Origin: Savitreella phatthalungensis
Lineage: Eukaryota
Direction of reading: 5' to 3'
NCBI GenBank assembly: GCA_051599415.1
Contig: AP039711.1
Span: 62,001 to 126,000, forward strand
DNA length: 64,000 nucleotides
Shown here: positions 1 through 64,000 of the stretch, one piece after another
Numbering within the stretch: position 1 is the first letter of the stretch
Layout of the letters: each line of letters opens with the position of its first letter
Program-made: the position numbers and the translations under genes
Notes under the pieces: model-generated
Databases searched by the model: none
Told to the model about the DNA's origin: nothing
What the model saw: only the letters and a program-made list of their open reading frames with translations

Positions 1-3000
1 CCGCGTCGAGCATGAGCTGGATGAGGTTGTTGCGGATCATGCTCATCCCGTTCTTGTACTCGTCTCGGTCGAGTCTGTATCGGATGGTGTTTGGGGTATC
101 CTTCGCACGCTGCATGCCCTTGAACAGCTGGCGTGAGATGGCGTCAAAGTCATCGAGCGGGCTTCTAGAGTCTCTCAAGGGTCGATCGACATGAACTTCG
201 ACCTCGTGTGGTGTGATCCTGGTGATGAATCCGCTAGCAATCGCATAGACGCCGCGCTCGTCGGAAATGACAATTGGATCCTGCTCGGCAATGTGTCCAT
301 TATCGAGAAAGGTGTGCTCGTGATGAGCCCGCTGAAGTCTATACGTCCACTGCATCATCCTGCCGCGCTCCGGCTCGTGGTGCTCGCTGCCTGGGACAAC
401 AATGATCTGCGCATAGCATCCGCCACGAGCCTCTCGCTCCTTCGATGTCATATGCCACAACTCGTCCCTGAATCTGAAAAGTTGACCTTCCTCCTTGGTC
501 ACCAGCCACTCCCACTTGTTGAAGAAGTCAAGATGCTTCTTGGAGAGATGCTTCGTCCTCTCCAGGAAGACTTCTTTGAGGCCGGAGGTGTCGCCGTCGC
601 CGTCGTCGAATGCGCGGTGATACACAAAGCAGGCATCACCAGCATAGCAGCTCTTGCATCTGTACGCGTTCTGGAGCATGCTCGGCAGACTTTTTGCCTT
701 GATATAACCAGCGAGCTCGTTGCGCATCTGGATCAGACCTCTGACCTCGTTGTGCTGCCTGACGACGCGTGAGGTCTGGCAGGTCTCGAGGTAGTAGAGA
801 TACCCTGCTGTGACATCGATCCCGTAGCGCTCCGACATCATGAGTGTATAGAGGATTGTCTGAGCGCGGTGACTTGCAACAGAGCGCTCGGCATTGCCGG
901 TCTTGAACTCTAGCGGTGCCGCATGCAGATCGTCACCGACAGCCATCGTCGTCGTGACATCTACGTTACCCTTCAGACCGTAGAGTGGCGACCAGAAGCG
1001 CTCTTCGACCTCGAGAATCTCCCTGACGCCGAGCGCCACCTGCCCGACTGCTCGGACGTCATGACCACGAGTGGGCTGCGGCGCACTCAGCTTGTCTGGA
1101 CCGACGTACTTGGTCGCCCACTGCTGGAGCAGGAGCGTCTTATCATACAAGTAGTCCTTGGCAGCCGGAATGCTCTCGTCGAGCAAGAAAAGCTGCTCGA
1201 GGTTACTCTTAGTTTGACGGTCGACTTCTGCGCGGACAAAGCTGTCGGAGAAGTCGTCCTTGAGGAGGGCGGCTTGAAGGACTTCGTGAAGGATGCTTCC
1301 GTAGAGTAAAGGCTTCGATAGCTGTGATGCCGCCTTGACGCGGTCCTGCAAGGCGGCCTTACGCATGCACGTATGCGTATCCGCGACCGATGTTGCAGAG
1401 ACGAGGACGTCTGGGTGGACAACGACGAGTCCAGACGTCGCTGTTGCAACAAAGGTCGTCTCGTCAAGCCACGTCCCGTGTAATCGTACTGTATCGCCAG
1501 GATTCAATGTCATGTCACGCCAGTCATCTCTCAGCAATGCTTCCACCCATGCACCTCCTTCCCCGTCAGTCCCATGCTCTTGTTTCCTTCTTCCGCTTCC
1601 TGATGCCTGTGAGTTTCCTGCGAGCTGCAACTTACACTTTGTTTGACCATCTTCGTTTATCACTTGGCCGACAACGTACATGGACACGTCTCGGTGTTGT
1701 TTCTGTGGCTATAACGCATTAGTATCATCATTCTTGTTCATCTTTTCTTCATCAGTGTCATCATCATCGTCATCATCAAAGGGTCTGTGTCTCTGTCTCG
1801 GTCTAGGTGCTTGTGGTTGAAGCGTCTAGCGGCGGGGTTCAAGTTCGACTCATGTGGTGGTGGAGGATTGATGTCTTCTGTATGTCATACCTCTTCAAAG
1901 TCTGAGAAGTTATCGTCTTCGTCAAGCAGCATATCCAATTCTTCCTTTGATAGTGTCGAGTCCTGACGCTGGATTGACGATAGTTTGGCCACGGCTGAGT
2001 CTGCCTGTTGGGTGGCTGCGAGAAAGACCTCGTCGTCTATCCCCTCGCCATAGTCTGAGCTCTGTCCCGGTGACTTGACTGGGGACAGTTGTGGTGGAGG
2101 CGGCTTTCTGGGCGTCTGGAATGCAGGGATCCGTGTCAGTTCGGCTAGCTCAGCGTCTAGACCATCACTTCCGAAGTCATCGGATGTGTCCGCAGCACTG
2201 ATCTCCACAGGAGGTGGCCTCCTTGCAGGGTATGCAGCAGGCGCAGACTTGACTGACTTGGGTGCAGCTCTCTGAAGTGGCGATGGCGTGTTGACAGAGG
2301 CTTCACCCGTCTTTAGTTCCGTCACAATGGAGTGCGGCGAGTCAATCAATGGCTGTTGTTGCGGACGTGAGTGTAGCTGATGCTGTGCCTGCTGGTGCTG
2401 TGCCTGCTGCTGCTGCTGCGCTTGCTGTTGCTGCCGCTGCTTTGCATCGGTGACATGCTGAATCTCTGCGAGGATTCCACGGACTTTGCTTGCGTCACCT
2501 CCGAGCTTTCTCCGCTTACGGGATCTTGCATCACCCATCGGCATGGAAGTGCTTCGCCGGAGTGACTTGTCTCCGTTGACCTGATCAAAAGCACCGCTGG
2601 TTGGTTGCTGCTCCTGTCCCTGCCGCAGCTGGAGGTTGTGACTGTGATTGTGGGTTTGCTGCTTGTATGGTCTGTCGAGCATGCCTGGACTGAGTTCGAG
2701 GTCCAGGTGTGGCAGAGGGTCATGGTTGGCGAGGTCTTGTCTGGAAGCCGACGTTCTCTCGACTGCGTTGGCTGCCTTCCGAGATGGCGTCACTAATACA
2801 CGACTCTGGGATGCCTGGAACATGTCAAGGACCTCGTTCACGCTGAAGTGGTGTTGTCTCTGGGAGGCTGTTTGTCCAGGGATGTGTGCTGGCGGGGATA
2901 CTTTCCAATGTACGCGTTCCTGGCTGCTGGACGGCTCGACATCGGTTTGCGCTGGAGCAGCAGGAAATCCAAGGAGGTTAGAGTCTGTCAGCATGCTTGC

Positions 3001-3342
3001 GAGACCTTTGTGCGGCGTGACTGTGTGAGCAGCAATAGGAGCAGCGACAGAAGGAGGAATCAGCGCAGAAGCTACTACTCGAGCTTGAGCTGGAACTGGA
3101 GCAGGAGCAGGAGCTTTAGCTGAAGCTTGAGCTTGAGCATTTGCAGGAGCTCCCTGAGCAATCCCAGTAAGCTTTGCCATGGTTATCTGTGCTGATTTGG
3201 CCGCTGGTCCTGTTGTTGACCCACCAGCATGATTCTCTTTACTTGCATGCCCTCCGAACTTCCTGTAGATGCCTCCAGCAGGCGGCTTTGAAGGTTTGGA
3301 AGGTCCGCCATTGAAGAATGACTCTTGTGGACGCCTATACAT
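1..3342 (-). CDS. DNA2: DNA replication nuclease/helicase Dna2, 5' part (exon 1 3342-1891, intron 1890-1709, exon 2 1708-<1, runs off window)
   Basis: Manual translation of the minus strand below 1708 gives HPDVLVSATSVADTHTCMRKAALQDRVK, EERFWSPLYGLKGNVDVT, PLEFKTG, HRAQTILYTLMMSERY and YRLDRDEYKNGMSMIRNNL, all Dna2 nuclease-region motifs. ORF 1885-3390 supplies the disordered N-terminus, joined in phase 0 by the intron. First ATG at 3342. Confidence 0.93.
1709..1890 (-). other. Spliceosomal intron of DNA2 (182 nt)
   Basis: Donor GTATGA at 1890, branch TACTAAT ~10 nt before acceptor TAG ending at 1709. Splicing removes the TGA at 1885 and joins EE|PQK in frame. Confidence 0.85.
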
Positions 3343-3405
3343 AGCGTCTTTGAGAAGGTCTAGGAAGTCATAGATAGAGCGCTCTTTCAATTAGACTTGA
3401 GCGCG

Positions 3406-3411
3406 ACGCGT
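3406..3411. promoter_or_regulatory. MCB-like element (ACGCGT) upstream of DNA2
   Basis: gcgcgACGCGT ~65 bp upstream of the ATG, with more CGCG cores near 3528-3540. MBF/MCB control of replication genes is established in yeasts. Confidence 0.5.
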
Positions 3412-3823
3412 ATTTGATCTCTATAAGCCCCTAGAAGCAATAACAAAGGTCTTTGAAGACGTCTGAGGTGTGTTTGAGCTCGTTGTTGAGGGTGATGGGA
3501 GTGTTGAGGACGTTGTTTTTGTGAGATACGCGGTCGCGTCTATATTTTGCATGTTCTTTTTGTACGATCAAATTCATGTGGAGATTGAATGAGTGAGTGA
3601 TCAAAAGGTTTGTGTAACACGTCACAGAACTCATCCACACTTCTTCAAGACGACGTCAGACTTGTCTCTGAAGGAGATTAGTAGCCTGTGAGCAGCTTGT
3701 AAGGCTTGAGACTACGCTTCAAAGGGAGTAGGTCGAAGTAGGTCGAAGTCTGGTGAAGTATTTGAAGTGTTGGTGGAGTATACACGGATCTATGACCTGT
3801 GCTTAAAGATCTCTCGAAGAGGA

Positions 3824-5458
3824 ATGGATCGGTTGCAGACGCCTAAACGGCCAAGAGAATCTATCCCTAGAGGTGATACAGGCTCTCCAAGCAGGGACGC
3901 TGCTACTCAGACAGATAGGTCTTCCTCTAGAGATCAGGTCACTCCTGCAGGCCGACTATCCACAGAGACAAGTCCTGTATCGACGCCATTGTCGAAGCTT
4001 CAAGTCCAGAACTCTACCACCCAAGAAGAAGCATCACCTGCACTCTCGACCTCTTCCCTGTCACCCTACCGCCCTGGGACGCCTGGCATTGTAAATCGAT
4101 CTGGAGCTGCGTATTCTTCTCCAGGGGAGCCATCTAGCTTGACGCCTAGCCATACAAGCTATGGAAGCCACGGAAGTCACCTGCATGGATCCTCGAACGC
4201 TAGTGGTTCTCCCAGAAGTCGATCACCGATTGCAGCAGTCAAGAAACTCCTTCGACCGAAACCTCGACCTGGTTTGAGCCGTAACAAGTCTGCGATTCGG
4301 CAGCGTGAGATTCCCATCACTGAGCTTGCCATCTACTTTGCCGTCTACAAGACTGTGCTTGTTGGGTTGGCCTTTCTAGGATCTCACCTGGGCACGTATG
4401 ATACATCGTCTCGGTTGCTGCCGGGCGTTTTGCAGCACTGGGACACGGTTTTCTTCAATCAGATTGCTCGCGATGGCGGGTACACTTACGAGCAGCAGTT
4501 CGCCTTTGGTCCACTGCTTCCTGCACTTGTGCGGTTTGTTGATCCAATGGTGATCGGCCTACTGGGCCACTTTATCGCGATCGTCTCGTTCTATAGAGTA
4601 TCGTTCTACGCGACTTCCTCCGAGCGGCTTGCGCTCATCTCCTCCCTCCTCCATATCGTCAACCCAGCAGGCATCTTCCTGTGCGTTGGCTACACCGAGA
4701 GTGTCTACTGCGCTCTCACATTTACCGCACTCTCGCTCCTCCACAAGCACAACTACGCGGCCGCCTTGTTGTTTGGGATCTCTGGATTGACTAGAGCGAC
4801 GGGCATCCTGAATGTTCTTTACTTTTTACCTAAACGGCCAGAGGCCCCTAGACTGATCAAGTCTGCAGTGCTCGCCTGCATCGTCGTCGCTCCATGGGCG
4901 CTCACCCAGGCGTATGCTTGGTATGTCTTCTGCTACGCTGCCCAACCTTCAGGTGGAATGCGGGTAGGCAAAACGCTGGCCGACGCTGCTGTGAGAGCTG
5001 CCTACGCCGGTACACAAGGATCCCACGCTGGAGCATCCCTGGCTGATGTGCAGATCGACGGGATCGAATGGCCTCGGCCTTGGTGTAGACAGACTCCGGC
5101 ACTCGTGTACTCGTTCGTACAGGACGGCTACTGGAATGTCGGCTTTGGTCGGTACTTCACATTGTCGAACCTACCACTGTTCCTGATGGCTGCTCCGACA
5201 TATGCGATCCTCTTGCTCTCCGCAGACCTCTCCGTCGGCGGCATTCAGCAGATCCTACTCACCCTGCTGACCTTCTCGTCTGCACACGCGCAGATCATCG
5301 TCCGCATGGTCAGCGCCTTCCCACACGTCTACTGGCATATCGCCCGCAAGCTCGTCCAGCGTCCACACGAGCGTCGTTGGCCAGCCCTGATTGGCTTCTT
5401 CATCGCTTACGGCTGTGTGCAGGCTGTCCTTTACGGTGCCTTCCTCCCACCAGCGTAA
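3824..5458 (+). CDS. GPI18: GPI mannosyltransferase 2 (PIG-V/Gpi18) with long Ser/Pro-rich N-terminal extension
   Basis: Motifs WDTVFF..IA..GYTYEQQFAFGP, NPAGIFL..GYTES, YSFVQ..YWNVGF.RYF and C-terminal GAFLPPA. First ATG at 3824. Confidence 0.92.
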   Translation: MDRLQTPKRPRESIPRGDTGSPSRDAATQTDRSSSRDQVTPAGRLSTETSPVSTPLSKLQVQNSTTQEEASPALSTSSLSPYRPGTPGIVNRSGAAYSSPGEPSSLTPSHTSYGSHGSHLHGSSNASGSPRSRSPIAAVKKLLRPKPRPGLSRNKSAIRQREIPITELAIYFAVYKTVLVGLAFLGSHLGTYDTSSRLLPGVLQHWDTVFFNQIARDGGYTYEQQFAFGPLLPALVRFVDPMVIGLLGHFIAIVSFYRVSFYATSSERLALISSLLHIVNPAGIFLCVGYTESVYCALTFTALSLLHKHNYAAALLFGISGLTRATGILNVLYFLPKRPEAPRLIKSAVLACIVVAPWALTQAYAWYVFCYAAQPSGGMRVGKTLADAAVRAAYAGTQGSHAGASLADVQIDGIEWPRPWCRQTPALVYSFVQDGYWNVGFGRYFTLSNLPLFLMAAPTYAILLLSADLSVGGIQQILLTLLTFSSAHAQIIVRMVSAFPHVYWHIARKLVQRPHERRWPALIGFFIAYGCVQAVLYGAFLPPA

Positions 5459-5559
5459 GCCCACTCACAGATCCTTTCGATATCAGCACACACATACAAA
5501 TACATGTACTTTAGCCCCTTTCATCGAATGCTCTGTCTTTCAATGCCTTCCCTCAGCTG

Positions 5560-6366
5560 TCAGAACCCGAGCATCCGAGCGACTCTTGCTGGCACGCCAG
5601 CGACGCCTGCAGGTCTAACATCCAGGTAGAATGACGGCATTGAAAGTTTCCCTCCTCCTCCTCCTCCTCCTCCTCCTCCTCCTCCTGTGTTTGCGGACTT
5701 TCCCTTGTAGAAGTCGATGACGTACTCGACCTTGTCCTTGCCGCAGCGCTCGATTGTCCAGAAGTGAGTATCGAATGGTGGTGTGTAGCCTAGGAATGAC
5801 CTGAGCCTTGCCTTTGGGGTGACGTGTGTTTTGTCTCCCCTGAACTGCACGAGCTTGATCCCTCCTGGACACTTTCCCCCCTTGAACCCTTCACTGACAT
5901 CCCGACCTCCACCATCGAGATGAGGACGCTCCCATGCCATGACCTCCTCCCACGCCCGCTCGTTGACGGCGTTGTGGATATCTAGCATTGCCGGGACGTC
6001 GATTGGTTTGGTGTTGGTGAAGCCCTTCCGGAGTACGGCGTTGTAGAATTGCTGCTGGGATGGGTACTCCCACTTGTCTTCTTCTCCTGCAGGACATGCG
6101 CTCGCTGCCGCACCTGATCCAGACTCCTCTGACGTTTTCGGGATCGTCGACATTGTCCGACGGGTGTCCAAGTCGATCGTCTGGCCGCGCGCTCGCAGCT
6201 GAGATTCTACTGGCATGTTGTTACGCGGGTTGACTCGATTGTTAGAGTCCTGGGTACCAGCATCGTGCTGCACAGGACATCCACCAGAACTCCGTCCAAG
6301 GTCAGCTGGCGTCTTGGCTGTAGACGGCGCGTCTGGAGTTGAGGTCTCTTGACTCATCCACTTCAT
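5560..6366 (-). CDS. CYT2: Holocytochrome c-type synthase, most like cytochrome c1 heme lyase
   Basis: CPV heme motif, WEYPS..QFYNA..RKG, IHNAVNERAW.E...WE, YVIDFY, FYLDVRP. CYT2 versus CYC3 judged from HNAVNERAW and LGY..PFD. ATG at 6366. Confidence 0.85.
   Translation of the reverse strand: MKWMSQETSTPDAPSTAKTPADLGRSSGGCPVQHDAGTQDSNNRVNPRNNMPVESQLRARGQTIDLDTRRTMSTIPKTSEESGSGAAASACPAGEEDKWEYPSQQQFYNAVLRKGFTNTKPIDVPAMLDIHNAVNERAWEEVMAWERPHLDGGGRDVSEGFKGGKCPGGIKLVQFRGDKTHVTPKARLRSFLGYTPPFDTHFWTIERCGKDKVEYVIDFYKGKSANTGGGGGGGGGGGGKLSMPSFYLDVRPAGVAGVPARVARMLGF
5651..5686. repeat. (CCT)12 microsatellite encoding poly-Gly in the heme lyase
   Basis: Perfect trinucleotide run that translates as 12 Gly on the minus strand. 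Confidence 0.95.
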
Positions 6367-6582
6367 CTTCAATGATCCGAGGAAGCCAGCGACTCCAAGG
6401 GATGAAGAGAAGAGATGTCTTGAAGGTTGTGAGGGGGCAAGAGCGAAGGGAGTGATGTGGAAGAGTGTCACAAGGGTCAGGGATTTTTTAAACTTTCGTT
6501 TTTTGGGTTTCTATTATTAGATCATCATATATGCTCGTAATCCTGCTGTTTGGTCTCTCTGAACGGAACGTCCTCGGTGACT

Positions 6583-8169
6583 TTACAGTCGAGCAATTTC
6601 CTTCAAACCTTCGTTCATGAATGTAACAACGACCTCTGCCCTGTCGGGATCCATCTGAGTCGTGATAACTTCGATGAATCGGTCGTTGTTGAGTGTTCTC
6701 GCTCGACGGAGATGCTTGAGTAGGTGTCTTGTTGGGATTGCAGGCAGTAGATCGATGTAGGCCTCGTTGAACCGGCTATCGTTGGCGTCGACGCCGGTGA
6801 CGACGCGCCTGAGGATCCCGTGAGAGTCTTCCGCTGCTTTCCCTTGAGAGCTCCACAGCAGTCTGGACAGCAGCGTCTTTGGGGTTCTCCCGGGATCAGT
6901 CTGGACCTGCTGGTTGTCACCACCGCGAGCATCGTCACCCTTGACTGCGCCGTCTTCGTCCTCGTCATCTTCCGAATGATCAGCAGCAAGACCGGCTCGA
7001 TAGAGGGCTACGACGGCCAATCTAAGCTGTCGTTCGCTCGCTGAATCCACCAGGACGTCAACGAACTCCGTCACGCGCCTGCGCAATAGGCCGAAGTGAT
7101 GGGTGAACAATGACAGAGCGACCGATAGCGACAGCTCGTCTACAGCCGCACTCGACAGATCACTCCCCGTCGTCGTCGTTGCCACCGCTGTTGTCGTGGC
7201 CGATCCCGGTTTCTCCTTCTGCGTCCTACGGAACCCAGGATGTAGCAGCTTGTCGACGAGGGAGGACACCTTGTCGTGCGGGACCTGATCTGCATGAGTC
7301 TCGAGGACGAGTTTCGACCATGGATCTTCGAGGTCGAGAATGCAAAAGACGACGTAGTCTTTGATCTTTGACTCGACGAGATCGGAAGCAAGTGCGAAGA
7401 TGGCCTGCCACTGCGGGTACTCGTTCTTGTCCTTGAAGACCTTGAGAGTCTCGTACAAGGCCCATCCTGCGTCTGAAGCTCGTTTCGAGACAGGTGCTTT
7501 TTCTGCTAGCCTCTCCAGGATGCCGATCGTGGAGAGGAAGTGGGTACTTCTGAAGCTGAGGGTCTTCAGGAGCTCCTGGTCCGAGAGTCGTGGCGTATTG
7601 TCGAGCATTTCCCTGACGACGCGCGTGTACACGCCCAGCTCCTTCTCTCGCGCTTGCAAAAAACGCGACCTGTGGAGTGCACCAACTGACTCGACGACAA
7701 ATCTGCTCCCAAACACCCGAGCATCCGTGAACGAGATGGTAGCGAGCACGGCAGCACGGCGTTCGACTGTCTCATCTTGCGGCAACGCATCCGCTGCTTT
7801 TCGTAGCACTTTCTCGTAAATTTCAGGCCGTTCTACTGTGAATGCGCCTGCCAACACGCCCTTCCGCCACACATCTCCATGTCTTAGAATGGTCGTCCCG
7901 ATTGCTGAAGCAAAGACTGGATGAAGTTCTTCCGTCTTGATCATCTTCCTCATCGACACAATCTTGTACGCTAGATCCACAGGCTCAATAGTCTCCCATA
8001 GCGGCGATCTCAAGAGCTTCCGTACGAGCAAGGACACGTTCCGTGGGTTTCTCAACCGATCAAGTGTTCGAAGTCCATCATAAACAAGCTGCGCACTTGC
8101 CTGTGGGTCGGAAAACACTCCAGCTGAATCTAGAGAACTCAAAGTCAGTTCTAGAAGCCTCTCCGTCAT
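6583..8169 (-). CDS. PEX8: Probable peroxin Pex8
   Basis: N-terminus M.ERLL..TL.SL...L.NP.NVSLL...LL.SP.W resembles fungal Pex8. Helical composition and C-terminal PTS1 tripeptide ARL. Confidence 0.7.
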   Translation of the reverse strand: MTERLLELTLSSLDSAGVFSDPQASAQLVYDGLRTLDRLRNPRNVSLLVRKLLRSPLWETIEPVDLAYKIVSMRKMIKTEELHPVFASAIGTTILRHGDVWRKGVLAGAFTVERPEIYEKVLRKAADALPQDETVERRAAVLATISFTDARVFGSRFVVESVGALHRSRFLQAREKELGVYTRVVREMLDNTPRLSDQELLKTLSFRSTHFLSTIGILERLAEKAPVSKRASDAGWALYETLKVFKDKNEYPQWQAIFALASDLVESKIKDYVVFCILDLEDPWSKLVLETHADQVPHDKVSSLVDKLLHPGFRRTQKEKPGSATTTAVATTTTGSDLSSAAVDELSLSVALSLFTHHFGLLRRRVTEFVDVLVDSASERQLRLAVVALYRAGLAADHSEDDEDEDGAVKGDDARGGDNQQVQTDPGRTPKTLLSRLLWSSQGKAAEDSHGILRRVVTGVDANDSRFNEAYIDLLPAIPTRHLLKHLRRARTLNNDRFIEVITTQMDPDRAEVVVTFMNEGLKEIARL

Positions 8170-8449
8170 GACTAGAAGTCTTCAGAATGCTGTGAACGAT
8201 GTCTAGAGGAGAGTGATGGAGAGTCTTTTGTGGTTGTACGAGTGGTTGTATGAGTGCGGGGGGAAAGGGTAGTACAAAGAGATGGATTTATATGCACGTG
8301 AAAGTTGAATCAGACTGAACAGGTTACGCATCACATGCAACTACACACTTTACCTCTACAATAGACACCTACAGCTCTATTCATTCGACGTAGACTACAG
8401 AAGAAGCTCTCCAGAAGAGGATTTGGCTTGTGTTATTGGTGTTATAGCC

Positions 8450-10471
8450 ATGCCTGCTCAGAGTAGAGGTCTTGGAGATGAGCCTGACCTGGAATTGGAG
8501 GAGGAGACTGAGGTTGAAGAGTCCCTGGTCAATCCACAGCCAGACACAGAGAGCTATTACCACACGCTGAACCTGTCTCGGTCGGCAACAGATGCTCAGA
8601 TCCGTGAGTCACACAGACGGCTTTCTCGCCTGTTTCACCCTGACAAGCATGCTGGCCGATCTGGGTCATCTGAGGACGATGACGCTTCCGCTGTGCTTCG
8701 ACAGACTGCAGATCGGAAGTTCCAGGCTGTGCAACGCGCATTCGAGGTGCTCTCTGACCCGCGTCAGCGTGCTGTGTATGATACCCTTGGTGAGGAAGGT
8801 CTGTCTATGAAGCTCGACACGGTCGGACATCTTCACAAGACGGCTGATGAGCTTGACGCGTACTTCCGACGACAGGCGCGCCAGGCTCGCGTGGACGAGC
8901 TTGACCGGCTCGTTCAGGCCCGCGGGGAGAGCGCACTGTCGGTGGATGCGCGGTCGCTGTTTGGTGAGCGTGTTGTGGTTGAGTCTGGTGGGATGCGGTT
9001 TGGGATGCGGATTCAGACGACGAGGAAGGCTACGCTGGCTGAGCGATTCGGGGATGTACACTTCCGTGGGATGGCTCTCAGACACGCCTACACGATCCCC
9101 TTCAGCTTCGGCTGGCTGGCAGACCCTCTGTCGCTGATGAAGACAGCGGCCGAGCGGAAAGAGGATCCGTCCGTCGACGCAGACGACAACGTCGTCCTCC
9201 AGACAGACGACCTCAATTCTTCCCTCACTTTCACAGGCCATGCGAATGCGAATCACCGCAAAGGCTCACTCGCTTATGGCTTCCTTGCCACACTTCGTCA
9301 CAGCTTCTCCTCAAAGACCTCGATTGAGACTTCGATACCCATCCTCCCTCCACGCATCCTCAAGGCAAAGATCGTCCACGCGCCTGCCAACGACCACTTC
9401 TACACGGTCGATCTCGGCATCCTGCCTACCTTGGCAGTCCCGCCAGACGTGAGCTTCACTGCTGGTCGCCAGCTCACCAAGCGAGGTGTCGGGTTCGTGA
9501 CTGTGCGGAGTGGCTCTCCTTGGCGGTTGTTTGGGTGGGGTGAGGAGAGTGGCGGTGGTGGGACTTATGTTGTTGGCTTTACTAGTTCTCCGCTGCCTGG
9601 TGAGAGGAGTGGGTGGACAGGCCAGTTGATTACGAGTCTGCAGATGATCGGGTTTGCTGGTGACTACAACTACAATATCCCGCGCCTCGGCATCAAGCTG
9701 AAAGTTGGTGGATCCATCACGACTGCCGGCGGCGTGGCATGCTCTGCGAGCGCCACCCGCAAGGTCACCGCCCACTCTCGCCTCGGCGCCAACCTCACAG
9801 CCAACGCCCAAGCCTTCATTGTCAGGCTGACGTTCTCACGACTCGGTCAGAAATTCGCTCTGCCGGTGTACGTCGGCGATGGATTATTCAGACCGGTCGA
9901 CAGCTTTGTTTGGAGCGTGGTTGTGCCTGGAACGATTCTGGCGGCTGTGGAGTACTTTGCCGTACGGCCGCGTCGCCGTGCAAGGACGCTCGAGGTCGGT
10001 CGTCGGCGTAGGCAGAAACGCAAGGCTGACCTCGACCGCCAGAGGCAGGACGCTCTGGACTCAGTGGAGCTGATGCGGGACGCTGTTGGTCGCAGGCAGG
10101 ATCTCGCTACCTCTCGCCAGGGAGGTCTCGTCATCACGCGTGCCACCTTTGGTCACCCTGACGACAGGTCACAGCGGATTGACGTGGCAATTGCATTGGC
10201 TGCGATGATCACGTCGGATGGCGGTGCAACAAATCTCGGACCACCTCCTGCCTCCGCAGCGACTTCCTCCGACCAGCTCGTCATTCCAGCTGGACTGCCG
10301 TTCGCCAGACTGACAGGCTTCTACGACCCGTGCTACGGCGAGCTCCCTGGTGGCACCAAACGCCACAGAACCCTAGAGATCGAGTACCTGTTTGCTGGCG
10401 TCCGTCACGCCGTCACGATCTCCGACAAGGCTGCGGTCTCCCTGCCTTCGCGTGCTCACCGAATCGCATAG
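8450..10471 (+). CDS. DnaJ protein, DNAJC11-like (J domain, beta-rich middle, DUF3395-like C-terminus)
   Basis: YY.TLNL, FHPDKH and AFEVLSDP.QRAVYD..GEEGL J domain. C-terminal GLVIT.A.FG, IDV.I.L.A and L.GFYDPC.G motifs. ATG at 8450. Confidence 0.88.
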   Translation: MPAQSRGLGDEPDLELEEETEVEESLVNPQPDTESYYHTLNLSRSATDAQIRESHRRLSRLFHPDKHAGRSGSSEDDDASAVLRQTADRKFQAVQRAFEVLSDPRQRAVYDTLGEEGLSMKLDTVGHLHKTADELDAYFRRQARQARVDELDRLVQARGESALSVDARSLFGERVVVESGGMRFGMRIQTTRKATLAERFGDVHFRGMALRHAYTIPFSFGWLADPLSLMKTAAERKEDPSVDADDNVVLQTDDLNSSLTFTGHANANHRKGSLAYGFLATLRHSFSSKTSIETSIPILPPRILKAKIVHAPANDHFYTVDLGILPTLAVPPDVSFTAGRQLTKRGVGFVTVRSGSPWRLFGWGEESGGGGTYVVGFTSSPLPGERSGWTGQLITSLQMIGFAGDYNYNIPRLGIKLKVGGSITTAGGVACSASATRKVTAHSRLGANLTANAQAFIVRLTFSRLGQKFALPVYVGDGLFRPVDSFVWSVVVPGTILAAVEYFAVRPRRRARTLEVGRRRRQKRKADLDRQRQDALDSVELMRDAVGRRQDLATSRQGGLVITRATFGHPDDRSQRIDVAIALAAMITSDGGATNLGPPPASAATSSDQLVIPAGLPFARLTGFYDPCYGELPGGTKRHRTLEIEYLFAGVRHAVTISDKAAVSLPSRAHRIA

Positions 10472-10490
10472 CATGTTCATAGCATAGGGT

Positions 10491-11732
10491 TCACGGACGT
10501 AGGACGGTGATTCCACCGTTCCTCAACTCTTTCGTGAATGCTTCTCTCGCAAGGTGGATATGCCTACCGATGAGGACGACCTTGGACATCCCTTTACCCT
10601 CTTCCGCCAGCAGCGTCTCCTTTGGATCGAGAGCGACGAGCTCGTAGACGTCTCTGACTGCCTGGAGGATGAACGCCTTGCCGTCCTCCACATAAATCAA
10701 CCCTTTCGCTCGCAGCACCTCGTACTGCCCCTGATCCCCGTCGACAAATCCACGCCACAGCACCGCCCTGATCGCCTCCTCGACCACCCCCTCCACACTC
10801 GCCACCGCCCCAAATCGCACAGTCACCGTCGCCACATCAGTCGCATGCCCCACCGACACAGCTTTACCATCAGCCTGAGCTAGCACCCTGTCCTGCAGCT
10901 TCTGTGCGAGCCTTGCTGGCGTGTAGGCGTGTATTCCGAGTAGATTAGGTAGATCGACGTTTCCGAATTGTGCAGTGACGATGTTTGCTGCTGGTGCGAG
11001 TGCGCTTGCGATTTCATGTGCGTGGGCGAGGGTGGATGGTGAGAGGAGGTCTGCCTTGTTGAGGACGAGTGTGTCTGCGATGGCGATTTGTGCGAGGGCG
11101 AGGGATGCGTCTTTGGAGAGGATGGTCTGTTGGAGGTAGGGGGCGTCGACAACTGTAACGATGCCGTCGAGTGTGAGGGTTGGTACGAGGACGTCGTCTA
11201 GCCAGAAGAGGTTGGCGACGCGGGATGGGTCTGCCAGGCCCGTTGTCTCGACCACGATCGCGTCCAGCACCTTCCCGCGAGAGATCAGCTCCTCTAGCCC
11301 ACGGATCGCTCCGTCCTTCATCGTGCAGCACAGGCATCCGTTCCCGAGCTCGACCCAGTCTTCCACGAGCGGACCACGAGAGTCGCCTGTGGATGAGGTC
11401 GAACTGGCGAGTGAGAGCTGACGCTCGATCTCCGACGATTCTCCAAACTCGTTCAGTACTACTGCAATCTTCAGCTTGTGGTCGTTCGACGTCAGCAGGT
11501 AGTTCAGTAATGTCGACTTGCCTGCGCCCAGGAATCCTGTCACGATTGTTACAGGTACTTTCCGAGTGGGTTCTGCTGGAGACGGCCCGGGAGCTGCCGT
11601 TGGTGCGGGAGGAGACGGAGGACGAGGAGGAGATGGTGCTGTCTGAGCAGCCAGGGTGATGTGAAAATCATCAACAGCCTCGATATCTATTAGCTCAGGT
11701 ATCTGTTCATCGGCATCTTCTGTATCGTCCAT
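10491..11732 (-). CDS. ZNG1: CobW/COG0523 G3E GTPase zinc metallochaperone (Zng1-like)
   Basis: GFLGAGKS P-loop, [23 protein letters not shown], CobW_C R.KG motif, N-terminal IPELIDI motif. Confidence 0.88.
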
Positions 11733-11977
11733 TCTCGAGTGAGTGCCAGCGACGACGTGATGTGACGTTGCAGGACTTCAAGGGAAGCTCGGGTTCTCGT
11801 ACTACTGCATACGCATAGGTGTACGTGAGTGTGGAGAAGGATGCTATTTTTAAATTTAAGTTGTACTATGGTGTTTTGTGCTAGGTCGTAAGGACGACAG
11901 AGAATTGAGAGACCGCTCTGAACGATGGCTAGATGTATCCTGCCTCTGTGAAAGAGAACTTGGATGACTGATGAGGT

Positions 11978-14134
11978 CTACTGCGGTTGTTGGCCACCGA
12001 GTGTAGGGGTTATGGGTCCGAGGTCAGAGTTCTCCCTGATCTTCTGCCCAGGCAGGTTCTTCAGCGTGAGCGGGAACGGGTAGGTCTGTCTGTCGTCTTC
12101 GTCGTCTGTCTCTTCTGGAAGCTTGTAGGAGATGTAGTCTTCCGTGTTGAGGCCTTGGAGTCCCTCTTGGAGGGAGCCGAGGTCGCCTGGGGTCATGCTG
12201 CCATTGCGGAATCTTGGAGAGGCCGGAGCGGACAGAGGACGAGGCACCTTGATCTGCGCGCTGGCAAAGTCGTCTTCTGCATCGCCTGTGGCGCCCTCGG
12301 CGAATGACGAAGGGTATGCCCGACGGAGTGCAAGCTGACGGGCCTTCATGTACTCGAGACCCATCCGCTTCCAGTCGAGGAAGTCAGAAAGACGTTCGCA
12401 TCTGTTGCGCTGGTTGATACGCTGCCTGCGGGATTTCTTTGTGAAGCCGTACATGATCTCGGTCAGTTGTTCGAGCGACTCGTCTACGCTCTTCATTCGC
12501 CGGTCGACGATGTAGATGCCGTAGTCCGAAGGGTTCTCGATCAAGTCCTCCATATAGCAGCCGAATCCAGACAGGTTGGTCGTGATCGACGGTACACCCA
12601 TGACCGTGCACTCTGCAGGCGTGTATCCCCATGGCTCGTAGTAAGATGGGAAGATGCCGAGATGGGTACCCCGGACAAAGTCGTCGTAGTCGAGCGGCAG
12701 GAGCGGGTTGTTTGAGTTAAGGAACTCTGGATGGAAGATGATCTTGACACGGTCGCTCTCGTGGTTGAAGAGCTGGACGCGGCGAATCTGTCCCAGAATC
12801 GGGTCCTCTCCGTCGTTGAGCATGTTGTGGGTGACGACTGGTGGGAGGGAGTCACGCTTGAGTGCAAAGACACGACGCTTCAGGAGGATTTTCTCCTGAG
12901 GGGTCATGAGGTCTGAAGCCTCTGGAATCTCCGACCCAGCCTTGCCATCGTAGCGTGAAGCCTTGTCGAACAGCCTGCGGCCCATCTCCTTCTGAATCTG
13001 CTCGACGGTGGATTCGAGCGCACGCGTAACGGCTTGACCCTTGAGTGCCTCGACAGAGTAGGAGGTCGTCTTGGCCGGCATGATGATGAAAGCAACGACG
13101 GTCTGTTTGCTGCCATTCACCTTCATCCTGTGGTTGAGCCTGGCCATGGACTCGATGAACATGTCCACGCCCTTGTTACGGAATTCGTACCTGCCTGCGG
13201 TGAAGAAGTAGAGGGTGTTGTCGAGGTCGAAATCAAAGTGACCGTAGAAGTGTCCCCTGACAAAGTCGTTGATCTTGGCCTTTGCAGTCTGGTGGAGGTT
13301 CTGGAACTCGTGCATTGCCGAGAATTTGACGACGTTCATGCCGTTGGGGAGAACGCCGTCTGGCTTGCGCTTCAGCAGGTGCTCGCTCTCGTATGCAGTG
13401 ATGTGAGAGACGGTGGTGAAGACGTCTGCTGCGTGCGCTGCCGCCCGCTCGATGCAATACCGGTGGTAGATGCCGCGCTTGCCGGCCTCGTGATCGACAT
13501 CGAAGTGCTGGAGGTTGTTGTAGAAGTCAACAGAACCAGCACAGAGGTATCGTCCGAGCAGGGTCGCGTGGGTGGTGAAGATGGTGGTGACATCGATCCT
13601 GCGCTTCCTGCACAGCGGCAGAGCCACGCCTGCAAGCCACTCGTGGAAGTGTGCGACAATGGCCCTTTCGCGCTCCTGGGCTGCAAACTCGCCCAGGAAC
13701 CAGGCGACCAGATATCCGAACAGGATTGTCTCGTTTGTCTCGGAGTCACTGTCAGGGGAAGGGATTCCGGCGGTCGACCAGAGATCACCCTTCCACTCGT
13801 TCAGCCACTGCCAGGCGGAGTTGAGCTCGAATAGGAGAACACGAGGTGCTCCCTCGATCAGCCAGCGTCCATAGAGATATCGAACTCCACGTGACTCCAT
13901 AGACTTCAGGGTCGCATGGAGGGCTGGCTGCGAGTCTGTCGGCAGCTCTTCGACCTCGATCAGGTTCTGTGCGAGGGAGTGAAGTCTGCCGATGGCTACA
14001 TACCTGTCGTACGGATACTCTGCAGCTGTGACGGGTGCCTTGCTCTTGAGGACGGAGTAGATGCCACCTACTTTGTTGGCTACCTCTGTGGCTACCTCGA
14101 AGAGGATATGGTTGGCCACGTCTCTCGAGGACAT
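11978..14134 (-). CDS. GSY1: Glycogen synthase (GT3)
   Basis: [66 protein letters not shown]-terminal RPLSAP.SP phosphosites. ATG at 14134. Confidence 0.97.
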
Positions 14135-14560
14135 CTTGAGGCCTGTCTTGATCTCTGTCTCTTGATGTGACTCTAGAATTTGACTTGATATGACCAAGTG
14201 ACTTGACCTCTTTGTGTGTGAGATGGGTTGTGAGAATGAGTGGGGGTAAGGGTTGAAGATGTCAAAAGGAGAGCAGAAGAGTAAGTGTTCTCTGGTTCGT
14301 CTTTCGGGTGGGTTGCAGTGGTTGCAGTGGTAGCAGTGGTAGCGCTGGTGGTGGATCGGTGGTGTATGGAGGAGTTGCGGCCGTTGACGATTTGCGTTGC
14401 GCTTCTCTGGTTGGTTGAAGGTCGGTGGCTAAAATTTGATCAAAGGATTCAGATCCAGGTCGAGGATTCAGCCTTAGGAGAAGACGGCCAGGTTCAGAGT
14501 CAGAGTTAGAGTCAGGTTCCAGGTTCTTAGGCAGACTCAGATTCTAGCTCACGCTCGAGC

Positions 14561-14601
14561 TCAGGTTCAGGTTCAGGTTCAGGTTCGGGTTCCAGGTTCA
14601 G
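14561..14601. repeat. (TCAGGT)n hexamer repeat upstream of glycogen synthase
   Basis: tcaggttcaggttcaggttcaggttcgggttccaggttcag. Confidence 0.8.
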
Positions 14602-16264
14602 ATTGACGCCCTGGAGCAGCTGGAGATTTGTGGAGTGTTGAGTGGAGACTGGCGTGGAGGGCCGAATGGATGAATGAATCTCCCTCAAATGAGGCAGTAG
14701 ATGGTCCTGGCTGCAGGTTCTAGCTTCTGATGCGATGGTGATGGTGGTGCCGCTTAATTCAATACAAGAGAGGGAACGCTTGCCCTTGACCTGCTCTAAA
14801 ATGATAGGTTCAAAAGACAGTCTTCAGTGGACTCGCGAGATCTGTCAGCACTCAGAGAAATCGGATGCTTCAAACTTTAAGACCTGGGAGAAGAATTGTT
14901 TGCAGGCTCAGAAGCTGGGGATCGAATATCGATTTGTTCAAAGGACGAAAGGTATCCTCCTCCTGGCCTGGATATAAGTGCAACTGGCGCCTGATTTATA
15001 TCTGACCAGCGTAGGAATAGACTTCTGCTCACTGTCTTCTGAGGTTGTTCTCATTTGCGCTGACAATTCACGGGCGCTTCATACTGGGAGGATACTTCTG
15101 TGTGAGCACGCCTCCAGTGCTGATGGATATGTATACGGTGTGGAGAGTCTCTTGTGAGCATGCAGTCTGGAGTATCTTCAATTAATATATTGACGCTGAA
15201 ACGCCTACCGGTCATCACCTGATTTCTGCTGGACTCTGTTTTGGGCCGAGAGTGATCAAAAGGTGGCGTCATGAACCCGTGATTCGGTTCAGTCGACCGC
15301 GTATTTAGGCTCTCCCGCGTGATCAATTTTCTGCCCAGCTCAATTTCTTCGGCTGCAGATTCTGCACTTTTGCTTTTTAGCCGAGACTTCGATCAATCTG
15401 AGCCGGATGAAAGAGTTCGAAAACTCCACTGCGGATAGATTTGAGAGACTTTGAAACGGTCAAAATGCCACGGGCTGCAACGAATCTCCATCTTATCAAG
15501 CACAGATACTTATGAACCAGAGGGATGCATGAAAAGAGCGTCTCGTGGCTGGCAAAAGTCGACTTGTACCTGGTCTAGCTTCAGCAATACGCGGGGAAAG
15601 TAAGCACGGGATATACCCTGATTGGTGAGTATTCTGTAGCTATACTTCCAGCTATACTTCAGCTATACTGTAATTTGCTGGAAATGCTATGCATATATTG
15701 CATCACCCTGCGCATCTTTCGAGCATGGCGCGATCGAGTAAAGCATTTTCGTCCGGTGGTCAAATCAGGTTAAATCACGTTTTCTCATCGGCTGTCTCCG
15801 TCCACTCGCCACTCGTCCTGCTTCATCCAAACCTGGATGGTCGCTGTGACTTTTGACGCCAACTCTGACTCCCTTCTCAAACTGTCGTCTTGTGCTACTG
15901 TTCGTGCTCGGTCTATGTCATCAAGACTGCCTGCGCTGATGACTCTACCAAGTCAGCTGAGTTCGTGGTTACTGGTGACTAGATATCACCAACTCGTGTG
16001 CTAATCAGCAAATGAAGCATGATTGCTAGCTGCATGTCTGCATGCCCGGCTAAAGTGCGCAAGGCATACAGCACAGCATGACCAGGATATCAGAATTCTG
16101 CATGCATGATGCGCAAAGCAGGTATTCACTGAGGTTGCATCACAATCTACGTTCTAAATATAGCCAGCTCAAGTTCGGTTTCCCATCTTGATCGAACGCC
16201 ACCACCGTTTCACATTGGCGAGCAAATAAGCATATGAGCACGTGATGTTTCGTGTTCATTGTCC

Positions 16265-16353
16265 ACGCGTTGCTCGCAGATCTCTCCAGCCTGTCGTTGT
16301 TCGTGTAGACTGCCTACTTGCAAACTCAGCATCACACGTGAACAGCCACGCGT
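16265..16353. promoter_or_regulatory. Two MCB-like ACGCGT elements plus CACGTG boxes upstream of the Zip2-like gene
   Basis: ACGCGT at 16265-16270 and 16348-16353; CACGTG near 16240 and 16335. Confidence 0.4.
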
Positions 16354-16599
16354 CGCTTGGACGAACGCTGACTCATTGATCACTCAACCTGACCTCTTGA
16401 TCACTCAATGAGTGATCGGCTCATCATCATACAAGTGCGTTCCACCATATTCGTCATCAATCAAACGTCTTCAACTTCATGTATCCTCCATGATTGCGTC
16501 GTCCGCACTAGTGATTCATAGACACGTCATCATCACTGTCCGCTCACCCACCGCTTATGATATCCAAGGGATTACGAGAGGGATATATTTACTTTCAGC

Positions 16600-19068
16600 A
16601 TGCCATCAACAGAGTATTCTTCATGCAGCACAGACAGACCCATCATCGATACTGACGGTCGAGAGACTGACCACAATGCGGTATTCTTCCGTCATTACCC
16701 AAGCACTTTCCGTGAATTTCTCCTTCAGTGCAGCAGGCACGCTGTTCAAAGGCTCTTCTGGCTCCGTTCTAGAGGGCTTGCTTGTCCACTCATTAATATC
16801 ACCATGCCTCTGCCAGAACTCGAATATGGAGCTCCGATGATTCGTTCTGTGTTCGAAGCTCAGCAGATCTTCCTACGCCAGCTCGTCTCTGAGCAGCTAT
16901 CCCTGAGTCGCAGCGCAGCACACTTGCTGCGACCTCATGTCGAGATACCACTACATACAGAAATACCTGATCCTATACAGGTCCAGCTGATGAGTTTCGA
17001 ACAACCAAATTTGCTCGACCTGGTCGATCGAGGCAAGCAATGGACATTCCCGGTGCCAAAAGACCGAGCAGAAGTTAATTTGGGTGGGCTAGAAGACAGT
17101 GCACGAAGCTTTGCTCCTTCAGTCCCCCAACGTCTTGCCGTGCTCGTTCATGAGCCACTTGCGGTGAATAGGAAGGCCGTCGAGTTGCTTCAGACAGCTG
17201 TCGCCAGCCCATCATCCGGTTCTCTGGACATCAATATCTTCGGTAAACAGCCCCATCCGATCCTCACATGCATGCCGCCTCCAAACATTGCCCTTGCGGC
17301 TATTCCGCTTGAATCTGAACCTGAACAAGAACCATCAGAAGTCACGTACGAGGTTCCGCGAGATGATTTTGTCGTCACAGCAGACATCCAAGCACAGATC
17401 AATCGCAGTCTGACTGCCTGGAAAACGTGTAAAACAGAGAACTACGTGGCTCAAGTCGAGCTTCCTGATCCGGCGCCTCAACCCCTTCTCACACAAGACA
17501 ATATCAATCTTTTCAGTCCCATGCCTCTGCTCGAGCTAGAACCCTCTCCAGAACCGCCTGCTCTACCGACGCTACATGAGCTCGCTCAGGAAACCATGGG
17601 TGAGAGTGATCTAATAAGGCCGCCAAGTTTACCGGACACGCCACCACTCGTCGACACGCTGAAAGCTGCCTACGGCACACGCAGAGAGATGCTCGCCAAG
17701 GTGCACGAAAAGTACATTGACACGAGAGATTTGAGCAAGCGCCTGGTGTGGCGACTGTTCAAGCCTGATCTTGAGAGACCTGATCTCAGCGAGCAGGTGG
17801 ACGGTCAACCGGAGCAGTATCTCAATAGACCCAGCTCAGCTATCGCGCAAATCGACATACCTCCAATGGCTGCAGCAGTAAGCGAGCTGTCCATATCAAT
17901 GATCGAGTCCGTGGCGGCCGCCGGTTCACCGACACTTCCCCCAGTCGCCGCGCTTGACGCCTATCCATCTCCTAAAGACACCATCCAGCGGTCGCAGCAC
18001 AGTGGCAAACGTGCCAGATCGTCATCACCGCTTCCACTCCGGCAGCTTTCGAAAGCATCCGTTGAGGCAGACTCCAGTACGAGCATGGACTCGCTTCTGC
18101 CGTCGTACTCAAATAAGATCTTGGCTGGGGCTCCAGATCAACAATTGTCAAACAAGAGAGCGCGACACGAGAGTCTTGAGGACGAGCTTGTGAGAAAATC
18201 ACCGGGACCGATTGATGAGTGGCGGGAACGGCAGAAGGTGCTAATTGGCGAACTTCTAAACCGACCAACGACTAGGTCAACAGGATGCTGTGTGATAAAC
18301 AGTACCGCCCTGAAGCGAACACGTCTCCTTGGCGAGTTGAGAAAAGCGTTTCCCAAGCTAGAGCGTCACGAACGTGATTATGATCCACTTGCTGTCGCAG
18401 ATCTGACACCGAGCTCCTTCTCGGGCGTCCTGTTTGCTGACAAGCTAGAGAAATCGGCATGTGCAAGACTGGCGTGCATTGTGCACAAGTACATGGATCT
18501 TCTCATCGTGCTCGACATCCCTGACGATGTCCCACGCATCCTCCACATTTTTGGCCGCCTCAGACACAAAGGGCAGACATTGCAGATCGTCACGACCGCA
18601 GATGCAGCAATTCGGCTGTCCGCAGTCTGCCACTTCGTCGCTAGTGCGCTCGGGCGAGACGAGCGTAGGATTGAGTTGCCTGAAGAGGAGACGGCGAAGG
18701 AGAAGTTCCTGGTACTCACACCATTCTTTAACCCTGTTTCGGCCGCACGTGCGCTCGACGCTCTTGACGGTCGACTGTGTGATCTGCCCACGATGCCTCT
18801 GGACCACCTGCGTGCGTGGTACGGTGGACAGTATGCGCCGGGCTGGGTCGATGAGCAGTACGCGTATTGGCACTTTGACTGGCAATCAGGTGAGCAGAGC
18901 ACCGTACAGGCATCAGCACAGACAGATCCTCAGAGCGGGATTGCGCACGACGACGGCGTCGTCTACCGCCGCATGTACACTCATGTCGCCGTACAACCGC
19001 CTGGACGACCAGACTCTCCGGAACTCGACTACGCCGCGGAATCACCACTGCGAGAGCACGATGCCTGA
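16600..19068 (+). CDS. Large protein with C-terminal XPF/ERCC4-like and HhH/SAM-like region; probable Zip2/SHOC1-like meiotic crossover protein (start may be 16804)
   Basis: Pro-rich N-terminus. C-terminal L.RHERDY....ADLTPSSFSGVLF and ET..EKFL...FFNPVSA..AL resemble the degenerate ERCC4 and (HhH)2 regions of Zip2/SHOC1. Recognised from memory, not by search. Confidence 0.55.
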   Translation: MPSTEYSSCSTDRPIIDTDGRETDHNAVFFRHYPSTFREFLLQCSRHAVQRLFWLRSRGLACPLINITMPLPELEYGAPMIRSVFEAQQIFLRQLVSEQLSLSRSAAHLLRPHVEIPLHTEIPDPIQVQLMSFEQPNLLDLVDRGKQWTFPVPKDRAEVNLGGLEDSARSFAPSVPQRLAVLVHEPLAVNRKAVELLQTAVASPSSGSLDINIFGKQPHPILTCMPPPNIALAAIPLESEPEQEPSEVTYEVPRDDFVVTADIQAQINRSLTAWKTCKTENYVAQVELPDPAPQPLLTQDNINLFSPMPLLELEPSPEPPALPTLHELAQETMGESDLIRPPSLPDTPPLVDTLKAAYGTRREMLAKVHEKYIDTRDLSKRLVWRLFKPDLERPDLSEQVDGQPEQYLNRPSSAIAQIDIPPMAAAVSELSISMIESVAAAGSPTLPPVAALDAYPSPKDTIQRSQHSGKRARSSSPLPLRQLSKASVEADSSTSMDSLLPSYSNKILAGAPDQQLSNKRARHESLEDELVRKSPGPIDEWRERQKVLIGELLNRPTTRSTGCCVINSTALKRTRLLGELRKAFPKLERHERDYDPLAVADLTPSSFSGVLFADKLEKSACARLACIVHKYMDLLIVLDIPDDVPRILHIFGRLRHKGQTLQIVTTADAAIRLSAVCHFVASALGRDERRIELPEEETAKEKFLVLTPFFNPVSAARALDALDGRLCDLPTMPLDHLRAWYGGQYAPGWVDEQYAYWHFDWQSGEQSTVQASAQTDPQSGIAHDDGVVYRRMYTHVAVQPPGRPDSPELDYAAESPLREHDA

Positions 19069-19119
19069 AATGCTGTATTGAAGCGTATATGCTGTGTATA
19101 TGCTCGTGGGGCTAGATGT

Positions 19120-20610
19120 TCAGCCATCGACGACGCAGCCGCCATCAAGTCTGAGAACGCGATCGACTGATTTAGGAACCTCGTCTATGTGGTGGGTGAC
19201 AAAAACGAGGGCTGTATCCGGATGGAGCTCGTGATCGATGAACTTGTGGGCGAGATCGATCTGAGGTGCGTCCATGCCGGCGAAGGGCTCATCGAGGACG
19301 AGCAGGTCAGGCTTCTTGACGAGTGCTCGGAGGAGAAGGACGAGTCGCTGCTCGCCTGGCGGCAGATCGCCTAGCGTTTGATCGAGCCAAGCGCACGGGT
19401 CCCGGTGTGAGATTCCGCCAGCAAACCAGGCCACCAGCTCGTCTACCTGACGTACCCGGTCGTCTGTCACCTCAGAACGAGGTAGCGGGTGGAAGGACTC
19501 ACTCCAGGCGGACAATAGCGCCTGTCTGACAGATTGCCACCTCGGAAAGTGTCTGTGAATCTCAGGCGATGTGTGACCGACACGTCGTTGCCAGTCGTGG
19601 ACGGAGAATCCCGGACCAGGAGATCGGCCGTCGAACTTCACATCGTTGTTGTACAGCTTCGGGTGGTCGCCGAGAGCGACGGCGAGCAGCGTTGTTTTTC
19701 CGGATCCATTTGGTCCCTGGAGATGCCAGCGCGAACCAGCGTCGATCTGCCAGTTGACGCTAGACAATACGGATTTGCCCCAGTACGCAATGCTCAGATC
19801 GCGCATCTGGACTAGCGGACGACCTGACTGTGCGCGCTTCAGATTCGAGAGTGCGCGAGAAGCTTCAGCGTGACTGGACTTCCGCAGACGATCGAGGACA
19901 GGAAGGACGCTGGCAACTTCTCCAGATGCAATCGCGCAACCGTTCTCGCCGCCGAGCACGAGCATGTGTGTTGCCCAATCTGGAACGTCATCAAGCGGGC
20001 GTGTGGCCAGGACAAGAGATGTGTCGAGGTCGCCCAAGACCCGAGCGAGTGTCTTCCTTGCCGCTGGATCTAATCCGACAAACGGTTCATCCAGCAGCAG
20101 CACGCGCGGTCTAGCAACAACAGCTCTAGCCACCTGCGCTCTCCGCGTCTGTCCATTCGACAGATTCATCAGAGAGGCGTCCAACAATCTGCCTAGTCCC
20201 AACGCATTCGCTACCTTTTCCACATCCGATTCATTACTTTCGGTTGCTGCGAGTGAGAGCCAAACGCGTAGTGTCTGATCATCTTCGTCTCTACGCGAGT
20301 GGTACCTCTCGGAGAAGTATGCGGCCGCTGCAGCTGCAGCACCGTTCCCATCCCCGCCGGCAGATAACTTCTTGATCACCTGGCCAGGCCATTCCTGTGC
20401 TCCGAGGAATGGGTATTTTACGCTGAGCGGATCATCTGCAGGCACACTGCCTCGCAACACATCCAGCAACGTCGTCTTACCACTGCCCAATACACCCGTC
20501 ACTACCCATCGCTCCCGCAGATCTATCCGCAAATCGAGATCCCGGACCACAGTCCTGCCTGCTCGTGTCACAGAACACCGTGTCAGCGAAGCTAGGACCG
20601 AAGAGATCAT
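19120..20610 (-). CDS. Soluble two-NBD ABC ATPase, ModF/YDR061W-like
   Basis: Two Walker A motifs (GVLGSGKT, GPNGSGKT), LSNGQ and LPPGEQ signatures, two LDEPF Walker B motifs, no TM domain. Confidence 0.88.
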   Translation of the reverse strand: MISSVLASLTRCSVTRAGRTVVRDLDLRIDLRERWVVTGVLGSGKTTLLDVLRGSVPADDPLSVKYPFLGAQEWPGQVIKKLSAGGDGNGAAAAAAAYFSERYHSRRDEDDQTLRVWLSLAATESNESDVEKVANALGLGRLLDASLMNLSNGQTRRAQVARAVVARPRVLLLDEPFVGLDPAARKTLARVLGDLDTSLVLATRPLDDVPDWATHMLVLGGENGCAIASGEVASVLPVLDRLRKSSHAEASRALSNLKRAQSGRPLVQMRDLSIAYWGKSVLSSVNWQIDAGSRWHLQGPNGSGKTTLLAVALGDHPKLYNNDVKFDGRSPGPGFSVHDWQRRVGHTSPEIHRHFPRWQSVRQALLSAWSESFHPLPRSEVTDDRVRQVDELVAWFAGGISHRDPCAWLDQTLGDLPPGEQRLVLLLRALVKKPDLLVLDEPFAGMDAPQIDLAHKFIDHELHPDTALVFVTHHIDEVPKSVDRVLRLDGGCVVDG

Positions 20611-21118
20611 CTACAGTGGCAGAGCACTCCGACGCAGGAAGCTCGTCAGGAAGAACTCAACTCTGTCGTGATTATCGAGCCTACCACTTCGTAAAGGAGA
20701 ACTTCGAGCAAGGGTCTATCCCGTCTATCCCCACAAAATACTGCATTCACCGTTGCACAGATACAGCTACTACGTCACAAGGATGCAAAGAAGCTAGAAA
20801 TCTGAGAATTTGTCCACCTCAGCACAAACGAAGTATGGTCTAGTATATGCCAAGTCCTTCATGCTGTCGGAGAAAGGCTTGAGGGAAGGGTCTAGTATGG
20901 GTTGGCTCGGCGTTCAAGTATGTCTCGGTTGTCAAAGTATCAATGAGAGAGGATTGGAGGTGATTAACGAGAGGTGACCTCATGGGCTTACAGAGCTCGT
21001 ACCGGTGGCTCAGTACGAGATTCATTCCTTATTCATCCAATGAAGCCTGACGACAAGCTCAATTCCAGGCTAACATCGACCTGGCCCGAAGCTACATAAC
21101 TGCTGCCCGTCGCTTACC

Positions 21119-22273
21119 ATGCAACGCAGGTTCATAACTCTTTCGACCTACTTTAGAACCTTCACGTCGACTAGAGTTGCCAAGATGCCGCTCACCGTTG
21201 GCAACCCACTCGACATCTGGTCCGTCGACAAGATCCCAGATCTATCAGAGAAGACATGTGTCATCACAGGTGGCAGCGAGGGCATTGGTGCTGCCACAGT
21301 CAACTATCTGCTTCAGCACAAGGTGAAGAAGGTCTGGAATCTGTCAAACGACCCTACTAGAGACTCTGGCGCTCGCGAATTCTGGGACGAGCAAGCAAAC
21401 GAGAATGTCTCCTCTCGGGTCGAGTTTGTCGAGCTTGATCTGGGAAACTACCAGGCTGTACGTCAGGCTGCAAAGAAGATCCAGAATGCTACAGATCAAT
21501 TAGACATCCTGATCTGCAATGCGGCTATCGGCATGTACGCTGAGGACGTACCATCGAAAGATTCTCGAGAGGGTGATGGTCCATCGATTGATCGCCATTT
21601 CGCCGTCAACAACGTCGGTCACGCTGTCCTCACACAGGAACTCCTACCGCAGATCAAAGCTGCAGCACAAGCCAACAAGGATGCCAGAATCGTCTACCTC
21701 GCCAGCAACCTCCACTATTCATGTCCGAAAGAGACCTCGTTCGCATCCCTGGACGAGCTCAATAAGCCGATTGGACCGACACTCGCCTACAACCGCACAA
21801 AGATGGGCAACGTGCTTTACGTGAAGCGTCTTGCACGCGATCTCAAAGAGACCGACATCTTTGTGAATAGCGTGCACCCGGGCGTCGTCAAAACTGCTCA
21901 GCAGGACGGTGTACTCGAGACGTATGGCGGAAAGATTAAGGAAACGCTCGGTGAGACTGCCGGTGGGATTGCAGCTGGTGCGATGACAGCCGCCAACTAC
22001 ACTGCGCGTGCGCTTGGCATGAAAGATTCTCTGAGTGGCTGCCTGTCAACCCTGTACGCTGCCACAGCACCTGAAGTACGCACCAACCGATACTCTGGCG
22101 AATTCGTCGTTCCACCAGGACACGTCCAGCAGGCAGACGACCGTGCACTCGACACAGACTTCCAGGACAGATGCTACAATCTGATTCAAACCGCTATCGA
22201 CAACGACTACGGCAACGACCGAGGCAAAGACCATTCTCACGACACGCAAGCCAGAGGCAGCTCCACCATCTAG
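21119..22273 (+). CDS. Short-chain dehydrogenase/reductase (retinol DH/WWOX-like)
   Basis: TGGSEGIG, LDILICNAA, YNRTK catalytic motif, VHPGVV. Confidence 0.92.
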   Translation: MQRRFITLSTYFRTFTSTRVAKMPLTVGNPLDIWSVDKIPDLSEKTCVITGGSEGIGAATVNYLLQHKVKKVWNLSNDPTRDSGAREFWDEQANENVSSRVEFVELDLGNYQAVRQAAKKIQNATDQLDILICNAAIGMYAEDVPSKDSREGDGPSIDRHFAVNNVGHAVLTQELLPQIKAAAQANKDARIVYLASNLHYSCPKETSFASLDELNKPIGPTLAYNRTKMGNVLYVKRLARDLKETDIFVNSVHPGVVKTAQQDGVLETYGGKIKETLGETAGGIAAGAMTAANYTARALGMKDSLSGCLSTLYAATAPEVRTNRYSGEFVVPPGHVQQADDRALDTDFQDRCYNLIQTAIDNDYGNDRGKDHSHDTQARGSSTI

Positions 22274-22390
22274 TCTCCATCGCTCACGTTTAAGGCCACG
22301 TCATCTCCGACCAGAGTCCTTCAACCATAACGACCCTATCGTACTCTTTCGAAAGTATCTCATTCTCCTGTGCATCTCGCCGTCTAAAGT

Positions 22391-23107
22391 CTACTCCTCT
22401 CTCCGCCGAGACGTCTCTCTCGTATGTGTGTCGGCGTCGGTGACAACGGCGTCTAAGATATCGCTTCTTCCAGCGAGTGCTGTCGTCAGAAGCTGCCTGA
22501 GCTGGTCATCTCTGTCAATACCGTCTTCTTCTGTCTTTGAGAGGATCTCGGCAATCTGTGCCCTGACCTCGGCCGGCAGTCCATCCATGTTGTCCAACTG
22601 CTCAGCAGAGTAACCGGCCTCCATCTCATACTGCATCGCTGCTCCTTCCGCGTTCCCGCTTACGTCCTGGGGAGTCTCCACGCCTGCATCCCCAGCCTGA
22701 GGTGTCACGCTAGACAGGTAGGCTACCACGTCAGGGAAATCGCCTTCCTCGACCAGATATTCTAGCGCTGTCAAACCTTCCTTGTTCCTGTGTGCTGTAT
22801 CCCCACCAAGTTCCTCCACAATCACTCTGGCCGTCTCCCTGTCCTCGACCACGTACAACGGCGTGTCTCCTTCGAAGTCTTCCAAATTGATATCTCCACC
22901 GTGCTCGCGCACAAGCAGACGCAGCAGCTCCAAGTGACCGTACGATGCGGCAGCGTGGAGGATCGTGTACCCGTTCGCATCGTGTCCGTTCACATAGACG
23001 TCTCCAGAAGACAGCAAGGTGACCACCCGCTCGGCGTCACCGTCAGAAGCGGCGATGAAGATGTTCTGGCCCGGAGCCACGCGAGGTCGTTCAGCGACTG
23101 ACGGCAT
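22391..23107 (-). CDS. Ankyrin-repeat protein (YCR051W-like)
   Basis: NIFIAASDG, D.NGYT.LHAAASYGH.ELL, D.EGDTPLYVVE, N.EGLTA. ATG at 23107. Confidence 0.88.
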   Translation of the reverse strand: MPSVAERPRVAPGQNIFIAASDGDAERVVTLLSSGDVYVNGHDANGYTILHAAASYGHLELLRLLVREHGGDINLEDFEGDTPLYVVEDRETARVIVEELGGDTAHRNKEGLTALEYLVEEGDFPDVVAYLSSVTPQAGDAGVETPQDVSGNAEGAAMQYEMEAGYSAEQLDNMDGLPAEVRAQIAEILSKTEEDGIDRDDQLRQLLTTALAGRSDILDAVVTDADTHTRETSRRREE

Positions 23108-23328
23108 CGTAGAACCCAACTCTCTCTCCTCGTCTCTCTTCACTACTCCCTGGGAGTCTCTCCTGTGTTTCGGTGTGTGTTTGTGTACCTTGGCTGTGAC
23201 AGTGTGTCTGTAAAAATGATGTTATATTTAGCAGCAGCATCAGCAACGATCACATCACACTTCACACAGCTATCGCACAAGCAGGACGTCTATGTCTCTA
23301 GCGTAGCTGCTACTGCACGTCGAGGAGG

Positions 23329-25032
23329 ATGTCGTTGGAACTCCAGGTAGAGCCAGTGGATAACACCGGCGAGCACGCCGAGGTCGGGTCGTCCCTGGGG
23401 AGTGAGTTTGACTTTGATGATCTCTCCGTGTCGTCGTCGGACGGTGATGACGAGGGCGATGACGTTGTACACGCCTCACCGCTAGACATCTCTCCGACTA
23501 CTCTGCGCCGGGTGCTCCAGGAGTTTGAAGACGTCAATCCAGACCTGTCACTACTGGTGCCGCTGAGGACGCTCGGCCATGCGAGAGTATCCGAGCTGTT
23601 GGAAGGGCCACCGTGGCGAGCGCTTCGTGCGCTGGGAGTGAGGTTGCCTGGACGCTACGATCTGAGTGATGCGCAGGAGCGGGCGTACGACGACGGGCTG
23701 TTCGATAGGGATGTGCTGGACATGATGAAGGTGGAGCTGATGGCGCCGTTGCAGCTGTACGCCCGTCTTGCAAGCAACGTCCGCCGTCGTCTCACCCACT
23801 TCTCCTCGCTCGAAGCCCTCGTCGATGCCCTCAAGACTAGCTCGCAGATCCTCGTCATCACGGGTGCAGGAATCTCCACAAGTTTGGGCATCCCAGACTT
23901 CAGATCCGCCGGCGGCATCTACGATCGCCTTGACAAGTACAGTCTGAGCGACCCGCAGGAGATGTTCGATATACGGTTGTTCAGAGAAGACCCTTCCATC
24001 TTCTGCGACTTTGCCAAGGAACTGCTCCCAGAACACAGGGGATACTCGCCCACCCACGCATTCATCAGGCTGCTCCAGGATAAGGGCAAGCTCCTCAGGA
24101 ACTACACGCAAAATATCGACGACATCGAGAGCACGGCAGGCGTGGTCGAGGACAAACTGGTCCAGTGCCACGGCAGCTTCAGGACAGCGACCTGTCTGAA
24201 ATGCGGCTGGCGGTGTGACGGCAAGCTGTTGTTCGGGGATCTAAGAGAAGGCAAGGTACCTCGGTGTCCGAAGTGTCAAGCACGGAGAGACGCCCCATTT
24301 GAGGACCCCCTAAGCACCGCACCATCACAAACCTCCACAACTAACACCAACCGCAATCGGAAACGGAAGCGGTCAGGTGGCGACGATGGTGACGACGACG
24401 ACGACGAGAATGATGACGATGATACAGACCTAGACGTTGGCGTGATGAAGCCTGACATTGTCTTCTTCGGTGAGCAATTGCCGGAAGATTTCAGGTCGGC
24501 TGTCCTTGCTGACGCCAAGACCTGTGACCTCTGCCTATGTGTGGGAACGTCGCTGCGTGTGGCTCCTGTGGCTGACGTCCCGCTAGTGTTACCTGCGGAT
24601 GTGCCACAGGCGCTGATCAACCGTGATCCGCTCCGTCCCGAGCTCGCGTTTGACGTCCAGCTGCTTGGTGCGTCTAGCGATCTCGTGGTCACCGTGCTCG
24701 CCCACCTGGCCGGCTGGGGTGACGCGTTCGAGGCCCTGTGTGCGGCAGGAGATGCAGGCACCTCTCGCCAAAGGTCCCCCGTCACACCCGACCACATCTA
24801 CAGCCTGGAGGCGGCATTCATCCAGGCCAACACAATCGCTCCGCAAACACACCCATACAACCACATCTACGTCCATGAAGGTCAACCCAAGTACCTCCCG
24901 AAACCGCTCGCCCTCAAGTATAAGTTTGGCGGCCCTTCACAACACGACGATCAAGATGAGGAGGAAGAGCTAGAGCTGAAGCACTGGCCGACGGTTGTCG
25001 AGATGGCGATCGCGGCCGGTCGATCAGAGTGA
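23329..25032 (+). CDS. SIR2: NAD-dependent deacetylase, class I sirtuin (Sir2/Hst1)
   Basis: GAGISTSLGIPDFRS, NYTQNID, QCHGSF, CxxC...CxxC Zn site, KPDIVFFGE, GTSL.VAPV. Confidence 0.93.
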   Translation: MSLELQVEPVDNTGEHAEVGSSLGSEFDFDDLSVSSSDGDDEGDDVVHASPLDISPTTLRRVLQEFEDVNPDLSLLVPLRTLGHARVSELLEGPPWRALRALGVRLPGRYDLSDAQERAYDDGLFDRDVLDMMKVELMAPLQLYARLASNVRRRLTHFSSLEALVDALKTSSQILVITGAGISTSLGIPDFRSAGGIYDRLDKYSLSDPQEMFDIRLFREDPSIFCDFAKELLPEHRGYSPTHAFIRLLQDKGKLLRNYTQNIDDIESTAGVVEDKLVQCHGSFRTATCLKCGWRCDGKLLFGDLREGKVPRCPKCQARRDAPFEDPLSTAPSQTSTTNTNRNRKRKRSGGDDGDDDDDENDDDDTDLDVGVMKPDIVFFGEQLPEDFRSAVLADAKTCDLCLCVGTSLRVAPVADVPLVLPADVPQALINRDPLRPELAFDVQLLGASSDLVVTVLAHLAGWGDAFEALCAAGDAGTSRQRSPVTPDHIYSLEAAFIQANTIAPQTHPYNHIYVHEGQPKYLPKPLALKYKFGGPSQHDDQDEEEELELKHWPTVVEMAIAAGRSE

Positions 25033-25672
25033 TTTGTCTGTCTACTCATGTAGCCGGGAGATTTGAGAGGGTCACCTGTATGTATTGACGTCGCCCTCCC
25101 ACCCAATCCCCCAGCATGTCGATCTGCCTGTAGTCTCCACTTACGGCCTCCTTTGCGCTACGGGAGAGATGAGCATTTGCAGGAGGTGCTTTTATGTGGC
25201 AGGGTGCTTTTTTTGCGTTGTTCAAAAGATTTCTCTCTCCCTCGTGTCTATCCTTTTCTGCCTCCCGCCCACAGCACCCTCCTGCCATGCCATGCCATGC
25301 CGTGCTGGCCGTCGGTGGTTGTCCATCGGTCGTTGACAGGGTGTCTGTGTGTTGGTGCGAGCGTGTGTGTGCGTGCCTGGCAGGGCGGGTGGATTCGACG
25401 GGGAAAGTTGACAGTTTCCTCGAAGAAGATTCACGTGCTTGAGGTGAACAAGATCACGTGAATAAGCATCCCGTTCGAGCACATTTCTCCACAAACACTA
25501 CATCACATCTTCATCGTACAGACGTCACCCTCTCACAGCACTTCTCTGCTCAACACGACTACAACTCTACGACTAAAGGGCGTGCTCTTCCGTAAGTCAC
25601 CGCTGTCGTCATCTTCAATCGGCCCACGCTCATCCTGTACCAACGTGCCTGCTTGGCCCACGCGGTGTGAGA

Positions 25673-26968
25673 ATGAGCACGGTACCGTGTGGGCAAGTGC
25701 GTGAGGTGGATACGTTGAATTTGGTGCTATCGATTGGGATCACGCTAGGTCTTGTGGGTTCATATGTGCCTCAGCACTTGCTGATCGTGCGCCGGGGCAC
25801 TAGCGATGGGATTTCTCCAGTGTTTCTGCTGCTCGGGGTGACGTCGTGCACGAACTCGCTGATCAACATGGTGGTGCTGCAGTGGGAGGTTTTGGGATGC
25901 TGTGGGCGGGTATCTGCTGGTGCCTGCGCTGCCAATAGTCTGGGCGTGGTCCAGATGGGGTTGCAGTGGGTGATGTTTGCGGTGACGCTCGTGCTGTTCC
26001 TCGTGTACTTCCCGAGGCCCGCGACATTTGCTCGGGTCTCGTTCAACACGGACGTCCCTACGCCGGGGCGAATTCCTCGCCACGCGACGCGCGCATGGCA
26101 GGTCTCTGTCGCCGTCACCGCAGCGTGTATCGTGCACCTGGTCGTCTTTGCGGCTGTGTCGCTGTCGTTTTTGAGAGAGCGAGCGACGCGCGGGGATGCG
26201 GTGACGTGGGCGAATTGGGTGGGATTTGCTGGTGCGGTGCTGGCAGCTGCACAGTATGTGCCGCAGGTTGTTTGGACGCTGAGACGGCGGCGGACGGGGT
26301 CGCTGTCGGTGGCGACGCTGGCCGTCCAGGCGCCTGGGAGTTTCATCCTCGCGTACTCGATCGCTCGCAGGCCAGGTGTTGCACCGTCCTCGTACACGCT
26401 CTTCCTCGTCGGCGGAATCCTCCAGACACTCCTCCTCGTCATCTGCATCGGCCTCGACGCAGACAACAAGGTTCAGCAATCCGTCCTCCAGGCACACGCG
26501 ACACAGGACGACCACCTCCTCCCTCAACCTGACGTCCCGGACGATATTCCAACAATACCCATCACAGATACACACTGCCAGGACCACGCGGATCCACGTG
26601 CACATCCGTCGGAGTCGCTCGTCGGTGGGTTTGCCGCTGTGGTGCGTGGTTTGGGGGCTAGGTTGTCTGGCGGTGGGAGGGATGGTGATGGGATGGCTGT
26701 GTCGAAGGCTCGCGAGCGGTACGGTGCGTGGGTGCGCGAGCGTAGGAAGTCGATGGACGAAGACGAGCGTACTCGACTTTTGACCCAAAGAACTTCAGGT
26801 CGATCACCATCGCCTTCACCAAGCACCTCCTCACAACCACAACATCACCAACATCACCACCATGAGAGAGATCTAGAAGACGTCGTCACAAGGCACGGGC
26901 CTAGAGTAGATGAACCCCAACTGACCACAGACCCAGGACGTATCGAGCTGATTGAGAATGACAGGTAG
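25673..26968 (+). CDS. PQ-loop repeat membrane protein
   Basis: SYVPQH..I..RGTS.GIS and QYVPQV..T......GSLS PQ-loops, about 7 hydrophobic segments. ATG at 25673. Confidence 0.87.
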   Translation: MSTVPCGQVREVDTLNLVLSIGITLGLVGSYVPQHLLIVRRGTSDGISPVFLLLGVTSCTNSLINMVVLQWEVLGCCGRVSAGACAANSLGVVQMGLQWVMFAVTLVLFLVYFPRPATFARVSFNTDVPTPGRIPRHATRAWQVSVAVTAACIVHLVVFAAVSLSFLRERATRGDAVTWANWVGFAGAVLAAAQYVPQVVWTLRRRRTGSLSVATLAVQAPGSFILAYSIARRPGVAPSSYTLFLVGGILQTLLLVICIGLDADNKVQQSVLQAHATQDDHLLPQPDVPDDIPTIPITDTHCQDHADPRAHPSESLVGGFAAVVRGLGARLSGGGRDGDGMAVSKARERYGAWVRERRKSMDEDERTRLLTQRTSGRSPSPSPSTSSQPQHHQHHHHERDLEDVVTRHGPRVDEPQLTTDPGRIELIENDR

Positions 26969-28668
26969 GTAAGATGCAGTAAAGTAAGTATAACGAATGA
27001 TTTTCTTAAGCTTACTCTGTCGTTGGGATCACGGTCTAGTGGACTTGACTTTTCGAGTCGAGAGGTCAAAGAAGAGGAGTGTGAAGGTGAGGTTTGAGGA
27101 GAAGGAGTGAGGTTTCCACCACGGATCCTGAGAATAGTCTGAATTGAGTTGTCCCACCAAGTGGAGGATGCCGCACATTGCACTACAGCCAGTCATCCCG
27201 GCGACTGCCTTCCAAGCTCCACCCACCCGGAAGAGTGAGTGGAAGCGTACTTTCTGATACAGTCGCAGACGCACCTTCTTTCAAAGTCTTTTAGCGCCTG
27301 GCTCATCTCGAGCGACTTTTGAAAAAAAAAACGGGAGTGTTACTCAGACCTTAACCCCCTCGCGCGCTCGTGTATCGCAGGTCTAGATTGACCTCGATCG
27401 TTTGGAAGCGAGGAAGTGCGGCGTTCAGGGTGGTGGAAGCTTCAATGGTTTTGATTCACTTTCCTTTGAGCTCACTTGGACTTTCGAGCTCCTCTTCTTT
27501 GGTCGTCTGGACAAGGTATCATCCGTCAATAGGGTAGCATACACACATGAAGGGAAGTGGAGAGATTGACGCTGTGCACCCGCTCGGTCTAACGTATGTA
27601 GCGTCATGCTCGAAAAATCCCCTATTCCTGAAAGAAATGGAGGGAAATGAGCGATTCCGACAGTGTGAATACAAGTAAACGATGACTCGTCATTGCGGGA
27701 GTCCTGATGGAGTGCTCGACAGTGGATGCATGCATGGGAGGAAAAGAGAAGGTGAGAGAAGAGGAGAGAGGAGAGATTGGTAGAGAGCGTGACAAATGCG
27801 TCCTGTCTTTAGATTGTCGCAGGGTCGAGTGGTTTCCCGCTCAGGCAGAAATCTCCAGATTAGTAGAAACAGAAGTCCTCACGATGGGTTAGGAGGGTGA
27901 ATACAGAACTTGAAGTGTCATCCGCGCGGGAATAGAAGTGGAAGTGTCACTGGACATGGACGCTTTTAGCAAGTCTCTGCCAATCTCTCGTCTCTTCTCA
28001 TCTTCCCAATGATAGGTCGATCTGGAATCGTCAGTGAAAGAGTCACCTACACATACACAAAGGTTGGCGCAAGCACAGAGAAAGATCACCGGTCAGCGTC
28101 TTGGAACAATCCACAACGCCGTCCTCCCCGGATAGCAGGTTTTGTACATTGTGGTTGCCACCGTTTGGGATAGGAGGAAACAGCATGTCAGTTCGCCCGT
28201 TCGCATGTGTCGTCCTCCCGGCTTATTTCTCGTGCGTATTTTTTGGTGAGGGAAGTGCGGATGAGGACAGGATCAAACTCGTTCTTTGCATTGCGCATGG
28301 CTGAGAGGCAAATGGATGGTCTCAGAAGTGCTGGCGATGCGAAGACCAGAGAGTGAGCCGTTTCCTCATCCGATGGCGACCGACGACGGTGACGAGATCA
28401 GACAAGGCTGAAACTTAGGTTGCTAAAGGTCGACATGGAGCTTCGGTCAAATGTCAATGCAAAGTACTGCGCTGTCATCACATCGCGTCTTGTCGTGTCG
28501 TGTCGAGTAGAGCCCTTCGTGGTAGTGGGTGAGAGGAAAGCTAGAGCAAATCATCTTGATCTTGTACGAGGTCGCAGGTGTCGTTTCAGCTCAATCCTGG
28601 ACTCACGTGGTTGCAGACTTGGAGTAGAACGATGCCTGGACGATGGACATGATCTGTGATGATTTGCG

Positions 28669-28702
28669 CGGTTGCAAATCCCTCTCGGTTGCAAATCCCT
28701 CT
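28669..28702. repeat. Perfect 17-bp tandem duplication CGGTTGCAAATCCCTCT x2
   Basis: Read directly at 28669-28685 and 28686-28702. Confidence 0.9.
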
Positions 28703-29968
28703 CTCTTTTGCAGGGGTGGAAAGGCGGGTCGGAACGCGGTTGATGCGATTTTGCAAGAGTTGCACCGCTAGTTGGATTGTTCATGTATTGTAGACGTTTT
28801 GTTCGTCACTCCCGCACATTGTATCTTGTTCGATCGGCGTCTACCAGTCTCTGTCGGCCGGAATCATGACCGCCTTCGCTTCAGGCTCCAAGGAAAAAGG
28901 GGTGGAACGGTGGTGATCCTAAGACCCACAGACAGAGGACTGACCGCAGAGGACCCGCTCGCTGAGCTACTCATGATGTTCATGGCACAGAAGCAGCTTC
29001 AAGCTATCTGTCTCGAAGTGTAGAAATGCGGTCACCAGATGACAGGCGTGCTGTCGTTGTATGTGACCATAGATCAGACGATCCTCTCGGTGGATCAGAC
29101 ATTCCTCTGTGCCTAGAGGATACTGACGTCTGGATGCATCCTCGAGTCACGTGTACGTAGACGCCAATTCTGTGCACGTGTTTTAGAGCCTGATCAAATT
29201 CTCACGCGGCTTTGGAGCTGGATCGACGGGGGGAAAGCACACGTGATGGGACGTCACTCTGGTTCGACCTGAGATCCTGATCCTGATGATGATGATGATG
29301 GGGAAACAGAGAGTGATAAGATCGTCAGTTTCCGTCGCAAAGTCTGATACCCGCGCAAAAGGTCAATGTTGATTCTGGCCAGTGATTGTCTGATAAAGCG
29401 AGATTGTTTTTGCTATATCTGTTGACTGGCAAGGGTTGTGCGGTTGAGGAAGCACGATTTATTAGCGACTCTATCTGTGAGTGTCTGAGCGCGTAATTGT
29501 GTATATGTACCTGATGCGCAGGTGATGGAGTGAGAGTTAACGATGATGATGATGATGATGTTGTTGTTTGATGAGTGAGTGGTTGAGTGAGTGGTTGAGT
29601 GATGTGGGTCAACGGCTGTGATGGAGGTGACGAGGATATAGGTTGATAGGGTGATGTTGTTCAGGCTTTCCGCTGATTATTGATCTGAGAGCCACCAGTT
29701 TGAAATCAATTGTGTTTCATCTTTGTTTTTTCCCTTTAGACCCTTTCGACTCTGTAGAACTAGTCTAACTTTACATGAATTTCAGAATAATTTAGTGCAT
29801 ATATATATCTGTGGTAGTTTGATGTTCGCGGCTTACAATTCACATCAGATCTCGATCGAGTCCTTGAGAGCTGAGTATTGCTATAGTATTGGCTTTCAGG
29901 TTCAATTCTGAGATCAACCAAGCCTGCTCCTGAGAAGGGTGTTCCAGGTGGAGTTCTAGGCTAGTGTC

Positions 29969-30046
29969 TCTTCGTCTTCATCATCCTCCTCCTCATCATC
30001 ATCATTATCATCATCCTCCTCATCATCAACATCATCATCATCATCA
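29969..30046. repeat. Degenerate (TCA/TCC)n trinucleotide repeat
   Basis: tcatcatcctcctcctcatcatcatcattatcatcatcc... Confidence 0.85.
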
Positions 30047-30822
30047 ACGCTGACAATCACTTCAAGCTGCTCTGTATCAACTCTCCTTTCGCCCCTTCGA
30101 CATCCTCACTCATCTGATCTCATCTCACATCCTATCACAAAACATCACCACACCGTATAGAGACACATCACCTGCATTACTTATGCTCTTGCTCTGAACT
30201 GTCTAGGGTCGACAGAGAGACCTTTGATCAACCACTGCGTCTAGACGTAGCCTCTGGGGCAAGTTAAACCAAGTCAAAGCGCTGTCATCCGTGAGCAGTA
30301 TACCAGGTCGCTGTCAAGAACATCCTACAGCAGCTTCCTTAAGATCATCTTGCCGTGCAGTCCGGTAGTGACGCTCAGGAGTCAAAGTCAATAGACCTCT
30401 TTTGACTCCAGTCGCTCCACCGCACTCTTCATCAAAGTCACTCTCAGATTCGCAATCGCAGTCGCGGTCGCGGTTGCAGTCGCAGTCACTCTGGAACAAA
30501 CACTCCAGTTCATCTTTTATCTAAGTCAGGGAGCCACTCATCATATCGTCCCTGTCGCTACGAGATCCGAGGTCATCGATCTCATCACATTTAATTCGAC
30601 CTACTTTTCCCATCGCATCGCATCCCATCGCATCTCATCTGCTCACATCCAACTCATCAGCCTGATCGCACCATCTCAGACATCATCCACACCAGATCCA
30701 CACCAGGTCTCAACCAGGTCTCACGCTCACCCTCCTCTTTTGTCATTATTTTCTTGACCGACAACGTCACACTCATCTTATCTTCACCTTGTCATATACC
30801 TTCTTAAAGATCCTGCGATCGC

Positions 30823-33800
30823 ATGTCCCTGTCGAGCTTTGTCCTCTGGCGAGAGCCTTCAGACGGCCACAGACCACAGGTATGCCGCTTCTTCAGCAGA
30901 CCTCATGCAGATCGGATCGTCGTCAAGACACCTGAAAGCTCTCCATTTGCTGATGCGCAAGATGGATCGGTAGCTCAGACCGCTCTTGGTATCGGCACCA
31001 GTACGACCACCAGAGATAGCCCTCCAGGTCTAAAGGTTGCTCGCAATAAGCGACGCCATCCATTTGAACACGAAGATCAAGCTGAAGATCCTTTATTATC
31101 AGGTCCAGCAACTGCTCGACCACCGAAACGCTTCCGTGTCACCCTTCAAACGGCCTGTGCACCCTTTGCACCAAGCTCGCAGCAGCCCAACAATCCGTCC
31201 AAACAAGACTCTGAGCATGGCGCTGCAGGTCCCTTAGTTGATGATCCTGCAGCAGCAACCCATTCGCCCTATGGCACCCGTCGCCAGGCTAAACCGAGTG
31301 AGAAAGCCAAGGAGAATCGCAAGCAGCGCGCCCTCCTTGAGCTCCACCCGACACCTGTGAAAACGTTATGGAAAATCAAGCCCGTAAGGCGACGTGATGA
31401 CGACTCTCGCTCAATCGGCGAAACGCTCAGAAGGGGCTACTGGCGAAGGGACCTCTCTGACGCCGTCACCCAAACAGCAGACTCTTCAGATGAAGCTAGA
31501 GGCGAGACTGCACCCCACGTCCTTCAAAAGACAAAGGAGATCGCTTCAGGAACAGACCGTGAGCGCGCACGCGAGCTCGAGCGCCTGCAGCCGTCGATCG
31601 CACCGCAAGCAACACAGCCTTCTGCTAGACCTGCAAGCGTCGAATGTGCCGTCCAAACATCTCCATCCAATGCCGCTCATGCCGCCGTCCAGACATCACC
31701 ACAAGCGCACGTGAATGACCCGGAAGATAGACGACATGCCAAAGACTCGACTGAGGACTTTTCTATGAGAAATGCAAGCTTTGCACCAGATCTGTCATTC
31801 GACAACGGGCAGGATGCGCTCATCACAGACTATGACCTTGACCGAGTGACGAAAGAGACGCCAGAGTCGAAGGGGACGCCGACAACCCCAAGCTCATCAC
31901 GTCGCTCGAAGCGAAAGTCAACGCGCACCTACAAAGCTGAGACTCTGGCGGCGTCGACCAGAGGACCTGGACATTCCGTCGGCGGCGGCGGCGGCGGCGA
32001 ACCAGAGGTGCGGATCACTGAGCCAACCGCACTATCGTCCGTCGAAGTTGAAGCGGAAGCGAATGCGAATGCTGACGCCAATGTCGATCACGATGTCGCA
32101 CCTTCGTCTAACGCCGCCGAGACTCCCGGACCAGAGATCGTCGTACTGCGCACTGGAAAACAAGCACAATCAAAAGATGTGGGCACCGAACACACTCCAG
32201 GTGTGAGCACTGCAGGCACTCCAGCGGTGAGCACCCCATCTCCGAGGATCCGTGCAGTCTCAAAAATCCAGCGAAATTTGCCAGACGAGATGCGCGGTCT
32301 GACTGCTGGCGCGCGACGTAAATGGAGAACCGGTCCGATGGTCGAGGTCACTGTCGACCGACGCCACAACAGCCTCAAGTTCCTCCAAACCAAACGCACC
32401 CTCAGGCAGTGGCGTCGTCTGCGGGACAACTATGCACGTCACATTGTCGGCTCCAGCAAGGACGTGGTTGACATCGATGTCGACGTCGATGTCGAGGATG
32501 CCGAAGACGACGTCGTCACTCCTCCAGTCGCCCAGCACGTCCCAGTCATCCCGCCCAGGTCGCCCTCCCCAGTGTCGGAATACGAGACCGAGCGCATCGT
32601 CACGCTCAAGATGCCCAGACTCTACCGGCGCGCGCTGAAGGACAAGAAGCGGCGCGAGCAGGCTCGGGAGCAAGCTGCTAGAGAGGAAGCCTTCGGGCCA
32701 GCAGAGCAGCCTGCTGCAGACGACGCGGCGAACGATGGCGACATCAGCGACGGCGACCCTGATCTCGAGCTCGCAGATCGTCTGCTGGCCGCAGCTGTCT
32801 CACGCGAAGCTGAGTTCCGCGAAGGCGAAGATGGAGCATCGGAGTACTCTGCCGTCTCGTCTGCTCGCGATCGAGACAGTGCTGCCGAGGATGCGCCACG
32901 GGGCAGTGCGCCCTCGTCGGTGAAGCGGACGTCACGCAAGCCAGTCTTGAACGAGTTGATCGAAGCAAAGCGGAACGAATCCGCCAGGGCAAGGAGATCT
33001 CGCCAGCGCTCCGTACGCACAGATCGTCGTGACACGGCTGAACAGCGTCGTGAGCGCCGTCGTCGACGACATGATGCTGATCTAGCTCAGTCAGGATCGT
33101 CTGGAGCAAATCAGCCTGCTGCCAACCTTGACGACGATCTCTCACCGCCGAGCAAATCCCGACACGGCCTCCTGAACAAGCACCGCCGCCAAGAAGAGCA
33201 GCGAGAACTTGATGACGATCTGCGACTGTTACGGGAAGCGTGGGCTGTGAAGAAGGCGGAGATCGAGCGTGCGGAAGATACAGAGTCTGAGGATCTGGAC
33301 GAATCTGAAGACCTAGACTCGTCGTCCGATGATGAAGGCGGCAGCATTAATTCCAGAGTAGCATCACCTCCTGCCACACGACCGCCCCCAGAAGCACTCG
33401 CCAACGTCAAAGCAATCGTCGAGCGCGAGAGAGTGGCGACGCTCGCAGAGCAAGCACGTGCGGCTATCGCTGCCGAGGCGTCTCGACCTCAGCCAGAAAA
33501 AGTCTCCGTCATTCCACTCGCCTCCAGGACGACCAGTCTCGAAGACATTCCTACAGATCCCTCCGAGATCCTCGTCGCTGAGACCCCAGCATTCGACTGC
33601 GATACAACCGTATCGAGCGATCGTCCTGATATCCAACCACGGCGGGAGGAAATCGTTCGCAGTGAAGAGAATGCGACGGCAACTGCACCAGCATCTGAAC
33701 CCGCACCAGCACCAGCGTCAGCACAAGTGATAAAGCCATCGCAGGCACCAGCACCAGTAGTAACACCATCGCAGGCGCCAGCACCAGTAGCACAGCCGCC

Positions 33801-34518
33801 GACAAAACCATTACCGCTCGTCCTACAAGCTGAGCCAAAGGTCAAAACGACAACTCCTCGTCCAGAAATAGCCGCTCTTGTTCCCGCGGCCCTTAGTCAT
33901 GAGAAGACCGACCAGGCAAGATCGTTCCGGCGGATCTACCCTGCGCCTGTACGGCAGCCAGAGCAGGTACCGCCACCTGATCTATTCGCCTATGTGCTGC
34001 CGCCGACGTCAGCCGCTCCGCCGTCACAGAATCTGACGCCCTTGCCTCCAGCAGTCAGGCATCCTCTGCCTGCTTCAACCGCCACCCCGTTGCAGGTGTC
34101 GGGCATCCCGTCTTCGCACAAAGGAGTATCATCCGCATTCGCACTCCCATCCCCAAGTCCAGCTCTCGTCTCAAGTCCGCAACAACCGCATCTGCAACCA
34201 CAACCACAACCCAAGCCAGCGTCGCAACCTGCGCGGATGACGACTGCCGAGCGTATTGAACTAGCTCGTCAGAACATGCTGCTTCGGCAAGCGCAACTGG
34301 CTGCTGCTAACTCCTCGATCCCAAACGCTGGTGTGGAAGCAACTACCATCCACCCGAGACCGACTGCGCAACCCGTCCCGACACCTCCACCGGCAAGGAA
34401 ACAGGGACTCAAACCACATCGACTCGGAGGAATCCCACGCAAGCTCTCAAGCTCAGTCGTCCCAGCAAAAACCAATCCAACGTCAAACCCAGCGACTGAT
34501 CGGCAGGACGCCATCTGA
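30823..34518 (+). CDS. Large low-complexity, mostly disordered orphan protein (1231 aa)
   Basis: 3.7-kb uninterrupted ORF with P/A/S/R/E-rich composition, basic NLS-like clusters and charged helices. No family recognised. Possible GTATGC donor at 30880, so the 5' structure is uncertain. Confidence 0.75.
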   Translation: MSLSSFVLWREPSDGHRPQVCRFFSRPHADRIVVKTPESSPFADAQDGSVAQTALGIGTSTTTRDSPPGLKVARNKRRHPFEHEDQAEDPLLSGPATARPPKRFRVTLQTACAPFAPSSQQPNNPSKQDSEHGAAGPLVDDPAAATHSPYGTRRQAKPSEKAKENRKQRALLELHPTPVKTLWKIKPVRRRDDDSRSIGETLRRGYWRRDLSDAVTQTADSSDEARGETAPHVLQKTKEIASGTDRERARELERLQPSIAPQATQPSARPASVECAVQTSPSNAAHAAVQTSPQAHVNDPEDRRHAKDSTEDFSMRNASFAPDLSFDNGQDALITDYDLDRVTKETPESKGTPTTPSSSRRSKRKSTRTYKAETLAASTRGPGHSVGGGGGGEPEVRITEPTALSSVEVEAEANANADANVDHDVAPSSNAAETPGPEIVVLRTGKQAQSKDVGTEHTPGVSTAGTPAVSTPSPRIRAVSKIQRNLPDEMRGLTAGARRKWRTGPMVEVTVDRRHNSLKFLQTKRTLRQWRRLRDNYARHIVGSSKDVVDIDVDVDVEDAEDDVVTPPVAQHVPVIPPRSPSPVSEYETERIVTLKMPRLYRRALKDKKRREQAREQAAREEAFGPAEQPAADDAANDGDISDGDPDLELADRLLAAAVSREAEFREGEDGASEYSAVSSARDRDSAAEDAPRGSAPSSVKRTSRKPVLNELIEAKRNESARARRSRQRSVRTDRRDTAEQRRERRRRRHDADLAQSGSSGANQPAANLDDDLSPPSKSRHGLLNKHRRQEEQRELDDDLRLLREAWAVKKAEIERAEDTESEDLDESEDLDSSSDDEGGSINSRVASPPATRPPPEALANVKAIVERERVATLAEQARAAIAAEASRPQPEKVSVIPLASRTTSLEDIPTDPSEILVAETPAFDCDTTVSSDRPDIQPRREEIVRSEENATATAPASEPAPAPASAQVIKPSQAPAPVVTPSQAPAPVAQPPTKPLPLVLQAEPKVKTTTPRPEIAALVPAALSHEKTDQARSFRRIYPAPVRQPEQVPPPDLFAYVLPPTSAAPPSQNLTPLPPAVRHPLPASTATPLQVSGIPSSHKGVSSAFALPSPSPALVSSPQQPHLQPQPQPKPASQPARMTTAERIELARQNMLLRQAQLAAANSSIPNAGVEATTIHPRPTAQPVPTPPPARKQGLKPHRLGGIPRKLSSSVVPAKTNPTSNPATDRQDAI

Positions 34519-34590
34519 CCAGAGGTAGGAGACAGAGACTAGATACGTACGTTGGGATGAGTTCATTATACACTTGACGTCTTTTCGATT

Positions 34591-35655
34591 CTACGATGAT
34601 GCTGGAGCAGGTTCGTCTTTGGGATCTCCGATGCCTTCAGGAAGGATAGCAAAGACTGCATCTGATTCGGGAAGCATTGGGGAGTCGAATATCTTGCAGA
34701 TCCGCTGTTCTCCTCTTCCCTTTTTGAGGGAGAGTCTTGTGGTTGATGCGTGAGCGATAATGTTGCCGCCGATGGGTTTCTTCGGGTCGACCTGATTGGT
34801 CATGCCGTCTACCTGTGAGACGACCTGGTTGGTGATGACGACTGCGACGCCGAACTCGTCTGCCAGGCGCTGCAGCTGTCTGAGGAACTTTGCCAGGTGG
34901 ACCTGCCGCTCTGCCAGCTCACCACGGCCCTGGAAATCAGTCCGGTACAGCGCAGTCGCACTGTCGACCACCAGGAGCGAGAATCGCGAGCTGGCCATCA
35001 TGCTAGCAGCCTGCGTCAGCAGCGACAGCTGGTGCTCAGCATTATACGCCCTCGCATACGCCACGTTGTCCAACACCTCCTGCCCATTCAACCCGTACCG
35101 CTCAGCCACCGCCAGCAGTCTCACAGGACGGAAAGTTCCCTCGGTGTCGATGTACAGGCACTTGCCCTCGCCGCCGCCCATCTCGATCGGCAGCTGGCAT
35201 GTGACTGCGAGGGTATGGCAGATCTGTGACTTGCCCGTCCTGAACTCTCCGAAGATTTCCGTGACTGCGCCTGTCTCGATGCCGCCTGCGAGCAGGGTGT
35301 CGAGCTGCTTTGATCCCGTGGTGATGCAGATGAGCTCCTCGCGCTGCGCCTGGTACATGGTGGCGGTGGTGAAGCCGAGCATGGTGTGCTTGGATGCTTC
35401 CACCAGCAGCTTGTCCGCCTTTGCCTCCGAGATGCCCTTGATCATCGCAAGCTGCCGACGCGGCGTGTACGCGACACCGGCCACAGTCGTGATTCCGGCC
35501 TCCTGCAGCTTCCGGATGTCGCCAGGCGTGATCCCGTTCCCGACAAGCTGGTCCACAGGCGTGTACCCCATGCTCGCACACGTCTCCTCGTCGTACCCAG
35601 ACGCATCCTGCCCAGCGCCCGCTCCTGCATCGACCACAGCGCCAGAAGCAGTCAT
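34591..35655 (-). CDS. RAD51: Recombinase Rad51 (intronless)
   Basis: [73 protein letters not shown]. Confidence 0.97.
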
Positions 35656-35708
35656 CGGGACGTCACTGACCTGCTAGCTAGCTTTATTGATAGGAGAATC
35701 GAGAAGAA

Positions 35709-35725
35709 TCGCGAAGATGACGCGT
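35709..35725. promoter_or_regulatory. MCB/SCB-like elements upstream of RAD51
   Basis: TCGCGAA at 35709 and ACGCGT at 35720-35725, about 55-70 bp upstream of the ATG. Confidence 0.5.
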
Positions 35726-36977
35726 CTATAGAGAGATGATTGTAGGTAGATAGACGTGTTTATGTGATGACTCTTAATCGGGAATTTTGACTCTGATGTT
35801 TTTGTGCGAGGTCGGACGGGGGTCTGCACGGGATAAAAGTTTGATCCAATATTCAATTGAATTTGACTTGTTTCAGATCCGTTTCAGAAGCGTATCAGAT
35901 TCGCCACCAAAGGAGAAAGTACAATATTCACGTGACCAGACAACATCCTATCGACATATACGCCTATACCTGTTCTCCCAACGACATACACAGTAGATAG
36001 CAGAGAGTATCTCGTATACCCGCGATCACACTCGTATAATACGCGCGCTAGTGATATGCAGACAGCCGCAGAGAATTGCATTGGCGCAAGTGCGTATGTG
36101 AGACATGGATGGAGGCGGTGGTGAAGCATCATCTCCAGTGAGATGCTTGGGATTTCTAAGGCCCTCCACGGGTATACACTGCTTTACAATCTTTCGCAGG
36201 TCTTCCGGTGTGCTGATCTATAAAGCTATGCTGGAGCTCTGATACTGGGAGACAGGGTGCAGTGAGCGACTAGCAGTCAAGCTGTTGAATTGGCGTGATC
36301 GGAAGCTCTCGCCTGCATCGCAGAGCCTGATGCATCGCTCTCGTGTCCGTCAGTGAGACTGATTCACTCAACAGTCGGGCGCACCGCTGGGAATCTCTCT
36401 TCCTACTCGATATTCAGCAAGCTGAGCATCAACTCTGGAGCTGCATTTCAAGATGCAACTGCTACAAGAAGGAGCCCCATGACTGCGCTCCACCGCTTCG
36501 CACTAACTCCTTTGCGCTGTCTATCTCGACGGGATGTGTGACAGCTGTGCTGTCGTGGCGAACGATATCTACCAGGATTACTCACATCGGAGGTCAGTCC
36601 TCCGAGCTACACGTGAGCATGACATGCTCTCTTCCATCATGCTCAACCTCTCTCACATTGTGCGTGTGCATGCTGGATGACAGCTTCCGTGGTGGACACC
36701 AATAACTGTATATCCGCCTGCCCGATTCGGGGTCAGAGCTCGTGATCACGGACAGATACACATTCATCGATACGGTATGCGCCGCATTCACGGAAGCTTA
36801 CAAACTGGAAGACGGATTGCTTCCTGAGAATTACTTCCTTCGATGCTCTGATCGTCACCTCGAACGACTGTCACTCCCAGAGCAGTAGGTGAATCACCTC
36901 CCGGTTCTCGGGCGAGTCGGCATCCACATTTGTAATCCAGGGTGGTGATGATCACTCTGTCACTCGATCTACACTGT

Positions 36978-37029
36978 CCCTATACAGCTCCACGACCCAT
37001 CAACCCTGTACAGTTCTACGTCCTATCAA
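36978..37029. repeat. Imperfect 26-bp tandem duplication
   Basis: CCCTATACAGCTCCACGACCCATCAA / CCCTGTACAGTTCTACGTCCTATCAA. Confidence 0.75.
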
Positions 37030-37738
37030 CCTCGGTTCTGTCCCCTGTGAGAAGGAAGAAAACAGATGTGAAGACCACCCGAGTCTGTGAAAGGTGAGGA
37101 TTTATGCTTTAATTAAAGAGAAATGCTTTTTTTCTCTGATCGAGGCAGCTCAGCTATCTGTTACCTTGAAAACAGCCACACAGCCCTGGGACAGTACTCA
37201 GAACAGGTCTCCGACGACTGACTACATCTTTCTCGAGGCTGACTGGAGTTACTCGGACGGGTGAACACCAGACGAGAGAAACGAACAGCTCCCTGTTTGG
37301 ATTGGCAGTGACGTGGTTGATTCTCGGCAGCCACCTGGAAGCAAACCCCGAGTCACACTGTCTCGAGATTATTGATTCCAGCACATCCAAAGACTATCTA
37401 CGAAAGCCTAAGAGGATCAGTCACGGAAAACAGATCGGCTTCGGCTTCACTTGACATGTCAACCCTTCATTACTCAGGCATCCAAGTCATTCAAATTCAT
37501 CAATCATCATTACTTAGCACGGCTTGACCCGCCAGGGCTTACATCCAGTCTGACAAACAGGTGACATCACACCCCTGAGTAACACATCACAGAGTGCATT
37601 GCCTCGCCTCACTTCACCTCACCTCCGTCTGTTCCGTCGGCATTTATATACCCGTGCTATTGACCACCTTGGAGGCATAACCAAAGAAGCCTCTTGAAGA
37701 AGAAATCTTCAAAACACAAGAACTCTTCTAATACAGTC

Positions 37739-38881
37739 ATGTCGGACGACTCTCACTTCCAAGGATGGTGTGCACACCAGACAAAGGACAACATCGGTAA
37801 GCTCAAGTACGGCAGCTTCACTCCGAAGAAGTTCACAGAGGATGACGTCGAGTTCAAGGTCTCGTACTCTGGCATTTGTGCTTCTGACCTGCATACCCTG
37901 TCCGGTGGTTGGGGAGAGCTCTCGAAAGACAAGCTGCCGTTGGTCGTTGGCCACGAGGGTGTGGGCAAGGTGACCCGTGTGGGCAAGAATGTGAAGGATA
38001 TCAAGATTGGCGACATTGTGGGTGTCGGTGCCCAATCTGGCTCCTGCCTCGAGTGCCCCAACTGCACCGAGGGCCACGAGAACTACTGTGACAAGGGACA
38101 GGTCGGCACTTACAACTCTACCTACAGAGATGGCAGCGGTAACTCGACTGGATCATACGCAACATACATGCGTGTGCCAGCACACTTCGCCATCCCCATT
38201 CCAGACGGCCTCGACCTGACTGTGGCAGCACCGCTGATGTGCGGTGGTGTCACCACTTTCTCGCCAGTCCAGCGCGGTCTCGGATGGACGCCCGAGAAGG
38301 GCATCAACCGTGCTCTTTTCCCACACCTGAAGGAGGGCGAGAAGCCACGTGTCGGTGTTATTGGTATCGGCGGTCTCGGCCACTTCGGTCTGCTGTGGGC
38401 CAAGGTGATGGGTGCTGAGGTCGTCGCCATCTCCCACACACACTCTAAGGAGGAGGCTGCACGAAAGCTTGGTGCTTCCCACTTCATCGCCTCGTCCGAC
38501 AAGAGCGAGATGAAGAAGGCACGTCGCACGATCGACGTCCTTGTCTGCACCATCAACGAAGGTCTCGACGCTGCCACCCTCACCTCCTTCCTCTCCCTCC
38601 TCCGTGTCGGACAGACACTCTGGCTCGTCGGTGCACCAGAGAAGCCACTCGAGCTTCCAGCCTTCCCGCTGCTCATGTCCGGCGTCGGCATCTCCGGATC
38701 AGCCATCGGAGACACCACCCAGCTCCGCACAGCCCTGAAGCTCGCTGCAGAGCACAAGGACTTCAACGCCATGGTCCAGGTCGTCGACGCATCCGACACC
38801 AACCAGGCCTGTCTCGACCTCCAGGCCGGAAAGGCCAGGTTCAGGTACGTCCTCGACTTTACCAAGGAGGTCAAGGCATAG
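37739..38881 (+). CDS. ADH6: NADP-dependent Zn alcohol dehydrogenase (cinnamyl ADH/Adh6-like)
   Basis: GICASDLH, GHE.VG, CxxCxxC...C structural Zn, APLMCGGVT, GIGGLGH, ARFRYVL. ATG at 37739; TATA-like TTTATATA near 37643. Confidence 0.92.
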   Translation: MSDDSHFQGWCAHQTKDNIGKLKYGSFTPKKFTEDDVEFKVSYSGICASDLHTLSGGWGELSKDKLPLVVGHEGVGKVTRVGKNVKDIKIGDIVGVGAQSGSCLECPNCTEGHENYCDKGQVGTYNSTYRDGSGNSTGSYATYMRVPAHFAIPIPDGLDLTVAAPLMCGGVTTFSPVQRGLGWTPEKGINRALFPHLKEGEKPRVGVIGIGGLGHFGLLWAKVMGAEVVAISHTHSKEEAARKLGASHFIASSDKSEMKKARRTIDVLVCTINEGLDAATLTSFLSLLRVGQTLWLVGAPEKPLELPAFPLLMSGVGISGSAIGDTTQLRTALKLAAEHKDFNAMVQVVDASDTNQACLDLQAGKARFRYVLDFTKEVKA

Positions 38882-38971
38882 ACAAAGGGAAGGTAAAAGG
38901 AGATAAACGACCTCCAGTAATCGGACTGCTGCAATGGATCAACGTAGAACGGATATAAAAGAAAAGTATAA

Positions 38972-39538
38972 TCATATGTCGATGTCATCGTACCAATCAT
39001 CATCGACGTCGTCGAATTCACTATCGTCATCGTCGTAGTAGCCCTCAGAACCATCGCCGCCACTCATAACTCCATGGCTAGAATCATCATCGTCGTAGCT
39101 CTCGTCGGCATCATGCCCATCTGCCTCATATTCACACGCAGCCTCCTCCTCTGCCTCGCGCACTGATTCATCCACATCAATTTCGAGTGAAAGCTCTTCG
39201 ATCACGGGCATTCCCATTGAAGATCCACCCGCCTCATTTTGATCCTCAACCTCACTCTCGTCGAGCTCCAACTCAGGCTCGTAGTCAGAATCCTTCTCGC
39301 CGCCATCACTGCCATCCTCGGCAATCGCTGTGGACGCTACACGTGCCGTTGCTGCTTTGGAGGGCGTGTAAGTCACTTTCCTAATCGTCTCATCCACCCA
39401 ATCACCACCATCGTGCCATCGATCAACCTCACGCATTCGCCACATCTCTCTTCCATCGTCAGCGAACGTCAACGTACTCGATCGAGTTGACTTGGGAGGT
39501 CGAGAAAGACCGACTGTCATTGGAACTCTCGAACTCAT
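38972..39538 (-). CDS. Small, very acidic hypothetical protein (188 aa)
   Basis: Open frame from ATG 39538 with an Asp/Glu-rich C-terminal half. No family recognised. Confidence 0.55.
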   Translation of the reverse strand: MSSRVPMTVGLSRPPKSTRSSTLTFADDGREMWRMREVDRWHDGGDWVDETIRKVTYTPSKAATARVASTAIAEDGSDGGEKDSDYEPELELDESEVEDQNEAGGSSMGMPVIEELSLEIDVDESVREAEEEAACEYEADGHDADESYDDDDSSHGVMSGGDGSEGYYDDDDSEFDDVDDDWYDDIDI

Positions 39539-40407
39539 GACTGCTAATCCAGGAGGGGGAGTGTGCACAGAGATGTGGTTCTTTGTGAGGTGTGACGATA
39601 TAGGCACGTGTAGGTGTGTATGTTTTTGTCACGTCTATGCACACTCACTCTGTCAACCACTCAGACACATTCAACATGGACTATACCAGCGAGTGTCCCG
39701 CTCTGGGTACGATGATCTTGTGGCATCGTCTGACGTGCGTGTCCAGGCTGCGCTACTAATGTGTCAAGCTGAGAAAGTCATCGCAATGGCGCGTGAGTGA
39801 CCAATCCCATGTCTCAATTCATCCGAATGAGTTTACCGATCCGCGGCAAGTCGCTCAGAGGAAACACTGCGGCAGCCTACCCTTCGATGACCTCAAGAAA
39901 CATGAAGTCATCTGCTCGAGTCGCTCCTCCCTCATCTGACTCACAAGACGGTCTTCGAATATGATGCTCCAATCTACCTTCTTTGGAACTTGGTAATTGC
40001 TTACTGCCTTTCGACTCTCCCACTCTCGTTAGCGTCTGACGAGACATACAACGGCCACCACCGTCCTCTTACCCGTCTCATCTCTGCTGCTCTTAGACAC
40101 CATCTTCTCCCGGATACTGCTGAATGGCTGCCGGAATCTCAGCGGAAATCATTAAACTCATTCTCTCGTGTACGACCACGTGATTTATCAGTACACAAAA
40201 AGTCACCTCTCACACACACACTCTCGGACACGCGCAGTAGTCTCACACAAACCTTAAAGCTCAAACCGGAAGGACACGTCGCACAATCTGACCTTTCTCC
40301 TTGTCCTCTGGTCCACACGACCTGTCTCAAAGGTCTAGGCAGTCCAAGCAACTGGCTAAGTGCCCTTCAGAGTCTCCTAAGGTTACCTGATCAATTCACA
40401 GATCTAT

Positions 40408-41673
40408 ATGGACTCTCCGCCTGCTGGTCTACGCGCCTTTGACGCCTTTCCCAAAGTCGATCGTCACTACAGGGCTGACAGGACATCTCGTGGTGCGGTG
40501 CTGTCGATCGTTGCTGGGTTGTCGTTGCTGGTGCTGTTTGCCGGGGAGTTTACGTCGTGGTTGCGTGGTGAGGAGCGACATGCGTTCCTCGTGGATCCGT
40601 GGGTCAAGGACCACGTCCGGTTCAACATCGACATGACAGTGGCGATGGCCTGTTCCGAGCTTCATATCAATGTCCAGGACGCAACGATGGACCTGATCAA
40701 GGCCGGAGACACGCTCGAGAAGCAGGACGTCCGGTGGTCCGAGCTCGGGACAGAGCATCTGACAACCGACAGGCAGATGGACTCGCAAGCCAAGTTCTGG
40801 CAAAACGCGAAAAAGGGTGTCCCACAAGCACGACGGCTCAACTTGTTCAAGGGCTACCGCGGCAAGTCCGACGGCTTCGACCGCCACGCCGACTGGACGA
40901 ACCCGGACGGAGGCGCCTGCCGGATCTTTGGTGGCTTGAATTTGCACCTTGTCGAAGGTGACTTCCACATCACGGCGATGGGGATCGGGTACCCAGCTCC
41001 ACGCACAACCACCCTCGAAAACATGAACTTCACACACAGGATAGACCGACTGAGTTTCGGAATTCCTCTCCCGGGCGTCCACAACCCCCTAGACCACACA
41101 CACAACGACGCTCGTTCACACTTCCACAGATTCCAGTACTTCCTGAACGTCGTCCCGACCACGTACCTGCCCGCTGGCGTGTCCTTCAGCACGCTAGCTC
41201 GCCCTCAGAGCGCCTCTCGGACCTGGCTCGGGATGAAGTCTTCGAGCTCGCCGGGGTCTGCTGGTGGTGTGCGTGATGAGCAGGGACGTGCTGGCGAGGG
41301 TGGTGCTGTGTCGACTTGGCAGTACGCCGTGACTGAGTCGTCTCGGAACGTCGAAGGCGATCGCGCAGATTTCTTCCCTGGCATCTTCTTCAAGTACGAC
41401 AACGAGCCTATCAGACTCGTCGTCAGGACCTCCGTCAGGCGGACCTTCCTCCAGCTCCTTGTCCGCCTGCTCGGCAGCGTCGGCGGCATCGTCGCAGGAC
41501 TAGCAGTCCTAGATAGAGCAGCAGCCAGGTACAGGAGTATCGCTGACGGTAAAGTCGATCTAGACTCAGGCGAAGCAGCACCGGCCTTCGATCACTTCCC
41601 AGTGGCAGCCACGGAAAAGTCAGGATACGCGTCATTGCTAGATCGACGGAGACATTCGGGATTCTACTCGTAA
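40408..41673 (+). CDS. ERV41: ER-Golgi vesicle protein Erv41/ERGIC2
   Basis: LRAFDAFPK, CRIFG, G.FHIT, NFTH.I..LSFG, NPLD, FQYFL.VVPT.Y, PGIFFKYD.EPI, two TM segments. Confidence 0.9.
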   Translation: MDSPPAGLRAFDAFPKVDRHYRADRTSRGAVLSIVAGLSLLVLFAGEFTSWLRGEERHAFLVDPWVKDHVRFNIDMTVAMACSELHINVQDATMDLIKAGDTLEKQDVRWSELGTEHLTTDRQMDSQAKFWQNAKKGVPQARRLNLFKGYRGKSDGFDRHADWTNPDGGACRIFGGLNLHLVEGDFHITAMGIGYPAPRTTTLENMNFTHRIDRLSFGIPLPGVHNPLDHTHNDARSHFHRFQYFLNVVPTTYLPAGVSFSTLARPQSASRTWLGMKSSSSPGSAGGVRDEQGRAGEGGAVSTWQYAVTESSRNVEGDRADFFPGIFFKYDNEPIRLVVRTSVRRTFLQLLVRLLGSVGGIVAGLAVLDRAAARYRSIADGKVDLDSGEAAPAFDHFPVAATEKSGYASLLDRRRHSGFYS

Positions 41674-41740
41674 GGTGTGGAAAGGGATAAAATAATGATT
41701 GATGATGCATGCTCGCTATGTTTTGATGATAACGGGGTCA

Positions 41741-42925
41741 CTAGGCGCGCTTGTCCTTGCCCCGTGGACGGCCTCTGACGAGGAGCTTGTTCTGGTTGTG
41801 TTTTGACCTGCGGGTCTTGTAACCCTTTGTCTTCCATCCCCAGATGGACGAGGTCGGCTTGTTACCTCGACCTCCGCCGTGACCTCCGCCGTGTGGGTGC
41901 TCGTACGCGTTCATCGCCACACCTCTCACGGTAGGTCTGATACCGAGCCAGCGCTTCCTGCCTGCCTTTCCGAGCCTGCGGTGGTGGTGGTCGACGTTTG
42001 AGACGACGCCGACGGTGCAACTCGCATTCGCTGGCACTTTCCTGAGCTCGCCGCTCTGGAGCTTGACGACGGCGTACCCTGTCGCTGGCGAGCTCACAAT
42101 CTGTGCGTGAGTGCCGGCTGCCCGACACAGCTTCGCCGCCCCGTTCTTCAGCAGCGAGATCCCAAACACGACCGTCCCCACAGGCGCCATGTGCAGGGGC
42201 AAACAATTCCCTCGCCGGATCGTCCTCGCAGCCAACATACCAGGGTCGACCTCTCCACCCATGCTCTCCACCATCGCCTTCGGAATCCCACCCAGGAACG
42301 ACTCCACCACATCGCCTTCCCGCAGCCCGTCGCACGCGAGGATGTACGACTTCCTGCCGGTGACCTCGTCCACGATCAGCGCGATGTGTGCCGATCGCCC
42401 TGGGTCGTACTCGATCCGCTCGACCTTGCGCGGTCCTCCTTCGAGTCTCCTGAAGTCGACGAGCCGGAGACGGCGCTTGTGGCCGCCTCCACGGTGTCGG
42501 ACCGTGATCTGTCCCGTGTTGTTGCGGCCGCCCTTGCCGCGCTTCGCCACCGTCAGCGGCAGGAACGCTCGGCCTTTCCACAGATGGTCGTTGATCGGTC
42601 GACGGAGCCACCGGATTCCAGGAGACACAGGTCGGTATTTTTTCAGCTGCAAACCACGCCGCTTTGTCAGGTCACGCGTGTCAAATGTGATGTCGAATGA
42701 GAGGTTTCCGCCAGAGGCCGGGGGTGAGACCCCACTCGGCTGCGATGTCGGTGCGGTTGATGTGGCAGAAGGCTCGTCCACGACGGATGCATAACTCCTC
42801 GATGGCGACAAGGAGGCATTGAGTGGGAGGGGGCGCAGGAGAGTGCGGGCTAGAAAAGTGATTGTAGCTGTTCTTGTAGCTCTAGCTGTCTGACAGCCTC
42901 GAGAGCTTCTCAGAGCCTGAAGCAT
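41741..42925 (-). CDS. RML2: Mitochondrial ribosomal protein uL2m
   Basis: GGRNNTG.ITVRHRGGGHKR, IEYDPGRSAHIAL, GKAGR.RWLGIRPTVRGVAMN..HPHGGG. Arg/Ser/Thr-rich presequence from ATG 42925. Confidence 0.95.
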   Translation of the reverse strand: MLQALRSSRGCQTARATRTATITFLARTLLRPLPLNASLSPSRSYASVVDEPSATSTAPTSQPSGVSPPASGGNLSFDITFDTRDLTKRRGLQLKKYRPVSPGIRWLRRPINDHLWKGRAFLPLTVAKRGKGGRNNTGQITVRHRGGGHKRRLRLVDFRRLEGGPRKVERIEYDPGRSAHIALIVDEVTGRKSYILACDGLREGDVVESFLGGIPKAMVESMGGEVDPGMLAARTIRRGNCLPLHMAPVGTVVFGISLLKNGAAKLCRAAGTHAQIVSSPATGYAVVKLQSGELRKVPANASCTVGVVSNVDHHHRRLGKAGRKRWLGIRPTVRGVAMNAYEHPHGGGHGGGRGNKPTSSIWGWKTKGYKTRRSKHNQNKLLVRGRPRGKDKRA

Positions 42926-43631
42926 CTCTCGCTGAGGAGGAAGCAATCCTCTTGAGCTACGTCTCCTGTTCGAGTGACCGGGGCAGCAGACGGCTGAGAT
43001 GGCGTTCAGCTCGATCGAGCAGCACCTTCTGGAGACTGAAACCTTGAGCTCAGGAGTCGAGACGGAGGTGTGAAGGTAGAAGAAGTCTTTAGGTGTTGTC
43101 TGTGTGACCGTGGTTGTGCGACCTGCCTGATAAGAGCGAGTCGAGTGACATTCCAGCTTTGAGAAATTTCATTCCTGCACGTGCACACTTCCGTTGTGCT
43201 GTGACAGGGTTGTACAGATCATTAATTCCGTGTTTAGACTTCAAATGAAATTTATAAAGGTTTAATGATAGTTCTTAGAAAAGACTATAAATTGCTATTT
43301 CAGATCTAAGGCAGGATTAGAACAGCTATGTATACAGTATAGTAAGGGAAGTGTCGTTGCCACTAGCTATTGGGATCGATGCTGGCAGTACTCGGCCCGC
43401 TATCACTGCCTTCGTCCTATCTCCTTCCCTTTGTGGTCACGATCGAGCTCGTATGTGGGGGTTTGACGAGTCTGAAGGTGTGCCGTTGACCGTCGTTCGC
43501 TACACGTCTGCTCAAGAAGCTCGGCTAGAGGTCGGAAGTGGAGCAGCAGGGCTCCATTGTTGCTGTGATCAACCAAGACTCGTGCTTCTCAGTGCAATGT
43601 GCCCCCGAAGACATTTTCGCACACCCGGGGC

Positions 43632-44576
43632 TTACACAGCGGCCTGGCGCTCGCCGAGGATTTGCCATGCGAATGTTTCCCCGATGCGGAAAGGTTCTCC
43701 GACTTCACCGTCGGGCGGGGTTGGAGTAACGAAACTTTCATGATAGTCAGTCAGAGCACCGACCAACTTCGGCATCTGCCCATTGAACCGACTAGCCGGC
43801 GGGACAACATCGCCACCGTGTACGGAGGCAAAGAAAAGCCGCGGGGTCTCGTACTCTATCGGTATCGTATACTGGAAAGTCATGATGAAAAGTTCGGCCG
43901 ATATGGTCCAGGTGACTGCAGGGTCCGACATCAGAAGCTGCTGTGCTAGCGCAGGCGACATCCTAATGGGCGGCAATTCATAGCCGCCTCCAGACAGACC
44001 AGGACCGCGAAAGCGGTATTGGCAGCACCAGTGATCTGCAGAGTCGTCGTCCGATCGATACAGCTCAATAAATAGAAGACCAGAGTCGGGATTTGGGACA
44101 AATGTTCCTCGGTAGACGTTACAATCCACACGAGTTTCCGAATTGATTGGCGCACACGGCGCAGAGCAATACTTCCTCAGGATGCTCGAAGAGTCGCTCG
44201 CGTCATTTCCTTGGTATTTGAAGGGTCCGGCGGTTGACTGCTTTGGGGCCGCATCTGGTCGACCTGTTGAACCCGCGGTCGGGTACACCACATTCACTGA
44301 CTGAATCTCCTTGTCGAAGGCGAGGTGAAGATGCACTTTCGCTGGTCGCTCTCTCCATGGGACCAGCCATTCGACATACAGGCTTGGTCTAAGGACAAGC
44401 TTGCCGTCGAACTCTTCGGTAATGGCGAGGACTACCTTGTAAGAGACAACCTGCTGCGTGTGACTGAAGCATATAGTGTCGGGCATCGTGTTTGTGACCT
44501 TAGCGCGATCGAATGTTCGACAGAATTCGCGAAGCGCTCTACGCTCCTGATGCTCTTTGACCAGCCTACGCAGCAT
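43632..44576 (-). CDS. Orphan family paralog A (314 aa)
   Basis: Shares CF.H, I.E..DG.L.L.P, LH...DKE, GPFK..G.D, L..YC..PC, DHWCC.Y.F, SPALA..LL..DP..TWT, T.RLF and a C-terminal W(x)QI with 45112-46137 and 48371-49396. First ATG at 44576. Confidence 0.8.
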   Translation of the reverse strand: MLRRLVKEHQERRALREFCRTFDRAKVTNTMPDTICFSHTQQVVSYKVVLAITEEFDGKLVLRPSLYVEWLVPWRERPAKVHLHLAFDKEIQSVNVVYPTAGSTGRPDAAPKQSTAGPFKYQGNDASDSSSILRKYCSAPCAPINSETRVDCNVYRGTFVPNPDSGLLFIELYRSDDDSADHWCCQYRFRGPGLSGGGYELPPIRMSPALAQQLLMSDPAVTWTISAELFIMTFQYTIPIEYETPRLFFASVHGGDVVPPASRFNGQMPKLVGALTDYHESFVTPTPPDGEVGEPFRIGETFAWQILGERQAAV

Positions 44577-44620
44577 CGTTCCGGAGGTGTGATGTGTATG
44601 GGGCACGTATCCTGCCTCTT

Positions 44621-44705
44621 GTTATATCAAGCCGCAGCGTTATGCAAGCCCCTCATTCTCGGAGCGCCTATGATGACATGTGGCTTCTGCAACCGTCTTG
44701 TATGT
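44621..44705 (-). promoter_or_regulatory. Family-conserved upstream block (TATA-like plus CCCTCAT and GGCTTCTGCAA motifs), paralog A
   Basis: Aligns by eye with 46174-46260, 49461-49541 and 48077-48119. Confidence 0.7.
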
Positions 44706-45111
44706 CCCAATCTGGCGATGATCTCTCCGATGACCATAAGGCACGGCGTATGCTGAAGGAGACAAGCTTGACGGACGTTGCACACTGGAGGCGATAGGCC
44801 GTCTTGTGCTATTTTGGGATGCAGCGTCTTGCGTCACTTAGCATTTAGCTAAATGCAGCCGCAGCCGCAGCAGATGCACGATCGATCGAGCAAGCATCAA
44901 GATGGATGGTGGCAACGCGAACAAGCAGGACTTCGTCTCCGTCCTGTCGGCTGGGGAGCTAGCATTCCTCGCGTTCACTAATCAAAAACAGCTCGCTTTG
45001 TAGTCTCGCGGCGAAAGACGCACAGCGCTTCGCTGTTGTACGTGGCAAGTAGGCGAGCGTAGTGAAAGAGATAGTCTATAGAATGAGCATTACTACTGGC
45101 GATGATGATGA

Positions 45112-46137
45112 TCAGGAGATTTGGATCCACTCGCTCGGCTTACAGGTGGCACTCAGGAGTTGTTCAGAGTACACGGTGTAGGTCGATGGCTCGATCTCGT
45201 ACGCCAGTCCTGACTGTGGCCGTTCGATCGACCTGATAGATAGACAAATGGCATCCTTTGCACGTACAGTGTCGTAGAACAGCCGGGCGGTCTGTAACTT
45301 GCGCGGTATGGAATGCTTCGAATCCTTGAAGATGAGTTGGGCCGAAAAAGTCCAGGTAACAGCGGGATCCCTCTTGAGAAGCTGCTCTGCAAGAGCCGGC
45401 GAGATCTGTGTCTTTGGCAGTCGACACACACTTCTGAGCACCGGCAGAAGCGGAGACGGGAAATTGTAGGAGCAGCACCAGTGATTTGCATCATCCATGC
45501 TCGTAGTCGATACCTGTGTGAGCTCCGGGGCCCTAAAGATATTTTCCTGTCGGTCGCAGGTCAGACAGTTAGGTATCATGAAGGTCCTCATGTCCTGAGT
45601 TCTTTCAGAGCAGCACCCCCGGGTCGGCGTACGGCAAGGATTCGAGCAGTAACGCTCCAAGAAGCCTGGGAAACCGCTCTGGTCGAGGCCATGTTTCTTG
45701 AATGGACCTGGTCGTTGCCACCCAGCTGGTCTTTCCCAGATGGGCGGGATCTTGCCATCAGACATCGTCGCTGTGGACTCTTCTCCGATGCAGGTCTCGG
45801 CAGGGCTCCCACGAGTTCCTTGGTCCACGACGCTTGCCGACCGCACTTCCTTGTCGATAGCAACATGCAGTCGAACGGCATAGGGTTGATCTTTCACATC
45901 ACATGACCACTCGACCTCCAGGACCGGTTCGAGCAACAATATGCCGTTGTCAACATCTTCGATGACGCAGAGGGCAATTCCGTACCACCACATCTTGTGC
46001 ATGTGTTCAAAGGTCAAATCCATTGGGTGGTTGTTTCTCATGAGCGCACGACCAGATTTTTGGCCAATGCTACGATGTTCTTTGAGCTCTCGAGCTTTTC
46101 TGCGCTCGGCTTCGTCTTTCATGAACTCGCAAAGCAT
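45112..46137 (-). CDS. Orphan family paralog B (341 aa)
   Basis: Same motif series: SGRALM, FEHMHK, GPFKKHGLDQSGFPGFLERYCSNPC, NHWCCSY, SPALAEQLL..DPAVTWT, TARLFYD, WIQI. Confidence 0.85.
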   Translation of the reverse strand: MLCEFMKDEAERRKARELKEHRSIGQKSGRALMRNNHPMDLTFEHMHKMWWYGIALCVIEDVDNGILLLEPVLEVEWSCDVKDQPYAVRLHVAIDKEVRSASVVDQGTRGSPAETCIGEESTATMSDGKIPPIWERPAGWQRPGPFKKHGLDQSGFPGFLERYCSNPCRTPTRGCCSERTQDMRTFMIPNCLTCDRQENIFRAPELTQVSTTSMDDANHWCCSYNFPSPLLPVLRSVCRLPKTQISPALAEQLLKRDPAVTWTFSAQLIFKDSKHSIPRKLQTARLFYDTVRAKDAICLSIRSIERPQSGLAYEIEPSTYTVYSEQLLSATCKPSEWIQIS

Positions 46138-46173
46138 GGCTGCTGAAGTCTGAGATGCATGACTTCTCTCATC

Positions 46174-46260
46174 GTCCTTATAAAGGATGCCGTGGAGCCT
46201 TTCGCAAACCCCTCATTCGGTGCACACTTATGACAATGACCTTTGCGGCTTCTGCAATGG
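46174..46260 (-). promoter_or_regulatory. Family-conserved upstream block, paralog B
   Basis: Plus strand reads gtccttataaag...gcaaacccctcatt...gcggcttctgcaa, i.e. TTTATAAGGAC on the minus strand ~45 bp before the ATG. Confidence 0.7.
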
Positions 46261-46364
46261 CGTGATGATAGATGAAGACTAATGCTTGATTACTACCTGT
46301 GCTATCTATGTATGACGCGAGCTGAGTGAGTGTACAAGATCTCAGTCGGGGAGTCGTTCGAAAC

Positions 46365-47000
46365 TTAGGCGCGTCGCTGCTTCCACGCGGACGGTGTCGT
46401 AGTATAGCTGAGTAGACTCAAACTCCTTAATCTTGCTTTTGTCGAGGTCCAGCAGTACGAGTCTGACAGAGATCGTCTAAGTGCCAGGCGAATCGCCACT
46501 GAAGGCGCGACCGACACTGCTAGCAGCTCGAATAAGCCGTACCAGGATAGGCCGTAGTCGGAATAGTCGCTTGAGTAGGGACAGCAGCAGTGCGTTTCTG
46601 ATCTAGGAGACGGTGCCAAGCTTCGATTGACCGGATCACTTGAATCGGAGTCGCCAGTTGTCCTGTCTTGACCGGCATTCACCTTGACAGGCGTTCTGCC
46701 CATGGTTGTTCCGAAGGTCGTGGTACGGCCGGCAGTCTCTTGATGACTGCCTCTGCAGAGCTCGTCCTCATCGTTGAAGCCTCCAGGAATGTGCATGCTC
46801 GTACACCGGAAAATCGGTGATGCGGTGCTCGGGTCTGGGCAATCATTTGTCACGTCTAGAAATCCGCCATGGTCAATGCCAGCCATGGCGAAGGGAGCTT
46901 CCTCTTGAGAGCTCAGTGTTGTAGCCGATGTAGGCCGTCTGCCGTCTGGTGCTGGAATGGTTAACAGGGAGACCTGCTGCTGTGCCCTGCTCAGCGTCAG
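46365..47000 (-). pseudogene. Orphan family pseudogene C, 5'-truncated; its internal segment forms the left arm of inverted repeat 1
   Basis: The frame opens after a TAG at 47003: ...EAPFAMAGIDHGGF..V.NDCPDP...HCCCPY...GLFEL....APSVA..L...CWT. These are degenerate family motifs, and the N-terminal third is missing. Confidence 0.7.
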
Positions 47001-47244
47001 CTATCCTCGGCCTGAAAATCGCCAGGGCTGGTATCGATCATGGAGAATCTCCAGGCGTCTTGACAAGTTATTGTCCGGACCCGTGCACCGCATCACCGAC
47101 ATTCCGGTGCATGGGCATGCACATCCCTGAGAGCTCCAACGATGAAGAGGAGCTCAGCAGAGACGGTCACTCAGACACTGCCGGCTGTACCACGACCTTT
47201 GGCACAACCCTGGGCAGAACGCCTGTCCTGGTGAATGCCAGTCA
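46669..47244. repeat. Inverted repeat 1 (arms 46669-46891 and 47019-47244, 127-bp spacer); candidate hairpin RNA
   Basis: Hand alignment gives ~225-bp arms, about 80-82% identical with one 3-nt indel. The right arm reads AGIDHGESPGVLTSYCPDPC on the plus strand (family motif). Confidence 0.93.
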
Positions 47245-47428
47245 CTGCCGTGCCCTCAGGTAAATCTGATAGTCAAGTGGCGAGATTGTGTGCCAGAAAG
47301 TGAGATTATCTGAGTATTGCTTCGGTATTTAGCGACAGATCGCCTGCCGAGCGCGATCCTCTCGTTGGATGTCAAAGGGAGACGAGAAAGAAGGAAATGT
47401 TATGACATGAGTTAGGGGAAAGTCTCAC

Positions 47429-47605
47429 TTATATATTCTCTGACTGGTGACGAATGACCTGTGACGACTGACCTGTGACGTAATGAACTTGCTGGTAGAA
47501 CACACACGCGCGTATACGAAGGTGCGTGTCTGCGTACACGTGAGTGAGCCTGTAAGTGAGTGAGTGAGTGAGTGAATGCATGAGTTGAGGAGTGAGTGAG
47601 TATGC
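47429..47605 (-). promoter_or_regulatory. Candidate promoter upstream of inverted repeat 1 (TATATAA, tandem TGACG elements, CGCG core, (ACTC)n)
   Basis: ttatata at 47429-47435, tgacctgtgacg x2 ending in TGACGTAA (~47454-47483), ACGCGCGT 47506-47513, (GAGT)n ~47540-47600. Confidence 0.4.
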
Positions 47606-47869
47606 AAATAGCCTGACCTATTTCGTCCTCATCGCGGATGCACCTTAAACTTATCCACACTCGCGCGCGTATTCTATTGCACTGCCTAGTTGTCACGTAA
47701 GAGTCCACCGTACAGTCGTCATTATAGCCAGCAGCACAGCCAGAAGGTCGTTGTCAGAGCGATCGCTTCAATGATCCTTGGGGGGCGTCGTCGAATCGAT
47801 CGTTGCCGCACTCATCAAAGTCGTTGTCGAATGGGGTGTATCCTTGTTTGCACGTTTGCACGCTTGAAC

Positions 47870-48119
47870 GCAGCATTCACATACGCGGACGGTCTACCTC
47901 GAATGTCGTTGTCGTCCATGTGCACTCTGAACAAGCATGGCAAACACTCGCATTAAAGCGTGCTCTTCTCACACGCTGCTGTATCGCGGTCACGTGATTT
48001 TTGATGAGTGTGGGACCAGACTTTCGACCGAGCTTCCGAAGGCACTCACCGCTTTCGACGGATGACCGCTCCATAGACCTAGCTCTGACGACTTGTGGCC
48101 TTCTGCAACCGTCTGTATG
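47870..48119 (-). pseudogene. Orphan family 5' remnant (promoter block plus N-terminal codons)
   Basis: Exact 15-mers shared with paralog promoters: acctagctctgacga (48077 = 49509) and cttctgcaaccgtct (48100 = 44684). Translation LRKLGRKSGPTLIKNH resembles paralog B RSIGQKSGRALMRNNH. RPSAYV (another frame) resembles paralog A RPSLYV. Confidence 0.7.
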
Positions 48120-48370
48120 CTTCACTCGAGCGATTGTCGCCCGGACGAGTGCATCTTCAGGGCGTCCAACAAGTGATATAGGAGAATATCTATATATGCA
48201 TGATACAGTATGTACACGTGAACGTCCTTTGCGCACTGTTCAGTATGTATGCAGCATGTTGCGCCTTTGAGATTCTGGCCAACAAGTCTTCCTTGACGGA
48301 TGCACGAGCAAGCCTGTGGGGGTTGACAATCAAGCATATATGATGAGCATTAGCTACGGGGCAAGGACAA

Positions 48371-49396
48371 TCAGTTGATTTGCGTCCAGGTGAGCTGCCT
48401 GTAAGCAATTTGTTCTGGATCGTCAGCATTCGGGGACTCAGTCGATGGATCCATCGGCCCGGCCGGCTGCGGCTGTGTTGTCGATCGACGAGACTTTCTA
48501 ATGGCGTCACGTCCACGTACAGAGTCGAAGAACAGCCGGGCGGTGTGGAGCTTGGGCGGGACCCTGCCAAGCTCGGTCATGCTGAGGCCGACCGAGAAAG
48601 TCCAAGTGGTGTCGGAATCCGTGTCGAGCAGCTTTTTCGCCATCGCTGGCGCGATCTCTATCTTCGGCAGCCGAGTCAAGCCCACGATCAGGCGAGCATG
48701 CGCGGGTGGGAACCAGTACGAACAGCACCAATGATCATCACTGTCCAAGCTTGTGATCGATACATCTGTGAGTAGCGTTGCGGTTGTCAAACCATTGTGT
48801 TCGGTGGAGACCAAGCCTTCGCGTGAGACGTAGATCCTGATGTCGCCCATCCTGTTGGGGCATAGACCCCACGGCCCCGGACTGCATGGATCCGCGCAGT
48901 AAGCCTTTAAGAAGCCTGGAAAACCGTCCTGGTCGAGACCGTATCTCTTAAACGGCTCCGCTGCTCGCGCCGGAGCTGGATCAGCCCGACCGGGCGTCGA
49001 CCCTACCCGGGAATCAACTTTTTCACCGTGGGCACTGTTCGTAGCACCAGGCTTCGTCGCTTCAGTCCTGCTTCCCGGCTCTGCTTGTCCTGTGCTAGGG
49101 TCCAGCACACTTGCTGAACGCGTCTCCTTGTCGATGGTAACATGCAGTCGAATGGAATCAGGTTGGTGCTTAGGCTCAGTGAGCCACATAATGTGCATAG
49201 CCGGCTCGAGGACGAGTTTGCCATCGTCTTCTTCAGTGATGAACAGGCCGATCCGATAATACACAATCTTGTGCATGTGTTCGAAGCACATCTCACTCGG
49301 GCCGAGTTTCTTCATCAGTGCGCGACCAGACATTCGACTAAGGTCGCGACGTTCCTTCCACTGTCGACGTTCGATGGTCGTGCAGTCTTCCGGCAT
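48371..49396 (-). CDS. Orphan family paralog D (341 aa)
   Basis: SGRALM, CFEHMHK, EPFKRYGLDQDGFPGFLKAYCADPC, DDHWCCSY, APAMA..LL..D..TTWT, TARLFFD, WTQI. The 3' flank atgagcatta(g)ctac is shared with paralog B. Confidence 0.85.
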   Translation of the reverse strand: MPEDCTTIERRQWKERRDLSRMSGRALMKKLGPSEMCFEHMHKIVYYRIGLFITEEDDGKLVLEPAMHIMWLTEPKHQPDSIRLHVTIDKETRSASVLDPSTGQAEPGSRTEATKPGATNSAHGEKVDSRVGSTPGRADPAPARAAEPFKRYGLDQDGFPGFLKAYCADPCSPGPWGLCPNRMGDIRIYVSREGLVSTEHNGLTTATLLTDVSITSLDSDDHWCCSYWFPPAHARLIVGLTRLPKIEIAPAMAKKLLDTDSDTTWTFSVGLSMTELGRVPPKLHTARLFFDSVRGRDAIRKSRRSTTQPQPAGPMDPSTESPNADDPEQIAYRQLTWTQIN

Positions 49397-49460
49397 GTCT
49401 GTCTCCTGAAGCCTGAAATGTTCGTGAGTCGAGTGCGGTGCTATGCGTCTGGCGCCGTAC

Positions 49461-49541
49461 TCTTATAAAGTATGTCGCAGCATTGTGCAAAAGCCTCATG
49501 CTGAGCGTACCTAGCTCTGACGAGATGTGACTTCCGCAAAC
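49461..49541 (-). promoter_or_regulatory. Family-conserved upstream block, paralog D
   Basis: cttataaag...gcagcattgtgcaaaagcctcat...acctagctctgacga...gtgacttccgcaa. Confidence 0.7.
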
Positions 49542-49720
49542 ATCGACCACATCTCACTTCAGTCGTGCGAGTTGCAGTACTTCGAATCGTTGGAAAATTA
49601 GGGTAAGCTGGCCCGTCGTCGATTCGCAAGCGAGCGGCATGAAGATGGTAGCAATGCGGGAGGCTTCAGATCCACGCAAGCAGTACATCCCCTAGGTATT
49701 GGCCACAAATTGCCATCGGG

Positions 49721-50388
49721 ACAACGCATGGTAGCCTTGGTTCACGCCCAACATCAGCATCAACATCAACTCCCAGTAACACTGGTGCGTTCGATATATC
49801 GGGATAGATCCTGCCGGCTTTCCGGGGATTCTTCGACTTTACTGCGAGCAACCATGCTCCGCCCGGTCGCCGGGGTGCTCCGACACTTGGGTCCTCTCGA
49901 ATTTATACTATGCTACTGCAGCGCGCAATTCCCAACAAGGTTCCACGGGAAGGTCTTGGGGTCTCGGGGCAACGCTCGACAGAGCTTCAGCTCAAGCCAG
50001 CATGAGCCACACCTCAGCTCGTGGCGAGAACCACACCGTGGAGAAAAGTATTTCGGAAGTCGGATTTTCCTCTGAGCTGTTCTCGCCACGAGCTGAAGTG
50101 TGATTCGTGCTGGTTTGAATCGGAGCCCTGCCGATCGTTGTCCCGAGACCTCAAGACCTTCCTGGGGATACTCGGTGGGAACTGCGCGCTGCAGTAGCAT
50201 AGTGTAAATTCGAGAGGACCCAAGTGTCGGAGCACCCCGGCGACCACGCGGCGCATAATTGCTTGCAGTAATGCCAAAGAATCCCCGGAAAGCCCGCAGG
50301 ATCGACAAATTATATCGAATGGACCAGTGCTACCGGAAGTCAATGCTGATGCTGATGCTGGGCGTGAACTGAGGCTGCCAAGCGTTGT
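49721..50388. repeat. Inverted repeat 2 (arms ~49721-50047 and ~50064-50388, ~16-nt loop); candidate hairpin RNA
   Basis: Hand alignment gives ~325-bp arms, about 83% identical. A perfect 41-bp core (49865-49905 vs 50205-50245) is followed by one mismatch and 21 more perfect bp. The arms encode GIDPAGFPGILRLYCEQPC (+) and VDPAGFPGILWHYCKQLC (-), the family motif. Confidence 0.95.
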
Positions 50389-50600
50389 GAGACTGTCATG
50401 TGTCGTAGCCATCAATGTTCGTGCTGGGTGTGGCTCAATTGGGCTGTGCAGACGACGCAGGAGCGGATTCTTCGCTTGCTCCTGCGGGCACTCGTTCAAC
50501 ATCACGTCCGATTTGGTTCCTTAGGGCAACATGTGCTTTGAAATCGTCTGATCTACGCTGTGACATGAGTAAGGAGGCGACAGAGTCCTTAAATATACTG
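50064..50600 (-). pseudogene. Orphan family pseudogene E (frameshifted; right arm of inverted repeat 2 plus upstream TATA-like element)
   Basis: The minus strand reads STGPF then frameshifts to VDPAGFPGILWHYC. TATATTTAAGGAC at 50597-50585 resembles paralog B TTTATAAGGAC. Confidence 0.65.
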
Positions 50601-50789
50601 TCGACGATGACAGATGAGCTTGTCAGGTGGACACTCTCAAGCATGCGTGTCGTTGAGCGTGTGAGCGTGCGTATCGGTGCGCTTGTGGGTGTACGCATGA
50701 GTTGATGGGCAGGACGGTCTGGTATGCCGGCGGACACAGACGAGTTTGTCAAGTCTACACTGTTGCGTGACGTGCGTCGGTGAGTGTGT

Positions 50790-50859
50790 CAGAGAGACAG
50801 GGAGAGGCAGAGAGAGGAAGAGAGAGAGAGCACTGTGTGTGTGTGTGTGTGTGTGTGTG
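50790..50859. repeat. GA-rich tract followed by (TG)13 microsatellite
   Basis: agagagacagggagaggcagagagaggaagagagagagag, then tgtgtg... at 50834-50859. Confidence 0.9.
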
Positions 50860-51976
50860 GTGACATTGACGCACGGGATCGCGTCTGCATTGACTCAAAT
50901 TCAACGTCACACTCACGCTCGCATATGAGGAACATGCTTAACTTCGTTGACGCGTATACCCGCTATGCGAGAAACGACCTCGGTTGTTGAAACGCGTCTG
51001 TTTGTCTCGTCGAGATAACTTTAGCTATTGACCAAGGTCATGTCATGCGCATGGACAAGATCGTGTGTGCTACTGCTTCATGCTCACGGATATACTGGAT
51101 GACCCGCACGATGAAGCAAGTGAAGATGAATCTGCTCGCGTCTGGACCTGATGACGTCGGCGTGTGCTTGAAAAGGCGCGTGTAGACGTGTTCGAACTCC
51201 ACAGGTTGTCCTGCCTATGCACTTGAGCACGCGTGGACAGGTACACCAGTGCATCAGACACACTGGGACACGTGGACGACAACGCTTGTCGCGTGGAGGC
51301 TCAAGTATCTGTACATGGACACGAGGCCCGTCACGCGAGAACACGAGGGCGTTGGCGCGTACAGGAGTGGCAGAGTGAGAGGGGTTTGGACTCCGCAGGT
51401 TATCCTACCTCTATGCCCACGGATACACAAGAGGGAACACACGACCAAGTATGTTGCAGAGATCATCGATTGCCTGCACATGTATTTGAAGCTGCTCACG
51501 TCAGATTACGAAGACACCGGCGTGCGCGCTCGTCCTGTCGTGTGCTCGTAACGCAATTAGTCCGACACTTTCGCTCACCGCCCTAATCTGGATTATGTAG
51601 AAGGTGAACTAAAGGGCAGAAATACAAATAAGAGGTCGACCAATACTCCAGAGGATCGCTGGCCAGAAAACACGTGGACCTAGCGTACAGATTGACGGGA
51701 TTTTTATTTTTATTTTTCACTTTTACTTTTACTTTTGCTTCTTCCTTATGAGAGAAACAATCGATCGCTCCAGAACCAGATCAAGAATCTGGATTCTAGA
51801 AGTGGAAGTGAAATCTCAGGCATGCATTTACCCGAAGCAGCGGGCTGACCGGGTAAAGGGGTTTTACACGTACGTACGTCCACTTGCACGCGGGTGGATG
51901 GGGGAACACGCATTCAAAGGATAAATGACGCGTGAGCGAGCTTGCTCGATTACTCGATCGCGAAGGGGTTTTTGCA

Positions 51977-52075
51977 CGGAGACTACTTGCCATACTTAGC
52001 CTGATGCTCGGAGGCTACTTGCAATACTGGGCCTGAAGCTCGGAGACTACTTGCCATACTTGGGCTGATGCTCGG
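51977..52075. repeat. 32-bp minisatellite, 3 copies
   Basis: CGGAGACTACTTGCCATACTTAGCCTGATGCT / CGGAGGCTACTTGCAATACTGGGCCTGAAGCT / CGGAGACTACTTGCCATACTTGGGCTGATGCT, then CGG. Confidence 0.92.
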
Positions 52076-52337
52076 GTGAAGTCTAGGTAGTTACTCTAGC
52101 TGCGTGACTTACTTGCCTGAATATTTGCCTAAGTTTCCGCGGGGGGTGCTTGCGAGGATACTTGCGTGGATGCTTGTGAAGCCTGTATTGCCATGCACTG
52201 GACAGAGCGTTTCAGAGTAAACACGAAAACGGCAATTTAGGAGTCTGGTCTATCGCCATGGAGACGTGAGCTGACGTCTTGTTGTAGCAGATGAGCTGGA
52301 TCACGGAACTGCCTGTGTGCTAGCAACTCGGAGAACG

Positions 52338-52347
52338 CTAAATTTAG
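52338..52347. promoter_or_regulatory. Rlm1/MEF2-type MADS-box site CTA(W)4TAG upstream of alpha-glucan synthase
   Basis: CTAAATTTAG is an exact consensus match, ~1.86 kb upstream of the ATG. Confidence 0.35.
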
Positions 52348-53359
52348 AGCATATGTGAAGGAAATATGAACAGAGGGTGTTTAACTCACTCGAGTAACTG
52401 TGATGGAATGCCACGAGGAGGAGGCATGCAGCCAAGTCTATCTGCAAGTCTGAAACGGAGAGCACGCTAGACCGTCAACAGACTTTCTGATATTCGACCC
52501 TGTCTAGATGGGAATTTGCAGATGTTTCTATATTTGTCACGCCAATTGAGCACGTTCAAAAAGGAGTATTTCATCATTCTTGTTTCATCGGCTCGCCCGG
52601 CTGAACCGATGCTGTTTTGAATAGAAAACAAAATTTCTCGTTCAAGGATGATCTGCACTGATCCGTTAGCAACGATTTGACAGCGGGACTACTTTCTATA
52701 CCACGTTACCTGAATTCATACTATTTTTGCTCAGACTTGATCAATTTCTTATGACAGAATCATTCCTACTCTGGTGACTTCCGAATATACTCTATATACT
52801 CCAGCCAGAATAGAATTTTTGTCATGCACGCGTCGAATTGGCATTTTGTAAATAGATTGGATCTGACAGGTGTAAAATCACGTAAAATCTATTCTTAGCG
52901 CAAGGAGGAACTCAACAATCCTCATCAACAGTCATTTCAACCGGCCATACATCTCAAAGGTGAAATAACAAAAGTCAATTAGTCCCAATCTCCACCAGGT
53001 CTGTATCATCATCGACTTGGGCCATGACCTGCAACTGCAACTCATCGGCTCGCAAAAGTTCTAACCACAGGGGGCAAAGATAACAAGGGAGAAGATCTGA
53101 CTCTTCCAACCCAGCTCGACCAGACTTCACTTTGACTCATGCTGGAATACTCGTTCAACAACATGACGACGCTCGGGTAACACTCTCTCCTGTGTAAGTG
53201 ATTGGGTTGAGTTGAATTGAGTTGACTTTGAAGAGACCTTTCTGACCTCCTCCCACATCGTCTAAACCTCTTCATCTTATTTCCCCTGTGGTATAGGCAT
53301 GCGCTACACTGCTGAGATCATCGCAGCAAAGCATAGGTCAGTCAAGCACACTCCTGTGG

Positions 53360-53900
53360 ACTTCAATTCAGTTCAGTCTAATTGAGTTTAGTTCAGTTCA
53401 GTTGGGTTCAGAACACTTCAGGACAGTTCAGCTGGGAACTCTTTCTAGACTGTGTGGATATCCCTTCCCCCCCTGTCAGACTCTCGGCAGCCCCCGTCTT
53501 AGCCTATTCTCTCTCTCCCTGGCTCTACTCTCTCTCCCTTGCCTTCTGGTCTACGTCTGTCACTCTGAGCTCACTCTCAATCTCTCAGTCCCGGTCTCAT
53601 CCTCTGGGTCTCACTCACTCTCTCTCACTTACACGCTCACCCTCGATCGAACGCGTGCTGTGCTGTGCTCTGCTCTGCTCTGCTCTGCTGTGCTTGCGAA
53701 CGTACGTGCACCTGCTACGCCAGGGATCGTGACTCTCTCTAGGTGTCTCTCTGTCTCGATCCTACTATCACTCTTACTCTCACTCTTACTCTCACTCTTA
53801 CTCTTACTCTCTCTCTCTCACTCTAGCCCTCACTCCTACCGCGATCGATACGTACCTTCCTGCTCCAACAGCGACACACTCACCCTCTCAGCGCACGCTC
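53360..53900. repeat. Pyrimidine-rich simple-repeat leader (TTCAG, CT, TGCTC, CTCACTCTTACT units)
   Basis: ttcagttcag near 53365-53410, gctctgctctgctct near 53660-53690, ctcttactctcactcttact repeats 53765-53820. Confidence 0.8.
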
Positions 53901-54203
53901 AGAAGAAACTCATCATTTCCTCCCATACAAAACCACAGACGCAAGTCCAAGCCCTTCGACCGGGCAGAAGGACATCGCTCAATCACCCTTTTTCCACAAA
54001 CGCGCGCGCGCCAACAATCTTCACCAGACTCAATCTCTTCTAGGTGTGAGAGACTGGCAAGCGCAAGAAGGGAATCAGACCCATTCCTTTCTTCACTCAC
54101 ACACATACACCTGCTGATCCCTGCGATTGAGCTCTTCCTCGAAAGAAAAAAAGGGACGTTCGCTCTTTCCTTCCGCTCGCTCGCCGTTCGTTAGTCCTGC
54201 GCC

Positions 54204-57200
54204 ATGAAGGCCTTTGCGGCTCTGGCCACGACCTTCCTCCTCGCCGGAGGAGGTTCTGGCTTCCTACCGCTCGCCTCAGCAGCACCCTACGACCCGCGCG
54301 AGGCATCATGGAACTTCAACATGAATCAGCAGGCCACAAATCCGCTCGACTATACCACCAGCTGGCCAAATCACCAGTACATGGCATCGCCGGACAACTG
54401 GCGATTCCCCGTCTACACCGTCATCATGGACAAATGGGTGGACGGTGACCCGCGCAACAACGATATCAACGGTACAGTGTTCGAGTACGACTACTACGAG
54501 ATTGGTCTCCGTGCAGGCGGTGACGCAATCGGTCTCTACGACTCTCTCGACTACCTCCAGGGCATGGGAATCAAGTGCGTCTACGTCAGTGGTACAATCT
54601 TCCTCAACCAGCCATATCAGGCAGACCAGTACTCCCCGCTCGACTACACCATTCTCGACCACCACCAGGGCACGATCGACGAATGGCGCACAGTCATCAC
54701 TGAGATGCATCGCAGAGGCATGTACATCATGCTTGATATGACCGTCGCAACCCTTGCAGACCTCGTCGGATTCAAGGGTTACCTCAACACCTCCACACCT
54801 TTCTCCCTGTACGAGCACGATGCAGAGTGGAAGACCGAACAGGTCTACCCGGACTTCCGCTTCACCAACTCTTGGAATTCGTCCTGCACGATGCCGATGT
54901 TCTGGGGAGACGACGGAGGACCGGTCGCAATCGAGGTCGCAGGCTGCTACTCATCAGATTTCGACCAGTACGGTGACACGGAAGCTTTCGGTGTCCATCC
55001 CAACTGGCAGCGTCAGCTCTCCAAGTTCGCCTCCGTTCAGGACCGTCTTCGTGACTGGGATCCTGTGGTCGCCTCCAAGCTCAATCACTACGCCTGTCTC
55101 CTCATCGAGGCGCTCGACATTGATGCATACCGTCTCGATAAGGCCACTCAGATGACTGTCGGCTTCCTGGCACAATGGTCAGCAGCTGTAAGAACTTGCG
55201 CGGCAAAGTTCAACAAGAAGAACTTCTTCATTCCCGGAGAAATCACAGGTTCGGACTCGTACGGAAGTATCTACCTCGGCCGTGGCAGACAACCCGATCA
55301 GCGTCCTCGTCCCGCGATTGCCTACAACATGACAGGTGATTCGTCCCAGAGCGAGTACTACCTTCGTGCTAAGGGACTGAATGCTCTCGACGCATCCGCC
55401 TTCCAGTACTCTACCTACCGTGGCTTCACTCGTTGGCTCGGTCTGGACGGATACCTGTCTGTGCCATTCGACGTGCCCGCTGATTTCGTTGACGCATGGT
55501 CAGCTTGGCTGCAGAATGAGGATCTCGTCAACCCGAACACGGGCAAGTTTGATCCTCGTCACATGATCGGCATGACCAACCACGACGTGTTCCGCTGGCC
55601 GTCCCTGCCAAACGGTACGCAGAAGATGGCGCTTGGTGCAATGATCACCGAGCTTGTCATCCCTGGCATTCCGCTTCTCTACTATGGAGAGGAACAGGAC
55701 TTCTACGTGCTCGACAACACCGCAGATAACTATCTGTTCGGTCGTCAGTCGATGGTCTCGAGCATTGCTTGGTGGCTGCACGGCTGCTACGTTGGCGACT
55801 CGACCCAGTACCCGGACCTGCAATTCGGTGCTGCAAAGTTCGGATGTGGCGACTTCTGGAACGCTCTCGACCACAGAGACCCGTCCGCGCCTGCGCGTAA
55901 CGGTGTCATCCGTTGGCACGAGCTGCGAGACCAATATCCGGTGCTCAGGGACGGTTTCTGTCTGACGAACCTCAATAACTGGACGACAAAGTACCTACTG
56001 CCAAACTCGATCGCTGACTCCAACACTACTGTCGGACTCTGGTCCGTCCACCGTCAGGCTTGCGGCGACCAGTCCTTCTCTGGAGGTGCTGGCAACCAAG
56101 ACATTTGGTTCCTCTACTCCAACTTGAACCAGAGCAAGTCTTTCGTGCAGGACTGCTCCAACAGCAACGGTATCTTCGCACCCTCCGGCACCACATTCGC
56201 GCCTGGCACCACCGTTCAGAACCTTGTCTACCCCTTCGAGACTTATGCGCTCTCGACCGGTGTCAACGCCTCCGTCGGCTGCATCTCTCGTATCGACATG
56301 GACGCTTGGGACTACAAGGTCCTCGTTCCCTCGAACAAGTTCCTGCAGCCTCGTGCGGTCATCACCAAACTTGTTCCGGGACATGACGCTAGAATTCAGA
56401 GCAATTCGACGGATGCGCAGACCATGACGATTCGCGTCGAGTTCAGCACCAAGATGGACTGTGACAGCGTCGCAAAGGCCATGACCATCGAGAGCAAGAC
56501 GCTTCAGGGCAGCAACGCTACGCTCGGTGCCTACACATGCGGCACCGTCACTGGAGCACAGCAGTACCTCGTCGGGTCACCAGTCTCGAACTTCTACATC
56601 TCACGAAGCGTTAGCAACATCTACGACGGTATCTTCCGCGTCAAGCTTGCTTCTGCCTCCGCATCCTCCTCTGACGTCAACGCCACCTCTGGGTTCGACG
56701 CCTGGATGTTCCGTGTCGGCAAGTCGGACAACCCGATGGTCTTCCCACTTACTGCCAACTACACCAACACCGCGATGAGCAAGAAGAATGGCGTCCTCCA
56801 GATCGAGGCAAATGCAGCCGGCGCAGACCTCATGAGGTACTCGCTTGACTGGGGATCCACCTGGTCCAATTGGACAACGTATTCTGGTACAGGTGCTAAG
56901 CAGCTTCCGTCCTACACCAAATGGGTCGGCACAAAGGAGCAGAGCTGGCAGGGCGACCACGCTATCGTCCAGTACTATTCCAAGATTGCAGGCAGTCAGA
57001 ACCACCAGCAGCACGCCGATACTGGTGTCGCTCATCGCTCGTTCCCTCACATGTTCATCATGGGTCCTTTCAACGAGTGGGGCTACGATGCCGGTGCACG
57101 AAACCGTCTGCTCCAGGACGAGAATTCTAACTGGCGCATCGGCTTCATCTCAGAAGCATACCCGTCCAAGCTTCAGTTCAACGTCTGGGGCATCAACCCT

Positions 57201-60200
57201 GACGGCAATCCTGACGCCACCTGGGTGTATGGTACGCTGATCAATTCGACCTTGATCGAGCGCACGCCGCCTTCTACTCTTGCAAGCAACATCTTCAACA
57301 TCTCCCACGAGCCGGAAGGTCACTACCTCGGCTGGGAAATTGTCCTGAACGACTACTCGCGTCGCGTCGAGCTTATCCCCAAGGGGTCTTGGATCGTCTC
57401 TATTCTGACCTACATCCTCTGTCTCCTCATTCCGCCGCTGACCGCCGTCCTTGCAGTGATGATCTTCAAGGGCTCCTTCTATGCAGTCAAGTTCAACCAG
57501 GAAGGCCGCAAGGCAAAGTCCTTCATTCCGCTCGTGCCGTTCGGAAAGAAGTCTGCTGGTGGATACGACGACAAGTCTGGCTTCATGAATGACCCTGCCA
57601 TCAGCACGCCTGCAATTGGTGCGTTCGATGCGACAGGTCTCGGCATGCTCGGCGACAAGCGTCGTTGCGTCCTGATAGCCACACTCGAGTACAACATCGA
57701 GGATTGGAACATCAAGATCAAGATCGGTGGTCTCGGTGTGATGGCACAGCTGATGGCAAAGAACCTCAAGCACCAGGACCTCGTCTGGGTTGTCCCGTGC
57801 GTCGGTGACGTTGACTACCCCGAAGCAGACTATGAGCCACCGATGGAGGTCAAGATTCTCGACCAGGTGTACCAGATCAATGTCATGGTCCACAAGCTCG
57901 ACAACATCACCTACGTTCTCCTCGACGCGCCCGTCTTCCGCAGGCAGACCACCGTCGAGCCGTACCCAGCACGCATGGATGATCTCGAGTCAGCCATCTT
58001 CTACTCTGCCTGGAACCAGTGTATCGCCGAAGCAGCTCGTCGCTGGCCAGTCGATATGTACCACATCAACGACTACCACGGCGCTCTCGCTCCTCTCCAC
58101 CTCCTTCCCGATCTCATTCCTTGCGCTCTCTCCCTCCACAACGCCGAGTTCCAGGGTCTCTGGCCTCTCCGTACGCCGGAAGAGCGTGATGAGGTCTGCG
58201 CAGTCTACAATATCTCTCCACGAATCTGTCAGAAGTACGTCCAGTTCGGTAATGTGTTCAACTTGTTGCACTCTGCAGTCTCCTATCTACGTCTCCACCA
58301 AAAGGGCTTTGGAGCAGTCGGTGTCTCGACCAAGTACGGAAAGCGTTCCTGGGCTAGATACCCCATCTTCTGGGGTCTCAAGCGGATTGGCAACCTGCCC
58401 AACCCCGACCCGACTGACACGGGAGAGCTCGGCGGCGCACCGACGGTCAAGAATGGCAAAGTTGTTCCGAACGAAGAATTTGAGCGTTCGCGCAAGGCTC
58501 TCAAGCGGGAAGCCCAAGAGTGGGCAGGCCTCAAGGTCGATCCATCCTCGGACCTGCTTGTCTTTGTGGGTCGTTGGTCAATGCAGAAGGGTATCGACCT
58601 GATTGCAGACATCGTCCCAACGCTCGTCGAGGAGTTCAATGTCCAGGTGATTTGCGTCGGTCCGATCATCGACCTGTACGGCAAATTCGCGGCAGAGAAG
58701 CTGGCACGTCTCATGGAGAAGTACCCTGAACGCGTCTACTCTCGCCCAGAATTTACAGCACTTCCGCCATACATCTTCTCCGGTGCAGACTTCACACTTA
58801 TCCCATCTCGTGACGAACCGTTCGGTCTTGTGGCCGTCGAATTCGGTCGTAAGGGAGCTCTCGGTATTGGCGCTCGCGTTGGTGGTCTCGGTCAGATGCC
58901 CGGATGGTGGTACACTGTCGAGTCGTCTGCCACATCTCACTTGCTCTCGCAGTTTGAGAGTGCGTGCAGGCAGGCTCTCGCATCGAACGAGAAGACGCGT
59001 GCCACCCTGCGTGCCAAGTCTGCGCTCCAGCGATTCCCCGTCCAGGAGTGGAAGCAGAAGCTGGACGCCCTCCAAGCAGGCTGTATCAAGATGTGCAAGA
59101 AGCGCGGCAAGAATGGTGCAGGCGCAGGCGCTCGTGGAAGTGTTTACTCCATCTTCCCACCAGAGTCCTCGGCCTCAATGTCAAACCTCAGCCAGCACAT
59201 CAACAACTCCCAGATCAACCTTCCCTCAGGCTTCACAAACATGCCAAACGCATCTCAACCCGTCATCACCGTCACAGACGAGCAGCAAGTGCCAGAGCAG
59301 TACCGCACGACCTTCAAGGCCGCAGCACCGCACGAGCCAGGACAGCAGACAGATCCTTACGCCCAAGGTGGCGCAAGTGGACTCCGTCGTCAGCTGTCAC
59401 TCGGCTCTCGCCGCGGTCCAGGTCATCGGGACGGTGCATCTGGTGCTCACGCACAGAACCCCCAGGGTGAGCTTATTGCCATCGATGAGGAGTCGATGTT
59501 CGACGAATCCTCAGAGGACCCTGACGAGCTCATCCACCCCGATCAGATCCGTGGCGCGTTCCGCGGCTACGGTGGCTTCGGCACACCGTCAGAGGACGGA
59601 TACGACTCTGAGGACCAATTCGACCCTCAACGTGGCACCATGTACGAGGCTGACGACGACAGCGTCCGTGGCCCACACGGCGGCAGCGGCAGCGCTGGCT
59701 TCTACGGCCACAGCAATGCATCGTCATCCATGTCCTTGTCGCAGCTCGCACGCGAGCCTTTCACAGGCACGCCGCCGAGATCGCCTGACATGTCTGGCGG
59801 TCGTGCGCGCTTTAACAACGATTCTCGCCTGTCTCTCGCATCCGTCATGTCTGGTGGCCACGGAAAGGAGTTCACCCTGACAAAGGTCAAGGAGCGTTTC
59901 ACTGACGAGGATGGTCAAGTCCTCCGTGCCTTCTCGAATGAGCTTCGCGACCTGAACCCGAAGAACTCGAAGCAAGAGTTGTGTATCGAGGAATACCTTA
60001 TCAAGAGCGAGAAGTCCTTCTTCCACGACGTCAAGTCGAGGGAGCTTGGATTCAAGACGAAGAAGAAGAACGGAATCGAGTTTGGATCACGTCCGCCGTC
60101 GATCTCGAGCTCTCGTGCGTCCAGCTTCAGCGGCGAGACCCGTCCGACACGTGACATGTCATCGTCACCAGACGAGATTGACCGCCAGCCAATGTACAAC

Positions 60201-61547
60201 ACGCCTGGACCTCGTCTACGCGGTGTCGCCCGATTCATGCAGCGCGAGTGGCGTGACTGGCCAGTCTACACGCTCTTCCTCGCCATCGGCCAGATCCTCG
60301 CCGCCACATCGTACCAGCTCACCCTGCTCTCATCCCAGACGTCCCAATCCGCAGCACAGCTGTACACGATCGGTATCATCTTCATGTTCGCTACGGTGTT
60401 CTGGTGGACAATGTACCGACTGCTGCCATCGAACTGGTGTCTCGGAGCACCATTCGCGTTCTACTCGGTCGCCTTCTTCCTCATCGGTCTGCCTGGATTC
60501 GACGCGATTCACCCTGGTCGCGACTGGATCAACGCCATTGGTACGTGGTTCTACGCTGTCGGCTCTGCCTCTGGCTCGCTCTACTTTGCTCTGAACTTCG
60601 GTGACGAGGGTGGTGCATCGACTCAGACCTGGATCATCCGTGCTTGTCTAGTGCAGGGAACTCAGCAGATCTGGGGTTCCGCCCTGTGGTACTGGGGTGA
60701 GAAGCTGACGTCAGAGACGACAGATGCGACGCTTGCAGGTGTCGAGCAGCAGACCTCGCCAGTCGTTACGGGCATCGTCTTCTTCCTCGCCTGTTTCATG
60801 GCGCTCTCGTGCTGGCTCGTCAGCACAGGTCTGCCTGACTACTACAAGCAGTTGCCTGGCCGCATCCCAGCCTTCTACGTGTCGCTGATCCGCAGAAAGC
60901 TCGTCATCTGGTTTTTCATCGCCACCTTCCTACAGAACTACTGGCTAGCGACCCTGTACGGTCGATCGTGGCGATACTTATGGTCATCGACCTACATCAA
61001 CAAGGGAGTCGTCTTTGCGCTCGTCATCCTCTTCTTCGTCATCATCTGGGGCGTTGTGCTGTATGTGCTCTCACAGCTCTCAAAGACGCACGTGTGGATG
61101 ATCCCGGTCTTTGGTGTAGGTCTCGGTGCTCCACGATGGGCACAGATGCTATGGGCAACATCCAACATTGGCGTCAATCTGCCGTGGGCAGGTTCAGCAG
61201 GTCCGTACCTCGGTCGATGCCTGTGGCTGTGGCTTGGTGTGCTGGACGCCGTCCAGGGCGTCGGTATCGGTATGCTCCTCCTCCAGACCCTCACCCGTGC
61301 TCACGTCGCCACAACCCTCATGGTCGGTCAGCTTATCGGTGCAGCAGCCATGCTCATCGGCAGAGCCTCCTCACCATCGGCAATCGGTCCAGCAGACACC
61401 TTCCCGCCCCTAGCCACCTGGACACCATCGACAGACGGTGCAGCCATCTTTGCCAGCGTCTCATTCTGGCTCTGTCTATTCTGCCAGGTCGTCATCTGTG
61501 TCGGCTACATCTTCTTCTTCCGAAAGGAGCAGCTCTCGAAGCCGTAA
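54204..61547 (+). CDS. ags1: Cell wall alpha-1,3-glucan synthase (Ags1/Mok1 family), intronless, 2447 aa
   Basis: Signal peptide; GH13-like domain (SPDNWRFP.Y, RLDKA.Q, GEITG, TNHDVFRWP); TM segment; GT5 domain (KIGGLGVMA, HINDYH, HNAEFQG, VGRWS.QKG.D, PSRDEPFGLV); multi-pass C-terminus ending FFRKEQLSKP. Confidence 0.97.
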   Translation: MKAFAALATTFLLAGGGSGFLPLASAAPYDPREASWNFNMNQQATNPLDYTTSWPNHQYMASPDNWRFPVYTVIMDKWVDGDPRNNDINGTVFEYDYYEIGLRAGGDAIGLYDSLDYLQGMGIKCVYVSGTIFLNQPYQADQYSPLDYTILDHHQGTIDEWRTVITEMHRRGMYIMLDMTVATLADLVGFKGYLNTSTPFSLYEHDAEWKTEQVYPDFRFTNSWNSSCTMPMFWGDDGGPVAIEVAGCYSSDFDQYGDTEAFGVHPNWQRQLSKFASVQDRLRDWDPVVASKLNHYACLLIEALDIDAYRLDKATQMTVGFLAQWSAAVRTCAAKFNKKNFFIPGEITGSDSYGSIYLGRGRQPDQRPRPAIAYNMTGDSSQSEYYLRAKGLNALDASAFQYSTYRGFTRWLGLDGYLSVPFDVPADFVDAWSAWLQNEDLVNPNTGKFDPRHMIGMTNHDVFRWPSLPNGTQKMALGAMITELVIPGIPLLYYGEEQDFYVLDNTADNYLFGRQSMVSSIAWWLHGCYVGDSTQYPDLQFGAAKFGCGDFWNALDHRDPSAPARNGVIRWHELRDQYPVLRDGFCLTNLNNWTTKYLLPNSIADSNTTVGLWSVHRQACGDQSFSGGAGNQDIWFLYSNLNQSKSFVQDCSNSNGIFAPSGTTFAPGTTVQNLVYPFETYALSTGVNASVGCISRIDMDAWDYKVLVPSNKFLQPRAVITKLVPGHDARIQSNSTDAQTMTIRVEFSTKMDCDSVAKAMTIESKTLQGSNATLGAYTCGTVTGAQQYLVGSPVSNFYISRSVSNIYDGIFRVKLASASASSSDVNATSGFDAWMFRVGKSDNPMVFPLTANYTNTAMSKKNGVLQIEANAAGADLMRYSLDWGSTWSNWTTYSGTGAKQLPSYTKWVGTKEQSWQGDHAIVQYYSKIAGSQNHQQHADTGVAHRSFPHMFIMGPFNEWGYDAGARNRLLQDENSNWRIGFISEAYPSKLQFNVWGINPDGNPDATWVYGTLINSTLIERTPPSTLASNIFNISHEPEGHYLGWEIVLNDYSRRVELIPKGSWIVSILTYILCLLIPPLTAVLAVMIFKGSFYAVKFNQEGRKAKSFIPLVPFGKKSAGGYDDKSGFMNDPAISTPAIGAFDATGLGMLGDKRRCVLIATLEYNIEDWNIKIKIGGLGVMAQLMAKNLKHQDLVWVVPCVGDVDYPEADYEPPMEVKILDQVYQINVMVHKLDNITYVLLDAPVFRRQTTVEPYPARMDDLESAIFYSAWNQCIAEAARRWPVDMYHINDYHGALAPLHLLPDLIPCALSLHNAEFQGLWPLRTPEERDEVCAVYNISPRICQKYVQFGNVFNLLHSAVSYLRLHQKGFGAVGVSTKYGKRSWARYPIFWGLKRIGNLPNPDPTDTGELGGAPTVKNGKVVPNEEFERSRKALKREAQEWAGLKVDPSSDLLVFVGRWSMQKGIDLIADIVPTLVEEFNVQVICVGPIIDLYGKFAAEKLARLMEKYPERVYSRPEFTALPPYIFSGADFTLIPSRDEPFGLVAVEFGRKGALGIGARVGGLGQMPGWWYTVESSATSHLLSQFESACRQALASNEKTRATLRAKSALQRFPVQEWKQKLDALQAGCIKMCKKRGKNGAGAGARGSVYSIFPPESSASMSNLSQHINNSQINLPSGFTNMPNASQPVITVTDEQQVPEQYRTTFKAAAPHEPGQQTDPYAQGGASGLRRQLSLGSRRGPGHRDGASGAHAQNPQGELIAIDEESMFDESSEDPDELIHPDQIRGAFRGYGGFGTPSEDGYDSEDQFDPQRGTMYEADDDSVRGPHGGSGSAGFYGHSNASSSMSLSQLAREPFTGTPPRSPDMSGGRARFNNDSRLSLASVMSGGHGKEFTLTKVKERFTDEDGQVLRAFSNELRDLNPKNSKQELCIEEYLIKSEKSFFHDVKSRELGFKTKKKNGIEFGSRPPSISSSRASSFSGETRPTRDMSSSPDEIDRQPMYNTPGPRLRGVARFMQREWRDWPVYTLFLAIGQILAATSYQLTLLSSQTSQSAAQLYTIGIIFMFATVFWWTMYRLLPSNWCLGAPFAFYSVAFFLIGLPGFDAIHPGRDWINAIGTWFYAVGSASGSLYFALNFGDEGGASTQTWIIRACLVQGTQQIWGSALWYWGEKLTSETTDATLAGVEQQTSPVVTGIVFFLACFMALSCWLVSTGLPDYYKQLPGRIPAFYVSLIRRKLVIWFFIATFLQNYWLATLYGRSWRYLWSSTYINKGVVFALVILFFVIIWGVVLYVLSQLSKTHVWMIPVFGVGLGAPRWAQMLWATSNIGVNLPWAGSAGPYLGRCLWLWLGVLDAVQGVGIGMLLLQTLTRAHVATTLMVGQLIGAAAMLIGRASSPSAIGPADTFPPLATWTPSTDGAAIFASVSFWLCLFCQVVICVGYIFFFRKEQLSKP

Positions 61548-62277
61548 ACCCACCTCTCCTTCCCTTCACTCACTCATCCTCTCCATCACAACAACTACAA
61601 ACATCAAATCTCTTTTCATGACGACGATTCATAGACGTACAGTACGTACTAGTACTACCCCAACTACACCTACCAGCTCCCTCTCACTCCTCATTTTTAT
61701 AGTTTTTGAACGCATTCCATACACAGTAAACTAGCTGGTCAGTGTCCCGGGTCTTGGCGGTTGGTCTAGGCACTGTGCGATCCATGCTGGAAGTGATGAC
61801 GACTTGAAAGTTTATGGGAGAGAGAACGGCAGGTATCTATCGAGCATATCTGCGCGAGGAAGTAGTCCAATCGAGCTTGATCCAAGTCTATATCAATTGT
61901 TTCAACTTAGAAAGGTTTAGAGCAAATCTAGCCGAAAGCCAAGGCCAATTTTACCGACCAAGCAAACTCAAAATTGAAAAATCGTCCGTCATGACGGGAG
62001 TCAGCCCTACTCCTGATCGAATGCTTGGACCTCATGCTCTAGCTTCCTTTCCTCGAGTACAGTGCACGTAGATCTGAGCATACACAAAGTCGCTTTGAAG
62101 AGTCGCTCTCCCTATCTCAATCTCTATCGCGCGTCACCACTTCCATCACAACAACCATCACTCCTCGGAGAGCCGTAGCCTTTCGACCATTCTCACACCC
62201 ACATAAGAAAGGGTTCTTTCGCTCAAACCAAGTCTCCAAGAACAAAGTATCCATACTATACAGTAATCTCGTAAAAC

Positions 62278-62613
62278 ATGGCTATCCAGCAGCAACAAGA
62301 AGTCGCCGTCGCCGTCCCAGCCACGGTGCCAACCATGTCGCAGACCCCTGTCTCCGACTCCCAGTCTGTCTCTCAGCTTGAGCAACAGACGGCGCCCGTC
62401 CAGGAAGGTTGGCTCGCCAGGCTCAGAGGTGGAGCTCACCCTATTGCGGAATGCCTAGCATGCTGCTGTGTCTGTCTCGCGTAAGATCCCCCCTTCTCCC
62501 CATTCTCTGGGCTTGACCCGATGACTGACATTTTGTGTTTTCGCGATAGTGCTGAAGATATCGCAGCTTGCCTGTGTCTCGACTCGCTCTGCTTCTGCTG
62601 CTCCGAGGCCTAA
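62278..62613 (+). CDS. Small Cys-rich membrane peptide (CYSTM-like, 88 aa) with RLRGG motif; exons 62278-62480 and 62550-62613
   Basis: Intron GTAAGA...CTGAC...TAG at 62481-62549. The spliced product ends GWLARLRGGAHPIAECLACCCVCLAAEDIAACLCLDSLCFCCSEA*. Gln/Pro-rich N-terminus. Confidence 0.8.
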
Positions 62614-62647
62614 CAGAAGGAACATTCTCTCCCGTAGCCATATATCC

Positions 62648-62857
62648 CTACCACCGTCGACCGCCGAGTCCGCGACTCACGCATGCCTTGAACGCCTCAA
62701 ACTCCCGTACGCAACCGTCCTTCCCAATGTCATCCACCTGAGACACCACACAGCGACCGTAAGCCGCACCTTCCACACCACATCGAGACATCGCGCTTGA
62801 TAATCGCGCCAGCGGTCGTTGTACAGCAGTCCCAGCAGCTGTGACCGGCGTCGTCAT
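62648..62857 (-). CDS. NDUFAF8: Twin CX9C mitochondrial protein, complex I assembly factor NDUFAF8-like (69 aa)
   Basis: C-GVEGAAYGR-C ... KD.C-VREFEAFKA-C matches the NDUFAF8 pattern C..EA.AYG.CV...KD.C..EF..L..C. ATG at 62857. Confidence 0.8.
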   Translation of the reverse strand: MTTPVTAAGTAVQRPLARLSSAMSRCGVEGAAYGRCVVSQVDDIGKDGCVREFEAFKACVSRGLGGRRW

Positions 62858-63184
62858 CCTCGCTTGTTGTGAGTGATTGTTGTCGTGCGTGACAAGAAGG
62901 TAGCTACCGAAGTACTGTAGAGTGTGTGTGTGAGAGGTGGTGACGTGAGATGGGTGATTCGGACTATTCAACAGTGACGTGCATTCAAAATCACAAAACA
63001 GACATCTTCACCAAAAGATGCACAAAAAGGTTCAAAGAGTCAAAAGTCAACCTGGTACGAGGTACACAAACAGCGCTCTCACACGCTCATACACTCTCTC
63101 TCACTCTCTCATAGCCACAAACCCTCTTTCAACGTACAATATCACTCGCTATCAGCCTGTTGCTCTTCTGTTGCTCTTTTAGTG

Positions 63185-64000
63185 ATGGCTCCGAGGACGC
63201 AGGTCGGTAGAGGACCAGGTGAAATCCGTCTCACGAGGGACGAACAGAAGCTGTATGAAGCGTTGAAGAGTGGAGACTACACTCCAAAGACGCAGGACGA
63301 AGCACTGGCGTCAGTCTCTGGCAAATCACCCGAGTGGCTAGCAGTCGCCATCAACAAGCTCGTCCACCAGCAACTTGTCATCCTCAAGCAAGACTCCTCA
63401 TCCAATGTATCCTACCAGGCAGTCGCAGAAGCCGAGGCGAAAAAGGTCAGAGAGCTCGAAGACGACGATCGAATGGTGTATCTCCAGGTCAAGGACGCTG
63501 GCAGTTCAGGTGTATGGACGAGGACGATCAAGCAGAAAACGGCACTGCACACGACAGTCATTAATAGGGCGATCAAGACGCTAGAGACGAGATCGATGAT
63601 CAAGGGATTCAGGCACGTTCAGTACCAGACAAGAAAGTACTACATCCTCTACGACCTGTCGCCATCAGTCGAGGCGTCAGGAGGCACGTTCTTCCAGGAC
63701 TCGGAGCTCGACCAGGATTTCGTCCAGCAGCTGCGGAAGGTGATCATGGTCATCATCGAGCGCAAGGCCGGTATTTCGAGATCAGGTGGTCGAGGAGGTG
63801 CTGTGGAGGACGATGAGGAAGAGAGGTACAGACAGCGTCGGCTTCCTCCGGGTTCGCTGAGAAAGCGGTTGCCGAGGGTGGAGGATCTGATGACGTCGCT
63901 GAACGAGTCTGGGATCACGCAGCAGCCACTAGCGCTAGCAGACGTCCAGGCCGTCGTCAACACGCTCGTCTACGACGGAAAGCTACAACCTGTAGGACAC
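63185..64000 (+). CDS. RPC34: RNA polymerase III subunit C34 (partial, runs off window)
   Basis: Manual translation from ATG 63185: MVY..VKDAGSSGVWTRTIK.KT.LH..VI.RA.K.LE....IK, RK.YILYDL.PS.E.SGG.FF.DSELD.DFV. Confidence 0.92.
   Translation, partial: MAPRTQVGRGPGEIRLTRDEQKLYEALKSGDYTPKTQDEALASVSGKSPEWLAVAINKLVHQQLVILKQDSSSNVSYQAVAEAEAKKVRELEDDDRMVYLQVKDAGSSGVWTRTIKQKTALHTTVINRAIKTLETRSMIKGFRHVQYQTRKYYILYDLSPSVEASGGTFFQDSELDQDFVQQLRKVIMVIIERKAGISRSGGRGGAVEDDEEERYRQRRLPPGSLRKRLPRVEDLMTSLNESGITQQPLALADVQAVVNTLVYDGKLQPVGH

Follow-up and report, generated by a model that had tools for sequence, protein, structure and literature searches.

Results

A species-restricted gene family lies with its dead copies in one array

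The window, by which we mean the whole stretch of 64,000 nucleotides of Savitreella phatthalungensis DNA that was analysed, contains a minus-strand array made up of three intact paralogs (A, B and D), two dead copies (psiC and psiE) and a 5' remnant. The intact genes and the remnant are as follows.

43632..44576, minus strand: paralog A, intact ORF of 314 aa
45112..46137, minus strand: paralog B, intact ORF of 341 aa
47990..48230, minus strand: 5' remnant, a copy of the upstream block common to A, B and D, with no ORF
48371..49396, minus strand: paralog D, intact ORF of 341 aa

An earlier note on this DNA had placed the array between RML2 and ags1. The array does not abut ags1: the two are ~3.5 kb apart, and the gap holds other transcribed sequence. 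The host is a yeast of Taphrinomycetes type: among named sequences, the RML2 nearest to that of the window belongs to Protomyces, with 73% identity. ORFs called with the standard code and ATG starts confirmed that A, B and D are intact and diverged, as the note had stated, with pairwise amino-acid identities of 33-41% and 65 columns that are invariant in the alignment, with YC..PC and HWCC among the motifs they cover. Identity by codon position was highest at the second position, followed by the first and then the third, and dN/dS among the paralogs was 0.21-0.62 (B-D pair: dS ~0.9, dN/dS ~0.6). Judged from this order and from dN/dS, A, B and D are real coding genes. Between paralog D and a close relative sequenced in another study (run X3), four non-synonymous and two synonymous changes were found.

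The orphan status claimed for the family was borne out. No relatives were found in ~15 billion public proteins, a profile search of 1.84 billion representatives returned, apart from one spurious repeat protein, nothing but A, B and D themselves, and scanning Pfam at E up to 1 yielded no domain except a chance-level match to Myticin-prepro (E 0.2, under its cut-off). The proteins are hydrophilic (GRAVY -0.28 to -0.58) and were modelled as a beta-sandwich. Membership of wtf or Spok was considered and rejected by sequence, given no Pfam family beyond that chance-level match and no profile relatives. The 5' remnant was likewise confirmed. Its stretch 48000-48230 aligns with the blocks upstream of A (z 13.4) and of D (z 9.5), and the remnant carries a weak N-terminal trace (B residues 22-36, E 0.05).

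Both dead copies are long fold-backs of family coding sequence

A profile HMM of A, B and D was compared with six-frame translations to derive the origin of the two inverted repeats, IR1 and IR2. IR1 lies in psiC.

46357..46928, minus strand: psiC (pseudogene C), profile positions ~133-301 with stops and frame breaks, by HMM and tblastn
46669..46891: IR1 left arm, sense part of psiC on the minus strand
46892..47018: IR1 spacer, 127 bp
47019..47244: IR1 right arm, inverted copy, family motif on the plus strand at 47021-47113
47403..47460, minus strand: core promoter block upstream of IR1, TATATAA at 47435-47429

On the minus strand, psiC gave matches at 46928-46800 (profile 133-176), 46601-46476 (215-255) and 46503-46357 (253-301, E 2.7e-6), with stops, and its inverted copy gave a plus-strand match at 47021-47113 (146-176, E 1.4e-5). 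The profile segment 133-301 is thus spread over three frames with stops, as in a pseudogene. The IR1 arms are ~225 nt long and align with 187 matches, 34 mismatches and 5 gap events; their longest perfect duplex is 17 bp, and the fold energy lies far under that of 30 dinucleotide shuffles (z -26).

IR2 lies in psiE.

49721..50045: IR2 left arm, family motif on the plus strand at 49792-49881
49865..49927: near-perfect duplex core of IR2, 63 nt, pairs with 50183-50245 with 1 mismatch
50046..50064: IR2 loop, 19 nt
50065..50388: IR2 right arm, sense part of psiE (pseudogene E), motif on the minus strand at 50303-50229
50561..50620, minus strand: core promoter block upstream of IR2, TATATTTAAG at 50597-50588

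IR2 is a palindrome over 49721-50388 (273 matches, 58 mismatches, 2 gap events) with arms of ~334 nt and a fold energy z of -36 to -39 against 30 dinucleotide shuffles. Its HMM matches, on the plus strand at 49792-49881 (E 1.2e-6) and on the minus strand at 50303-50229 (E 0.004), cover only profile positions ~146-175; psiE carries stops as well, and it too is marked as a pseudogene. The 63-bp core is non-random (permutation p 0.0006) and includes uninterrupted stretches of pairing of 41 and 21 bp. It may be an siRNA core that has been maintained; a tract of gene conversion accounts for it just as well.

Profile matches on all four arms, with E from 1.2e-6 to 0.004, demonstrate that the arms come from a protein-coding gene family, and bear out the claim that two dead paralogs were made into long fold-backs of the conserved motif. 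Both repeats can fold into extended hairpins, judged by fold energy (z -26 to -39). Their geometries differ as described, IR1 being head-to-head around its 127-bp spacer and IR2 tail-to-tail, except that the IR2 loop has 19 nt and not ~16. Since the geometries are opposite, IR1 and IR2 are separate inverted segments of family coding sequence. A TATA element was found upstream of each hairpin, again as proposed: TATATAA lies 191 nt from the IR1 arm edge and TATATTTAAG 209 nt from that of IR2. The surrounding ~60-nt TATA block is common to the IR1 and IR2 loci and is lacking from A, B, D and the remnant; the two copies gave a local alignment score of 30 against a shuffle maximum of 25, with a z of 6.2 that comes from mononucleotide shuffles and may be overstated.

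Five inverted pairs of at least 40 nt are present in the 64-kb window. Of these, three belong to IR1 or IR2 and two are CAT-microsatellite matches near 29.3-30.1 kb, which leaves IR1 and IR2 as the only long non-microsatellite inverted repeats. That both lie within one 7-kb family, with different geometries, is unlikely by chance alone and weighs against a reading of the repeats as mere scars.

IR1 is probably transcribed

Run X2, from the same sample, behaves like RNA. Its automatic label is DNA, but we infer that it is RNA from its uneven depth (475-586 on RML2 and ags1 vs 0-21 in between) and from a 55-nt GT..AG joint. One of its contigs crosses IR1.

46317..47371: single 1055-nt X2 contig across IR1, with psiC and both arms, depth 12.6

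This contig stops 58-64 nt downstream of the TATA box, and its depth resembles those of A and D. IR1 is therefore probably transcribed, with the qualification that one contig over both arms is not proof of a single transcript. Paralog A was covered by contigs over 43261-44563, and paralog D by a contig at 49083-49560 and in bins 48215-49777; depth was zero for paralog B in bins 44568-46130, and IR2 had no cover in this RNA-like run. Since this one sample appears to express IR1 along with A and D, the array is probably not silenced as a block.

The arms of both repeats are equally diverged, and their differences look neutral

The arms of each repeat are ~82-85% alike. The blastn identity between arms is 81.0% for IR1 and 81.3% for IR2; this equal divergence fits one burst of rearrangement. 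Transitions outnumber transversions by ~2:1 (38/20 in IR2, 22/12 in IR1), no excess of C-to-T or G-to-A changes was found between arms, dN/dS between arms was 0.59-1.04 in all 12 frame readings, indicating no coding constraint, and G:U-compatible mismatches are balanced between strands (11 vs 14 in IR2, 10 vs 10 in IR1). Taken at sequence level, the arm substitutions look neutral. Because hpRNA loci are known to evolve fast, neutral-looking change is compatible with function.

In the X3 relative both IR2 arms are kept at ~95-96%. Among the eight IR2 substitutions listed, four break and four make a Watson-Crick pair, and none of the eight is mirrored by a compensatory change on the opposite arm. 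Pieces of IR2 differ from X3 by 12 letters and 1 gap in 300 nt, pieces of D and A by 15 letters in 814 nt, and the non-coding stretch 48072-48368 by 13 letters and 2 gaps in 297 nt. The arm divergence of ~0.2 is far younger than the B-D split, with its dS of ~0.9, so that the hairpins were never close to A, B and D.

No close siRNA target is present in the window or the X1 contigs

Over the best motif, the arms share 57-73% nucleotide identity with A, B and D. Outside the repeats, the best match in the window had at least 4 mismatches for any IR1 21-mer and at least 3 for any IR2 21-mer, one microsatellite aside. The earlier note had allowed that direct targets might be closer paralogs elsewhere. 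The contigs of genome run X1 (12.7 Mb, 5767 records) were read whole at a likeness threshold of 80%, and held no closer paralog or extra copy at this level: only 6 of the 5767 records matched, all at least 99% alike, and these are the locus itself. A fold-back or inverted-repeat transposon was rejected from these six records and from the family motif carried by the arms. Neither the 21-mer, the motif-identity nor the X1 contig comparison thus revealed the siRNA-target complementarity expected of an hpRNA locus. An active hairpin siRNA check on A, B and D, as the note had envisaged, is not supported, given the low identity, the lack of near 21-mers and the neutral-looking arms.

Discussion

We observed directly the anatomy of the locus, the orphan status of the family, the neutral-looking divergence of the arms and the absence of close matches. 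With moderate confidence, we regard IR1 and IR2 as decaying fold-back pseudogenes, one of them still transcribed, that are scars of rearrangement and do not actively suppress A, B and D. The tandem family, restricted to this species, encodes non-secreted, beta-rich proteins and comprises the working genes A, B and D and at least three dead members (psiC, psiE and the remnant). Inverted duplication of its own middle part would have broken psiC and psiE each; as each would have kept its promoter, psiC would still be transcribed into an RNA of at least 1 kb, which, carrying both arms, could fold into an imperfect ~225-bp stem. The arms would have drifted without constraint after their formation. 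Since no close siRNA target lies in the window or the X1 contigs, the inverted repeats would be decaying rearrangement scars, and at most weak or former sources of double-stranded RNA. The strand of the transcript, the mutational mechanism and the absence of function are what we infer here.

It appears unlikely that both repeats are active endogenous hairpin-RNA loci, whose TATA-driven transcripts fold and are diced. The siRNAs would act in cis, where they would nucleate RNAi-dependent heterochromatin or an interference that reaches neighbouring paralogs with no need for sequence identity, or in trans via the near-perfect IR2 core. In favour of activity, hairpin-induced heterochromatin occurs in fission yeast, and in the one X2 sample B, next downstream of the apparently expressed IR1, is uncovered while D, downstream of the uncovered IR2, is covered. 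The X2 contig that spans IR1 and stops just downstream of the TATA box, the TATA block common to both hairpins, the non-random IR2 core and the retention of both IR2 arms in X3 are also consistent with activity, as are the Argonaute and Dicer reported in Taphrina deformans, from a related genus, and in Schizosaccharomyces (PMC4159005). Against it stand the lack of a trans target in the window and X1 contigs, the 17-bp limit on perfect IR1 duplex, the absence of both compensatory changes and strand bias, and the apparent co-expression of IR1, A and D, which argues against block silencing. That the fold-backs are a fungal counterpart of animal hpRNA loci, born from this fast-evolving orphan family and retained next to it, with RNAi control of the array in cis or via a maintained IR2 core, seems to us quite improbable; if it were true, this Taphrinomycotina yeast would harbour a family that is selfish or sensitive to dosage.

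Rather doubtful as well is the view that the hairpins are relics of a finished conflict, once selected to silence their parents or very recent duplicates and now decaying, with perhaps harmful or dosage-sensitive targets since lost, the 5' remnant possibly among them. Because IR1 and IR2 formed after the paralogs had split, their targets can only have been parent or sister copies. This relative youth agrees with such a history, together with two separate inverted segments in one family, dead copies and a promoter-only remnant interleaved with live genes, the fast evolution of the family (dN/dS ~0.6 for B-D, and four non-synonymous against two synonymous changes between D and X3) and the Drosophila precedent of hairpins interleaved with targets or born beside their progenitor (PMC10317233). 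On the other hand, there is no evidence of harm from any family member, the inverted duplications themselves destroyed the parent genes, which suffices for inactivation, and purely mutational scars would leave the same sequence. An assembly artefact or a multi-copy fold-back transposon is highly improbable. Palindromes can be assembly chimeras, and X1 contigs do break inside IR2 at 49876-49894 and 50205-50245, but one X2 contig runs across the whole of IR1 and X3 has a separate contig for each IR2 arm with that arm's own letters. The 5767 X1 records hold no extra copies at 80% likeness or more, and the arms carry the family motif.

Even if IR1 and IR2 are only scars, the locus is a clear birth-and-death record of a species-restricted gene family, with three live copies, three dead ones and two same-age intragenic fold-backs in a compact, repeat-poor genome. 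If RNAi processes either hairpin, the locus would be a fungal example, found in nature, of hairpin RNA made by a gene family from its own sequence; the cases documented to date come mainly from flies and plants. It would also be a tractable yeast-like system for studying the origin of such suppressors.

Young plant MIRNA genes arise by inverted duplication of their target genes. The repeats described here resemble them as fold-backs of founder-gene coding sequence with decaying arms, and IR2 keeps one well-paired sub-segment in its decaying stem; unlike in plant MIRNA genes, nothing shows processing or a target for this core. The wtf and Spok genes are multicopy fungal meiotic drivers that are lineage-restricted and fast-diverging, with many dead copies. 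The A/B/D family shares all of these traits, but its proteins have no Pfam match beyond chance, are hydrophilic and are predicted to adopt a beta-sandwich.

Pseudogene-derived inverted repeats yield endogenous siRNAs in animals, rice and trypanosomes (PMC2708354, PMC3447711 and PMC3616710). As in those cases, a pseudogene here, probably transcribed, contains an internal inverted repeat, whereas those described there have close parental targets and the nearest paralogs here are 49-59% identical overall. In Drosophila, hpRNA loci and their targets include Nmy/Tmy vs the Dox family, hp58 by its progenitor and the interleaved hp-pncr009/825-Oak (PMC10317233). Compared with the loci described there, the present ones have no siRNA-grade target in the window or the X1 contigs and arms that are ~82-85% alike instead of near-perfect, and sit in a fungal host with the hairpin inside the broken parent gene. 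They share with them the inverted duplication of part of a gene that is young and evolves fast, a position next to or between its paralogs, an mRNA-type promoter and, probably, a long transcript able to form a hairpin.

Anatomy of the array and family origin of the inverted repeats

The anatomy of the array between RML2 and ags1 is confirmed and unusual. The three intact paralogs of the orphan family (A, B and D) are interleaved with two dead copies, psiC and psiE, which hold the inverted repeats IR1 and IR2, respectively, and with the 5' remnant of a further copy.

Features of the array (window positions)
43632-44576, minus strand: paralog A, intact ORF of 314 aa
45112-46137, minus strand: paralog B, intact ORF of 341 aa
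46928-46800, 46601-46476 and 46503-46357, minus strand: psiC, profile positions 133-301, in three frames and with stops
46669-46891 and 47019-47244: arms of IR1, with a 127-bp spacer
47021-47113, plus strand: inverted copy of psiC (E 1.4e-5)
47435-47429: TATATAA, TATA element of IR1, 191 nt from the arm edge
about 47990-48230: 5' remnant, no ORF, weak N-terminal trace
48371-49396, minus strand: paralog D, intact ORF of 341 aa
49721-50388: IR2, palindrome with a 19-nt loop
49792-49881, plus strand: psiE motif (E 1.2e-6)
50303-50229, minus strand: psiE motif (E 0.004)
50597-50588: TATATTTAAG, TATA element of IR2, 209 nt from the arm edge

The family origin of the arms was tested with a profile HMM of A, B and D against six-frame translations. 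Both orientations of psiC and of the psiE motif segment were recognized, this segment being the sole recognisable part of psiE, and the opposite geometries claimed by the earlier note, with IR1 copies head-to-head and IR2 copies tail-to-tail, were borne out. Gapped alignment of the arms gave 187 matches, 34 mismatches and 5 gap events for IR1 and 273 matches, 58 mismatches and 2 gap events for IR2; arm likeness by blastn was indistinguishable between the two repeats (81.0% and 81.3%). Their predicted fold energies were far below those of shuffled sequences (z -26 to -39, 30 shuffles each). Five inverted pairs of at least 40 nt were detected in the 64-kb window, of which three were pieces of IR1 and IR2 and two were CAT-microsatellite matches. 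Since long inverted repeats were otherwise only of microsatellite type, their clustering in the 7-kb array is unlikely to be due to chance. N-terminal coding remnants in the hairpin leaders were dropped as candidates, as the trace was weak (tblastn, A residues 10-50 at 47364-47257 in the IR1 leader, E 0.17) and was not recovered by the profile. An alternative-frame ORF in IR2 (162 aa, 50014-50502) was also dropped because no frame was under constraint.

A, B and D share 33-41% amino-acid identity over their full length and 49-59% nucleotide identity, with 65 invariant alignment columns that include YC..PC, HWCC.Y, TWT and RLF. Identity was highest at second codon positions, followed by first and then third positions. 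The dN/dS ratio was 0.21-0.31 in pairs with A, where dS was saturated, and 0.56-0.62 in the B-D pair, with dS of about 0.9. As judged from these alignments, A, B and D are genuine protein-coding genes, on which constraint is moderate to relaxed. Their products are hydrophilic (GRAVY -0.28 to -0.58), with N-termini that, judged by eye, are charged and helical and not signal-like.

Orphan status of the family and its genomic setting

No Pfam family was assigned to A, B or D, the single match being at chance level and below its cut-off. A profile search of 1.84 billion representatives (about 15 billion proteins) returned four proteins, three of which were the window's own; the fourth, P0004, was rejected as an animal Ig-repeat/retroelement protein, which scored via six repeats. 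A word-based protein search returned the query itself only, and a protein atlas search gave no usable match for the family. In a metagenome scan with the family alignment, none of the 192 matched pattern stretches was confirmed, and no exact match in metagenome contigs was obtained for a 26-nt piece of the IR2 core. The AlphaFold model of A, built from the three-sequence alignment, was poor (mean pLDDT 50.4) and beta-rich. In a Foldseek search of the PDB nothing matched at E <=0.001, and the top match was a p53-like domain (E 0.009, TM 0.23/0.33). The best VIA-align match against the PDB had a Z of 7.0. Since these structural matches were generic beta-sandwiches within the stated background, no function is to be drawn from them.

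The neighbours are housekeeping genes, encoding Dna2, glycogen synthase, Sir2, Rad51, mitochondrial L2 (RML2), Rpc34 and a 2447-aa alpha-glucan-synthase-like protein. The closest named RML2 was that of Protomyces lactucae-debilis (73% identity; other fungi about 60% or less), which identifies the host as a Taphrinomycetes-like yeast. The contigs of the genome run X1 amount to 12.7 Mb, in agreement with the 13.3-Mb Taphrina deformans genome (PMC3648899). No Rfam match was found over 42900-54300 and no tRNA in the window. A bacterial promoter and terminator scan was dismissed, being inapplicable to a fungus and giving counts at shuffle level. Elsewhere in the window, four long ORFs lacked a Pfam family at E <=1e-5:
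1885-3342: 485 aa
6583-8169: 528 aa
16600-19068: 822 aa
30823-34518: 1231 aa

No close target of the repeats in the window or the X1 contigs, and repeats younger than the B-D split

The earlier note had proposed that endogenous hairpin siRNAs hold the family in check. For A, B and D this was not supported, and the near-identical targets that it called for were not found in the window or the X1 contigs. The best match of IR1 21-mers to the rest of the window had 4 mismatches, and IR2 21-mers matched only the CAT microsatellite with 2 mismatches and otherwise had at least 3; over the best motif, the arms were 57-73% identical to A, B and D. At 80% likeness, 6 of the 5767 X1 contigs matched, all at least 99% alike and representing the locus itself, with no further copy; these contigs are a partial stand-in for a genome-wide target search, and the filter may omit some records. 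Divergence between the arms was about 0.2 versus a B-D dS of about 0.9, indicating that A, B and D were already far apart when the repeats formed. This leaves the parent copies, or copies since lost, as the only possible targets.

Probable transcription of IR1 and promoters of the hairpin loci

Run X2 shares its sample with the source run and, like every other run, is not recorded as RNA. Its depth was 586 on the ERV-like gene and RML2, 475 on ags1 and 0-21 in between; its contigs stop at gene limits, one of them at 42945, which lies 20 nt before the start codon of RML2, and at one joint, from 53333 to 53389, 55 nt bounded by GT..AG are skipped. From these features we infer that X2 is RNA-like. 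It covers A (43261-44563) and D (bins 48215-49777; contig 49083-49560). A single contig of 1055 nt (46317-47371, depth 12.6) extends over psiC and both IR1 arms and ends 58-64 nt downstream of the TATA element; such a contig is not proof of one transcript, and transcription of IR1 is probable. Neither B (44568-46130) nor IR2 (49778-50819) was covered in X2, and IR1 was not covered in X3, a run from another study with a close relative; absent cover proves nothing. A further run, X4, matched only 92 nt of ags1, at less than 90% likeness. The uncovered B lies next downstream of the covered IR1, and the covered D next downstream of the uncovered IR2; in one sample, this is a pattern and not evidence.

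The TATA-like elements that the earlier note had placed upstream of both hairpins are present. A block surrounding the TATA, some 60 nt long, is common to the two hairpin loci, with a 13/15 match about 20 nt downstream of the TATA (local alignment score 30, the highest of 200 shuffles being 25, z 6.2; mononucleotide shuffles may inflate this score in an AT-rich patch). A different common block was found upstream of A, B, D and the remnant in five of six pairs (z 5.6-13.4, with 13.4 for A and 9.5 for D against the remnant); the sixth pair, B and the remnant, reached just 1.8. In a MAFFT alignment the two kinds of block fall at the same position, and thus both may descend from a single ancestral promoter.

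Simple repeats lie directly upstream of both hairpin promoters (47447-47601 and 50640-50867), namely (GTGA)n together with 2.8 copies of a 14-nt unit for IR1, and (AGAGAGGCAG)n, (TG)13 and two copies of a 24-nt unit for IR2. X1 contigs break at 47546-47587 and 50788-50867. At 47250, 6 nt outside the right arm of IR1, X2 has A versus G in the window and X1 (depth 12.6 of 12.6, one contig). As this is not an A-to-G change, it is unlike A-to-I editing; an error or a variant may underlie it. The stretch 51151-53400, between the array and ags1, has no ORF of at least 80 aa, yet it is represented by X2 contigs (51151-52321, depth 20.9, and 52845-53336), contains the GT..AG joint given above and probably yields a spliced non-coding or short-ORF transcript; a 32-nt tandem repeat (3.2 copies) lies at 51973-52075.

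The arms appear to drift, with a non-random core in IR2

Transitions and transversions between the arms numbered 38:20 in IR2 and 22:12 in IR1, and a RIP-like mutation bias was dropped because there was no C-to-T or G-to-A excess. No coding constraint on the arms was detected (dN/dS 0.59-1.04 in 12 of 12 frame readings), and G:U-compatible mismatches showed no strand bias. Indel depletion was dropped as a sign of constraint, being inconsistent (5 gaps to 34 substitutions in IR1, 2 to 58 in IR2).

Run X3, of low depth, yielded pieces with 95-99% likeness in A and D, in the region of the remnant, in ags1 and on both IR2 arms. Of the eight listed IR2 substitutions, four disrupt a Watson-Crick pair and four create one, with no mirrored change in any case. 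In the IR2 pieces there were 12 letter differences and 1 gap over 300 nt, compared with 13 letter differences and 2 gaps over 297 nt in the non-coding piece 48072-48368 and 15 letter differences over 814 nt in the coding pieces of A and D. On these small numbers, IR2 changes at the rate of non-coding sequence. D itself has four non-synonymous (Y332H, P317S, T306R and A105S) and two synonymous differences, three of the four non-synonymous ones lying in the poorly conserved C-terminal tail (48371-48480). An X3 depth spike of 233 at 51696-51736, with numerous loose ends at a 12-nt AT-rich repeat, most likely reflects unrelated low-complexity matches from other organisms in the run.

Within IR2, the 63 nt at 49865-49927 are complementary to 50183-50245 except for one mismatch, the perfect runs measuring 41 and 21 nt. 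A run of such length occurred in 0.055% of 20,000 permutations and is non-random, and no similar patch was found in IR1 (p 0.8). This core may have come from recent gene conversion, or it may have been maintained as a duplex. Three positions within it differ in the X3 relative, each on a single arm, consistent with conversion in the present lineage or with decay in that of the relative.

Discussion

We somewhat favour the view that intragenic fold-back duplications of similar age broke two family members, psiC and psiE. One of the two would still be transcribed from its own promoter, and both would be drifting. Both may even stem from a single complex replication-based rearrangement.

An active hairpin-RNA role of IR1 and IR2 is unlikely. 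It would agree with the restriction of the window's two separate inverted segments to one small family, the TATA block common to both loci, the probable transcription of IR1 and the non-random 63-nt patch of IR2, and RNAi would be plausible in the host. However, no close target was found in the window or the X1 contigs, the repeats are far younger than the B-D split, and the arms showed no coding constraint or strand bias and, among the eight listed IR2 substitutions, no mirrored change. That the repeats are the relic of a finished conflict is about as unlikely, and an assembly artefact or a transposon is very improbable. A keyword search of the literature, which cannot exclude one in print, found no fungal gene family interleaved with hairpins of its own coding sequence. 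With Drosophila hpRNA loci (PMC10317233) this locus has in common its structural features and its origin from a gene family. Target complementarity was not found for it in the window or the X1 contigs, and for that reason it is not to be filed as an hpRNA system.
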